NCBI RefSeq assembly: GCF_902713615.1 | Contig: NC_052158.1 | Span: 32,529,990 to 32,593,989, forward strand | Reading direction: 5' to 3' | Source: Scyliorhinus canicula | Taxonomy: Eukaryota | Length of the DNA: 64,000 nt | Shown here: one piece after another, positions 1-64,000 of the stretch | Numbering within the stretch: position 1 is the first letter of the stretch | How the letters are laid out: every line of letters begins with the position of its first letter | The notes under the pieces: generated by a model | Databases searched by the model: none | Seen by the model: the letters and a program-made list of their open reading frames with translations, nothing else | What the model was told of the DNA's origin: nothing | Made by a program: the position numbers and the translations under genes

Positions 1-59
1 ATCCACCTAACCTGCACATATTTGGATCCATGGTTGGGACTTGGACAATGTGGATTACT

Positions 60-836
60 TCCCGTACCTCGGGAGCCTTCTCCTGTTGCGAGCCAACGTT
101 GTCAACGATATCCAGAATTGACTGCAATCGCCAGAGCAGTCTTCGGTCGCCTGAGAAAGAGAGTGTTCGAAGACCGAGACCTCAAATCCAGCTCCAAGCT
201 CATGGTCTACAGAGCAGCCATGGTCACCACCCTCCTGTATGCATCAGGAACATGGAAAATGTACTGCAGACACCTTAAATCATTGGAGAGATATCACCAA
301 CATTACCTCTGCAAAATCCTGCACGTCCACTGACAGGATAGGCGAACCAACGTGAGCATCCTCTCTCAGGCCAATATCCCCAGCATTGAGGCACTGGTCA
401 CACTCGACCAGCTGCGATGGGTGGGCCACATTGCCCACATTCCCAATGCACGACTTTCGAAACAAGTGCTCTATTCCGAGCTCCGCAATGGCAAGCGATC
501 ACTAGGAAGGCAGAGGAAACACAACACGGACACTCAGCTCCTTGAATAAATGCAAATCCCCATCGACACGTGGGAATCGCTTGCCTTAGAACACACAAAC
601 TGGACAAATATCAACCACAAAGTCACCAATCACCTCGAGTGTTATATTGTGGGGCACACGGAGGCCACGTGTAAACAGCGAAAGGAGAGTGCAGAATCTA
701 GAGCGTACCACCCACCAACCTGCCAACCCTGTGTCAGAGTCTGCAGATTCAGGATTGGACTGTTCAGCCACCGCAGGACCCACCTACCTGTGGAGTGGAA
801 GCAAGTCATCCGCGACGCTGAGGGACTGCCAAAGAG
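60..836 (+). mobile_element. RTE-clade LINE, 3' fragment (C-terminal RT region), decayed
   Basis: Overlapping frames give FGRLRKRVFEDRDLK..KLMVYRA..TTLLYAS.TW, then SILSQANIPSIEALVTLDQLRWVGH..RL.KQVLYSEL, then IPIDTWESLA. This is the typical RTE ORF2 C-terminus, broken by stops and frameshifts. Confidence 0.8.
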
Positions 837-837
837 A

Positions 838-1340
838 TTCTCTGATGTCTCTGGGTGGATGTTAGTATTTTGGGGTTAATACCCTGATGTCTCTGTGTGG
901 GTGTTGGTGTTTTGGGATTCATACCCTGTTGTCTCTGTGTGGGTGTTGGTGTTTTGGGATTCATACCCTGATGTCTCTCTGTGTGGGTGTTGATGTTTTG
1001 GGATTCATACCCTGATGCCTCTCTGTGCGGGTGTTGGTGTTTTGGGGTACACCCTGATGTCTCTCTGTCTGGGTGTTGGTGTTTTGGTGTTCATACCATG
1101 ATGTCTCTCTGTGTGGGTGTTGGTGTTTTGGGGGTCATACTCTGATGTCTCTCTGTGGGTGTTGGTGTTTTGGGGGTTATACTCTGATGTCTCTCTGTCT
1201 GGGTGTTGGTGTTTTGGGATTCATACCCTGATGTGTCTGTGTATGTGTGTATTTTTGTCTTGGGGTTCATACCCCGATATATCTCTCATTGTGGGTGTTG
1301 GTCTTTTGGGGTTCAGACCTTGATATCTCTCTCTATTTTT
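838..1340. repeat. Tandem minisatellite, ~39-43 bp unit (GTGTGGGTGTTGGTGTTTTGGGATTCATACCCTGATGTCTCTCT), ~12 copies
   Basis: Directly visible repeated unit that runs up to the alpha1 acceptor. Confidence 0.95.
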
Positions 1341-1343
1341 CAG

Positions 1344-1604
1344 GCTCTCACTCTTTCCGGACTTTCCTCACGGGTATGACTCCAATCCCTGGATTTCCGC
1401 AATTTGTGGCTGTCGGCTACGTGGATGATGTCCAGTTTATTGCGTACGACAGCGATCGGAAGGAGTTGATTGCCCGAGAGAAGTGGATGGTGGACAGTGA
1501 GGGGCCTGAGTTCTGGGAACGGAAGAAGCTTCTTGCACAGGAAGGGGAGGAGAATTTCAAATCTGAAATTCCGATCCTCATGTCTTGGACCAACCAGTCA
1601 GGAG
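1344..1604 (+). CDS. MHC class I alpha1 exon (261 nt, phase 1-1)
   Basis: Boundaries tttttcag|GCTCTCAC and GGAG|gtgagt. Translates GSHSFRTFLTGMTPIPGFPQFVAVGYVDDVQFIAYDSD...EGPEFWER...WTNQSG with the NQS (N86) glycosylation site. Confidence 0.95.
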
Positions 1605-1707
1605 GTGAGTCCTCAATCTCCCAGCACTCGGTTCCAATGGGGAGTACCTCAGAGTGGATCAATCTGGGAGACAGAGGCTGATGGTTGTGGATGGGGCAGT
1701 AAATTAT

Positions 1708-1842
1708 TAGATAAAAGCAAATTACGGCAGATGCTGGAATCTGAAGCCGAAGAGAAAATGCTGCAAAATCTCAGCAGGTCTGGCAGCATCTGTAGGGAGA
1801 GAAAGGAGCTGACGATTCGAGTCCAGATGACCTTTTATCAAA
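1708..1842 (+). repeat. Short interspersed repeat (GCAGATGCTGGAATCTGAA...CAGCAGGTCTGGCAGCATC); inverted relatives at ~6657-6733 and ~41050-41110
   Basis: Three related copies are visible in this window. Confidence 0.6.
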
Positions 1843-2000
1843 TCAGTAACTGGGTTGTAGCTGGTTGTAAATTACATCGGCTGGGTTTGTATTGTGGGCA
1901 GGGCCACCCAGTGAACCTGCTTCTGATTGGCTGCTTGCATTGTAAGTGGGGCCTCTGGTAGGACTGCCTCTGATTGGTGGCTTGTGTTTCTGATCTACAG

Positions 2001-2206
2001 CCAGAGGGGGTGGGATGGAGAGGATTTCATCAACTTCGACGAGAGTAACAACATGTGGGTGACTCCTGTCCCCTGGGGAGAGGGCATCAAAAACAGGTGG
2101 AACCAGGACACTGCCGGCAAACAGCGATGGAAATATCACGTTCAGGGGGAGTGTATGGAGTGGCTGAAGAAATACCTGGAGTATGGACAGAGAGAACTGA
2201 GAGTCG
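2001..2206 (+). pseudogene. MHC class I alpha2 exon lacking approximately residues 91-114
   Basis: Translates QRGWDGEDFINFDESNNMWVTPVPWGEGIKNRWNQD...GECMEWLKKYLEYGQRELRV with donor GTCG|gtgagt. The nearest acceptor (tacag at 2000) is phase 2, and the GxHxxQxMYGCEL segment is absent. Confidence 0.9.
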
Positions 2207-4792
2207 GTGAGTGAGAGAGGAACTGAGAGTCGGTGAGTGAGGGGGGGGGGGGGACTGAGACTCTGTGAGTGAGGGGGGGGGACTGAGAGTCGGTGAGTGA
2301 GGGGGGGGACTGAGAGTCGGTGAGTGAGGCGGGGGACTGAGAGTCGGTGAGTGAGGGGGGGAACTGAGAGTCGATGAGTGAGGGGGAACTGAGAGTCGGT
2401 GAGTGAGGCGGGACAGAGTCGGTGAGTGAGGGAGGGACTCCCAGTCAGTGAGTGAGGGACTCCCAGTCAGTGAGTGAGGGGGGGGGACTGAGAGTCGGTG
2501 AGTGAGGAGGGGGACTGAGAGTCGGTGAGTGAGGGGGGGAACTGAGTCGGTGAGTGAGGGGGGGACTGAGAGTCGGTGAGTGAGGGGGGGACTGAGAGCC
2601 GGTGAGTGAGGGGAGGGACTGAGAGTCGGTGAGTGAGGGGGGTACTGAGAGTCGGTGAGTGAGGGGGGGACTGAGAGTCAGTGAGTGAGGGGGGGAATGA
2701 GAGTTGGTGAGTGAGGGGGGGACTGAGAGTCGGTCAGTGAGGGGGGGGACTGAGAGTCGGTGAATGAGGAGGGACTGAGTCGGTGAGTGAGGGGGGACTG
2801 AGAGTCGGTGAGTTAGGGGGGGGACTGAGAGTCGGTGAGTGAGGGGGGGGACACTGAGAGTCGGTGAGTGAGGGGGGGAGTGAGAGTCGGTGAGGGGGGA
2901 GTAAGAGTCGGTGAGTGAGGGGGGACTGAGAGTCGGTGAGTGAGGGGGGACAGAGAGTCGGTGAGTGAGGGGGGACAGAGAGTCGGTGAGTGAGGGGGGG
3001 AGTGAGAGTCGGTGAGTGAGGGGGGGACTGAGTGTCGGTGAGTGAGGGGGGGACTGAGAGTCAGTGAGAGGGGGGGGACTGAGAGTCGGTGATTGAGGAG
3101 GGGACTGAGAGTCGGTGAGTGAGGGGGGACTGAGAGTCAGTGAGAGGGGGGGGACTGAGAGTCGGTGATTGAGGAGGGGACTGAGAGTCGGTGAGTGAGG
3201 GGGGACTGAGAGTCGGTGAGTGAGGGAGGGACTGAGAGTCGGTGAGTGAGGGGGGGACAGTCGGTGACCGAGGGGGGGACTGAGTGTCGGTGAGTGGGGG
3301 GGGGTGAGAGTCGGTGAGTGAGGGGGGGGACTGAGATGCGGTGATTGAGGGGGGGGACTGAGAGTCGGTGAGTGAGGGGGGCCTGAGAGTCGGTGAGTGA
3401 GGTGGGGACGGGCTGCACGGTGGCCTAGTGGTTAGCACAGCTGCCTCACGGCGCTGAGGTCCCAGGTTCGATCCCGGCTCTGGGTCACTGTCCGTGTGGA
3501 GTTTGCACATTCTCCCCGTGTCTGTGTGGGTTTCGCCCCCACAACCCAAAAATGTGCAGAGTAGGTGGATTGGCCACACGAAAATTGTCCCTTAATTGGA
3601 AAAAATAATTGGATAAACTAAATTTATGAAAAAAAAAACAAAAAAAAAAAGTGAGGTGAGTGAGGGGGGACTGAGCGACGGTGAGTTGGGGAGGAACTGA
3701 GAGTCGGTGAGTGGGGGGGAGACAGAGTCGGTGAGGAGGGGGAGTGAGAATCGGTGAGTGAGGGGGGACTGAGAGTCGGTGAGTGAGGGGGGGACTGAAA
3801 GTCGGTGAGTGAGGGGGGGACTGAGAGTCGGTGAGTGAGGGGGGGGGACTGAGAGTCGGTGAGTGAGGGGGGGGACTGAGAGTCGGTGAATGAGGGGGGA
3901 CTGAAAGTCGGTGAGTGAGGGGGGGACTGAGAGTCGGTGAGTGAGGGGGGAGCAAGAGTCGGTGAATGAGGGGGGGACTGAAAGTCGGTGAGTGAGGGGG
4001 GACTGAGAGTCGGTGAGTGAGGGGGGACTGAGAGTCGGTGAGTGAGGGGGGGACTGAGAGTCGGTGAGTGAGGGGGGACTGAGAGTCGGTGAGTGAGGGG
4101 GGACTGAGAGTCGGTGAGTGAGGGGGGACTGAGAGTCGGTGAGTGAGGGGGGGAATGAGAGTCGGTGAATGAGGGGGGGGGGGACTGAGAGTCAGTGAAT
4201 GAGGGGGGGGGACTGAGAGTCGGAGTGAGGGGGGGGGACTGAGAGTCGGTGAGTGAGGGGGGGACTGAGAGTCGGTGAGTGAGGGGGGGACTGAGAGTCG
4301 GTGAGTGAGGGGGGGACTGAGAGTCGGTGAGTTTGGGGGGGGAATGAGAGTCGGTGACTGAAGGGGGGACTGAGAGTCGGTGAGTGAGGGGGGAGTAAGA
4401 ATCGGTGATTGAGGGGGGACTAAGTCGGTGAGTGAGGGAGGGACTGAGAGTCGGTGAGTGAGGGGGGACTGAGAGTCGGTGAGTGAGGGAGGGACTGAGA
4501 GTCGGAGTGAGGGGGGACTGAGAGTCGGTGAATGAGGAGGGACTGAGAGATGGTGAGTGAGGGGGGGACTGAGAGTCGGTGAGTGAGGGGGGACTGAGAG
4601 TCGGTGAGTGAGGGGGGTACTGAGAGTCGGTGAGTGAGGGGGGGGACTGAGAGTCGGTGAGTGAGGGGGGGACTGAGAGTCGGTGAGTGAGGGGGGAGAC
4701 TGAGAGTTGGTGAGGGGGTGGACTGAGAGTCGGTGAGTGAGGGGGGACTGGGAGTCGGTGAGTGAGGGTGGACACTGAGAGTCGGTGAAGGA
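2195..4792. repeat. G-rich minisatellite, ~27-30 bp unit (GGGACTGAGAGTCGGTGAGTGAGGGG), about 80 copies by length
   Basis: Directly visible; fills almost the whole alpha2-alpha3 intron. Confidence 0.97.
3410..3650 (+). mobile_element. tRNA-derived SINE (HE1-related) with A-rich tail, inserted in the minisatellite
   Basis: GGGCTGCACGGTGGCCTAGTGGTTAG (A box) ... GGTTCGATCCC (B box), conserved SINE body and poly(A) tail. Confidence 0.9.
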
Positions 4793-4855
4793 GGTGATGT
4801 CTTTAATTCTCTATCTCAGGTTTCCTGTACTGATTCCTCTTTCTTTCTCTCTCAG

Positions 4856-5120
4856 TTGCCCCCATCGTGTCCTTTACCCCGTCTGGGTGATTCTAACCGG
4901 CTGCCCTGTGTCGTCACCGCGTTTTACCCTCAAGCCATCGAGGTGAATCTGTGGAGAGATGGAGTGGTGATTGATGAGACCCTGTCCAGTGGGATCTTAC
5001 CCAATCACGACAGGACCTTCCAGATCCGGAAATGGGTGGAGTTTGATCCGGAGGACCAGGCTGAGTATTCCTGTCGGGTGGAACACAGCGGACTGAATGA
5101 GACACTGGTGGTGATTTATG
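4856..5120 (+). pseudogene. MHC class I alpha3 (C1-Ig) exon with +1 frameshift
   Basis: Boundaries ctctcag|TTGCC and TATG|gtaaga. The length is 265 nt, one more than a symmetric phase-1 exon. VAPIVSFT is joined to RLGDSNRLPCVVTAFYP...W...YSCRVEHSGL by an extra C in CCCC at 4877-4880, and the spliced frame stops at 4888-4890. Confidence 0.93.
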
Positions 5121-5349
5121 GTAAGACTATGTCTCACTCTTGGAGAGACAGCCTCAGATTAGGATCATAGGAGGGATGATCAGTACTGAGTGTCACTCCA
5201 GGATGGGCTGAGGCCCAGGATGCAGAGGGATTGAAGGACATAATTTGTAAAAATGTGTCACAGTCCAGATGACAGCAATAACAGCGGACATAAATTGTAT
5301 GTCTTGGAATTTTCGGCAATGTAGGCCAGTGTAAGTACTCTGGAATGCA

Positions 5350-6060
5350 GATTATCAGACCCTGGGCAGTTAGCAGCCTTCAATCCCATCAATTTCCACA
5401 TTACCATTTCCCCTACGAATGCTGATTTCCTTCAGTTCCTCCTTCACTATACCCTTTGTTCCCCAACTTTTCTGGTAAATTACTTGTGTCCTTCTTTATG
5501 ATGGCTGAACCCAAATATGTATGTCGTTGGTCAGCCATTTATTTGTTCTCCATTATAAATTGTTCTGTTTTTGACTCTGTGAACCTACATTTGCCTTCAC
5601 CAATTTTATTTTCTTTGCATAACAGATTTATGATCCCCATAAGCTTACTCTTAGTTCCCTAGTTGGTTCTTCAATGTATTGGTCCAGAAGACTATCCTGT
5701 AGGTATCCCTCCTCTATAGTATTGTTACTAATTGGATTTGCCCAAACATTATGTAGATTAAAGTCAACTATAATTATCAATGTTAATTTATCACATGCTT
5801 CACTAAATTTCTGTTTAATGCCATTCCCAACATCACCACTTCAATTTGGGGATCTATATACAACCTCCAGAAATGTTTTTTCCCCTTGGTGTTTCTCAGC
5901 TCTACCCATACAGATTCCACATTGTTGGAGCTAATACCCTTCCTCACTATTGCTTTAATTTCCTCTTTGGTCGGTTGGAGTGTCTCTTTCAGTTCCTCTC
6001 GTGTTATGAGTCTGTTGTTTGTGTAGAAGTCACTAACTGTCAGTGGCCCCCTGTCCTGTC
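5350..6060 (-). mobile_element. CR1 LINE fragments (endonuclease region)
   Basis: Minus-strand NVESVWVELRNTKGK, a CR1 endonuclease motif, decayed. Confidence 0.7.
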
Positions 6061-6329
6061 TACCTTTTGAAGATGACATCCATTTTTGCTGCCATGAATG
6101 ATTGATGCAGATGGGGGCCATGATGGACTTCTCAGTCAGACCGAAGTGTTGTCTTAGCTAACCGGAGGCGTGGCCATTACCACTGGGATGGTAGAGTGCT
6201 TGGCCAGTGGCGATGGGAACTCAGCCATGGCTGGAGGGACTTACCTCTGCAGGAATCCTCTTTCAGTTTTACCCATTTGGCTTCTGGTTCCTTTATCTGT
6301 CCCTTTACTCTTTCCGCTGGTGCTGCCCA

Positions 6330-6655
6330 GTGTAATATTGCAGATTTGGGAGAGCCATGCGTCCATGTTTCTCGTTCTTTGCAGGACTTTTATGGAGATC
6401 CCTGGGTTCTTCCCCACCCCGACTCAAACGCCACAATAAATGTTTCGGATAAAGAAGACCTTGGGATATAGATCGGTATGGATCTGAATAGCAAGGGGAA
6501 CCTGGACAGTATGTTCATCTTGATCGTCTGCACCCAGGCAGAGTCAGAGTGTGTCCCACCTCAGCAGGTCCTTTTTAACTTCCTCCACCCAGCTGGCCAG
6601 ATTCCATTTGTGGATCTGTGTCCAGTCGTGGGCTATTTGTATTGCCAGGTATAAC
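6330..6655 (-). mobile_element. L1-clade LINE RT fragment
   Basis: Minus strand reads YLAIQIAHDWTQIHKWNL...VEEVKKDL.RWD and TIKMNILSRFPLLFRSIPIYIP, typical of fish L1 ORF2. Confidence 0.65.
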
Positions 6656-6737
6656 AATGCTGCCAGACTTGCTGAGATTTTCCAGCATTTTCCCTTTAGT
6701 TTCAGATTCCAGCATCCGCAGTAATTTGCTTTTCAAC

Positions 6738-7150
6738 AACAACCTTTATTGGGTCACAAGTAGGCTTACATTAACACTGCAATTAAGTTAGTGTGAAAAT
6801 CCCCTAGCCTCCTCAATCTGGTGCCTGTTCGGGTCACAGAGGGATAATTCAGAATGTCCAAATCACCTAACAAGCAGGGGCTGGTTTCTCCACCCCGCCA
6901 TGGCACCTTTCTGCCTCAACCCGCCGGTGGTATTCCCCGTCACGCCGTTCAATGGGGTTTCTCATTGGGGGCAGCCCCACGTCGTCAGGAAACCCCCGGG
7001 CCCCGGCAAAACGGAGAATCTCACAAAACCCATGCCGACACAGGGAAATTTGCAGACTTGGCACAGACAGTGACCCAAGCCAGTAATTAAACCTGGGTCC
7101 CTGGAGCTGTTAAGCAGCAGTGCTAACCATTGTCCTACCATGTCACCCTG
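6738..7150 (-). mobile_element. tRNA-derived SINE interrupted by a short MITE (~6878-7024)
   Basis: Reverse complement of the SINE at 28937-29240; the insert ends in GGAGAATC like the other MITEs here. Confidence 0.7.
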
Positions 7151-8930
7151 GTTGCCTGCACCATTGTGTCGACACCCTCGAAGATGCTCCTCAGTGACTT
7201 GGACACATTCCCCAGTGACTGGGCCATGCTCTGCAGTGCCTCGGGAATGCCCACCAGCGACTGAGGCAAGCTCTTCAGGGGATCAGCCATTCCCACCTGA
7301 GAGCGGGATATGTCCCGCACAACCTCATCAAGGTAAGCCTGGTATTGGGGAACATCCTTCAGCGAGGCAGACATACTGTCACGACCTCAGCCGTGGGCGT
7401 CACCGACTGCGCGATGCCTTGGACACCTTCACTAATGGTGCCGACGTCATGCACCAGGCTCTCCACTGCGGTCGCCACCCTAGCAGTGTTGGCCTCAGTG
7501 CCACTCATTGCCACTGACATCCCCTGCGCCCGTAGCCTCTGGGACTCCTCTAATCAGCTATGGATCTGCTGGAGTGATGCTGACATCTCCCTCTGAATGT
7601 CCCGGCCATTCCCTAACGTCTCCATAAGCTCTGGGTAACCCTGTTCCTGAGCCTCTGGAACAGGGTTACCCAGAGACCCAACTGGGTCTCGGGATCCAGC
7701 AGCCCTCCGACTGCTGTCTTGCCTGGGGGGGGGGGGGGGGGTATAATGCCTCCACCAGATGTGCATGATCAGAAGTGTGGTGCTCACCAGATTGTGCCCC
7801 AGAAGCCTGACCACTAAATTTTCCCACCGAGGGTGTGTATCTGTGCTAGTGGAGGGTAAGGATGACAGCTGCAGCTGTGCCACGACTATAATGGTTGCAT
7901 CCTCGGAGCTCTCCTCCGAGGTGTTCTCCTCAGGGTCAGGAGAGGGGGCCGCCGTGGAATAGGCCGGCTGGAGGACCTGCGGGGGGGAACGGGCATATGG
8001 TCAGTGGGAGGGATGGGTCAGTCAGTAAGGCATTGACACCTCACGTTTGACAGGACCCCCGGGTGGAGCCCAGTGGTTCCTCACATTTGCGGCTGCCGCC
8101 AGCCTCCGCATGGGTGACTGCCCTGTCCTCGGCCAACCCCAGTCTGGGCCTTCTCCTGCCGATTATGGGAGAGCTTTTCCTGACAAGACACAGTGAGGGC
8201 ATCGTTAGCCAGGTGTGTGGTTCACGGTTGTGGGGCGGGATGGTGGTGAAGGGTGTTGGGTGGAGGAGGATTGAAATAGTGGGTGGAGGGAGGGCTGTAG
8301 TGGGAGGGGAATGGAGGGTTGGGGGTCACCTGGGGGGAGCCTCCCTAGAGGTGTGTGGGGGGGGGGGTTGGTGGAATGTTGCGTCTAGTCACCCATGCTG
8401 CTCGGTGCAGGTCATTGGCCTTGTTCCCGCACTGGAGGCCAGTCCTCCTGGTCAAACTCCCCGAGCTGACAGCTGCCACCACGTCATCCCAGGCAGCATT
8501 GGCTGCCTTGTGGCTCATCGCTCGGGACCCTCGGGGGAACAGTTCATCCCTCCTCAACTCCACCATGTCCAGGTGACTCCACAGGTCAGCATCCCCGAAT
8601 TATGGGATGGTCTCCTGGGCTCCATTGTTGCGATGTGGCTGGGGTTGGCTGAGCAAGAGCAGCTTCTCTCTCTCTAACAGAGCCATTCTCCCCCTTCCCC
8701 CTCGCATTCGCCCCCTTCCCCCTCGCATTCGCCCCCATCCCCCTCACATTCGCTCCCATCCCCCTCGCATTCGCCCCTTCCCCCTCACATTCGCCCCCAT
8801 CCCCCTCATATTCGCTCCCACCCCCCTCGCATTCACCCCATCCCCCTCGCATTCGCCCCCTTCCCCTCGCATTCGCCCCCATCCCCCTCGCATTCGCCCC
8901 CTTCCCCTCGCATTCACCCCATCCCCCTCG
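7151..8930 (-). mobile_element. Harbinger-type transposon remnant with Myb/SANT-like DNA-binding gene; ends in a ~14-15 bp CCCCTCGCATTCGCC repeat at the gap
   Basis: ORF 8345-8566 reads VELRRDELFP...AAWDDVVAAVSSGSLTRRTGLQC..K.NDL (Myb/SANT-like domain), and downstream coiled-coil-like ORF 7135-7374 follows it. Confidence 0.7.
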
Positions 8931-9430
8931 NNNNNNNNNNNNNNNNNNNNNNNNNNNNNNNNNNNNNNNNNNNNNNNNNNNNNNNNNNNNNNNNNNNNNN
9001 NNNNNNNNNNNNNNNNNNNNNNNNNNNNNNNNNNNNNNNNNNNNNNNNNNNNNNNNNNNNNNNNNNNNNNNNNNNNNNNNNNNNNNNNNNNNNNNNNNNN
9101 NNNNNNNNNNNNNNNNNNNNNNNNNNNNNNNNNNNNNNNNNNNNNNNNNNNNNNNNNNNNNNNNNNNNNNNNNNNNNNNNNNNNNNNNNNNNNNNNNNNN
9201 NNNNNNNNNNNNNNNNNNNNNNNNNNNNNNNNNNNNNNNNNNNNNNNNNNNNNNNNNNNNNNNNNNNNNNNNNNNNNNNNNNNNNNNNNNNNNNNNNNNN
9301 NNNNNNNNNNNNNNNNNNNNNNNNNNNNNNNNNNNNNNNNNNNNNNNNNNNNNNNNNNNNNNNNNNNNNNNNNNNNNNNNNNNNNNNNNNNNNNNNNNNN
9401 NNNNNNNNNNNNNNNNNNNNNNNNNNNNNN
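8931..9430. other. Assembly gap (500 N)
   Basis: Run of N. Confidence 1.
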
Positions 9431-9539
9431 CTGTTAGAGGGGCTCAGTGTGAGGGGGGGCATGGCCCTTTCACTCAGGGTTCCAGCCTCTGATTTTATGT
9501 CAGTCTCTCGTCACTCACTGAACATTCCTTATTTTACAG

Positions 9540-9572
9540 GGAGAGGGAACAGCGGCTACAATCCTACAAAGC
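9540..9572 (+). CDS. MHC class I cytoplasmic exon 1 (33 nt, phase 1-1): (x)RGNSGYNPTK
   Basis: ttttacag|GGAGAGGG...AAAGC|gtaagc. The GYNP motif resembles shark class I tails. Confidence 0.8.
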
Positions 9573-9639
9573 GTAAGCTGATGATCAAACATCCTCTGGA
9601 TCTGTGTGTAACTGTGTGAATCATTGTCCATTCTGCATT

Positions 9640-10180
9640 TTGTCCACTCATGCTCTGTCTTTGTGTGCCTTTGTCTGTGCATGTGTGTCTATCTATGTGT
9701 CTGTATCTCTGTGTGCGTGTGTATCAATCTATGTGCACATCTGTGTGTGTCTGTCTGTGTGACTGTGTGTGTGTCTGTGTGTGTGTATCTGTGATTATCT
9801 GTGTGTATGTGTCTCTGTGCGTGACTGTCTGTGTGTGGCTGTCTCTGTGTTTGTGTCTGTGTGTCTGTGTCTGGTCTGTGTCTGTCTGTGTCTGTCTGTG
9901 TGTCTATGTCTGTGTACGTGTGTCTGTCTGTATGTGTGTCCATGTCTGTGTGTGTGTGTGGGTGTGTGTCTATGACTGTGTGTGTGCCTGTGTTTGTGCG
10001 TGTTTATATCTGTGTGTTTCTGTCTCTGTGTGTCTTTGCCTGCAAGCCTCGTGTGTGCGAGAACCTCCTTTCTCTGTGTCTGTCTCTCTCTCTGTCGCTC
10101 TTGTCTCTCTCATTCTTTCTCTCCATCTCTTTTTCTCTGCCTTTGTATCTCGTGCACTGGTTCTGCCTCTCTCTGTGACA
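9640..10180. repeat. (GT)n/(CT)n-rich degenerate microsatellite
   Basis: Directly visible. Confidence 0.95.
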
Positions 10181-10217
10181 ATGAACAGTTTTTTAATGCT
10201 TGTCCTTCCTTTAACAG

Positions 10218-10265
10218 CTTCTGATAAAGGGGAATCCTCTTCCAGGTCCTCTACAAACTCCTGAG
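10218..10265 (+). CDS. MHC class I cytoplasmic exon 2: PSDKGESSSRSSTNS*
   Basis: ttaacag|CTTCTGAT...TCCTGAG|gtatga, with the stop at 10262-10264. The SDK.ESSS serine-rich tail is typical of class I. Confidence 0.85.
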
Positions 10266-10553
10266 GTATGAATAGTGTTGATCAATATTGTGATTGGATC
10301 CTGCTGACTGGGATATTGTCACTGATGTTAACTGTACGATCAGGTAGTTGGAATTTGAGCTCAGTGTCTCTTTCTCCCTGTATAGTCACTAAAGAGTACC
10401 GTACCGACAGAGGTTAGTTGCAGGTCTATCTTCTCTACCTTGGCCCATCGCCTGAGGTGTGGCGATCCTCCGGTTAAATCACCAGCAGTCAGCTTTCCCC
10501 CCTCAAAAGGGTAAAGCAGCCTATGGTCACCTGGGGACTATGGTGACTTTCAT

Positions 10554-10657
10554 TTATTATGACACCCAGGCTTGTAAATTTGAAAACAATTTTTATTACT
10601 AACAATAACTATAATTAAATATGAAATAAATACAGTGGGTTAAATATTGTCTCATTC

Positions 10658-10700
<43 letters not shown>

Positions 10701-11690
10701 CCTTAACTCATCCCACCCAGAAGCATAGAATAATGCTGTGCAGAAGAGGCCCTTCGGCCCATCGAGTCTGTACCGACGCATGAAAAAGACCTGATCTGCC
10801 TACCTAATCCCATTTTACAGCACTTGGCCCATATCCTTGAATGTTAAGACGTGCCAAATGCTCATCCAGGTAAGTTTTGAAGGATGTGAGGCAACCCGCC
10901 TCAACCACCCTCCCAGGCAGTGTATTCCAGACCGTCGCCACTCTCTGGGTAAAAACGATTTTCCTCAAATTCCCCCTAAACCTCCCGCCCCTGACCTTGA
11001 ACACTTGCCCCTTATACCTTACCCTTCAACTCAGGGGAACAGCTGCTCATTATCCACCCTACCCATGCCCCTCATAATCTTGTAAACCTCGATCAGGTCG
11101 CCCGCTGCACCCTCTACACACAGAGGGGAAGAGGGGTGTAAAATAATGATGAAAGTAAAAGGATAAGCGTCTTTGTTTCAGATGGTTGTCTTTCAGTGCA
11201 CGTCCTTCAGTGCAAGCTTTGTGTTTGAGGTGTTTGCTTTTCGTCTGTGATTTTCAGTGTAGATTTATCCAAGGTCTCTCTCTCTGCAGGTTCAGAAACC
11301 AGCAGATAGGCAGTATTTCTGGAGTAAGAGAGAGAGTGATAGACACTCACATCTCTGAGCATCCAGGATCTTACTGTCCTTCCCTTGGTTGTCTGAAAAC
11401 TACCCCACTCGGGAAGGACCACCTGTTGCCGGGCAGAATACGACATTTTGCCAATTCATTGGTCACCAGCCAACCAAACAAACCAAATCTCGCCAATCTC
11501 TCTCACATGCTGAAAAGTCTGAGTTCTTCTGTTCAAAAGCTACAGCTCCAATGCACAGTGTATTATTCCGCAACTTTGGAGTTCCTCACTTCCTCTGCTC
11601 GACTTAACGAAATATGTCCATAAAATGTCCGTAGATCAAAAATGATAACTACAAAGTAAAAGAAATGGGAAATAAGGAAGTCAACAGGAA
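10554..11690. mobile_element. LTR-like element (relative of 40311-41030) with a nested CR1 3' fragment at ~10720-11105 (-)
   Basis: Shares GACACCC..., TTTATT..AACAATAACTA, ACACAGAGGG.AAGAGG and GGATAA...TTCAGATG blocks with 40311-41030. The nested piece reads GGRFRGNLRKIVFTQRVATVWNTLP (CR1). Confidence 0.55.
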
Positions 11691-12009
11691 GGGCCCTCCT
11701 TATCCTTTACTAACTAAAGAGCAGCTCATCCAGTTTACCACTGAGATTTGAGATTGGCCTTCTGGAGATGGCTGCTCATTGTATCCCTGATGCTGAAGAT
11801 AATTGGGTTGTTAAGGTGCTCAGACATCCAGAAGCATCTCCCCATGGAAACTCGCATCTCAGCCACTTAAATTCTTTAAGGAAGTTGGCATCCGGAAAGT
11901 TCTTCCTGAAGTTGGTCACGGGTGTATCACTTCCACGGAATTTAGCAATAGTCATGTTTTGTGATGGGTTTCATCGTTTCCTGGATGTTTGGATATAGGG
12001 TAGAAACCA

Positions 12010-13530
12010 GGAGTTTTGCTGGTGTTTGAGGATCTGATGGGTTTTTCCGGTGTTTGGCGGTCTGATGGGTATTGCTGGTGTTTGGGGATGATGGGTTTTG
12101 CTGGTGTTTGGGGATGATGGGTTTTGCTGGTGTTTGGGGATGATGGGTTTTGCTGGTGTTTGGGGATGATGGGTTTTGCTGGTGTTTGGGGATGATGGGT
12201 TTTGCTGGTGTTTGGGGATGATGGGTTTTGCTGGTGTTTGGGGATGATGGGTTTTGCTGGTATTTGGGGATGATGGGTTTTGCTGGTGTTTGGGGGTCTG
12301 ATGGGTTTTGCTGGTGTTTAGCGGTTCTGATGGGTTTTGCTGGTATTTGGGGGTCTGATGGGTTTTGCTGGTGTTTGGGGATGATGGGTTTTGCTGGTGT
12401 TTGGGGGTCTGATGGGTTTTGCTCGTGTTTGGGGATGATGGATTTTGCTGGTGTTTGGGGGTCTGATGGGTTTTGCTGGTATTTGGGGATGATGGGTTTT
12501 GCTGGTGTTTGGGGGTCTGATGGGTTTTGCTGGTGTTTAGCGGTTCTGATGGGTTTTGCTGGTATTTGGGGGTCTGATGGGTTTTGCTGGTGTTTGGGGA
12601 TGATGGGTTTTGCTGGTGTTTGGGGGTCTGATGGGTTTTGCTCGTGTTTGGGGATGATGGGTTTTGCTGGAGTTTGGGGATGATGGGTTTTGCTGATGTT
12701 TGGGGGTCTGATGGGTTTTGCTGGTGTTTAGCAGTTCTGATGGGTTTTGCTGGTATTTGGGGGTCTGATGGGTTTTGCTGGTGTTTGGGGATGATGGGTT
12801 TTGCTGGTGTTTGGGGATGATGGGTTTTGCTGGAGTTTGGGGATGATGGGTTTTGCTGGTGTTTGGGGATGATGAGTTTTGCTGGTATTTGGGGCTCTGA
12901 TGGGTTTTGCTGGTGTTTGGGGATGATGGGTTTTGCTGGTGTTTGGGGATGATGGGTTTTGCTGGTGTTTGGGGATGATGGGTTTTGCTGGTATTTGGGG
13001 CTCTGATGGGTTTTGCTGGTGTTTGGGGATGATGGGTTTTGCTGGTGTTTGGGGGTCTGATGGGTTTTGCTGGTGTTTGGGGGTCTGATGGGTTTTGCTG
13101 GTGTTTGGGGATGATGGGTTTTGCTGGTATTTGGGGCTCTGATGGGTTTTGCTGGTGTTTGGGGATGATGGGTTTTGCTGGTGTTTGGGGGTCTGATGGG
13201 TTTTGCTGGTGTTTGGGAATGATGGGTTTTGCTGGTGTTTGGGGGTCTGATGGGTTTTGCTGGTGTTTGGGGGTCTGATGGGTTTTGCTGGTGTTTGGGG
13301 GTCTGATGGGTTTTGCTGGTGTTTGGGGGTCTGATGGGTTTTGCTGGTGTTTGGGGATGATGGGTTTTGCTGGTGTTTGGGGGTCTGATGGGTTTTGCTG
13401 GTGTTTGGGGATGATGGGTTTTGCTGGTGTTTGGGGATGATGGGTTTTGCTGGTGTTTGGTGATGATGGGTTTTGCTGGTGTTTGGGGGTCTGATGGGTT
13501 TTGCTGGTGTTTGGGGGTCTGATGGGATTT
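12010..13530. repeat. Minisatellite, ~27-28 bp unit (GGGTTTTGCTGGTGTTTGGGGATGAT / ...GGGGTCTGAT)
   Basis: Directly visible; degenerate copies also at ~15890-15975. Confidence 0.97.
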
Positions 13531-13599
13531 GGCAGCTGAGTTAGTTTCTGTGTTGCAGGTCCCCCGCACCCTCTGGTTGAAAAACTATTTCGTAATCTA

Positions 13600-14253
13600 G
13601 GCCGGGATTCTCTGAAATTCCGGCCAAGTGTTGACGTTGGCGGAAACACCGGAGTGGTGTACGCCTGTGTCAACATGCCTCCTGGCTCAACAATTCACTG
13701 GTCTTAAGGGGGCTAGCACGGCGGTGGAGTGCTGTGCGCTGCTCCGACGCCGAAAGGTGGCCGTGCACGGCCAGCGTGGGTGCGATCATGCGCTCGATGG
13801 CCATCTCTGCACCGGCGCATGCGTGGTTGACGTCTCCGCGCTGGCGCAGAGCAACATGTCAGGACCTGACAGCGGGCCGCACGGAAGGTGGTAGGCCCCC
13901 TCCAGATCGCGGCCGATCGGAAGCCCCCAATCACGGGCCTGGACCCCTTGAAGGCCCCCCCGAGTCAGATCCTCCCGCCCCCCGCCAGGACGTTCACTGC
14001 GGCTGAGGGTCCAAGCTCCCGCTAGGTTGAACCAGGTTTGAACCACATCGGCGGGAGTTTGGCCCTTTGCTCGCGGAGAATTGTCGCTGGAGCCTATTTC
14101 AGCGGCACCCGACCGGCGCCGCGGTGACTGCACGAGAGCGACTGGCGCTGATTCTCCAGTCGTCGGAGAATCGAGTCCCATCGTCGGAGCGGTGGGAATT
14201 TCCCGCACCCCTGGTGATTCTCCGACCAGGCGCGGGCTCGGAGAAACCCGCCC
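13600..14253. mobile_element. Non-autonomous PIF/Harbinger-type MITE
   Basis: Imperfect TIRs GGCCGGGATTCTC...GAGAAACCCGCCC, flanked by the 3-bp direct repeat CTA (13597-13599 and 14254-14256). Confidence 0.75.
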
Positions 14254-14439
14254 CTATTATCTGTTGCTTCGACCAGTGACTTTATATCTGTGCCACTGAT
14301 TTCTGCCCCTCTACTGAGGTAAGTAGGTAATCCTTATTTTACAGCTCCTCATAAGTAAATGGGGAGGCGATGGCATATTGGTATTATCACAGGGCTAGTA
14401 ATTCACAAACCCAGGGGACCAGTGTTCAAATCCGTCCTT

Positions 14440-15885
14440 AATTCTAAAGAATCCTATTCCAGCCTCTCCAACTTTCCTCAGAGTAAACATTCTCCAGTCT
14501 TGTCCACATTAAGCAATCTCCTCTGCATTCTCTCCAGTACAATCACATCTTTTCTGTAATGTGCTGACCAGACTGTTTGCAATGTTTCAGCTGTAGTCTG
14601 TATGGTGTTCTTCACAGTTCTGGCAAAGTCAATTTGCTCTGCGCCTTGGCCAATAAAGAAAGCATGATTTATGTCTTCTTATTGACCTGTCCAGACAGCT
14701 TTACCACCCTGTGGATATACACTCCGAGGTTCCTCCACATTACTCACTATCCTCCCATTTATTGGGAATGTCTTTTGCCTTCTTGCACTTCCCAAAATCC
14801 ATTACCTGACAATTCTCTGGATTGAACTCCATTTTCCACTTTTATCCCCAACAGACCTCACCATCACTACCATCCTGCAGTCTGAAGCTTTCCTCCTCAC
14901 TGTCAACCACAGGGACAGTGTTTGTCCATCTGAAACTTCTTCTTCATTCCCACTACATTTGGACCTAAATCATTTCCATAAAGTACAAAACATAAGGGAG
15001 CGGGTGCTGTGCCCTCTGGAACCCCGCTGGTAACAGTCTTCCAGTGACAGTACTCCCCTTAACCCTTTGCCTGCTGCCACTGAGGCAATTTGGGATCTGA
15101 TTTGTCGCTATCCCTTCAATCCTAAGGTTTTTACATTCCTGACCAGCCTGAAACCTTGTCTAAACTTACATTCTCTAAAGTGTTGTTAAAATCAGTGTTG
15201 ACCACATCCACCACACTGCCCTCATCAACCCTCCCTCTCACCTCTTCAAAGAATTCAATCAGTTTACCCTGAGATGAAGTCTACTTAACACATCCGTGCT
15301 AATTTGCCTTGATTAATCTACACTTTTCTAAATGAAGGGGTGTACTACTCCTGAAAGTTTTTTGTCCACCACCAAAGTTAAACTAACTGGTATATAATTT
15401 ATCTGATTATCTCTTCTCTTTTCAATCCTCATATAACATTGGCGGTCCGTTCATCCTCTTCCATCACTCCTGGAACCAAGGCGGAACAATTCTGATGGTC
15501 AGAGCCTCTGCAATTTCTTCCCTTTTAACTTGCCGATTTATCGACTTTCAAAGTTGCCAAATCCTTTAATACGTCATCTCCAACAATATTTACCTGATCC
15601 AGTTTTTCACTCTTCTTCATGTGTGTCATCATTGGTCCATGTTTTACAAAGACAGTTACAATGTATTTACGAATAACCTAACCACAATCTCCTCCCTCCC
15701 ACACAGACTTTCTTATTGGTCTCCAATAGGCCCTACTTTTTCTCGTATCCTTTACTCTTTATGTACTGATGGAATACCCTTGGAGTTTCCTTGACTTTAC
15801 TTGCCGTCACTTTTTTCACTTCATTACTTTATTAATTTCCCTTTTAATCTCATCCCCACACAGTCTCCCAGGTTTCTGCATTATT
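14440..15885 (-). mobile_element. Old, decayed CR1 LINE fragment
   Basis: Reverse-complement similarity to the RT region of other CR1 copies in the window. Confidence 0.65.
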
Positions 15886-16236
15886 AGGTATCCGGGGTTT
15901 GATGGATTTTGCTGCTAGTATTTGTGGGGTGTCAGCTGGATCTGATGGGTTTTGTTGGGGATGTCCAAGATCTACTGGGTTTGCCTCACTCGATAGCGAT
16001 GTATTTCTTTCTCTTCCCCAGTGGCCTCCAGTGTCTTGGCTGGTAATCTAGGGGCACCAGCCACCGAGAGCAGCGTCAGGAGAGGATGAGAGAATCTGAG
16101 AAGATTTGGTTTCATCGAGGTGATGCTGAGTGACTGATTCAAGCTCTGTATCTATGGCTCTGTAAATGCAACTATGGTGATGATGTATCAGCAATTTCTC
16201 TTGGGAGTTGCATTTTATAATGTTTTGATCTGCCCT

Positions 16237-17026
16237 TGACAATCCTGATTCTTTTGCTGCCAGTCTGGACTCAATAAAATTTGAGATGGATTTGCAGGGA
16301 TCAATTATTGTTTATTTTAACCAACTATAGAACATAGAACAGTACAGCACAGAACAGGCCCTTCAGCCCTCGATGTTGTGCCGAGCCATGATCACCCTAC
16401 TCAAACCCACGCTATACCCGTAACCCAACAACCCCCCCCTTAACCTTACTTTTAGGACACTACGGGCAATTTAGCATGGCCAATCCACCAAACCCGCACA
16501 TCTTTGGACTGTGAGAGGAAACCGGAGCACCCGGAGGAAACCCACGCACACACGGACAGTGACCCAGCTGGTAATCGAACCTGGGACCCTGGAGCTGTGA
16601 AGCATTTATGCTAACCACCATGCTACCGCGCTGCCCATCTGGGTGACTCACTCTATTGGGAGAGCAGGACATCACCAGTCTCCTGCCTCTTCAACAGCCA
16701 GAGAGCAGGACACGGGAACAAAACATCTAATTTCATATACATTAAAGTTGCATCAAGTTTCACATACATACGGCCAAATAAGGCAACAGTACAAATGCAA
16801 AGCTCCCATAGGCTTTCCCCACATTCCTTAAGCTGGCCTGAGGCCCCTTTTCCAAGTATCCCTGGCAACAAAGAAATGGTCTTAGTGGCTGCCCATCCCC
16901 CTCTTCCTGCCTTGAATCCCAGTTGATGTTTAAAATTCCACTAACCTAACTCCTTATTCTAATGCAGTAAAATTTTACTCCTAACTTGGCCTAACTACCC
17001 ATTATGCCTTTCTGTTCATTTCCTCA
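16237..17026 (-). repeat. 3' LTR of provirus 1 (~480 bp) with an HE1-type SINE inserted at 16328-16636
   Basis: Matches 23342-23536 plus 27195-27485. The PPT (AAAAGGAGGGAA on the - strand) lies at 17027-17038. Confidence 0.9.
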
Positions 17027-17221
17027 TTCCCTCCTTTTATCATTTCATGATAACCTATTGGTCCAATCCCTAGCTGTGCTCAGGATTCGCCTCTCCCAGA
17101 ATTCTGCTGAGACTGCCCGCACGCAGAGGGGCAGGGGACTGTGGTATGGACTAGAGTCCCGATAGCGATTTGGCGGGGAAATGGAGGTGACAGAACATTG
17201 GTCGCTGTGCCATTAAACAAG

Positions 17222-17515
17222 TAGTTCGATTCCCGGCTGGGTCACTGTCTGTGCGGAGTCTGCACGTCCTCCCCGTGTGTGCGTGGGTTTCCTCCGGGTG
17301 CTCCGGTTTCCTCCCACAGTCCAAAAATGTGCGGGTTTGGTGGATTGGCCATGCTAAATTGCACGTAGTGTCCTAAAAAGTAAGGTTAAGGGGGAGGTTG
17401 TTAGGTTACGGGTATAGGGTGGATACGTGGGTTTGTGTAGGGTGATCATTGCTCGGCACAACATCGAGGGCCGAAGGGCCTGTTCTGTGCTGTATTGTTC
17501 TATGTTCTATGTTCT
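17222..17515 (+). mobile_element. HE1-type SINE, 5'-truncated
   Basis: GTTCGATTCCCGGCTGGGTCACTGTCTGTGCGG...TTCTATGTTCTATGTTCTA tail. Confidence 0.9.
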
Positions 17516-18900
17516 AGTATCCTTGATCGGTATACAGGCTAGCATCACAATCATTATATCGGTTGAGTAGGAATCCCCCAGTAGCCCAGTTTATCCAGCT
17601 TTGGAATGCCCATTCGGCCTTTCTAGCAATGCGGAAAGCCCTAGTTCCCACAGTGATATGAGAGACATTCGCCCAGCCACAAAGCTGAAGGCCTGCCTTC
17701 AGCGGGACACAAGTGGCGTTGTAACACATGCATTGACCTGATGTCAGGGTTATGCGACACTTCCGATCAGTACAGGTGGAGAACAGACATGTTATATTCA
17801 GTTCCATCTCTACCAGCAAACAGCTGTACCCCTCTGCTGAAACAATTCTCGTACGACCGGGAATCTCTATTGGGAATGAAGTGGCTAGGTATGAATGCCC
17901 TCCACCGTTGAAGCTTATCATACTGTGAATGGGAGTCATCACGAGGAAGGGGAAGGCAAATAGCTGGTGGGGCCGAAGCCGGAACGTAAGGAAGTGTAAC
18001 TTGCTTGGGAGGTGGCTCGGAACTGACAGTGAACCACCATTTTGGGGAGTTCCCCAAAGCGGTGAGACGGAAAATCACCTAGACACCGATGCGGGGTTCG
18101 GGTAGCAGACAACCGGTCCCTGGCCATACATGCGGTGGTAGATTTGGTCGAAGAGATTCATGCTGCCCAGGTTCCCTTCGTTCTGGGTCCTAAGTGAAGT
18201 AAGTATACCTCCTGATAACCTGCGTTCTCGTCGTGCCTCCCATCTTACTCATTCTGTCCTCTTGCTATTCCTCCTCTCTCCCCTAAAACCTTTTCCTACC
18301 CCCTCCACACGGTCTGATTTTACCTTTATGGCACCAGTCTTATCACATCCAAAATCAAATGTACATTTACTCAAAACCAAGGCAATGTCCATGGAATGTT
18401 CCCTTCCCATTGCCGGGACCGATATAATTGTTTCATGATCCCGTCATTGTCCTTTAACTTGATAACCTTCCATGAGTTGACACTATGCCCTCGTGCATGG
18501 GGGCATCGGAGAACGTCACCTCTGCATAAGTGAAATGTCCTTGTAGTTTGGTTGGGATTACAGGTATAGATGGTGTTCCAAGTGAGGCAAAGCCGAAGAC
18601 AGCACAGGTGGCCCGTATCCAATCGATCATGCTCCACACCTGTAAAACAGCGCTGGGAAAGGAGGCAGGTTAGTGACCGACCATTTTGCAGTGGTGGAGG
18701 TAGACCCAGCACTCCGCCCCTCTACTTTAACTGCAGTGGGGGTGGTAAGGAGAACTTGGAAGGGCTCCTGTCACTGTGGCTCCAACACTTTCCGAGTCCA
18801 GTTCTTAACCATGCCATAACTACCAGGCTGCACTGATGTTTCATTTTTCAAGCGAGCTATGTAATGGGGACGGTGACGGGTGAGCCGCTCGAACCTGGCT
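17514..18900 (-). pseudogene. env-like (SU-region) remnant of provirus 1
   Basis: Lies between integrase and PPT. Cys-rich, N-glycosylation-site-containing fragments (LNITC...CRITLTSGQCMCYNATCVP...WANVSHI), frameshifted, with no TM domain visible. Confidence 0.6.
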
Positions 18901-18929
18901 ATGGAGTTCCTTGAGGGCTTTAGTGAGGG

Positions 18930-19300
18930 CTAGAACATAGTTAGTCCAGTCATATGGTGAAACTGGACCAGTCTGGGAATACGCAGGTTCCAGGGTGTTC
19001 TAATGGGCCTGCCATAAAAGACCACGGTAGGAGAGAGCCAGGCTGATCCCGCAGGTGTGACTCGCAGCTGGAAGAGGGCAACGGGGAGCAACTTAAACCA
19101 TGTTAACCCCCTGTCCACGTAGTTTGTCCAAGTTGGTTTTGAGGGTCTGATTGTGTCTCTCAACCAAGCTGGCCATCTGTGCCCAGTACGCACAGTGGAA
19201 CTGTTCGCGTATGCTCAACTGGGAGCAGAACTCCTTGTTAATCTGTCCGATAAAATGGGGCCCATTATCAGAACTTAACTGAGCTGGTATTCCGTACAAA
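18930..19300 (-). pseudogene. Retroviral integrase core, gamma/epsilon (class I)-like
   Basis: YGIPAQLSSDNGPHF...FHCAY...SLVERHNQTLK...W.KLLPVALFQLRVTP...LSP....YGRP, covering the second D and the E of DDE. Confidence 0.85.
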
Positions 19301-19614
19301 AACAGCTCATCATATTTTTACAGCCTCTGGCTCTCCGTCCAGCTTCCTTCTGGTGTGATGGTCACCAGTAACGGGATGTCATCTTGGTGAGTAATGATGG
19401 GCCAAGTCTATCGGCATCATCCGAGCCATAGCCAGCTTACAACACATATTAAGGCATCCAATGACTATACAGTATACAATTATAATAACAAGTATTATCA
19501 ATCCATGTATCAGGTAAAACCCCATGACCAAGCTATGAGAGCTAACTCTGAGCTGAGTCCTGCTGTAGGGTTTATATCCCTCTTATAGTTGTACTGACTA
19601 GCAACTATCCCTCA

Positions 19615-22560
19615 TCCTTGTCATTTGTATGTACATGTCATGATTTGTAAACTGTGCACGGAAATCAATGGTAAATGCATCCATCTCGCAGACCAGTGTC
19701 GATAGATCCTTTGTGAGGTGCTTTCCTCATGTCCAATCACCGTGAACCATAGCTGGAGCCGCTCAGGAAGGTAACACAATACCTATGACCGTGTGTCCCA
19801 CTACCTCCAAGGCATCTGAATACCTTGGTGTAGCAGCACCGTAAAAGCTTCCTCATGTCCCTTAGAAACAGCACAGAACTCAGTCTATCAGCGACCAAAA
19901 GGTCTTTTATCCCTCACTGGGTTTTATCTTTATATAGGAAGTGCTTTCTGTTTCTCATGGGAATGGTAAATTATGATATCATGTATTATCCACTGATTAT
20001 CTTGCTTTATTAATTGCAGGAGCTTCAACCGATCCTGTTTCTATTCCTGACTTCCTTGCACTAACGTCGAACATTGTACTGATCCATGTAGCCTCACAGC
20101 CCTGGCTTACTTGAGACAATAGCTCAGTTTTCAACAAACCCCTTTTGTCTGTTATCATCATTTTCCTTAGAGCATGAAATGTATACTTGCCATTATTCGT
20201 TTTTTTTTAATAACACCACTCACATTTAATACACTTAACTTTTTTTGGTTACAAGCCAGTTGAATCCATACATAACAGTCCCTAACAACTTACAGGACAT
20301 TTCGTCTGTAATAACTGTTATACTCTCCAATGCTATATTGGTTGCTGCATTGGTTACAAATTTTCCCTCGTGGCAGCGAGCTGCCAAGATTCTTAAACTC
20401 TTGTCATTTAAAATACCGGGGTTCCTCGTCAGTCGCTGCTGTCTGCCGAGACCCTTAATAACTCCACCACATAATATGCCCCTCCTGGAGACCACAGATC
20501 ACCCATCAGCTAACGTCCAGTTAGAGATGTCTGACCGGACGTTTCACTGTTCAGTAATAATTTGATATTTTGATTTGTTGCTAACCCGTAAGGTTTTTCT
20601 TCCGGGCTCTATCATTTATTTCCCTCAAATATGTAGCCAATTGTATCATTAGTTTTTTTCCCATACTGTCTGAAACATTCTTCTCCGGAGTGTTGTTCAG
20701 GTTCGTCATCTGTATTGTTGTTGCTTCATCTGAAACCCAAATGAACAGGTCAAAGGCGGAGAGGGCCCTATTTCTTGATTTGTATCTTCCTATCCTTGCT
20801 TGGATATTCCAGAAGTATCCTCTCTAGGACTTCCGGATTTCCATTGCCACCATTCCTCTTTTTCTAACTCAGTGATTCAATCAGGTCGAAACTTTCCCTG
20901 ATACATTTTGGATATTGATACTGCATCTACTTCAATGTTTTTAATTCTGATTGTGACAGGATAAGTTCCGAACATGACATTTTCACTGTATCATCTGTCC
21001 CACTGATGCTGCTAACAAGTTTCAATTCACTGGCATCCTGACACCCACACCAAAACATTCCTTTTTCCCTTGTCCGAGCGGTTGGGGGATATGATCTATC
21101 CTGTGGCACGGCATCATTGCAGTAATACAGTCTCTAAGCACTGTTAGGCTAATTTTACGTCACCAGGTCATCACAAACTTCAATCACCAGTATTGCTTTG
21201 AGCCAAAGCATTTCCCCATTTCTATTGTTATAAATGCAATATAAAATCGTCTGACTACACTGTATCTGTCATTCTCCTAGGTTACATATGATTACTCCTT
21301 GACCAAACTACTGGGCTACAGGACGTGCCACACCTTTGACACGATGTTTCATTATGTTCACAATTAATCATTTTAAACTGGCAACCAATTATCTAATGCA
21401 ACTTACCCTGTGCTTCTATCAGCTGTGATTAAAAGTACAAATTACTTTTGCTGCTCCGAGGAAAAAGAGGGCCTCCACACTCTCATGACCATTCTTCCAA
21501 CGGTGTCTCAAATACTCCAAAGTTCTCATGATTTGTTGAACCCCGTTTTGTGAAACAGGCGCTGTGATTCTAGTAACTTTCTCTCTCATCCCAACTCTGG
21601 CCTCTCTGCCTGCCTTTGACACTGAATACCCTAAATAGTCGACTTTGCTCCTGCCAATCTGGCATTTCTTTAACCCTATTTTAAATCCTACTTCACTAAG
21701 TGTTTTAGTAACTTTGGTCACTCTTTCAACATGTGTCCCACTGATCATCATCTCTAATTAACATTATCAATGTATACTAAAGCCAAATCATGTTTAATCA
21801 GCTCCCTGACTATTGCCAGAAAGTGGTTCAGGGAATTGGTTGTGGCAATTTACAGTATACATAATGTTTAGTGCCAAAGGTATTACTAGTTTTGCTTTCC
21901 TTATCTCCTCTAGTTATCAATTGGTGTTTATATCTTAATTTTTTATTTTTTTTGCATCTATTTTAATTAATCTTTCCCTGACATCAGATTCTCATTTCCT
22001 GATACTGCAAGTAATACTCCGAATCTAAGCTCCGGTCCCACAAGCATCCACAAATTTGGAACACACCGAACAAAATTTTTAATTGTAGGTGCATCATGGC
22101 TACCTCTAACAAAGGAGCACATGGCACACACCGAATGCCTAGTCTTCACATTTCAATTTAGATTCCTTTGTTCTCTTATTTCTTAATTAATTTTTTTATC
22201 AGCCAAGACTATGCCGCGTTGAAACTAATCATTTACAAATCCCAATTTATACATTTTGATTTTGCTTTGTGTTTACTTCCTGAGAATTATGTTCTAATTA
22301 ACTCCCACAATGTTAATCATTATTACTGATTTTCTAAAGAACTTTTAAATACTTACCCCGTTTTAAATCTCACTTTAACGGCCGAGTATACCTCCTAATT
22401 GATGTGCAGCTTCGTTTTGCAAACCACAACATTTTAAAAACTAGGAATACCAGAGGATGTTCACAAATTCTTATTAAACTGACTCATTCATTCGTTGGCG
22501 ATCTCCATTCAAACAAAAGGAATTCAAATGATTATACTTTCATTCATCTCAAACAACCGA
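19615..22560 (-). pseudogene. Foamy (spumaretrovirus)-like internal block: protease end, RT palm/thumb fragment and unknown downstream ORFs
   Basis: LVYIDN followed by HVERVTKV.KTLSEVGFKIGLKKCQIGRSKVDYLGYSVSKAGRE...KVTRITAP resembles foamy RT (HVQQLEKVFQIL..AGY.VSLKKSEIG..VEFLGFNITKEGR; recalled from memory). The block is collinear with 34930-37560. Confidence 0.75.
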
Positions 22561-23320
22561 ACAATAAAAGTTTGAATTTTTCAAAGAAACCAGAATAGAA
22601 TTTTAGCAAATCCTGAGAGCTCTCCGATATGGTTCTAAACTTCCCAAGTCTCTGGTTCCCCCTCGTGGACATTCATCTCCCAATTCTTTGTTTCACTCAA
22701 AAAAACATATCTCCCAACAATAAATTTTAACTTAGCCAATTCTAATTGTACGGAATTGAATTGTCTCCAGAACATTCCGTCAGCGGTCTTTACCGAAGTG
22801 TCTCTGTGACATTCCATCAACCCGTTAAAGACCTTAACCAAATTAAAGTGTAATTTAATATAACCAATTTTAGCCAATTCTAATTGTACGGAATTGAATT
22901 GTCCCCAGAACATTCCATCAGGGGTCTTTACTGAATTGTCTCTGTGACTTCCATCAATCCGTTAAAGACGTTAACAGAATTAAAGTGTAATTTAATATAA
23001 CTAATTTAAATTTTCAACTCACATGCAACTGACTGACTAGGCAACATTCCAACAGTCACTAGCTGAATTGTTACTGCGTATTCACTCAATCATGTTCAAC
23101 CCCTCAGCCGTACCAGCAGTGACTGAAATTAATTCTTCTAATCCGCCAAACTGACCTTTGATTTCGTCGAGACGATCTTACCTGATTAGACTGTAATCAG
23201 AATACGAGAGAGAGTAAAATCGACATGGCAATTTTCCAGCTACTCCTATCGTGGGTCCATTTCCTCTTCCAAGATCAGTCCAGTTCTGATTTCGCAGATG
23301 AGAGGTGATCATCTGGAGAA

Positions 23321-23339
23321 ATCCCGGAGTTTGGCACCA
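23321..23339 (-). promoter_or_regulatory. Primer-binding site, tRNA-Phe-like (TGGTGCCAAACTCCGGGAT)
   Basis: Directly follows the LTR end ...TGTCA. It differs from the canonical Phe PBS TGGTGCCGAAACCCGGGAT by a one-base shift. Confidence 0.7.
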
Positions 23340-23536
23340 AATGACAATCCTGATTCTTTTGCTGCCAGTCTGGGCTCAATAAAATTTGAGACTGATTTGC
23401 AGGTATCAATTATTGCCTATTTTAACCAGCTAACTGGGTGATTCACTCTATTGGGAGAGCAGGACATCACCAGTCTTCTGCCACTTCAACAGCCAGAGAG
23501 TAGGACAAGGGAACAAAACATCTAATTTCATATGCA

Positions 23537-24140
23537 GAGGGCAGCAGAGCAGAGCTATGGATCATCTGTTCTGGGGAAATTTGCATACGTGCAGTGCTGT
23601 CAGCCAAATTTGAAGGTGTACCTGCGAAGGAGACCCGAGGAGTTTGAGTGAAGGAAAGCATCCAGCAGAGGGCAGCAGAGCAGAGCTACTGATCATCTGT
23701 TCTGGGGAAATTTGCATACGTGCAGTGCGGTCAGCCTAATTTGAAGGTGTACCTGTGAAGGAGACCCTAGGAGTTTCAGTGAAGGAAAGCATCCAGCAGA
23801 GGGCAGCAGAGCACAGCGACTGATCATCTGTTCTGGGGAAATTTGCATACGTGCAGTGCGGTCAGCCTAATTTGAAGGTGTACCTGTGAAGGAGACCCGA
23901 GGAGTTTTAGTGAAGTCAAGAATCCAGCAGAGGGCAGCAGAGCAGAGCTACTGATCAACTGTTCTGGGGAAATTTGCATACGTGCAGTGCGGTCAGCCAA
24001 ATTTGAAGGTGTACCTGTGAAGGAGACCCGAGGAGTTTGAGGGAAGGCAAGCATCCAGCAGAGGGCAGCAGAGCACAGCTACTGATCATCTGTTCTGGGG
24101 AAATTTGCATACGTGCAGTGCGGTCAGCCTAATTTGAAGG
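23537..24140 (+). repeat. 131-bp tandem monomers (about 4.6 copies) at the CR1 5' end
   Basis: Unit starts at 23537, 23668, 23799, 23930 and 24061. Confidence 0.95.
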
Positions 24141-25616
24141 TGGTTTGTGGAGGGGCTGTTGTCTAGTGACAGTTAAACCCGAAACACTTCGTCGGTGTTT
24201 CCCACCCTGCCTCCTCCTCTAACCAAAAATAAACCACGGTCATTGGGAAGCGGGAGCAGGGGCCTGTCGTGAAGGTGAGTGAGTGCCTTTAAATTTGCTT
24301 ACCTTTCAGCGGGAGCAGGGTTTGAGGGAATATCAGGTAAGCTCTTCCTTTCTTTTTCTTGCTTTTAAAAAAAATCTAGAGGTGATGTCAGGGAAGGCAG
24401 TACAATGCTCCTCCTGTGGACTGTTTGAGGTGAGGGACACCGTCAGTGTCCCTGCTGATTTCATCTGTGGGAAGTGCACCCAACTCCAGCTCCTCAAAAG
24501 CCGTGTTAGGGACCTGGAGCTTGAGCTGGATGAACTTCGGATCATTTGGAAGGCAGAGGGGGTCATAGATAGAAGCTTCAGGGAAGTAGTTACACCAAAG
24601 ACTGGAGATAGATGGGTAACTGTAAGAGGGACTGGGAAGAAGCAGTCAGTGCAGGGACCCCCTGCGGTCGTTCCCCTGAGTAACAAGTATACCGTTTTGG
24701 ATACTTTTGGGGGGATGACTCACCAGGGGTAAGCCATGGGGTATGGGCCTCTGGCACGGAGTCTGTCCCTGTTGCTCAGAAGGGAAGGGGGGAAAGGAGT
24801 AGAACATTAGTAATTGGGGACTCAATAGTCAGGGGCACAGATAGGAGATTTTGTGGGAGCGAGAGAGACTCACGTTTGGTATGTTGCCTCCCAGGTGCAA
24901 GGGTACGTGATGTCTCGGATCGTGTTTTCCGGGTCCTTAAGAGGGTGGGGGAGCAGCCCCAAGTCGTAGTCCACATTGGCACTAACGGCATAGGTAGGAA
25001 AGGGGACAAGGATGTCAGGCAGACCTTTAGGGAGCTAGGATCGAAGCTCAGAGCGAGAACAAACAGAGTTGTTATTTCTGGGTTGTTGCCCGTGCCACGT
25101 GATAGTGAGACGAGGAATAAGGAGAGAGAGCAATTAAACACGTGGCTACAGGGATGGTGCAGGCAGGAGGGATTCAGATTTCTGGATTACTGGGGCTCTT
25201 TCTGGGGAAGGTGGGACCTCTATAGACAGGATGGTCTACATCTGAACCTGAGGGGCACCAATATCCTGGGGGGGGGGGAGATTTGTTAGTGCTCTTTGGG
25301 GGGGTTTAAACTAATTCAGCAGGGGCATGGGAACTTGGATTGTAGTTTTGGGGTACGGGAGATTGAGAGTATAGAGGTCAGGAGCACAGATTTGACTTCG
25401 CAGGAGGATGCCAGTGTTCAGTTAGGTGGTTTGAAGTGTGTCTACTTCAATGCCAGGAGTATACGAAATAAGGTAGGGGAACTGGCAGCATGGGTTGGTA
25501 CCTGGGACTTCGATGTTGTGGCCATTTCAGAGACATGGATAGAGCAGGGACAGGAATGGTTGTTGCAGTTTCCGGGGTTTAGGTGTTTTAGTAAGCTCAG
25601 AGAAGTGGGCAAAACA

Positions 25617-26992
25617 TAGAACATAGAACGATACAGCGCAGTACAGGCCCTTCGGCCCTCGATGTTGCACCGACATGGAAAAAATCTAAAGGCCATCTAA
25701 CCTACACTATGCCCTTATCATCCATATGCTTATCCAATAAATTTTTAAATGCCCTCAATGTTGGCGAGTTCACTACTGTTGCAGGTAGGGCATTCCACGG
25801 CCTCACCACTCTTTGCGTAAAAAACCCACCTCTGACCTCTGTCCTATATCTATTACCCCTCAATTTAAGGCTATGTCCCCTTGTGCTAGCCACCTCCATC
25901 CGCGGGAGAAGGCTCTCGCTGTCCACCCTATCTACCCTCTGATCATTTTGTATGCCTCTATTAAGTCACCTCTTAACCTTCTTCTCTCTAACGAAAACAA
26001 CCTCAAGTCCATCAGCCTTTCCTCATAAGATTTTCCCTCCATACCAGGCAACATCCTGGTAAATCTCCTCTGCACCCGTTCCAAAGCTTCCACGTCCTTC
26101 CTATAATGAGGCGACCAGAACTGTACGCAATACTGCAAATGCGGCCGTACTAGAGTTTTGTACAACTGCAACATGACCTCATGGCTCCGGAACTCAATCC
26201 CTCTACCAATAAAGGCCAACACACCATAGGCCTTCTTCACAACCCTATCAACCTGGGTGACAACTTTCAGGGATCTATGTACATGGACACCGAGATCCCT
26301 CTGCTCATCCACACTACCAAGAATTTTACCATTAGCCAAATATTCCGCATTCCTGTTATTCTTTCCAAAGTGAATCACCTCCCACTTCTCCACATTAAAC
26401 TCCATTTGCCACCTCTCAGCCCAGCTCTGCAGCTTATCTATGTCCCTCTGTAACCTGCAACATCCTTCCGCACTGTCTACAACTCCACCGACTTTAGTGT
26501 CGTCTGCAAATTTACTCACCCATCCTTCTGCGCCCTCCTCTCGGTCATTTATAAAAATGACAAACAGCAACGACCCCAGAAAAGATCCTTGTGGTACGCC
26601 ACTCGTAACTGAACTCCATTCTGAAAATTTTCCATCAACTACCACTCTCTGTCCTCTTTCAACTAGCCAATTTCTGATCCACATCTCTAAATCACCCTCA
26701 ATCCCCAGCCTCCGTATTTTCTGCAATAGCCGACCGTGGGGAACCTTATCAAACGCTTTACTGAAATCCATATACACCACATCAACTGCTCTACCCTCGT
26801 CTACCTGTTCAGTCACCTTCTCAAAGAACTCGATAAGGTTTGTGAGGCATGACCTACCCTTCACAAAACCATGCTGACTATCCCTAATCATATTATTCCT
26901 ATCTAGATGATTATAAATCGTATCTTTTATAATCCTCTCCAAGACTTTACCCACCACAGACGTTAGGCTCACCGGCCTATAGTTACCGGGGT
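25617..26992 (-). mobile_element. Second, 5'-truncated CR1 (RT to 3' tail), antisense inside the first
   Basis: Minus ORFs read NPGNYRPVSLTSVVGK...DFSKAFDKVPH...GVPQGS...KFADDTK through to FFTQRVVRPWNALP; the tail TTCTATGTTCTA is at the left end. Confidence 0.9.
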
Positions 26993-27899
26993 TGGTGAGG
27001 CCGTGGAATGCCCTTCCTGCAACAGTAGTGCACTCGCCAACATTGAGGGCATTTAAAAGTTTATTGGATAAGCGTATGGATGATAATGGCATAGTGTAGG
27101 TTAGATGGCCTTTAGTTTTTGACTTCCCATGTCGGTGCAACATCGTGGGCTGAAGGGCCTGTACTGCGCTGTATCATTCTATGTTCGATGTTCTATATGC
27201 ATTCAAGTTGCATCAAGTTTCACAGACATACAACCAAATAAGGCAACGGTACAAATGCAAAGCTCCCAGAGGCTTTCCCCACATTCCTTAACCTGGCCTG
27301 AGGCCCCTTTTCCCAGTATCCCTGGCAACAAAGAAATGGTCTTCGTGGCTGCCCATCCCCCTCTTCCTGCCTTGAATCCCAGTTGATGTTTAAAATCCAC
27401 TAACCTAACTCCTTATTCTGCTGCAGTAAAGTTTTACTCCTAATGTGGCCTAACTACCCATTATGCCTTTCTATTCATTTCCTCACCCTAATAATGGAGT
27501 ATAGAATCCCGCCACCAGCTCAGTCTGCTGGGGGACTGGAGTATCCTGGGCAATATTTATTTTTCAGTGAATGATGCACCACCGAAAACACATGGCTGTG
27601 AAACCGGAGAATCCTACCCGGGATTTCCCATTGTAACCACCCCACACCGCCGGGAAACCCATGGGTTGCGGTGCACTGCCAGTGGGAAAAGAGAATCCTG
27701 ACAATTGGAGAATTCCAGTCAGTGTTGTCTCTGTAAAGCCCTCAGTACAAAACTGATGCCACGCTGGTGGGGAACATCTTTCAAGAATGAAATTATCTCC
27801 AATCTATATTGAGAGGGAATAATAAAATTATAACGGCAAACACAGATTTCAAAAGGAAGGTGGTGCTTGTCAACGTTCCAAGCATTATTAGAAGATATA

Positions 27900-30800
27900 A
27901 CCGATATGGTGATGGGGAATTGTGGTGGATGTTGTGTACATGGACTTTAGGAAAGGCATTGAAACATTACCACATGTGGGTTTATTAATACAGGTTCAAA
28001 TCCCACCATGGTGGAATTTAAATTCAATGAATTAATTTTATATTAAGAGTGCGTCTTGGTAACAATGACCATGGAACTATTGTAAAATTTCATCTAATTC
28101 AGGAATGCCCTTTACGGAAGGAAATCTTCTTTCCTTACTGTGTTGGCTAACATGTACATTTTAAAATATGCCACTTTTAGATTAATTTTCCCAGCAAAGA
28201 TAAAGCATTCATTTTAGAAGCTATCGCCGACAGATATTTTTAAAGAAGGGCCATTGCATTTCTGTATTTTCCAAAATTCAGCAGTTCAACACATTGCATA
28301 GTTATATATTGAAACATGTGTCATCAGATTAATTGAGAACAATAAATATTCCACAGTGAAAAAGGTTTAGAGGGAGCGGAATTCTTAAAGTGCATCCAGG
28401 AGAGCTTTTTAAGCCAGTACAAAGAAGGATTTACAAGAGAGGGCACGGTCTCAGATTTAATTTTAGGTAACAAAGCCGGGAAGTGGTTTAAGTATCAGTG
28501 GGGGAGAAGTTTGCAGACAGTGATCATAAAAGGAAATGATCAGTGATCAGGAAGGAAATAGGGAGAGTACAGGGTCATTATTTTTCAATCAAGAAAAAAG
28601 GTGGGACCAAGAAATCTAGTGAACCCTGGATATCAAGGGATATACAGCATTGAATAAGGAGAAAAAGGGAGACTTATGGCAGATATTGAGAGTTCAAAAC
28701 AACAGAAGCCCAAGAGGTGTACAGAATGTGCAAAAGGGAACTTAAAAAGGAAATTAAGAGAGCAAAAAGGGGATATGAAAGTATACTCGCAGGTAAGTTA
28801 TTTTACAAGTTCGTGAAGGGTAAAAGTATAACTAGGAAAAGAGTAGGCCCATTAATGACCGTAGTGATAATTTGTTCATGGAGTCAGAAGGAGTAGTAGG
28901 GTTCTAAATGAATACTTTGTGTCAGTGTTCAAGTGTGTGGCACAGTAGCACAGTGGTTAACACTGTTGCTTCACAGCGCCAGGGTCCCAGGTTCGATTCC
29001 CGGCTTGGGCCAATGTCTGTGAGGAGTCTGCACTTCTATGTCTGCGTGGGCTTCCTCCGGGTGCTCTGGTTTCCTCCAAATCCTGAAAGCTGTGCTGTTC
29101 GGTTAATTGGACATTCTGAATTCTTCCTCTGTGTAGCCGAACAGGTGTTGGAATGTGGCGACCAGGGGATTTTCATAGCAACTTCATTGCAGTGTTAATA
29201 TAAGCCTACTTCTGACAATAGTGAAGATTATTATTATTATTAATAATTGTGAGAGGGACAGTGTGGGTATAGAAATCAGCAGGAAGGACAATGATAAAAT
29301 TAAAGAGAATAACATAGACAGAGAGGAGGTTCTGAGTGGTGGCAGGCTTAAAAGTACAAAAATTCCCAGAGTCAGATGAAATGTGTCCCAGGCGTGAGAC
29401 AAGGGAGGAAACAGCAGGGACAATGGCAACAATTTTCAATCCCTCACTAGCCACCGAAGAGTTGCCGGAGAACCAGAGGATAACCAATGTGATACCATTA
29501 TTCAAGAAGAGAGGAAGGGATAAACCAGGAAACTACAGGCCAGTCAGTCTAACCTCAGTAGTGGGTAAACTATTGCAAGCTATTCTGAGAGACAGAATTA
29601 AACTTCAATTGGAAAGGCAGGGATTAATCAAGAACAGCCAGCCAATATTTTTCGAAGATCAGTGCGTAAATGAGGGAAATGCATTTGATGTTGTCTACTT
29701 GAACTTCAGCAAAGCTTTTGATAAGGTCCCACATAGGATCCGAGGTAGTTTGGGATCCAGAATTGGCTGAGTGGCAGGAAGCAGAGGGTGATGGTCAAGG
29801 GTGTTTTTCTGACTGGAAGCCTGTGTCCAGTGGGGTCCCGCAGGGATCGGTGTTGGGGTTCTTGTAGTTTGTGGTTTATATAAATTGTTTAGAAGTGGAT
29901 GTAGAGGGAGTTGATCAGTAATTTTGTGGATGAAAAGTTTGGTGTGTTGGTAAATAATGAAGAGGAGAGCCTTAGATTACAGGGGGAGATAGACAAGCTG
30001 GTCAGATGGGCTGATCAGTGGCAAATGGAATTCAATCTGTATAAGTGTGAGCTGATGCACTTGGGCAGGATAAAGAAGGCAAGGGAAAATATATTAAATG
30101 GCAGAATCCCGGGAAACACCAAGGATCAGAGGGACCTTGGTGTGCTTGTACACCAGTTTCTTAAGGTAGCAGAGCAGGTGGATGCAGTGGTTAAGAAGGC
30201 ATTTGGTATACTGAACCTTAATTAGCTGAGGCATGGAATAAAGAACAGGGAGGTTATGCTGGAACTGTATAAATTGTTGCTTAGGTCACAGCACGAGTAT
30301 TGTGTGTAGTTCTGGAATCCATATTATAGGAGGGGTGACAGCACTTGAAAGGGTATAGAGGAGATTTACCAGGATGTTGCCTGGACTGGAGAGTTGTTAG
30401 GCAGAGTGATGGGATAGACTGGGGTTGTTTTCTTTATAGCAGAAAAGTATGAGAGGGGACATGATTGAGATGTATAAAATTATGAGGGACATAAATTGGA
30501 GTAGACAGGAAGACACCTTTCCCCTTGGTACAGGGATCAATGACCAAGGGGAATAGATCTAAGGTAAGGGGCAGGAGATTTAGAAGGAATGTGAGGAAAA
30601 AACTTTTCAACCGGAGGGTGGTGGGAGTCTGAAACTCATTGCTTGAGAGGGTGGTGGAGACAACAAACATCATAACAGAAATATTTAAATGTGACGCCAA
30701 GACATACAATGCTATGGGCCCAGTGCTAGAAAAGTGGACTAGAATAGTTAGGTGGTTGTTTTTGACTACTTCAGACACGATGGGCCGAAGGGCTCTTTCT
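27900..30800 (+). mobile_element. Decayed CR1 fragments with a tRNA-SINE inserted at ~28937-29240
   Basis: KPGNYRPVSLTSVVGK, FSKAFDKVPH and QMEFN motifs; SINE A/B boxes and a TTATTA tail. Confidence 0.8.
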
Positions 30801-32217
30801 GAGCTGTAGACCTCTTATGACTCTGTGTCTTAATATAATCATTGAATTGATCCTTATCAGCAGAGCTGACGTTGAACATTCACACGTGTAAGTAATCTGG
30901 AGGCCCAGCCTAATGCTCTGGGATCACAAGTTCAAATCTCACCTCTTAAGTTATAATTATAAGTTATAGTTTCTTAAAACTTGTTTACAGGTGAATGTTG
31001 AATGTATGCAATACCAACTTTCCAGTATGCTGGTATTACAGACATGCATGCTGATTTGTAATGGTAGCAGGATGAATATTGGCCAACACCCAGAGTGCGG
31101 TAATTTAGATATGTTTTATAACTGGATTATGATTCTTTGCCTCCTTCCCATAGTGGGTCGATTTATATTGGTTGTTGACCATCTTCAATCCCAGTCAACA
31201 CTGTTCTACCTATGCCAATTTACTTTTTATTTTGGCTGATTCACCTGAAGCGTTCCCTCACAGAAGCACAATATTGGTTTAAAAATACTTTTTTATGGGA
31301 TGAACTCGACGCTGACAAATTTACTGAAGATGGGATTTACTTGTACAATGAAGCTTAGTGACCTAACCACAAAGTAAAGAGTTCGGACACGTTAAGACAA
31401 ATACTGCAAGAAGACAAATGGCCATATATTCCAATATGTGTAGCTATGGTAAAAACAGATGATGACAACTAGCAAGGGACTCTGCACTTGATTAAAAATA
31501 ATTATTTGTTCTATTCTCAGGACTGAATTTAAATATTCACATAACTTTATATTAGACATGTTTGTGAAAATGTATTCTGTCATAAAGATAGCACAAACGT
31601 GTAAGACGTTTTTTAAAACTAAGATTTTCATCTTTAAGATTGCGACACAAAATGGTAGCAAAGAAATGACACTGATATTTCTGATCAGTAACTGAATATC
31701 TAAGGTTAAATAGAAAAAGCTCAGTGTTAATACGTTTATAAAAGTTGTTTTCGAAATTAGATACAAAAAAACACACTGAATAGTCCATTGTTCTAAACAA
31801 AACGATAAGACACCGATTACCACATGGAAAGAAAGGTACTGAACCTCGCCTGAAGTTAAAAATCTAAATTCTAGAAACACCTTCGGTTAGCTGTATTCTC
31901 ACAAGAGAATAATTGTTCAACGGAAGGACTCACAAATCTGATTAACCCACTGAGAGTTGCAAATATGTGTTGGCTAAACTAAATACATTTCATTTTTTTT
32001 ATTATGAGCTTAAAATTACTCTTATTATGAGCTTAAAATTACTCTATCGTGGAAAGATGATGGGGTGATTTTAATTACAGCCACCTATTCTACCATAATA
32101 AAACAGAGGGTTTATTTGTATGGACAATTGCTTGTAACATTGATCTTGACTAACTCTGTATAACTCCTTTATTCTCTGATACAACTCTTCAAATTTATAT
32201 TTCTCTTTCAACAATAT

Positions 32218-33105
32218 GGACGGGATTCTCCGTTAGTCGATGCCAAAATGAGGAAAGGCGGTTGGGTGGAAAATCGGTTCCGACGCCAAATCGCAATGCT
32301 CCAGCAACTCGATAGCGGCATCATTGCATTCCGGAATGCACGTACAGTAGACATCATATGCATATTATTTGTGGGCCTGACCCAGTATTCTCCTGGACCT
32401 ATGTGATTCTCCACGTCCGATGGGCCGAGTTCCTGATGATGCGGTTCACTTGTGCTTTTAGGAATCGCGAAACTGGTGTGGCGGCTGCTGAGGGCGAGAG
32501 AGTTGGGAGGGAAAGTGTCCAACTTTGCCATAGTTTGCTGACAGTTGTGCTGCTGGCCGAGGGCCTTCTGCCATGGCTGAGGGGGCGGGGGGGGGGGGGG
32601 GTTGGGGAGAGTAGCGGAGAGGGGGGTTTGGGGAGAGTAATGGGGGGGTGGGCAGAGGTGAGCTATGGGGTCAGAGTGGATGGGCAGGGAACACTATTGC
32701 CGCAGTTGGGAATGCAGTCATGCAGCTGCGCACACCGCTAACAGCCTACTTTGAGCTTAGTGTAACGGGTCTTTTAGGTGTCCCCCTGGGATACATCTCC
32801 CCTGGGTGACCCATCAACTGTATGGGCATGCTACAGCAATCAATTCTATCTTGTTGGCTGGGATAAGTGTGTAGGGAGTGTGATGTGCATGTGCAGCTGC
32901 AGCTTATCAACCTCCTGTGTGTCAATCACGGACCTGACGAATCTTACAGTTTTTCATTGGACTTGATTGTGTTCCACACGACACCAGTGCTAGCACCTGA
33001 ACAGTAGCGGAATCAATCCAGGTGTGCTGCCGGTTTTTCTGTTGTAAAAATCCAAGGATTCTGCGTAGGCGTCAACACTTAGTCTCAGAAACAGGTAATC
33101 CCACC
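32218..33105. mobile_element. Non-autonomous Harbinger-type element (MITE)
   Basis: Ends GGACGGGATTCTCC...GGTAATCCCACC, the same terminal family as 13600-14253. Confidence 0.65.
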
Positions 33106-33416
33106 TCACTTCTTTGAGTTTGTTATCTGAAGAGTCTTATTTGAAGCAAATAGCTGGTGATTTGGGGTGACTCCAGTTGGGCACTGTCATAATAATGAAG
33201 GACAAATCATTGAATTGGAAATATTAGACTTTAAGTAAGATCTGAGATATTTTGAAAAATGGACACACATGCCACTGGCTAAATTGCTGTAGGGCGATAC
33301 TCAGACAATGGAATCCCACTGTGTTACCAGACAAGGCACTTCTAAATCATTTCAAAATGAATTGTGATCTTTGGTCGCTACAAGGGGCAACATTTTCACA
33401 ATAAAGTAATTGCAGT

Positions 33417-34870
33417 TGTTTTTGAAAACTCACTACTATTCTTAGAATTCCCCCTATACCAAAAAGGGCCAATATTCTAAATGGTGAACATGGATTCTCA
33501 CTCCCTGACTCCGATGCAGGCTTCGGTGGGTGCTATTCAGGTCAAACTATATTTTCAAGTTATCCCCCAGTATAACCCATACCTTCATCGAAGATTTTAT
33601 CTACTTACCACTTAGTAGCATCGATGTCCTGGGTCCTGCATTGCTAAGTAAGTAACGTAGACTTTAGGAAAAAAACACTTTTTCAGGTTAAGTTAACTTA
33701 TTTTATTATTATATTTTTTCTTTTAAAAGCTGCAAACACTTTCTTTACAGAAAGGTAAAAAGATCTTGCTTCTGGATCCTTCCTGTTGGTTGAAGGGACC
33801 TTCAGGCCCAACTTGACACTCAATCTTCTTTAAATTCTGGTCTTCTTGGGAAGTATTCGCTGGTTAGCTCTGTTGCTGTCTTGTTGATCCATGTACTGAG
33901 CTATAAGAGCTAACTCTGCTAGCTATCTCTAAGCTGACTCTGGCTCCTGTTTAAATTCTAGTCTTCCTTAGATGTATAACTGTTTAAACTCGGCTGCTTG
34001 CCTTGTCTTTCCCATGACCGAGCTCTCTCTCTCTCTCTCAGTTCTCCTCCCCTTCTCTCCTGTTACTGTTGCTCTGCTCTGTGGTTGTTGCTGCTGCTCC
34101 CTGGGTTTATATTCTCTTCCTAACAATTATTAAGTTTTTAGAGCCTTATGGTAAATTAACTTATTTCCCTTTGATTGTTAAAAAGTATCTTTGATGTAAA
34201 CATTTGAATACAACTAATTATTCATTTTGGGCATAACGTCACCTCAGATCTGATTACATTATCCTTTGTGATGTTCAAAGTTCCTTTGGTTTCAATAGGT
34301 GTTGGTCTCCACTTCTGTGCTTTCGAATTGCTTAATTTTCCAATTGTCCCCAGCTCATAACTTTGCCTTTGATTTTGACTTTAAATTGTGTCTCCCGTAG
34401 ACAGGTCGTCTCCAATTTTCTTTTAATTAACTTGATGTTCGTAGAATTTTACACTTTAGAATTGACACCAAATTCGACTGAGCATCTTCCATCCTTTCCA
34501 GCTGTTTACTAAGAGTGTATTTCAATTAAGGTGTGAGACTTTGCTTTTAGCTGTATGCTAAAATTTAACTTGGTTATGACTTGAAAGACCTGCCTATTTT
34601 AAACATTCGTCAATTGAAACTCTCATCCATGCCTTTCCAGATACTTCCTGAGATAGTTACATTCCATGAAGGTGTGAGCCATTGTTTTAGCTTACCACGT
34701 GAAACCTGTGTGTTTGATAAGCCTACTTGTGAGCAATAATCTGCATTTTACATCCTGCTCTTTGCAGCTGCTATTATCCTTTTGTGGGATCTTTCCCTGT
34801 ATCCTCTCAGACCAGATATTGCCAGACTTCCTTGTATCAAATGACACATTGTTCTGTATTTTCAAGAACA
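33417..34870 (-). repeat. 3' LTR of provirus 2 (1454 bp)
   Basis: Direct repeat of 38522-39593 with an extra 393 bp (34372-34764); weak purine tract at 34871-34879. Confidence 0.9.
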
Positions 34871-37800
34871 TCCCGTCTTGACATTTGAAACATAACTATA
34901 TAATTTGGTTAATTGTCCCCCCATCCAATTGTACTAACATATATCCCCGATCTTTGTCATTTGTATGCATGTGTTGCAATTTTAAATTGTGCACCAATAT
35001 CAACTTGTATATGTATCCATATCTCAGACCAGTGTCGATAAGAGTCTTGTTCTTCTTCCTGAAGTCCAATTACCGTGAACCATAGCCATAGCCGCTCAGG
35101 AAGGTAACACAATTGCTTTCCGTGTGTTCTACTACCTCCAAAGCATTTTACTTCCTTGGGGTAGCAGCACCGTAGGAGCTTCCTCATGTCCCTTAGAAAC
35201 AGCACACAACTCAGTCCATCAGTAACCAAAAAGGTCTTTTGTCCATCACTGGCTGTTAGGTTTCCCATTTTTCCGTCATCCAAATTGCTTTCCGTTTCTC
35301 ATTGGAATGGTAATTATGATATCATGTACCACCCACTGATCCCCTTGCTTCATTAATTTAAAAGGTTCAATTGATCCTGCTTATATTCCTAACTTCCCCA
35401 CATTAATGTCTAACATTGTCGTGAACCATGTATATCTGCCAACCCCTGGTTTACATGAGAGAATATCTTTCTGACAAATTTCCTTCAAATCCCTTTCATC
35501 TGTCCTCATTTCCCTTACAACATGAAAGTGTATATTTTCCATTACAGCATTTGCAAAACCACATTGAACTGTCACTTTTCCAAATAAATTCTCCCTATTG
35601 TTAAATACACAGTAAAAAAAGAAATTAAGTCTTATCTTAACACATTATTCATTACCTAACCACACAAATAGACTGTGTGTTACAACTTTACATATTTTCA
35701 ACTGTTATCACAATTTAAATACCAGAAATAAGGTACAATATCGAAACATCCCTTCTTCTCTTTGGGACTAATAGTTATTACATATTAAATATGGCATATA
35801 AACAACATCAATATTATTTGTAATGTTCTATTTAGTTAAATTAAGAAAACACACTAAACTACCCCTCTATTAAAACACTCACACAGTTTAGAAATGCGGA
35901 TCAAGTTCTTTAACGGCACACATACCCCCCTTATCATATATATATATAGCAGTCCCTATCAATTTACATGAAATTTCTTTCTTTAATAACAATTACAGCT
36001 CTTCAATGCAATATTGTTTTGCTGCATTGGTAACAATTTTCCTGCCGTGGCAACAAGCTACAAAAATTCTTAAATGATTGTCATTTATCATGTTGAGGTT
36101 CCTCGTCAGTCGCCGCTGTCTGCCGAGACCCTTAATAACTCCACCGCGTAGTACATACCCCATTGAGACCACAGATCATCCATCAGCTAATGTCCAGTTA
36201 GAGATGTCTGACCGGAGGTTTCACTGTTCAGTAATAATTTGATATTTTGATTTGTTTCTAACCCATAAAGTTTTCCTCTGGGTTTTGGCATTTAATTCCC
36301 TCAAATATGTAGCCAATTGTATCATTAGTTTTCCCCCAATCCTGTCTAAAAAATTCTTCTCTGGAGTGTAGTTCTCTTCCTTCTTGTAAACTGGTTTATT
36401 TATTTTTTCCATCTGAAAAATCAAATGAACAGATCAAGGGTGGAGCGGGCCCTAATCTTTAATTTGTACTTTCTGTTTTCATTTGGTTAACCCAGAAGTG
36501 CCCTCTGCAGGACTTCCGGATTTCTTTTGCCACCATTTCTTTTTGAACTGGTTTATTTTCCTTATCATTGATGTACATCATACAATTAAAGCCTGTTAAG
36601 CCTCCTTCTGTCATTGCACCCCTGAGTGAGATTCGAAGAATCTCAAACTCCTCCTCTTTTGCTCACTCTGATCCAATCTGGTCAAAACCTTACCCTGATA
36701 CATTCCTGATACTGCTACTGCATTTACTTTAATTACTTTATTTTGATTACGACCGGATTTTTATGAAAGTAAGTTCCAAACATGACATTTTAACTTAACC
36801 ATCTGTCCAATCAATGCTGCTAACAGGTTTTAATTCACTGTCTTCCCACCAATTGGATCATGTGTTTTAATTGTGATACAATTTTATTTGCTCCAGACAC
36901 CATGCTTCTCTAATTCAACTGTATGAGTACCCAGATTCTGAATGATCTTATCTTATCTTTACATTTTACAGCTTCACTGATTATTTTCCTGCAGTTTTAG
37001 TTGGCAGCTTCACCCAAATTTCCTCTGTATTATCAATTGGTTTTAATATCTTAATTTTTCTGCATCAATGTGTATTAAATCTTTTCCTGCAATCAGATTC
37101 TCATTTCCTGATACTGCAATTAATTCTCCTAATCTAACTTCTGGTCCAATATTTTTATTCTCTAATGCTCCTTCTTCAATGTATTTAACATTGTAAATAA
37201 ACATCATTATTTCTGCTAGTGACTGTCGTGATCAGCGGGCACTAGGACCCTGCGGAGCCGTGCAGTGTCAATTTCTACGCAGCAGTTTCAAAGTCTGCAC
37301 CAGCTGACTGCTGCCAGTAAAAACTTCTATCTGTTTATTCTGAGACCAATTTAGGTCTGAACATACCGATTCACTATCCCATAATACTGATCACATTTCT
37401 GCCTGCCATTTATAACTTCCAATTTATGTGAAAATCGGCTTTACAAAATACAACATTTTTTAAAAATACAAACATTAAAAGAAATTCACAATTCCTTATT
37501 AGACATACACACGCTCATTCATCCATTCAGATCTTGGATCTTTACTCTGCAGGATTTCACAAATCCTTATTAAACACACATTTATCCACTGAGATCTTGG
37601 ACCTCGATTCAGTAGGGTTTTAGTTACTCTTAACAAAAATTGAGACCCCTCCATGCTGATAAGTTTCACTTCTGCAGGAGTTTTTTTTGCCTCTGTTAAG
37701 CTTTTCCACTCTTGTTTCATTGTTTCAACTCTCTTGACCATGTTTCAGAGCAAAAGGATTATTCTCATTGCCATTTTTCGGAATTCAAGTTCTGTTCCTG

Positions 37801-38508
37801 GTTGTCCCTTTCAGTTGCAATCTGAAATTAAGGATAAGTACCCTTTCTGGGCCCTATCCAAGGCTGACTAAGGCACTATCTTCCTGTTTTAGTTAAGGGT
37901 CGATTGGTTATTGGTCTCTGAAGATTCTAGGCGTCCCTATTTTCCAGAAAATTTCCGCACAATCTGCCTTACTCTAAGGACGATTTATTTTTTGGCCTCA
38001 TTTTACCAGTAATGGATGCAAGATTTTTAGTGCTGTCACCAAGATGTCTTGCAGACTTTCACTCAGGGTCAGCATCTTCTAGTCTGCTGATTCACACCCA
38101 ACCTGAGTTTCAGTCCCCTCGATCCACAGAATATCCTTACGAAAGTCAATCACACATGACTTTCCAGACTAAACTCGACAGGTAAAGTCTGACTCACACA
38201 TAGACCAGAAACTTCTAATATTCTAGCCTTTGTGCCGGTTAGAAACTTCTAATATTCCAACCGTTTCTTGGAAACTAGAAACTTCTAATATTCTAGCCCC
38301 TACTCTAGCCCCCATTCTGCTCAGCTAGAAACTTCTAATATCCTAGCCTCGCTTAACCTAGAAACTTCTAATATTCTAGGCCTCCACGCTGGATGCCAAG
38401 GAGAAAGCAAAAAAAACGGCTGGGCATAATTAACACAATGTTAACACGTCGGGTGCCATGTAGAAAATAAAGCTACCCACTAGGCATAATTAACAGGGTT
38501 TTAATAAA

Positions 38509-38521
38509 ACGTTGGGCGCCA
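38509..38521 (-). promoter_or_regulatory. Primer-binding site, tRNA-Lys1,2 type (TGGCGCCCAACGT)
   Basis: The first 13 bases match the Lys1,2 PBS used by foamy viruses, directly after the LTR end. Confidence 0.88.
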
Positions 38522-39593
38522 TGTTTTTGAAAACTCACCACTATTCTTAGAATTCCCCCTATACCAAAAAAGGGTCGATATTCTAAATGGTGAACAGGGA
38601 TTCTCACTCCCTGACTCCGATGCAGGCTTCGGTGGGTGCCATTCAGGTCAAACTATATTTTCAAGTTATTCCCCGGTATAACCCATACCTTCACCGAAGA
38701 TTTTATCTACTTACCACTTAGTAGCATCGATGTCCTGGGTCCTGCATTGCTAAGTAAGTAACGTAGACTTTCAGGAATAAACCACTTTTTCAGGTTAAGT
38801 TAAGTTATTTTATTATTATATTTTTTCTTTTAAAAGTTGCAAACACTTTCTTTACAGAAAGGTAAAAAGGTCTTGCTTCTAGATCCTTCCTGTTGGTTGA
38901 AGGGACCTTCAGGCCCACCTTGACACTCAATCTTCTTTAAAATCTGGTCTTCTTGGGATGTATTCACTGGTTAGCTCTGTTGCTGTGTCTTGTTGATCCA
39001 TTTACTGAACTATAAGAGCTAACTCTGCTAGCTATCTCTAAGCTGACTCTGACTCCTGTTTAAATTCTAGTCTTCCTTAGATGTATAACTGTTTAAACTC
39101 GGCTGCTTGCCTTGTCTTTCCCATGACCGAGCTCTCTCTCTCTCTCTCTCTCTCTGAGTTCTCCTCCCCTTCTCTCCTGTTGCTGTTGCTCTGCTCTGTG
39201 GTTGTTGCTGCTGCTCCCTGGGTTTATATTCTCATTCTAACAATTATTAAGTTTTTAGAGCCTTATTGTAAATTAACTTATTTCCCTTTGATTGTTAAAA
39301 AGTATCTTTGATGTAAACATTTGAATACAACTAATTATTCATTTTGGGCATAACGTCACCTCAGATCTGATTACATTATCCTTTGTGATGTTCAAAGTTC
39401 CTTTGGTTTCAATAGGTGTTACCTCCACTTCTGTGCTTTCGAATTGCTTAATTTTCCAATTGTCCCCAGCTCATAACTTTGCCTTTGCAGCTGCTATTAA
39501 CCTTTTGTGGGATCTTTCCCTGTATCTTCTCAGACCAGATTTTGCCAGACTTCCATGTTTCAAATGACACATTTTTCTGTATTTTCAAGAACA
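38522..39593 (-). repeat. 5' LTR of provirus 2 (1072 bp)
   Basis: Direct repeat of 33417-34870. Confidence 0.9.
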
Positions 39594-40310
39594 CAGTGTT
39601 CTACTTGTGACACTAATAAAGATGATTATAAATGGCTCATCAAGAGATTCCCTGTAATGCCCGTATCTATTTCTGTGGATTTGCCTTCTCGCTTGGAATA
39701 TACAAAGAATGGGTTAAACACTACCTGAAAAACTGCCCCAGCTGTCTGTTGATATGTATGTTCTGTGAGAAAGAATGGTGGAAGTTTGTGTGAAAGCATA
39801 TTCATAGCAGTCCTGCAAATAGCCATTTTTGGAGGTATCTCTTTCTCTCTCCCTCTGACCATGAATGCCAGCCAAACGAGCAAGGTCTACGGTTCAGAAA
39901 GGGAACTGGAAGTTTCTCCGCGATACTACAGAACATTGGATTCACAAAACCAACTGTTGGCCTGATGAAGTCAACTCTACTGAAACTTTGAAACTGACTA
40001 TTCCCTCAGTGAAGCCAACACAACTGGAATCTCAAAATCACAATGGCCGAAGCACTCAATCTCCAGCACATCATGAGTCAAGGACTCTTTTGTATATTGT
40101 TTTGTTAAATCTGCTCACTTTGAATTCAATTCTCCCTTCAAATCTGCATGAAAGCATTGGTATGGTTTTACCTTTTTCTTGCCTTTAGTAGTTAATAAAA
40201 AATACTCACACTACCTTTCAATCAAGAAAGTCTAGTTAAATTGACTCCTTTTAAAATTTAACTATTGAATGTGGGGGAAAAGCTTATCTCAAAGAGGGAC
40301 CCTCTTTAGG

Positions 40311-41033
40311 TGTTACGACACCCTGGCTAGTTTGCGGTCAGTTCCAGCCCCACTTGACCTGGAGTCCCAACAATCTTCAAATTGCCTCTTAATTTAAAAA
40401 GTACCCGAAGTCTTTGGTCTTCAGCTGCCCTCAAGGTTTGTAAATTTAAACACAATTAATTTTATTAATAGCAATAACTAATCAAATAGGAAACAAATAC
40501 AGCTGGTGAACTACTATCTAATTTATAACCCCCCTGCCCCTTTAGCTCACCCCACCCCCTACACACACAAAACCGTTAAACACAGAGGGAAAGAGGAAAG
40601 AGGGGTGAAAAATAATACTTAGAAAGGATAAAAGTCTCTTTCAGATGCACGTCTTCCACTTGGATCACTCTTCAATCCAGGCCTCCAGTTGGATGTATAT
40701 GCTTTCAGTCTGTAATGCTTTTCACTGTAGATTCATCAGGGTCTCAGGACTTCTCTGCAGACTCACAAATAGCAGACAGGAAACAGCTGAAATAAAGAGA
40801 GAGAGAGCAACACAGCCTCTGTTCTCAATGTCCAGCAGCTTTCTGGATTCTCTGAAATCCCCACCTCGCAGGGCCCAATCGCTGTCTCTTGCTGGGCAGG
40901 ATACTGCACTTGGTCAGTTCATTCACTGACAGCTAACCAATTGGGCCAAATCCCTCCAATCTTTTGAGGGCCAAAATATGATTTCTTCTGCTCAAAATCT
41001 AAATCCTCATAGCACAGTGGATTGTTTTGTAAC
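40311..41033. mobile_element. Solo LTR-like element
   Basis: Starts TGTTACGACACCC and is related to 10554-11690. The right end and TSD are not resolved. Confidence 0.5.
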
Positions 41034-41247
41034 TTTTGAGTTCCTAACTCAAAACGTTGCTGTGTTTCTCTCTCCACAGATGCTACCAGATCTGCTGAGT
41101 TTTGTTTAAACATTCCATGTGAATGCGTGTTTGTGTATTGTGTGTTTCTGTGTATGTGCATCTGTATGTTTCTGACAGCCATTGATTGATTCTGTGCATA
41201 TTTGTGCATGTTTGCGGCCGGTGTAATTTTGTCCAAATTGACTCCCT

Positions 41248-43425
41248 ATCCATAGATACATAGATACATTAAAGATAGGAGCAGGAGGAGGCCTTTTGGC
41301 CCTTCGAGCCTTCTCGGCCATTCATCACGATCATGGCTGATCATCCAACTCAAGAGCCTAATCCTGCTTTCTCCCCATAGCCTTTGATCCCATTCTCCCC
41401 AAGTGCCAAATTCAGCTGTCTCTTGAATATACTCAAAGTTTTAGCATCAATTACGTCCTGTGGTAATGAATTCCACTGGCTCACCACTCTTTGTGTAAAG
41501 AAATGTCTCCTTACCTCTGTCCAAAATGGTTTACACTGAATCCTCAGGATGTGACCCCTGGTTCTGGACACATCATTGGTAACATCTTCCCTGTATCTAC
41601 CCTGTCGTCCTTTTAGAATGTTATAAGTCTCTATGAGATCCCCCCTCATTCTTCTCAACTCCAGCAAGAACAATCCCAACCTAGTCAATCTCTCCTAATA
41701 TGACAGTCCCGCCATCCCTGGAATCAGCCTGGTAAACCTTCACTGCACTCCCTCAAGAGCAAGAACATGCTTCCTCAGAGAAGCAGACCAAAACTGCACA
41801 CAGTACTCCAAGAGTGGCCTCACCAAAGCCCTGTACAATTGTAGCAACTCATCCATGTTTCTATGCTCGAAACCTCTTGCAATGAAGGCCAACATACCAT
41901 TAGCCTTCTTTACCACCTGCTGCACCTGCACGCTCACCTTCAGTGAATGGTGCACAAGGACACCCAGGTCCCGCTGCACACACCTCTCTCCCAATTTATA
42001 ACCATTCAGGTAGTAATCTGTCTTCCTGTTTTTGCTTCCAAAATAAATAAACTCGCACTTATCCAATTTATACTGCATCTACCATTGGTTTGCCCACTCG
42101 CCCAACCTGTCCAGATCTTGCTGTAGGATCCCTGCATCCTTGTCACAATTCACCCTCCCACCCAACTTGGTATCATCTGCAAACTTTGAGATGTTACATT
42201 TTGTTCCCTCATCCAAATCATTAATATATATTGTGAATAGCTGGGGTCCCAGCACCAATCCCTGTGGTACCCCACTGGTTACTGCCTGCCAATTTGAAAG
42301 GGGTCCATTAATCCCTACTCTTTGTTTCCTCCCCGCTAACCAGTTTTCTAGCCACCTCAGTACATTTCTCCCAATCCCATGCGCTTTAATTTTGCACAAT
42401 AATCTCTTAAGCAGGACTTTTGTCAAACACCTGCTGAAAGTTCAAATATACCACATCGACTGGCTCTCCCTTGTCGACTGTACTGGTTACCTCTTCAAAG
42501 AATTCCAACACATTTTTCAAGCATGATTTTCCCTTCATAAATCCATGCTGACTCTGACTGATCCTGCCATTGCTTTCTAAATGTTCCACTATAAATTCCC
42601 TGATAATGGATTCAAGCATTTTCCCCACTACCGATGTTAGGCTTACTGGTTTATAATTCCCTGCTTTCTGTCTATCTCTCTTTTTGAATATTGGAGTGAC
42701 ATGAGCTACCCTCCAATCTACAGGGACAGTTCCAGAGTCTATAGAATCCCGTAAGATGACCACCAATGCATCTACTATTTCCCGAGGGACCTCCTTAAGC
42801 ATTCTGGGATGCAGGTTCTCAGGCCCTGTGGGATTTATCCGCCTTCAATCCCATCAGTTTTCCCAGCACCATTTCTCTACTAATGTTGATCTCCCTCAGT
42901 TCTTCCCTCTCACTAAACCTTTCATTCTCCAACATTTCTGGGATCTGATTTGTGTTCTCATTTGTGAAGACAGAACCAAAGTATGTATCCAATTGCTTAG
43001 CCATTTCTTTGTCCCTTATTATGCATTCCCCTGTTTCTGTGTGTGGGGGGCCTACATTTCTCTTTACCAATCTCTTTCTCTTCGCATGTCCATAGAAACT
43101 CTTAGTGTAGGTCTTTATGTTCCCTTCAAGCTTCCTTTTGAACTGCACTTTCCCCTTCTTAATCAATCCCTTCGCCCTTCTTTGCTGAATTCTAAACTGC
43201 TCCCAATCCTCAGTCATATTATTTTTCTTGGCCAATCTGTATGCTTCTTCCTTGTATCGGATACTGTTTCTAATTTCCTTTGTAAGCCATGGATTGGCCC
43301 TCTTACCCCCTTTGTTTTTGTGTCAGACAGTAATGAACAGTTTCTGTTGTTCCTCCATGCGTTCCTTGAATGTTTGCCATTGTCTATCCACTGTCATCCC
43401 TTTTAAGTAACTCTCCCGTCTGCTA
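41248..43425 (-). mobile_element. CR1 LINE, 5'-truncated (late endonuclease, RT and 3' end), frameshifted
   Basis: AGNYKPVSLTSVVGK, GVPQGLVLGP, KFADDTKLGG and FFTQRVVSQWNSLP on the - strand. Confidence 0.92.
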
Positions 43426-44496
43426 ACATGCAAAAGTCTCGCTTAGAATATCCCAAAACCCAAAATATATTATTTACAGCGAAGAGCTGGATGTCGTGAC
43501 TCCTCTGTGAGTTCCCTACACGCTCTAGAGGACGGAATTTTCCCACCGCGCCCGCCGTGACGTTTTAAATTCCTGCTCAACCCATGTTTAAATGGTCAAC
43601 CGCATTTTCCGGCTGGACCGCGGCGGTTCCTGTGTCGGGATGGATTGGCAAAATACCCATCTTTATAAAAACAGCTTTTGTCCTGCACACATACAATATA
43701 GTAGCTGCTCCAAGCCAGTGTCCTTTGCTTAGGAAAAGTGTCATTTTCAAAAAAATGAAAGCATGTTTGTTCGGATGCTGACAATGAAAAATAAGATACG
43801 TTCTGTTAATATTTTATAGAACGCATCTTCCTAATAATACTGAGTAAAGAAAGATTGTAAATTGCAGAGACAGTGGCCATAATTTTGCAAACTTCCTTCG
43901 ACTCAGTTGTGTCAGAGGATTTGATAATTTCAAATGTTACATCCTTGTTCAAAACGGGTGAGCCCACAAACACAGTGCAGTCCTTTTAACCTTGGTGTGG
44001 GGGAAAAGTTTAGAAACAATAACCTGGAAGAAATGTAAGAATCAGTTGTAGAAATGTACAGCAATAAAGGAATGCAAGCAAGGATTTGCTTTTTAAAAAA
44101 AGTCAAATCGCGTTTAACTAATTTCCTTGAGTTTTTATTTGGTGAGTTAACGAGTTAACATGAAGTTGCTGCTGTCCATGTATGTCCATGTATGCTGTCC
44201 ATGGACTTCAAAAGAGATGGATAGTAACTCATTACACCTGCTGAGTGTCAGGAAACGAAGCATTGGTGAATGGCTGATTTTCGGATTAGATGTTTCAGCG
44301 CGTCTTTCATGTATACCGCATGTTGCAAAATAATTTAATCTAATTCAAACTTGCTTCCAATGTTACATTTAATAGAAGTCCCATTGATCCATAATCTGAC
44401 ACAATGAACATGTTACTCACTTATGTTTTGGATGTACATTATGATAGTCACCATCATCCGTATGTCACGCTCATAAAATTCCGCTTGTAACCTTGT

Positions 44497-45594
44497 TCAA
44501 CCCGTTGCACCAATTTTCTTGTGCTGACACGTGAGAAGGCTTTGAAGGTTTTCTTGAAGATAGGATTGCACAGTGTGTAGCCGGCTGGGTTGATGTACCA
44601 GAGCTGGTATCCAATCGTCCAGACTTTGTAGGGGATGAAACTTGAGTAAACGGTGTCAAAGAGCACCATGACATTGTATGGGGTAAGAATTTCTAATATG
44701 GGCCTACTCACCATCTTCTCTCGCGACAGACCTCCCGTCTTCTTAGCGTGGTGTCGGTCACTTTAATAATCATATTGTGTGCTCTGATCTCGCCGTTATT
44801 TCCACTCATACCCCCTGATATCTAGCACCATTATTGTCGCGATGCCACAATGGTGTTTGTTTTGAAATTTGCGACAGTGAGTTTGGAGTTTCTGAAACAG
44901 ATTTGTGGTGGAGACGGCTGTGCTCTCTTTCCTTTCCTCCCCCCCCTTTCCTCCTTCTGCTGTGATGGCACCACACTGGGGGAAGTTGACTCGTTGGAGA
45001 GCTACTTCTCCTCTTGGCCACACTTATCAGTTATTATTTCTCCAGATATTTGTCACTTTGTAGTCTGTCGCGTGGAGAACTACGAGGAACATTTAATAGG
45101 TTGTTTTCATTCGGCTCCATTATGTTGTTCTCAACCACACAATAAGAAGCGATACCTTTGCACGATTGAGACATTTTTATTTCCGTCTATTCTACTCTTG
45201 CTAACAGGAGATATTTACACAGGAGACATTTGTCATGATGGTCAGGCAAAGGTTAAAACAAGCTATAGCAGTGCCTGGTGTGATAGCGGGATTTGAGAGG
45301 AATTGCACATAACACGGACCCTCACTGAATGCCCGCTCCCCTACGATGAAGAGCCAGAAGAGAATGGCAGGCGTGCACAAAATGAAGGAAAGCAGCCAAA
45401 CAGCTACGAGCATCATTCCTGCCATCTTTGCTGCTCTATTCAAGAGGTAGCTGAGAGGCTTGGTCAGCAGAGGTAGCCTTTAACGGCAGAGGCGTTGGCA
45501 GAGGCGTTACTGCCAACATAATCTAGAGAAAGTAATGAATCATATACCATAGAGCCCAAATGCCAGTAGCCAATAACAGTGCAAATGGTGATTT
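44497..45594 (-). pseudogene. CHRM2-like: Muscarinic acetylcholine receptor M2-like pseudogene (TM2 end to stop)
   Basis: TVIGYWHLGSMVYD..LSLDYVGSNASA; [40 protein letters not shown]...[17 protein letters not shown]; ICL3 SNESTS; PYNVMVL...VWTIGY; KKTFK; after a shift [13 protein letters not shown]. Multiple indels and stops. Confidence 0.9.
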
Positions 45595-46469
45595 AGGGCC
45601 ACATGGTGGCACTGATGCCTCACAGAGCCAGGGACCCGGGGTCGATTCCGCATTCCGGAGAGAACGTGCCACCCAGACAGTGCCAGAGACAGTCGCCCAA
45701 GCCTGATATCGAAACTGGATGCCTGGCGCTGTGATGCAGCAGTAGCAGCGCCCACTCCTCGCTGCCCATCCCACAAACAATCCCAAATCCCCGTTATTCC
45801 CATTGGCTGAGCTTAATGCCTCCGCATGGCAGGGCAAGGCAGGAGTGCAGCCTGGATTGAACATGTTGGTGTATGGCGGAAAGCACATGATGAAACATAG
45901 CAAGGTTTGAAAGATTACCACGTGATATGACATGAAAGACGAGTTCTACATGAAATATCAGCATCGCCCTGTTGTTGATTTCCACTCTGCCTAGCCTGCC
46001 CTGCATTGTCGGCAGTTCTTGCTTATTTTTCTGCTGTTTCTAATCTTGCTGCGAAGTTGGTCACAAATTGCGATTGACGTTTGCATGAATTCAGTATTGT
46101 AGTTAAGTTCTTCGAGAATCCATTAAAATGGGCGCTTCACCATCACTTCTGAACAACTGGACGGAACAATTAGCACGTGAATTACTTCCACTGAGCAGTA
46201 AATCATCAGTCCGTTCACCCTTTAATTTGAATATTTCACACTCTTAATGTTAGTTTTGACCTTTTTCCGCTTCAGTTAACGACTGCACCAGTAAATTGTT
46301 CAAGAATTATTGGATTCTTTAAAAATGTTCATTAATTACTTCCTGTCGCTGTCGTGTTTCCTTGGAACTCAGTGTTGTTAACGATTTAGTCCCCTTTTCT
46401 GAGGCAATATATTGTGGCGTTGGAGGCTGTCCCGTGAAGGCTCACTGGGTTGATCCCAGTTACTGAAGG

Positions 46470-46915
46470 ATTTTAATATGAGGTGAGGTTGAATAGATTG
46501 GGCCTTTACTTATTGGCATTTGGAAGAACGGGAGGCGACCTTATTGACCCATATAGGATTCTCAGGCGGCTTCACACGGTAAATGCTGAGAGGATGTTTC
46601 CCCTGGTGGGATGGTCTCGGCCCAGAGAGCATAATCCTAGAATTAGGACATTTCAGACAGAAACTAGGAGGAATTTCTTCTCCCAGAGGGCAGGGGATCT
46701 GTGCAATATTCTTTACTGCGGAGGGCTGTAGAGGCGGGGTCATTAAGTGTTTACAAGGCTGAGATAGGTTTTTAGTCAGTAAGGCAATGTGGATAAGGCA
46801 GAAAAGTGGGGTTGAGGCTTTCCATGTCAGCTCAGTAATTACCTCATTAAATGGTAGAGTGGACTGGATGGGCCGAATGGCCTACTTCTGCTCCTACGTC
46901 TCACGGTCTTATGGT
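46470..46915 (+). mobile_element. CR1 3' fragment
   Basis: RLNRLGLY...GGDLI...RRNFFSQRA motif and 3' UTR. Confidence 0.85.
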
Positions 46916-47929
46916 CTTGTGCTCCTATTCCCCTCCCTTTTTTTCGACAGTGTTCCCTGACAGATCGGACCAGCACTTGATCACACGCCGATTATTTTTA
47001 TAATTTCAACAAGCAATTTGCCACGGTATCCCTAACGAACTAGTGCACAATGCATTGTAGCAGTCTGTCGTCAGCGATCCATGCACACAGGTTTGACCAC
47101 GTGCAACCAGCCTTTGCCAGGGGAAACGTACCTTTTCTCAATTAGATAAATGAGGGTTATTCTCGGCTACCAACTTCAGAACTAATGGCAAAGAGTCCAA
47201 CTGACTCTGAGAGTTTATTTTAGAACGACGAAGTTACCCATTACAGTTAAAATAAGAGCAGCATTTTCTTTTGTGTCTAATGTTTTGTGATCCACCCAAT
47301 GAATAGCAACTATTTAATTTCTCTCTTGTAAAAACTAAATTCATCCTGAAGGAATTTGGTATTTTTTATTTACTCATTTGCTTTCTGCGAGTATACTTCA
47401 ATGCGGTTGGCTACTTACCCTGCTTGATCACACATGGGTATCCCCTTTGTTTGGTGCCAGATTCAAATTGGAAACAGGAAATGTGGGGAAATCCACACCA
47501 CAGTGGTCACTGCATCTTTGCAGCAGTTTTCTTCGACATCATTCCTTTCCGAGGGCGGACTTAAAACACACCAGTTCTGTAAATCTCGAGCAATAATGTG
47601 TGTTTGTGGATTATGGAAAAATTGGGGAGCATTCCTGTTCCTACTGGCTCCACAGGTTGCATTTTGAAATGATACAGTACATGCTTTTTAGGTCACAGCA
47701 GCCGTTGAGAATTCCCTAACGAGACATGGCTTGTCCTTTGTACTTACTTATGAAATTTAACTTGGCACCTATCTTGGTACACCTGTAGAATAGTGAGATC
47801 CAAAATCAGTCGGAGGCTTTTCAAGTGCACATTGTACAGGGAACACTGCTCCCTGAGATTAGTCGTCATTGCCCGCGTTTCATTCCAAAAGAATGAGCAC
47901 AATAAGGCTCAATTTCTGTACTTTACATA

Positions 47930-48485
47930 GATTTTACAGTCCATAAGGAGGCCATTCGGCTCATCGAGTCTGCAGCAGCTCCTGGAAAGAGCACCCTACC
48001 CAAGGTTAACACCTCCACCCTATCCCCATAACCCAGTAACCCCACCCAACACTAAGTGCAATTTTGGACACTAAGGGCAATTTATCATGGCCAATCCACC
48101 TCACCTGCACATCTTTGGACTGTGGGAGGAAGCCGGAGCACCCGGAGCTTAATTCAGGAACACAAGACTTCAGTACTTTTTAGGAGTATGTTTTACAGAA
48201 ATATTTTTATTGGGTTTTCACATTTTGTATTTTATAGAACATAGAATATAGAACATACAGTGCGGAAGGAGGCCATTCCGCCCATCGAGTGTGCACCGAC
48301 CCACTTAAGACCTCACTTCCACCCTATCCCCCAATGACCCCTCCTCACCTTTTTGGTCACTGAGGGCAATTTAGCGTGAACAGTCCACCTAACCAGCACG
48401 TCTTTGGATTGTGGGAGGAAACCGGAGCACCCGGAGGAAACCCACACAGACACAGGGAGAACGTGCAGACTCCGCACAGACCTGC
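47930..48485 (-). mobile_element. Two adjacent truncated HE1-type SINEs (~47930-48145 and ~48235-48485)
   Basis: Reverse-complement SINE bodies (CCGGAGCACCCGGAG, GGCCAATCCACC). Confidence 0.8.
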
Positions 48486-48599
48486 ACTCTATGGGGAAAG
48501 CAATAATATTTCGCAACTGATATGGTATATGTTGCAACTTATATAACCACGCCGACCAGATAAAAACAAAAACAAAACAACAGAACATACAATGAGCAA

Positions 48600-50462
48600 G
48601 AAATCAAAGGAGGTAAACAGACAGGCAGATGTCTACAAATATATACAGATTTCTACAAATATATAAAACAAAAAAGAGTGGCTAAGGTAAATATTGGTCC
48701 TTTAGAGAATGAGAAGGGAGTTTTAATAATGGGAGATGAGGAACTGAACAGGTTGATTTGGGTCGTCTTCACAGTGGCAGACACAAATAACATGCCAGTG
48801 ACTGATAGAAATGAGGCTATGACAGGTGAGGACCTTGAGAAAATTGTTATCACTAAGGAGGTAGTGATGGGCAAGCTAATGGCTAACGGTAGACAAGTCT
48901 CCTGGCCCTGATGGAATGCATCCCAGCGTGCTAAAAGAGATGGCTAGGGAAATTGCAAATGCACTAATGATAATTTACCAAAATTCACTAGACTCTGGGG
49001 TGGTCCCGGCGGATTGGAAATTAGCAAACGTGACACCACTATTTAAAAAACGAGGTAGGCAGAGAGCTGGTAATTATAGGTCAGTGAGCTTAACTTTGGT
49101 AGTAGGGAAGATGCTGGAATCTATCACAAGGAAGAAATAGCGAGGGATCTGGATATAAATTGTCCCATTGGGCAGACGCAGCATAGGTTCATAAAGGGCA
49201 GGCTGTGCCTAACTAATTTAGTAGAATTTATTGAGGACATTACCAGTGCGGTAGATAACGGGGAGCCAACGGATGTGGTATATCTGGATTTTCAGAAAGC
49301 CTTTGACAAGGTGCCACACAAAAGGTTGCTGCATGAGATAAAGATGCATGGCATTAGTAGCATGGATAGAGGATTGGTTAATTAATAGAAAGCAAAGAGT
49401 GGGGATTAATGGGTGTTTCTCTGGTTGGCAATCAGTAGGTAGTAGTGTCCCTCAGGGATCAGTGTTGGGCCCACAATTGTTCACAATTTACATAGATGAT
49501 TTGGAGTTGGGTACCAAGTGCAATATGTCCAAGTTTGCAGAAGACCATAAGATGAGTGTTAAAGTGAAAAGTGCAGAGGATACTGGAAGTCTGCAGAGGG
49601 ATTTGGATAGGTTAAGTGAATGGGCTAGGGTCTGGCAGATGGAATACAATGTTGACAAATGTGAGGTAATCCATTTTGGTAGGAATAACAGCAAACGGGA
49701 TTATTATTTAAATGATAAAATATTAAAACACGCTGCTGTGCAGAGAGACCTGGGTGTTCTAGTGCATGAGTCGCAAAAAGTTGGTTTACAGGTGCAACAG
49801 TTGATTAAGAAGGCAAATGGAATTTTGTCCTTCATTGCTAGAGGGATGGAGTTTAAGATGAGGGAGGATATGCTGCAATTGTATAAGGTGTTAGTGAGGC
49901 CACACCTGGAGTATTGTGTTCAGTTTTGGTCTCCTTACTTGAGAAAGGACGTATTGGCACTGGAGGGGGTACAGAGGAGATTCACGTGGTTAATCCCAGA
50001 GCAGAAGGGGTTGGATTACGAGGAGAGGTTGAGTAGACTGGGACTGTACTCGTTGGAATTTGGAAAGATAAGGGGGGATCTTATAGAAACATATAATATT
50101 ATGAAGGGAATAGATAGGATAGATGCGGGCAGGTTGTTTCCACTGGCGAGTGAAAGCAGAAATAGGGTGTAAAGCCTCAAAATAAGGGGAAGTAGATTTA
50201 GGACTGAGTTTAGGAGGAACTTCTTCACCCAAAGGATTGTGAATCTATGGAATTCCTTGCCCAGTGAAGCAGTAGAGGCTCCTTCATTACATGTTTTTAA
50301 GGTAAAGATAGATAGTTTTTTGAAGAATAAAGGGATTAAGGGCTATTGTGTTCGGCCCGGAAAGTGGAGCTGAGTCCACAAAAGATCAGCCATGATCTCA
50401 TTGAGTGGCGGAGCAGGCTCGAGGGGCCAGATGGCCTACTCCTGCTCCTAGTTCTTATGTCA
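48600..50462 (+). mobile_element. CR1 LINE, 5'-truncated (RT and 3' end)
   Basis: AGNYRSVSLTLVVGK, FQKAFDKVPH, VPQGSVLGP and YCVQFWSPYLRKD, plus the 3' tail. Confidence 0.92.
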
Positions 50463-50464
50463 GT

Positions 50465-53300
50465 CTAGATATTTCCATACAATTGCTTTCCCTCCTGCTG
50501 TGGCAGTGTCCCGCTTTGAACGGCTACCTGTGTTGCTGTTCCCAGTTTAGGTGCATTTACAGATGCCTACCGACAGTTTTAGTCTCTTGTCCCTCTTGCT
50601 TTCCTTGCGTGTCCCCTCGCCTCTCCACTCTTCCTTACTCTATTGGTTATGGCTATGAACACATCCTGGAACATGCGTTGGTAAATGGCTTCCCGGTTCT
50701 GTGGGAGCCTTCTTCTGAAACCTCGGATGGTCATTTTCATTTTGTCCAGTTTGATAAATTCCGCGAGGTCGGACAGCCAGTCTGCAGTCTTGGGTGCTGC
50801 TGCTAACCGTCATCTAAGCAGGATTCTTGGCGGGTGATAATGGAGGCAAAGGCTAGGGCTGCGGCCCCCTCCTCATGAAGAATTCTGGATAGTCTGAGAT
50901 GCCGAAGACCACTACCCTGGATATTGCCTCAAAAAAGGTCGCCGAGTACCCAACAGTTTTGGGGCATGCCCAGAACATATGATGTGGTTGGCTGGGCCTT
51001 CCTGGCACCGTTCACATTTGTTCACCACCTCCATAAAGAACCTGCTATTTGGGGGTCTGGTTAGGTGCACTTATTGTACCACTTTTAGCTCCATTAGCCT
51101 AAACCCTGTGCATGTGGAGGTGAAGTTTACTTTATGCAGTGCTTCGATCCAGAGTCCTGCATTTATTTCTATGCTGAGTTCCTCCTCCCGTTTTTCCCTT
51201 GTATTGTCAAGCGGGTAGTGCAACTCCTCCAACAGCTTCTCCCCCCCCCCCCCACCCACAGTTTCCCTCGCCTAGGGTGCCTGCGTCCAGTCGTTCTTCG
51301 AACACTGAATGTCATGGTATCTGGAGGTGCATCGTTGTTTCATTACTGAGGAAGCTTTTGACCTGTAAGTGTCTTCGCTCATTTCCTTTTGGCAATTAGA
51401 ACCTATCCGTGTGTTTCCCCAGGTCGCTACTCTGTCATCTGTGTACAAGCCCCTGTCAGTGTCCCGTGGTCCTTTCTCCATCTTTTCAAGGCTGTGTCCA
51501 TTATTGTGGGAGTAAACCTGTGAATGTTGCCCATGGGGGCCATGGTGGACATTTTGGTTCAGGTGAAATGTTTCCGCATCTCCTTGCACGTCCAAAGCAT
51601 GGCTACTACCACTGGGCCCCTCGAGTGTTTGTCGGGAGTGATGGAAGTGCAATTGTTACTAGGGCTCGGAGCAACACTCCTGTGCAGGAACTCTCCTCCA
51701 TATTCATCCATTCTGATACCGGTTACTTCACCCATGCCCTCACTCTTCCGCAGTAGCGAGTTTGCACACTCGCTAGTAAGGTAGCCCCTTAATAGCAAGT
51801 GTGTGAATATCTCCTGCCCATGTGGGCCCAATGCTGGCGCAAATGTTTAGCAGAGGTCTGCCAGGAATCCATCTGGCTCCAGTGGCATCCCCACCTGCAT
51901 TGAGCTGATATTCTCCATGACTTCTTTCAGTTCTAATTGTGCTTCCAAGCCCTGTCTCTCCTCTCCATCCACATCGGGCATGCCCAGTCCAATGAGGAAC
52001 TGATTCGTCCCTGAGTCCGCCTTATGGGGCTCTAATGAGTAAAGCCCCAGGTAGAAGGTCACATGGGCGTCATTGACCCTTTCCGGAGTGGTGACCAGCC
52101 TGTTGCTGCTGTCCCTAACCTGGGCTATCTTCCTCGTGGATGCCTGCTTTCTCAGCTGATGAGGCAGCAGGTAGCTGGCTTTGTCTCTGTGTTCATAGAA
52201 TGCCCCCGTGTCCGGCCGAGCTGGCCACTGCTTTCCCCATGGAGTGCAGGTCAAAGTCCATCTGTAGCTCCTTCCTCTGCCAGTAGCTCCATGGTTGGGG
52301 CTGAGAAGTAAGGCATGTCCACCTCCACTATGGAGTCGACCAGCTCTTGCCTAGCCACCATCTCCTTCCTACCTTTGCACTCCTTGTATGCCATAATTTC
52401 TCCCCTTTTCACAGCCTTTAACGCAGCCAGAACGTAGCGGGCGAGACTTCTCCATTCTGGCAGTTGGTAACGTACCCATCTATGGCCTGTGATATGTTTG
52501 CATAATACTTGTCGGCCAGGAGGGCTGTGTCCAGCCTCCATGGGGTACATTGAGCCCATCCCATCCACGTTTTGTGGATCATGGCCTGAGATTACAAGTG
52601 CAACGCATTCCTCTCCTACCATCCCTGGACGCATCGCTTAGTGGACTACAAATACATCGATCCTAGTATGTACTATGTGTACCTGGGAGAAGAGGGAAAC
52701 CTTCTCCCCTGAGTGTGTGAACCACCGTGGGGCCACTGCCCCCATCTATTCCATGAATACACTCAGTTCCTTCGCCATGTTTGACTTTTTCCGTGATTTG
52801 GGGCTCCATCTATCTGCCTGTGGATCCCGTACGTTCCAGATGACTATCCTGATGGCGGGTTTATGCCCCCCCCCCCTCTTGTGGGGTCAACCATATTTAT
52901 CTTGTGGATGTGCTCCCGCACTCCTGGGTTTCCATTTGATAGGGGGGCAATCAAGATGGCTGTGGTCACCGTACTCGCCATGTAGCTGCGCCTGTGCCAG
53001 GCGCCACTCAAGATGACAGCCATCTATATGAGAGCCATGTGGATGTGCCCTTGCACTCCGGGTTTGCCTTTGCTTGAGGGCACTTCAAAGTGACTGTTTG
53101 CAGTACTTTTGTTTTCATCGCTGCCATGAGCAATCTGTCGAAGCCAGACTAATGCCCTTCCACTCCCATGTCCCTCAGCTTTCCCTGGAGCCTGTCACCC
53201 CCCCCCCCCCCATACCCTCCTCGCCCCCACTAGTTTCACCCCAGCCTCTCCCTCTCTGTTTATCCCCTCATTGTCTCCCCCATCTGGAGTATTCTCCCCC
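50465..53300 (-). mobile_element. L1-clade LINE ORF2 remnant, internally deleted
   Basis: LLPHQLRKQASTRKIAQVRD...VNDA..TFY.GLYS and WIEALHKVNFTSTC...LMELKVV, characteristic of fish L1; heavily decayed. Confidence 0.75.
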
Positions 53301-53859
53301 AGCACAGTAGGAGGCTATTCAGTCGATAGCGTATCATTCTGAGCGGCCACTACAATTGTCTCATCTCACTCTGAGATGAACCTTCCCCGCACAGTCGTGT
53401 GGCTAAGAAGAGACCCGCAATCGCCCAGATTGAAGAAATTAAAGCCAGAAATTTGAGACCATGAAAATACTTGTTATCATTGCAGGACAATGCTTCTACT
53501 TCTAGGCAGAATGATATTTGCTGTGGTCAGTTTCATGTGATACTTGCTGTGGTAAAGTGTTATGTTTGATTGGATAGATAGGACAGAAGCAGACCATTTG
53601 GCCCAGCCAGTCCCTGTGACAAATGTTCACCTTTCTCGCCTCTTCCTATTTTTTCCTATCTAAATTTATCATCTATTCCTTTTTGAAAGATTTACTTCCT
53701 ATGCTTGCGCAGCTCATCTTTAAAACCATCTATCGGGCTCACCAACTACTCCCTGCGGTAGCGATCTCGACATTCTCTCCCCTCCTTGGGTGAGGACGTC
53801 CTGCTGAATGCCCTATTGGATGTTGTGGTGACTATCATACAATAATGGTTCTAAATCTG

Positions 53860-54765
53860 ATCTTCCCCACAAAGGGAACCTACTGTAAAAAAAACATTTC
53901 ACACAGAGGGACAGGTAGTATTGATGAAGCAGGGGGCAGCAGAATGACTTGGACTGGTTAGGAGAGTGGGCAAAGAAGTGGCAGATGGAATACAATATGG
54001 GAAAGTGCGAGCTTCTGCATTTTGGAAGGAAAAATGAAGACATGGACTATCTTCTAAATGGGAAAAGGCTGGGGAAATCAGATGCATGAAGGGACTTAGG
54101 AGACCTAGTTCAAGATTCTCTTAAGGTTAACTTGTATGTTCAGTCGGCAGTTAGGAAGGTAAATGCAATGTTAGCATTATGTCTAGAGGGCGAGAATACA
54201 AGAGCAGAGATGTACCTCTGAAGTTGTGTAACAGTCAGATCCCATTTCAAATATTGAGAGCAGATTTGTGTCCCATATCTAAGGGAAGGTGTGCTGGCCT
54301 TAGAAAGGGTCCAGAGGAAGTTCACAAAGATGATCCCAAGAATGAAGAGCTTGTCACATGAGGAGCGGTTGAGGACTCTGTGTCTGTACTCGTTGCAGTT
54401 TGAAGGATGAGGTGGATCTTATTGAAACTTGCAGGATACTGAGAGCCGTGGATAGAGTGGATGTGCAGAGAACATTTCAACCATTAGCGTCAGACTAAAG
54501 GGACTATCCTTTAAAACAGATGAGGAATTTCTTCAGGGTTGTGAATCTGTGGAACTCTTTGCCGCAGAAGGCTGTGGAGGCCAAATCACTGAGTATCTTT
54601 AAGACAGAGATCGATCAGTTCTTGATTTATAAGGGGATCAGGGGTTACGGGGAGAAGGCGGATGAGAAACATATAAGCCATGATTGATTGGCGGAGCAGA
54701 CTCGATGTGCTGAATGACCGTAATTTGTTTCTATGTTTTATGGGCTAATTACTGCTATGAGGTTA
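53860..54765 (+). mobile_element. CR1 3' fragment
   Basis: WQMEYN...KANAMLAF...YEERLRTL and 3' UTR motifs. Confidence 0.85.
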
Positions 54766-54774
54766 CGCTTCAAC

Positions 54775-55425
54775 AGTGACCTACAGTGCAGAAGGAGGTC
54801 ATTCTGCCCATCGCGTCTGCACAGACCCTCTGAAAGAGCACCCTGCCTAAACCCACATCCCCAACATATCCCTGTAACCCAGTAACGCCAACTTAATGGG
54901 CAATTTAGCATGACCAACCCACCTATCCTGCACATCTTCAGAGCACGGCAGGAAATAGGAGCATCCAGAGGAAACCCATGCAGACACGGGGAGAACGTGT
55001 AAATTCCACACCAACAGTGAAATTGAACCTGGGTCCCTAGGGCTGTGAGGCAGCAGTGCTAACTGCTGCGCTACCGTGCCACCTACTACTGCTCGGGTAT
55101 TGTCAGCGTCGGTCCTTTGCTATAGTTATAGTAGCGCAGTGGTCAGCACTGTTGCTAGACAACGCCAGGGATCCAGGTTTGATTGCCGGCTTGGGTCATT
55201 GTCTCTGCGGAGTCTGCATGTTCTCCCCATGTCTGTATGGGTTTCCTCTGGGAGGTCCACTTTCCTCCCACAAGTCAGGAAAGATATGCTTGTTAGATGA
55301 ATTGGACATTCTGAATTCTCCCTCAGTGTACCTGAACAAGTGTGGCGACGAGGGGATTTTCACGGTAACTTCATTGCAGTGTTAATGTGAGCATATTTGT
55401 GAGACTAATAAAGATTATTATTATA
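54775..55425. mobile_element. Two tRNA-SINEs, head to head (~54775-55085 on -, ~55128-55425 on +)
   Basis: SINE bodies as elsewhere in the window; TTATTA tail on the + copy. Confidence 0.8.
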
Positions 55426-56577
55426 AGGCTTTCTACCGTTTCTCGATATCACGTGTGCAAATCAAAGCGGCCTCCGTGTTGCTGGGGACCTGAAAACCCC
55501 ATTAAACAAAAATAGATTATCCACCAGGGACATGTGGCTGAAGGTGGCTGCAGAAGCTTCAGCCTTGTTTCCACAGATGTACTGGTCTTCCCATGATTAA
55601 GTTTGGGGAGGTTTTTGTGACCACATCCTCCCATTACCACATTTAAGAACGGATGTGATAAACCCCTCAATTTCTGACAGGGAAACATAACTACTCCTGA
55701 ATTGTAGACAGGCAGGAACAGCAATTAGGCTATTCAAAATATACCAATTGGCTGCTGTCCCTCAGGAGAACCTGAGGTCCAAGTCTGAGATCAAAAGATG
55801 CCCCATATTATTAGTGTTTTTGTGTCAACTAATTCCAATTATGGTGTGGAGCTTACCACCTTTGCTGCGTAATCAGTGTTTGTCAGAATAAAAGGGAGCC
55901 TGTGACTGAAAAGCACAGTTTTGGGAGCTCAGAGCATAGTCTGTATTCACTACTCACTGTCTCTCTCTCTAAAATCCTCAGATTGTTACCGAGAATTGTT
56001 CAGGACAGCAGTCCAGAAACCAAACATTTGTGGAAGCATAAATAATGAGCTGATTCAGACTATTTTATCTCTGTGTGCCCAGCACATCAGAAAATTGAAT
56101 TATCGAGCATCAGTTTTCAAATCTGAGGGAGTTTGTTAAACAATACTTCAATGGATTATGACTCTAGATTCAACAACCTTCTCTGTGGTCTCTGCTCTGT
56201 GGATCGTTCTTTCAACTACCCCTCCTCAATTGCATAAATGTACAGGAAGTGGCCTTGGGACTTTCCTCCTGCATTTTGATAGTGTAAAACTAAACTAACC
56301 CTTTGAGTTCATCCTCCCTCGAGTTTCCTGTGGGATTATTAATACAAACTTTGATCCCACCAAAGTCTGAGCATTTGTGAAATACTTCCTCAATTATAAA
56401 GGGAGAAACACATCAAAACACCTTTCTGTTTAGTGTTGAGATGACGTGCAGAAAATTGTTTTTGTTTGAATTAAGCCCCTTCGTGTCTGTAACAACGCAT
56501 CAGAACCTTGAAAAGAATTACCATCTGCAGCTTCATATCACCATTAAAGAGTGCATTGCATTTGCGGAATTTAATGA

Positions 56578-56845
56578 CCGGCTGGGTCACTGTCTGTGTG
56601 GAGTCTGCACGTCCTCCCCGTGTGCATGGGTTTCCTCCGGGTGCTCCGGTTTCCTCCCACAGTCCAAAGATGTGCGGGTTAGGTGGATTGGCCATGCTAA
56701 ATTGCCCGTAGTGTAAGGTTAATGGGGGGATTGTTGGGTTACGGGTATACGGGTTACGTGGGTTTAAAGTAGGGTGATTATTGCTCGGCACAACATCGAG
56801 GGCCGAAGGGCCTGTTCTGTGCTGTACTGTTCTATGTTCTATGTT
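56578..56845 (+). mobile_element. HE1-type SINE, 5'-truncated
   Basis: Nearly identical to 17222-17515. Confidence 0.9.
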
Positions 56846-57910
56846 CCTGTGATATGCCTTGTGTAGTAGGACCAAAGTGTTAAGACCATTTGATGCCTGA
56901 TTATCCACTTTCTGATATCTCTCCGACACTCTGGCTATCAGAACCCCACAAACCCAGACCTCTGTGTGTCCCACTAATCACCCAACATCTGACCCCCCTG
57001 GCCAGCCAACTCCCTACGTCTCACAGCTTGCCTCCACCAGCAGCACAATTTATGGTGGTGCCTTCTTTATTTCATTGTTTAATTCGTGGTCACGTCAAAG
57101 AATACTCCTATGGACTGATGCATTTGTGAGAGGTAGCTAGAAGAGGAGAACGTCGAGTACATTGCTGCATCTTAGCTCATTCACGATCTGCCTCAACTCC
57201 AGTCTGGTACGTATTTCCTTCTGCACTCAGCCACTTTGGTCAGTACTGGTGCTGTCGAACCATGCAGACATTGGAATTCCCCAACCAGAGTACATTTCAT
57301 GCCTTTGCCATCCTTCAAGTGGTGTTCAACATGAGAGAGCACTGATTCATTAGAAGTGGGAGGGAGGGAGGGACGATTCAACAGGCGGTTTCCTTACCCC
57401 TGCTGGTGCTACACGTCCAGTTGAGATTCCTCAACGCATATAAGCTTTTCTAACAGCCAATACAAACTTGCGCGGACACCTACATTCACAGATCCCTCTA
57501 TAAGTGCCTTCATGCTAAAGTGTGACAATTTTATTTTGAAGGCAAAATGTGAACAGGCACAATCAAATATCACAAAACAAATCAAAGAGTAAGTATAATA
57601 TATTGACAAATTGTATTTACACATTTTTAAAAAATCTATTTCTCGCTCTGAGCAGGCGTGAGGAGCTGAGTGGAGGTGGAGGAGAGAACGGCATGGCGAT
57701 TGATTCAAATTCACATTGACATCGGTGGGATGGAAGAGCTTGCCAGTGGGAAGGGCTGGAAAATCCTGCGCTGTGGCTGCCCTTCCATGTCCTGCAGTGG
57801 TATTGTTAGATCCTCATTGATTCCTCGTATCATTCAGTTCATTGAAGCCTCGGGGATACATATTCTATTCAAGAAATGGAAGCACCTCTACCTACCTCTG
57901 GGCTGAGATC

Positions 57911-58821
57911 TCAGTTGTTCTGTTTATTAATTAGTTGAATAAATAATGTAAATGGGTATTTAATTGCGCTCTTGAACTGGTCCCTGAACCTGGGCTGTGT
58001 CACCCCATAAATAAATGCATTTGTACAGCAATTCAAATTCAGAAGCATAACTGCAACATCTGCCAAAATGTAAGCCAGATCATCGTAATACACAGGATTA
58101 ATCCCTGTAATAATATAATAGAAGGAGTGTAGAACATACAAAAGCCATAAAAGTATGAAGCTGCCAGATATGGTGAAGAGTAAAATCATGGATTTCCTTC
58201 TGCTGTCCATCTCTGGGTCACTGCGATTCACCCGCTTGCTCTGACCCATCAGCCCCTGACGAACTCGACTGGTCACCAAAATATATCTCACTGTCAGAGC
58301 ATTGAATAATAGGACTAAAACATATGGTATGAATGGATTTAAAACCTTATCTAACCAGCCATACACCACCCATGCGGGATCAGTATAATAACTTGGATTG
58401 TCATGACAGAACCAGGGAACATTGTCGATAAACTCTGCAGGTTCAAATCTAAAGTACATGGGAACGTCTTTTAAACAGAGCAGAATGCAGGTTGTTGATA
58501 GAACCACGGCTGCAGTTCTCTCTGTGCAATATTTCATCTTCAACTTCTGAGAGCAAATTACCACAAATCTATCAAACGAGAACATGACAGTGAACCAGAC
58601 TGAACATTCTGCCGCTGCATAAAGCAGGATAAAGGTAATACTACACACTGGGGTGATGTCCAAGAAAGATGTTGCGAAATAATAAGAACCAATCCGATAG
58701 AGTATGATCGCAGTGATTATTACCAAGAGATCTGCTGTTGCCATGGCCACCAGGTAGCGAGTGGTGCAGTTGGAGAGGCCACATTTTCGCTGGTACAGGA
58801 TCAAGATCGCCAGTAAATTAA
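57911..58821 (-). CDS. GPR139-like: GPR139/GPR142-like rhodopsin-class GPCR, coding exon 2 (end of TM1 to stop); exon 1 not located
   Basis: Acceptor ctctcttacag|TT AAT TTA (phase 1, the conserved family intron position). Open 911-nt exon: NLLAILIL..KCGLS...YLVAMATADLLV...CSVWFTV.FSFDRFV.IC...DPEM.SRRKS.ILLFTISGSFILLW...NCCTN.FIY..TQ.RFR. Confidence 0.92.
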
Positions 58822-59084
58822 CTGTAAGAGAGAGAAGGACAAAAATACTGGATAGTACTTATCAAACAGTCTAAAAGAATGATGGTTGGAGTTGCATCCG
58901 GTGGCTACTCATGTTGCCACCATGAAAATATATATAATACTCTTTAGGAAACCAGAGCACCCAGAGGAAACCCACGCGGGGAGAACGTGGAGACTCCGCA
59001 CAGACAGTAGCCCGAGTGGGAATGGAACCTGGGGAGCAACAGTGGTAACCACTGTGCTACTCTGCCACCCAATTGGGAATATTA

Positions 59085-59640
59085 GACCAGAAGTCATAGT
59101 GGCTGAATTAGATCATTCAGCCCATCGACTCTCCTACACCATTCAATTATGGCTGATATGTTTCTCACCCCCATTCTCCTGCCTTCTCCCCATCGCCCCC
59201 AATCCGTTTATTAATCCCGAAATGTCTGTAGTCGATGGAGATTAGAAGGATGAGGGGAGATCTCATTGAAAGTTATAGAATACTGAGAGGCCTAGATGGA
59301 GTGAATGTGGAGCTGATGTTTCCACCAGTAGGAGAAACTAGAATCCAACAGAACAGCCTCCGACTGAAGGGATGATAATTTAAAGCAGAACCGAGGAACA
59401 ATTACTTCAGCCAGATGGTGATGAATATGTCAAATTCAGTATCGCAAAAGGATGTAGAGGCCATGTCACTGAGTGTCTTTAAGACAGAGATGGATAGGTT
59501 CTTTATTAATAAGGGGATCAGGGTTAAGGGGAGAAGGCAGGAGAATGGGGATGAGAAACTTATCAGCCATGATTGAATGGCGGAGCAGACTCGATGGGCT
59601 GAATGGCCTAATTCTGCTGCTATATCTTATGGTCTTAGGG
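59085..59640. mobile_element. Two CR1 3' ends head to head (59085-59215 on -, 59235-59640 on +)
   Basis: GGGGAGAAGGCAGGAGAATGGGG.TGAGAAAC.TATCAGCCAT is present in both orientations. Confidence 0.8.
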
Positions 59641-61071
59641 TCTTAAGCCTCAGGCAAATCAATCGGCCCAGCCCCTAAATTGTGCATCCCAGCCCATTAA
59701 TACCCAAGTGTTATTTTTAAAAATTCATTCTTGGGATGACAGTGTCGTTGACTTAGTCAGCATTTATTGCACTCTCTAATTACCCTTGAACTGAACTCTT
59801 TGCTGAGCATTTCAAAAGGACATTTAACGTGTCAACACCATTGCTATTGTTCTGGAATCATATCTAGGCCCGACTCCGTAAGGACAGAAGACCGCCCCCC
59901 TGTCCCAAAGGACATGAGTGAAGCAAGACATTTTTAATGACATTGTTTTCATTGTTATCATTAGATTTTCAATTCTAGTATTTTCTTTAATTCAAATTCT
60001 ATCATCTGACTTCGGAGGATTCGAACTTGTGTTTCCTAAGTCCCTGGTTCAGTGCCAGCACAAAGCCATCACCTCATCACTAAAGTAAAATAAAGAGACT
60101 GAACTGGAGCTGATAAAATAAAAGAGAAATACTGAAAATACTCCTTGGACCAGGCACTGGCATTGATGTCGAAATTTAGTTTACTTTTCCAGTCGATTGT
60201 CTTTCATATGCAATTAGTAATTACTAGTTTTCAAGCAATGATTGAGCCAGAAAAATATGGAACGGCGACAGAATGAACGAGTTATTCAATGATTAAGTCA
60301 TGATGCTGTAAGGTGAACACCACATGATAGAAACTGAAGCAAGGCGTAAATGGTTAAAGAAAAACAACACAGTGATAAAGACGGCTCTGGTAGGAAGGGG
60401 ACATGATGGAGAAAGGTTTGAATGTTATCCAGTCCACAGTCCATGCCGATTGAGTGAGTATCCACCCCAATCATCAGTCCACACCTCCTCCATTCTCAGA
60501 ATTGCAGACATATGTGAACCATAAAAGTGGGAGCAGAATTTACAATCGTAAGTTCCTAAACTGTGTGGAGCAACTAATAACGTGTCTAACCCAGTGATAG
60601 GGCAGATGGTACCAGAGTGGTAATGTGGCTGGGTTAGTAACATGCGCATGCCCTGGGGCATGTATTCAAATCCCACCATGGTCACTGGCAGTTCAATACA
60701 GTTAATGGGTCTGGAAGAAAAATGTTGACACAGGAATGGCGACCATCAAACTTCAATTGATTCTTGCAGGAACGCATCTGGTTCACTAAAGTCCTTTTGA
60801 TAATGAAATCCACCATCCTTACCTGACCTGGCCTATATGTTCCTCATTTGTGGAAAAGGATAGGAGACTGACTGTGATTCAGAATTCAAATGGCAACATG
60901 ACCAAAAACCCAGGGTCGCACTTCAGGACCGGATGGGAATGGCCTTCCAAACAATCTTTCAAAGAACTAATTAAATTTCCAATGTGGAACGGAACACATC
61001 ATGAGGAAAATGTAGTTGCTAGATTGGGGGAAGTACAACAATCAATTTTTAATCTACATGGATGGTGACAT

Positions 61072-61415
61072 ATAGAACATAGAACAGTACAGCACAGAAC
61101 AGGCCCTTCAGCCCTCAATGTTGTGCCGAGCAATGATCACCCTACTCAAACCCACGTATCCCCCCCGTACCCGTAACCCAACAACCCCCTCCCTAACCTT
61201 ACTTTTTTAGGACACTACGGGCAATTTAGCATGGCCAATCCACCTATCCCGCACGTCTTTGGACTGTGGGAGGAAACCGGAGCACCTGGAGGAAACCCAC
61301 GCACACACGGGGAGGACGTGCAGACTCCGCACAGACAGTGACCCAGCCAGGAACCGAACCTGGGACCCTGGAGCTGTGAAGCATTTATGCTAACCACCAT
61401 GCTACCATGCTGCCC
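61072..61415 (-). mobile_element. Full-length HE1-type SINE
   Basis: Near-identical to 16328-16636; TAGAACATAGAAC tail. Confidence 0.92.
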
Positions 61416-61919
61416 CTAAGCAGATGAAAGGACAGGAGATGCATCTCATGTGTTTGGATAGGAAGGTTTTAGGGGAGGGGACGTGATGGAAGTGCGAACC
61501 AGTGCATTGCAAGGGGAAAGGGTGGGAGTGGACAGGATAAATACTGACGAGAAACAGTTGGACGAAATAGTCAGTTTCAGTGCTGTAAATTCAACCGTGT
61601 TTTCTGTAACTCTAGTATTAATTAATAAGTATCAGTTCTTTGATAATATTCCAGATATCGAAGTGAATTTCTTATTGAAGAAGTGCTCTATTTTAAAATA
61701 TTAAAATATTAAAAATATAAAATATAAATATAAAAATGTAAAATATTTAGTAACACTATAATCATGTTACTATTTACAGTTGACATATATTGTTAATATC
61801 TCTATCTCTTGAAAACCATTATCGTTGCTGGCCAATTTGAATATGTCTTTCCTTGAGATGAAGTGCCTCATTGAGGTGAGCATGGAGATCAGTGTTGCTT
61901 AAATGTACTACATATATTA

Positions 61920-64000
61920 TTACTGTAATCAATTGATTACAGAAATGCATAAGCACAGCCCAATTTAATGTTCTCAGGAAGTGACGAAGATCATTGATGA
62001 AGGAAGGTGAGTGGGTTTTGTCTACATGGACGTCAGTAAAGCCTTTGACAAGGTCCCTCACAGAAGACTGGTACAAATGTCAAAGTCACACGGGATCAGA
62101 GGTGAGCTGTCAAGATGGATACAGAACGCTAGGTCATAGAAGACAGTGGAACGGTGCTTTTCTGAATAGAAGGCTGTTACTAGTGATGTTTTGCAGGAAT
62201 CAGTGCTGGGCCCTTTGATGTTCGTAGTATATATAGATAATTTGGTGGAAAATGTAGCTGATCTGATTAATAACCTTATGGATGACACAAAGGTTGACGG
62301 AGTTGCAGATAGTGGTCAGGATTGTCAGAGAATGCAGCAGGATATAGATCAGTTGGAGACAAGGACGGAAAAATAGCAGATGGAGTTTAATCCAGAAAAA
62401 TATAAGGTAATGCATTATGGAAGTTCTAATAAAGGATAAAGAACAGAGAAAAGTACAGCACAGGAACATGCCCTTCGGCCCTCCAAGCCTGCGCCGAACA
62501 TTCTGCCCGTCTAAACTAAAATCTTCAACACATTTGTGGTCCGTAGCCCTCTATTCCCATCCTATTCATGTATTTGTCCAGATGCCCCTTAAATGTCACT
62601 ACCGTCCCTGCTTCCACCACCTCCCCCGCAGTGAGTTCCAGGAACTCACTACCCTCTGTATAAAAAGCTTGCCTCATACATCTTCTCTAAACCTTGCGAC
62701 TCGCACATTAAACCTATGCCCCCTAGTAATTGACCCCCTTCGCAGGGAAAAAATCTCTTGACTATCCACTCTGTCTATGCACCTCACAATTTTGTAGACC
62801 TCTATCAGGTCGCACAACAACTTCCTTCATTCCAGTGAGAATAAACCATGTTTCATAGAGTTTACAGCGCAGAAGGAGGCCATTCGGCCCATCGAGTCTG
62901 CACTGGCTTTTGGAAACAGCACCCTACCCAAGGTCAACACCTCCACCCTATCCCCACAACCCAGCAACCCCACCCAACACTAAGGAGAATTTTGGACACT
63001 AAGGACATTTTATCATGGCCAATCCACCTAACCTGCAGATCTTTGGACTGTGGGAGGAAACCGGAGCACCCGGAGGAAACGCATGCACACACGGGAGGAT
63101 GTGCAGACTCCGCACAGACAGTGACCCAAGCCAGAATTGAACCTGGGACCCTGGAGCTGTGAAGCAATTGTACTATCCACAATGCTACCGCGCAACCTCT
63201 TCTCATAGCTAATGCCCTCCATACCAGGCAATATCCTGGTAAATCTCTTCTGCACCCTCTCTAAAGCCTCCACATCCTTCTGGTTGTGTGGCGATCAGAA
63301 TTGAACACCATACTCCAAGTGTGGCCTAACCAAGGTTCTATACAGCTGCTACATGACTTGCCAATTTTTATACTCAATGCCCCGGCCAATGAAGGCAAGC
63401 ATGCCGTATGCCTTCTTGACTACCTTCACCACCTGTGTTACCCCTTTCATTGACCTGTGGACCTGTACACCTCGAGCTCTCTGACTACCAATACTCTTGC
63501 GGGTTCTACCATTCACTGTATATTCCCTACCTGTCCTAGACCTTCCAAATGCATTACCTCACATTTGTCCGGATTAAACTCCATCTGCCATCTCTCTGCC
63601 CAAGCCTTCAAACGATCAAAATCCTGCTGTATCCTCTGACAGTCCTCATCGCTATCCACAATTCCACCAACCTTTGTGTCATCCACAAACTTACTAATCA
63701 GACCAGTTACATTTTCCTCCAAATCATTTATATATACTACGAACAGCAAAGATCCCAGCACTGATCTCTGCGGAACACCATGAGTCACAGCCCATAGGCG
63801 GTAATTATACAGTAAATGGCAGAATCCTTAGGATTGTTGACAGGCAGAGAGATCTGGGTATATAGATCTTCAGATTACTGAAAGTGGCAACGCAGATGGA
63901 GAAGGTAGTCAATAAAGCTTACAACATGCTTGCCTTCATTGGTCGTGGAATTGAGTATAGAAATTGGGAAGGTATGCTGCAACTGTACTGAACCTTAGTT
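61920..64000. mobile_element. Nested repeats: a + CR1 (61920-62437, resuming 63795-64000) containing a - CR1 (62438-63794), which contains an HE1 SINE (~62854-63193, -)
   Basis: The + RT breaks at ...HYGSSNKG and resumes at GNYTVNGRIL. The inner - ORF reads GVPQRSVLG...KFVDDTK. Confidence 0.85.

Follow-up and report, generated by a model that had tools for sequence, protein, structure and literature searches.

Minisatellites in which the first monomer lies across an exon-intron boundary have been described in F7, 6-16/IFI6, CBS, LMNB2 and PDGF (Borensztajn et al. 2006, PMC1557585). In human F7 splicing is confined to the most upstream donor, and the pseudo-donors, although functional and identical, never compete with it, which has been explained by a scanning-type preference running 5' to 3' (PMC1557585). 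IFI6 and CBS additionally splice from the two closest pseudo-sites, and the LMNB2 repeat takes up most of its intron (PMC1557585). A multicopy UBA cluster has been mapped in elasmobranch MHCs (PMC10751288), and a literature search for repeats in the introns of shark class I genes found nothing. Here we describe an array of this kind in a window of catshark DNA, the whole 64,000-nucleotide stretch that was analysed, where the exon end and 5' splice site of an MHC class I gene copy are repeated in tandem through almost the entire following intron.

The gene was searched one exon at a time and the reading frame was worked out exon by exon. Runs are referred to by number (X12, X16 and so on), and P0003 is a class I-like protein of Mustelus asterias. 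The following parts of the gene were recognised:

1344 to 1604, + strand: alpha1 exon, starting and ending in phase 1 (Pfam MHC_I positions 1-88, E 9e-18; X12 and X16 contigs)
1605 to 2000, + strand: intron 2 as removed in RNA, GT..AG, 396 nt (X12 joint)
2001 to 2206, + strand: alpha2 exon as spliced, truncated to 206 nt (X12 contig; Pfam MHC_I positions 116-179 only)
4856 to 5120, + strand: alpha3 exon, C1-set Ig domain (Pfam C1-set, E 1e-14)
9539 to 9572, + strand: putative cytoplasmic-tail exon (GRGNSGYNPTK) with AG and GT flanks (tblastn with P0003 residues 323-333, 82% identity, E 0.41)

The Pfam matches span 1337-1603 and 2002-2212 for PF00129 and 4880-5119 for PF07654. The MHC_I alpha1 and alpha2 domains and the C1-set alpha3 domain therefore lie on separate phase-1 exons, with order and phases as in the relatives, which is the architecture of MHC class I. 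Neither similarity nor hydrophobicity revealed a transmembrane exon in 5121-8930, and this exon may be located in the assembly gap at 8931-9430 (N run). No second class I gene was found in the 64-kb window. An exhaustive protein search with alpha1 gave the best matches to a class I-like multigene family of Mustelus asterias that includes P0003 (70% identity), followed by a Heterodontus protein (65%) and classical Triakis class I (52%). The closest relatives carry only generic RefSeq names and no UBA names. A word-based protein search with the alpha3 open reading frame returned one match, a Chiloscyllium fragment. The gene is a predicted nonclassical MHC class I gene.

The window copy is broken at more than one place. 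RNA enters alpha2 at a cryptic acceptor at 2001, one base off the frame of the alpha2 domain, and the frame carried from alpha1 runs into a TGA stop at 2060-2062. No in-frame counterpart of P0003 residues ~109-129, the 5' third of alpha2, was found, and the alpha2 disulfide has thereby lost its first cysteine. Three-frame translation showed a degenerate remnant of this third with a ~47-bp internal duplication and stops inside intron 2, at about 1896-2000, and a transposon-like element of very high abundance lies in the same intron at about 1700-1850. In alpha3 one extra C in the C-run at 4877-4880 produces a +1 frameshift and a TGA at 4888-4890 on phase-1 entry. Across this site the relatives read SFTRLGDSN whereas the window reads SFTP/RLGDSN split over two frames. 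By tblastn alpha3 is 79% identical to P0003 with the frame shifted relative to the exon start, and the exon is frameshifted relative to the Mustelus, Heterodontus and Triakis relatives. Being in a homopolymer, the alpha3 insertion could be an assembly error. No open reading frame runs through alpha1, alpha2 and alpha3. This gene copy is a transcribed and spliced pseudogene, unable to encode a class I chain, and for this reason the length of the array cannot tune a class I protein from this copy. It is an unannotated transcribed class I pseudogene in the nonclassical cluster of the catshark and bears on counts of functional MHC genes.

Coordinates around the array were corrected so that the alpha2 exon ends at 2206, the GT of the first donor lies at 2207-2208, the intron covers 2207-4855 and alpha3 begins at 4856. 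Within this intron, which is intron 3 of the gene, the following features were placed:

2195 to 3407, + strand: left half of the minisatellite, 47 units, the first being the exon end plus donor (Tandem Repeats Finder, core search, unit parsing)
2207 to 2212, + strand: authentic 5' splice site GTGAGT, heading the series and used in RNA (X12 contigs)
3408 to 3652 (approximate), + strand: tRNA-derived SINE of 245 bp with an A-rich tail, inserted in the array (sequence; blastn against the window)
3653 to 4795, + strand: right half of the minisatellite, 44 units (Tandem Repeats Finder, core search, unit parsing)
4796 to 4855, + strand: the only non-repeat part of intron 3, its last 60 nt, with a branch-point-like CTGAT, a pyrimidine tract and an AG acceptor (sequence; acceptor use from an X12 loose end)

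Tandem Repeats Finder reported a single array at 2196-4788 with a period of 26, 100.6 copies by length and 80% matches, and its repeat unit combines the exon end with the donor and a G-run. When parsed on a 17-nt anchor, the minisatellite (2195-4795) fell into 92 units of 26 bp, 47 to the left of the SINE, 44 to the right and one interrupted by it. A search with the 20-nt core of the array returned 76 matches at no more than 2 mismatches, all on the + strand and all inside 2199-4769, at a chance expectation of 0. The array unit corresponds to the last 11-12 nt of the alpha2 exon followed by GTGAGTGAG. The first unit is the exon-intron junction itself, with the array beginning at 2195 and the exon running to 2206. 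Across this junction, the terminal 11-12 exon bases and the first 9 intron bases are identical with the array unit, and the sole difference between unit 1 and the other units is that no G-run follows the first copy. The exact 9-mer TCG|GTGAGT is present in 61 copies in the array and the GTGAGT hexamer in 70. Together the array and the SINE make up 98% of the 2,649-nt intron between alpha2 and alpha3. In the frame of the alpha2 domain the sequence past the first donor reads GGT GAG TGA and places an in-frame stop there.

The first-pass annotation had described about 80 tandem copies of the gene's own 5' splice site; the structure was as described and the count slightly low. Its further statements that the exon end is the first unit of the array, that the units for the most part bear a consensus donor with a G-run behind it and that an in-frame TGA follows the donor were borne out by the sequence identity across the junction, the counts of 9-mers and hexamers and the alpha2-domain frame, respectively. 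The SINE and the broken state of the gene copy had both been missed. The SINE belongs to an old family, with other copies in the window 70-80% identical by blastn. ARAGORN found no intact tRNA in it, and no target-site duplication could be called since both flanks are repeat unit. Long antisense open reading frames through the array (for example 3624-4775, 383 aa) were rejected as repeat artefacts. Searching metagenome contigs with the exact two-unit pattern gave 0 matches.

Splicing was assessed by placing reads and contigs from four runs on window positions 1300-2480, which cover the donor side and the array up to 2480. A 495-nt contig from X12 (k-mer depth 18) matched 1341-1602 and then 1999-2206 with 0 differences. 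Its joint was placed at 1604|2001 (1602>1999, cut +2), and the skipped intron, 1605-2000, has GT..AG ends. Two X12 contigs ran past 2206 and the consensus of their 24 further letters equals 4856-4879, the start of alpha3. The first donor (2206|2207) is therefore joined to the alpha3 acceptor at 4856 in two contigs of this one run, and the array is removed as an intron. The summed depth of X12 contigs on 2140-2219 was 4,500-5,600, mostly from relatives with a common exon end; depth on the array at 2220-2480 was 0 and no X12 contig bridged the exon end and unit 2. The evidence is at contig level and comes from a single run, and since contigs drop rare variants, rare use of a later donor may escape it. 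The record of X12 only guesses that it is RNA; we infer that it is, because 219 million letters are too few for a depth of 18 on single-copy multi-gigabase DNA and because the contig is spliced. X16 contained a contig matching alpha1 exactly and a small number of array contigs without a link to the exons. X22, a raw-read oligo-dT RNA run, had almost no reads on the exons and was uninformative. In low-coverage DNA runs 0.21-0.29 of the words were present. At contig resolution, only the first donor was used in X12, where rare events may go undetected, and this is the outcome that the first-pass annotation had named as contradicting its proposal that the array acts on splicing.

Across the units about 5% of the core bases differ from consensus, and the CpG was lost by transition in 9 of 86 units. 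The most variable position is donor +5, which is changed in 13 of the 86. Donor positions +1 to +4 (GTGA) carry 2 substitution events as compared to 53 on the other 13 core positions (86 units; post hoc p 6e-5); taken as a whole, donor +1 to +6 showed no depletion of changes (p 0.2). We have no consistent account by selection for a near-invariant GTGA next to a variable +5, and the invariance is not what pure neutrality predicts. Groups of several units have been duplicated locally within the array, as in the three-unit blocks at 3056-3131 and 3132-3207, and variant 17-mers are mostly private to one side of the SINE. Both observations fit slippage or unequal exchange. The way in which the units vary suggests local duplication together with gradual decay, with no donor-specific protection. 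The unit also occurs outside the catshark. Run X13 of a second species contained short contigs of the array unit with a summed depth near 57,000 as compared to 10-25 on alpha1, indicating that the unit family is not private to the catshark genome.

Taken together, the first monomer spans the exon-intron junction, the authentic donor is repeated downstream and the mRNA is formed from the most upstream donor (contigs, one run). We consider it probable that this is an exon-boundary minisatellite in which the first donor is used and the array is spliced out and tolerated, in a gene copy that is transcribed but can no longer encode a class I chain. Under this reading replication slippage or unequal exchange most likely made tandem copies of a 26-bp segment, in which the terminal 11-12 bases of the alpha2 exon are followed by the 5' splice site and a short G-rich tract, and the expansion would have gone on until the array occupied intron 3 of this shark gene, a nonclassical member of MHC class I. 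The spliceosome would take the first, exon-proximal donor and the whole array would be removed as intron, leaving the remaining ~60 perfect donors as silent pseudo-sites, as in human F7.

The first-pass annotation had instead proposed a splice decoy or expression rheostat, in which downstream donors capture U1, some transcripts include the in-frame TGA and are degraded, and the length of the array tunes the amount of class I mRNA. The raw material for such a decoy is present, as the 61 exact copies of the authentic 9-mer donor are each followed by a G-run, mostly of 6-8 G, and a stop follows the donor in the alpha2-domain frame. The array holds 99 runs of at least 3 G, and 44 of these G-runs reach at least 7 G; for the first donor the nearest long run is one of 13 G, ~25 nt downstream. 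As the annotation had stated, G-runs downstream of donors are hnRNP F/H-dependent enhancers (PMC12062376), which for this array would be a property of its sequence class and not evidence of function. Nevertheless the only spliced RNA that was recovered uses the first donor, and no X12 contig leads from the exon end into unit 2, where depth fell to 0 from thousands at the exon end. Identical pseudo-sites offer no competition to the first donor in F7 (PMC1557585), and the catshark copy has lost its frame upstream of the array, with nothing left to tune. Products of a decoy would be targets of nonsense-mediated decay and rare, so that the RNA contig test has low power; even so we regard a decoy or rheostat function as unlikely. 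The G-runs could instead act through nucleic acid structure or recombination, with R-loops or long-loop G-quadruplexes on the G-rich non-template strand slowing transcription, or with the array serving as a hotspot for unequal exchange or for gene conversion between class I paralogues; the annotation had proposed a recombination hotspot too. The coding strand is rich in G over 2001-4000 (GC skew +0.64), making R-loops conceivable from base composition, and the multi-unit duplications within the array would represent ongoing exchange. As to quadruplexes, the array contains 0 canonical G4 motifs, defined as four tracts of at least three G with loops of no more than 7 or no more than 12 nt. There are 23 non-overlapping G4-like four-tract motifs when loops of up to 21 nt are allowed, and a run of at least 7 G could provide two tracts at once, giving forms with a long central loop. 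The lack of the canonical motif argues against a structural role, and we find a structural or recombinational element improbable as an explanation of the array.

The near-invariant GT cores and the abundance of the unit in a second species could also mean constraint. One form of this idea is a selected loading platform for U1 and hnRNP H, with the GT cores kept because dense binding of U1 would shield the long, G-rich intron against premature cleavage and polyadenylation or against cryptic splicing, or would boost the first donor. The almost invariant +1 to +4 of the 86 units and the abundance of the unit family in X13 would agree with such a platform, whereas +5, which after the GT is the most important position for U1 pairing, varies most, the full +1 to +6 is not depleted of changes, and the test that singled out GTGA was post hoc. 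We judge a selected platform of this kind very unlikely. In a broader form the donor array would be a feature maintained across shark class I genes of the UBA type and more than debris of slippage, either as a U1 snRNP/hnRNP H platform or as a length-dependent brake on expression, and the window copy would be its decaying relic; for this we see little likelihood. Finally, long minisatellites are hard to assemble and there is an N gap 4 kb downstream, raising the question of whether the array or its length was mis-assembled. An artefact is highly improbable as both flanks were confirmed by RNA as splice partners, the many ordered private variants and the inserted SINE are unlike collapsed or spurious repeats, and independent runs, including one from another species, hold the unit; the exact copy number rests on the assembly. 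The exon-boundary minisatellite with first-donor use thus stays the probable reading.

If this ordinary reading is true, the locus is a very large natural example, with 92 units, ~60 perfect pseudo-donors and repeat making up 98% of the intron. It would illustrate in a cartilaginous fish the rule that the most upstream among identical 5' splice sites is used, and the observation made on F7 would be extended far beyond mammals.

Among the described systems the minisatellite in F7 intron 7 (37 bp, 5-9 copies) is closely alike, with a first monomer spanning the boundary and an authentic donor followed by identical pseudo-donors. The catshark array differs from it in having ten times the copies (92 as compared to 5-9) and a strong consensus donor, GTGAGT, where the F7 donor is GTGGGT. 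It also carries a G-run in each unit, occupies nearly the whole intron and sits in a pseudogene. IFI6 (6-16) intron 2 and CBS intron 13 are likewise exon-boundary minisatellites, with 15-25 pseudo-donors; unlike in these genes, no use of pseudo-sites was seen in the catshark copy, at low power of detection. The repeats in LMNB2 (100 bp, 10-15 copies) and PDGF intron 4 (81 bp, 16-18 copies) are mammalian and unrelated in sequence, and they have longer units in fewer copies. The class of array is thus already known, and the catshark case is a very large further example of it.

For the donor array, the 26-bp minisatellite of exon end plus splice donor that fills most of intron 3 of the class I pseudogene, variability per position was counted over the 86 ungapped units of window 2195-4795. 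The first four intron-side bases (GTGA, donor +1 to +4) were nearly invariant, with 2 substitution events as compared to 53 elsewhere, and the most variable position was donor +5, altered in 13 of the 86 units; both comparisons were made post hoc. The unit was also detected in a second species. When sequencing run X13 was compared with window 2180-2460, short contigs of the 26-bp unit were very abundant and their summed depth reached up to ~57,000. This depth is far above that expected for the array of a single gene.

Additional features around the class I gene were as follows.

22-333: ORF with a reverse-transcriptase-like C-terminal stretch, 5' of the intron-1 minisatellite
842-1343: intron-1 minisatellite, unit of 42-44 bp, ~11 copies
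1700-1850: transposon-like element in intron 2
8684-8930: C-rich array, 21-bp unit, 12 copies
9539-9572, + strand: putative cytoplasmic-tail exon (GRGNSGYNPTK) with AG/GT flanks, 82% identical to a class I-like protein of Mustelus asterias (P0003)
12013-13516: second long array, period 26 (higher order 54), ~56 copies, 89-91% matches

The transposon-like element of intron 2 was hugely represented in all four runs compared, where the depths of its contigs added up to between 10^4 and 10^6, and an additional partial copy with 90% identity was detected at 6657-6733. Inspection by eye suggested that the ORF at 22-333 is a LINE fragment.

A transmembrane exon was not detected in the sequenced DNA that separates alpha3 from the putative cytoplasmic-tail exon, nor was a leader exon of the class I gene detected within the window. 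The 21-bp C-rich array directly adjoins the assembly gap at 8931-9430 and may be its cause. The second long array, rich in G and T, lies 3' of the putative cytoplasmic-tail exon. It shares the period of 26 with the donor array, and the units of the two arrays are unrelated.

The intron-1 minisatellite extends as far as the alpha1 acceptor, where its final unit overlaps the pyrimidine tract preceding the AG at 1342-1343; this AG is absent from the internal units. This minisatellite is positioned at the acceptor as a mirror of the donor array, at the opposite type of splice site.

Follow-up and report, generated by a model that had tools for sequence, protein, structure and literature searches.

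A multi-copy provirus of Scyliorhinus canicula built from class I, foamy-like and third-family retroviral sequence

How does a provirus whose ends belong to one class of retrovirus come to hold pol sequence of another? This question is raised by a locus of Scyliorhinus canicula (assembly GCF_902713615.1, contig NC_052158.1, forward-strand positions 32,529,990–32,593,989; this whole stretch of 64,000 nucleotides is called the window). The provirus lies on the minus strand at window positions 16237–27485. It is flanked on both sides by the TSD CCCT and, together with its paired LTRs, this confirms the unit delimited in the initial annotation. The LTRs are ~478 nt long, with 455 of 485 aligned columns identical between the two. 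The features considered are as follows.

16233–16236, no strand: left TSD CCCT, seen in the sequence and paired with the right copy
16237–17026, minus: 3′ LTR, class I type, in two parts (16237–16326 and 16639–17026)
16327–16638: later SINE splitting the 3′ LTR
17027–17038, minus: polypurine tract (PPT), identical to that of the class I family
17027–17223, minus: leftover of class I env TM, ~630 nt of the relative's TM missing
17224–17516, no strand: later SINE insertion in the env region, lacking in sister copies
17517–18640, minus: class I env SU region, interrupted by stop codons and frameshifts
18641–19297, minus: class I integrase, C-terminal half, broken (MLVIN_C match; IN tree)
19298–19519, minus: third ERV family, env membrane anchor and cytoplasmic tail with the 3′ spacer
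19520–19590, minus: foamy-type LTR remnant, with TATA (19571–19576) and the start of R
19590–21040, minus: foamy-type 3′ non-coding region and pol end, 72–82% to pure foamy-type copies
21392–22037, minus: deleted foamy-like pol pieces (RT, IN N-terminal, upstream of RT)
21432–21560, minus: foamy-like IN N-terminal piece
21506–21873, minus: foamy-like RT piece
21896–22037, minus: foamy-like piece upstream of RT
22100–22520, minus: non-coding filler common to non-autonomous foamy-type elements such as provirus 2
22644–23321, minus: class I leader and first gag codons, containing a 138-nt tandem duplication
23322–23339, minus: tRNA-Phe PBS (sister copies and tRNA gene matching)
23342–27485, minus: 5′ LTR, class I type, in two parts (23342–23536 and 27195–27485)
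23537–27194: later LINE insert splitting the 5′ LTR
27486–27489, no strand: right TSD CCCT, seen in the sequence and paired with the left copy
33417–39593, minus: provirus 2, a separate non-autonomous foamy-type element, related to the donor but distinct from it

Within the provirus, 22520–22640 (~120 nt, the 5′ junction) and 21040–21390 are assigned to a source less firmly.

Three sources within one provirus

The provirus is a real chimera of three sources: a class I retrovirus, a foamy-like element and a third ERV family. Its LTRs, PBS, leader and PPT are shared with a class I family, at 70–88% to non-chimeric copies that carry an MLV-like RT, a TLV_coat env and a weak Gag_p30 match (E 0.02). 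The Phe-like PBS noted initially agrees with the perfect Phe-type form present in sister copies and with a PBS-derived pattern that falls on ARAGORN tRNA-Phe genes at 6 of the 8 loci checked. The integrase had been called class I-type, and the MLVIN_C match (E 7e-7) and the IN tree bear this out for a C-terminal half only, starting at 19297, where the match to non-chimeric class I copies ends; nearly all chimera IN matches share a stop. Likewise, the class I env is present as its SU region (81% to those non-chimeric class I copies in which the TM matches TLV_coat), while the TM has been deleted. At the 5′ side, class I sequence reaches as far as about 22644, within the start of gag, which corrects the earlier boundary. 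One locus (L061) was rejected as the class I parent; its upstream region carries only a transposase-like insert.

The centre of the unit had been described as collinear, over about 19615–22560, with the foamy-like provirus 2. We found a match of 75–80% over 19597–22038 and a weaker one that continues to about 22760. Provirus 2 has long foamy-type LTRs and a PBS that we take to be of the Lys type; the chimera is devoid of a foamy PBS and leader, and its ends are class I with a Phe PBS. Provirus 2 was rejected as the direct donor, being alike only to that degree and having lost the RT piece. The foamy-like RT fragment of the initial annotation stands, on a PDB search (best match foamy RT, E 2.8e-10, versus 0.009 for MLV) and on the tree, but as a part that provirus 2 does not share. 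The foamy-type donor family includes young copies and keeps gag-pol open over long frames, with no long frame after pol and no room for env; residues 1–808 of its frame are covered by no chimeric copy compared.

The segment at 19392–19612 had been taken for a foamy LTR remnant. This holds only for ~19520–19590 (~70 nt), so that the earlier call was about threefold too long, and the sequence at 19298–19519 is the env tail of the third family (80.5% over 236 nt against third-family env; score 289 versus a shuffle maximum of 34). A first search for the donor of this tail gave four matches, which by their matched letters were all chimeric variants, and a looser pattern located the donor, the third family, in three of four matches. 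In this family the env is of the gamma type and the pol lies outside class I. The LTR remnant lacks the foamy PPT, poly(A) signal and U5 end, and shares a 7-nt microhomology with the env tail at 19521–19527; this is the only one of the three chimera junctions with clear microhomology.

A hydrophobic frame of 48 codons (19525–19382, minus strand) is formed by the env-tail segment and is open over at least 45 codons in 32 of the 38 copies where its start was located. No protein relative was detected among 1.84 billion representatives. Rare changes in the frame are as frequent as in neighbouring DNA, and their even spread over codon positions (34/31/28), together with the DNA match to the env tail, led us to reject a selected peptide. 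No coding function was found for the chimera.

Separate phylogenies of the two pol parts conflict, so the chimera is not refuted. Its IN is sister to the genome's class I family (support 100/97), whereas its RT falls inside the genome's foamy-type family (100/100). Support for the RT in the spuma and fish foamy-like clade was 85/89 in a 41-row tree and 99/96 in a second tree, which had twelve rows fewer and a simpler model. Constraining the chimera RT with class I RT was rejected (p-AU 3e-43). A lokiretrovirus RT would be expected as sister to all other retroviruses. In these trees, which include no named lokiretrovirus, the chimera RT clusters with human spumavirus, apart from gypsy and class I, and this speaks against such a placement.

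Copies, target sites and the probable helper

A junction 25-mer occurs exactly 178 times in the genome (control, 0), and an 801-nt junction query matched at all 40 scored places, the 39 others at 91–94%. The IN, env tail and foamy block occur in 44 of 56 fetched loci, which were picked by searches with these parts. Matched 4-bp TSDs were found in 20 of 55 loci, with 20 different flanks. These multi-copy junctions refute the proposal of a nested insertion unique to this locus. The other initial proposal, a template-switch recombinant between two classes, agrees with many copies sharing their junctions, but the parents are three. It should be noted that copy number does not separate the two models, as a trimmed nested insertion could amplify afterwards.

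It is hardly credible that the copies arose through misassembly or through segmental duplication of a single locus. The region is rich in repeats and a few match pairs on C12 appear duplicated; however, the 20 flanks with their own TSDs already refute this reading, chimera subfamilies with different LTRs exist, and contigs labelled as another organism run across both borders of the env-tail segment.

A T two bases outside the TSD (position −2) was found at 27 of 40 chimera ends and 12 of 18 class I ends (p=1.0), versus 1 of 22 foamy-type ends (p=8e-7 against the chimera), in small samples in which the paired ends of a site do not count as independent. Given this class I-like bias, class I helper proviruses likely spread the chimera in trans. 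TSD length was discarded as a helper test, being an uninformative 4 bp in all families. The LTR-pair identities point to an overlap in time between the two families (chimera 90.6–99.5%, class I 90.7–100%).

It could instead be supposed that foamy-like machinery packaged and integrated the chimera through cis signals in the foamy block. This block was retained and re-exchanged with foamy-type RNA, the donor family has the open frames and young copies described above, and 4-bp TSDs are made by both families. Nevertheless, we consider this very improbable in view of the target-site bias, which is unlike that of foamy-type elements and like that of class I, of LTR ends, PBS and PPT that are all class I, and of the missing foamy PBS and leader.

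Assembly through RNA or through DNA

A foamy-type block was found in 9 of 16 third-family loci, three of which join it directly to the env tail, at the same place. Such elements, with third-family LTRs around the joint, look like a precursor of the chimera. Their foamy block is 76–95% identical to provirus 2 and 75–87% to the block of the window; being nearer to provirus 2, it points to a parallel or renewed lineage rather than the literal donor. Exchange also took place later: in a chimera sub-lineage, a foamy-type patch replaced part of the foamy block. The patch of ~870 nt in copy L089, mostly common to L085, is 86–100% like provirus 2, and its flanks are 82–100% like other chimeras. The copies form a nested deletion series, and no LTR end is kept at any internal chimera junction. 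The nearest class I copies are 81–91% and the nearest foamy-type copies 72–89% identical; as the exact parents were not found, the junctions are read against relatives.

Based on the precursor-like family, the patchwise renewal and the lack of LTR ends at internal junctions, we favor template switching by RT between co-packaged RNAs, combined with class I mobilisation in trans, as the probable route of assembly. The sequence mosaics suggest that the parental RNAs were co-packaged; against this, the sections consulted of a review describe MLV as restrictive toward packaging foreign retroviral RNA (PMC5086612). In a first step, recombination between a non-autonomous foamy-like RNA and a third-family RNA would have placed the foamy block between third-family LTRs, with the env-tail joint at the 7-nt microhomology just inside R. 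This cassette would then have been swapped into a class I genome from the start of gag to mid-integrase, all class I cis signals (LTRs, PBS, leader and PPT) being retained; since the cassette lacks the foamy PPT and poly(A) signal, its RNA would not be cut short by them. Class I Gag-Pol would finally have packaged, reverse-transcribed and integrated the chimera, its foamy pol meanwhile losing length through deletions and new foamy-type patches being exchanged in.

Alternatively, a foamy-type element could have inserted into a third-family provirus and the composite into a class I provirus, the inner LTRs being deleted and class I helpers spreading the product. Nesting is common here, as one chimera lies within a foamy-type leader (L099) and another within a second chimera (L050); the deletion series among copies also speaks for this route, and copy number and class I target bias fit it equally well. 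However, nested insertion would have to occur twice and deletion at least four times, with every deletion erasing an LTR end without trace; the remaining LTR piece is the start of R and not a U5 end, and in-register patch renewal between sequences ~20% apart is left unexplained. We regard this DNA route as rather unlikely, and template switching as the better account.

Known recombinants and significance

Foamy viruses and orthoretroviruses differ in assembly and RNA packaging, and a 2023 paper is said to treat foamy ERVs of cartilaginous fish. VL30 and ETn are non-autonomous ERVs mobilised in trans by helper proteins, having kept their cis signals and lost coding; unlike them, the chimera has an internal cargo of identifiable sequence from two other retroviral lineages. 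No report of such a shark chimera was found in the openly accessible literature searched.

The portions consulted of the recKoRV report describe koala recombinants of KoRV and PhER, for which co-packaging was proposed (PMC6112702). As described there, recKoRV resembles the chimera in having the ends of one retrovirus around a dissimilar, degraded retroelement middle, disrupted frames, TSDs at many loci, some breakpoints that show microhomology, and several independent recombinants. Compared with that description, the chimera draws on class I, foamy-like and third-lineage partners, which the RT and IN trees place. It is older, with LTR pairs as low as about 91% identical, reaches at least 178 copies in one genome, and is accompanied by a precursor-like family and by later renewal of patches. 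XtERV-S and other env-swap recombinants likewise unite different ERV classes in one provirus (PMC8278194, PMC10536682, 10.1101/2021.11.23.469661); in the parts of these reports that we used, they are gene swaps that keep a working genome, whereas the chimera has lost all coding capacity and its exchanged part is a pol region from a foamy-like donor.

Like the fish and shark foamy-like ERVs (FLERVs) covered by the sections consulted (PMC5512871, PMC5210030, PMC10699275), the chimera has an RT that clusters with fish foamy-like elements and with human spumavirus, and its donor family carries long LTRs along with RT, tether and RNase H. The chimera differs in having pol fragments only, without foamy ends, and the donor family in having one fused gag-pol frame without env. 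The IN of the donor family belongs to a fish-specific group, as reported previously (PMC7947760).

RT-based ERV screens will take class I-framed chimeras for foamy-like insertions, with a risk that the wrong LTRs are used to date them, and target-site bias can identify the helper of a non-autonomous element. We raise, as a tentative and fairly unlikely idea, that foamy-like RNA was repeatedly co-packaged and recombined with two non-foamy lineages in the shark germ line, its 3′ cassette having spread between elements as a cis module, whose packaging, export or internal-promoter activity would boost any defective carrier ERV. The cross-class recombinants in the parts of the literature consulted are env swaps (PMC8278194, PMC10536682, 10.1101/2021.11.23.469661). 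The present case extends the recKoRV model of degradation and remobilisation over much deeper splits. The genome preserves a record, open to dating, of at least three separate exchanges by which foamy-like sequence passed into two other retroviral lineages, one product of which reached hundreds of copies.

Structure of the provirus

The minus-strand provirus at 16237–27485 of the window (G000:C13:32529990–32593989) is flanked by CCCT at both ends, and its LTRs of ~478 nt are identical in 455 of 485 aligned columns, SINE and LINE inserts left aside. These inserts and a second element, provirus 2, are as follows.

16327–16638, SINE inside the LTR
23537–27194, LINE insert inside the 5′ LTR
33417–39593, provirus 2, a non-autonomous foamy-type element with the TSD CAGT

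Tandem repeats of 131 nt occupy the 5′ end of the LINE insert; a stretch resembling ORF1 and endonuclease was recognized by eye, and a second LINE 3′ piece lies inverted within the insert at 25613–27192. Minisatellite arrays with units of ~21–54 nt and shorter lie at 848–4800, 8670–8950, 9640–10055 and 11980–13430 of the window, and there is an N run near position 8930.

The PBS proved to be of the Phe type, as the initial annotation had proposed: its perfect form is present in sister copies, and the pattern derived from it matched ARAGORN tRNA-Phe genes at 6 of 8 loci checked. Matches to this pattern form a regular array, spaced ~1.14 kb, at G000:C11:10537612–10572329; the two loci checked there are tRNA-Phe genes, so the array is a tandem tRNA-Phe cluster. 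The predicted class I-type integrase and foamy-like RT fragment were both borne out, as a Pfam search returned MLVIN_C (E = 7e-7) and a weak RVT_1 piece, and the RT piece matched foamy RT at E = 2.8e-10 versus 0.009 for MLV RT. The centre is indeed collinear with provirus 2, which aligns at 75–80% from 19597 to 22038.

Three parental families

The class I (gamma/epsilon-like) parent is represented by locus L088 and its relatives, which are not chimeric and carry gag, an MLV-like RT (E = 4e-42), RNase H and IN together with a gamma-type env. Their sequence recurs in the chimera in the LTR U5, the PBS, the leader and the opening codons of gag, to ~22644, and again in IN from 19297 on, the env SU and the PPT; the env TM is deleted in the chimera. 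The IN match of non-chimeric class I copies ends at 19297, and no foamy or env-tail sequence was found in class I loci (0/39). The named proteins nearest to the class I retroviruses of the window belong to cartilaginous fish, catsharks among them, which suggests a shark host. A second class I family (L144 and hits at 70–73%), younger and with many long pol frames, is distinct from this parent.

Separate RT and IN phylogenies conflict. The chimera IN is sister to the L088-type family (100/97), whereas its RT is nested in the foamy-type family of the genome (100/100) and, in trees that contained no named lokiretrovirus, shares a clade with human spumavirus and foamy-like elements of fish, supported at 85/89 in one tree and 99/96 in another; constraining it with class I RT was rejected (p-AU = 3e-43). 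Pure foamy-type members have long LTRs and a single 1788-codon gag-pol frame (RT, tether, RNase H, IN) whose best PDB match is foamy Pol (E = 5e-80), and env is absent from them; this combination of a fused frame and no env is unusual for a foamy-like retrotransposon. The IN of this donor family falls in a fish group separate from spumavirus IN, and an IN group apart from spumavirus IN is also described for fish endogenous foamy viruses in PMC7947760. Many matches, including L072, L073 and L077–L080, belong to a recently expanded foamy-like family with the fused 1788-codon frame and LTR pairs 99.8–100% identical (n = 2 pairs).

Chimeric copies hold a nested series of foamy-type pol: the longest keep residues ~817–1390 and 1555–1605, and the window copy retains 156 residues. 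In a second chimera subfamily the deletion runs from 876 to 1727, just as in provirus 2, which keeps only residues 1–74, 820–876 and 1727–1788 of the frame and has a 5′ LTR ~390 nt shorter, lacking a stretch present in its 3′ LTR.

The foamy LTR remnant annotated at 19392–19612 stands in part: what is left, at ~19520–19590, is no more than the TATA box and the beginning of R. The same TATA-R motif has 213 pure foamy-type matches, and the 25 examined all continue unlike the chimera; where an end could be placed, it lies ~600 nt beyond the motif. The segment 19298–19519 instead aligns, at 80.5% over 236 nt (score 289, shuffle maximum 34), with a third family, the match covering the membrane anchor and tail of its gamma-type env and the 3′ spacer, so that the annotated two-class chimera has its class I and foamy-like parts plus a third parent. 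The third-family env matches TLV_coat (E = 7e-14), its RT falls outside class I and the foamy-like clade, and its PBS is presumably Ser-type. The family, represented by L179, L181 and L184–L188 and having a CCHC gag, may be snakehead-like or ERV-S-like. The joint between env tail and foamy-type R shows 7-nt microhomology.

Copy number and target sites

An 801-nt query across the 3′ junctions matched at all 40 places scored out of 936 candidates in the 4.2-Gb genome, with 91–94% at the 39 outside the window; a 5′ region query likewise gave 40 scored loci. A 25-nt pattern spanning one junction occurs exactly 178 times (reversed control, 0) and was matched exactly in 28 of 46 fetched junction-bearing copies, which by our estimate suggests roughly 290 chimeras. 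IN, env tail and foamy block occur together in 44 of 56 fetched loci, picked by searches with the chimera's own parts, and the class I leader is also present in 33. At 20 of 55 loci both ends could be defined, bounded by matching 4-bp TSDs (one with a mismatch), and all 20 flanks differ. The initial annotation's model of a nested insertion unique to this locus is contradicted by these recurrent junctions and separate sites. Contigs labelled as another organism, D (records 19 and 22), span both sides of the env-tail segment, and one of organism C spans one side. Single chimeric copies lie inside a foamy-type leader (L099), inside another chimera (L050) and beside a foamy-type LTR (L085).

TSD length was uninformative about the helper among the families. 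A T two positions outside the TSD was present at 27/40 chimera ends (20 loci), 12/18 class I ends (9 of 39 loci) and 1/22 foamy-type ends (11 of 32 loci). The chimera differs from the foamy-type family (Fisher p = 8e-7) but not from class I (p = 1.0), and class I differs from the foamy-type family (p = 3e-5); the scan comprised 24 position-base cells and each site contributes two non-independent ends, yet the contrast is a large one, and position −3 agrees with it. LTR pairs are 90.6–99.5% identical in 20 of 22 measured chimeras, the same range as in class I (90.7–100%). This target-site bias, with the class I LTR ends, PBS and PPT, points to class I Gag-Pol having inserted the chimera in trans. 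Mobilization by foamy-type proteins conflicts with the bias and is highly improbable.

Origin of the chimera

The chimera probably arose by RNA template switching in two steps. A switch between co-packaged foamy-like and third-family RNAs would have formed a cassette, which template switching would then have moved into a class I RNA; amplification by the helper, deletions and renewal of patches would have followed.

A foamy-type block is present in 9 of 16 third-family loci examined and absent in 7; seven of the nine blocks share their approximate starting point, a filler segment, with the window block, and two show the 3′ part only. At three loci (L189–L191) the block is joined straight to the env tail, and L189 shares the TATA-R remnant and joint of the window copy, within third-family LTRs and a 4-bp TSD. 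These third-family-framed chimeras look like a precursor. Their foamy block resembles provirus 2 more than it does the window block, so they are a parallel or renewed lineage. In this second chimeric group (L174, L176, L178, L180, L182, L183, L189–L191) a provirus-2-type block is framed by LTRs, gag and pro of the third family, with several distinct 3′ junctions. In addition, chimeric copy L089 has a sharp ~870 nt patch 86–100% like provirus 2 between chimera-like flanks, mostly common to L085. Taken together, these cases amount to at least three entries of foamy-type sequence into non-foamy frames.

Two nested insertions with several deletions, then amplification, are a less likely origin: nested insertions do occur in the genome, but an LTR end is kept at no internal junction and patch renewal is left without explanation. 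Several points count against template switching: co-packaging is deduced from mosaics, exact parental copies were not found among the loci compared, clear microhomology is present at only one chimera junction, and MLV is reported in a review (PMC5086612) to be restrictive towards foreign retroviral RNA. The 48-codon hydrophobic frame in the env-tail segment gives no indication of selection.

Earlier work describes epsilon-like, snakehead-like and foamy-like ERVs of sharks, each separately (PMC4422223, PMC5512871, PMC10699275), and cross-class env swaps such as XtERV-S (PMC8278194, PMC10536682, preprint 10.1101/2021.11.23.469661). We met no report of a class I/foamy-like chimera in sharks in the literature searched, which covered few subscription papers. 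The closest system is recKoRV, for which PMC6112702 gives many loci with TSDs, some microhomologies and proposed co-packaging; KoRV ends there surround PhER sequence, as class I ends here surround a foreign middle. The window element is a real, amplified, three-parent recombinant ERV.
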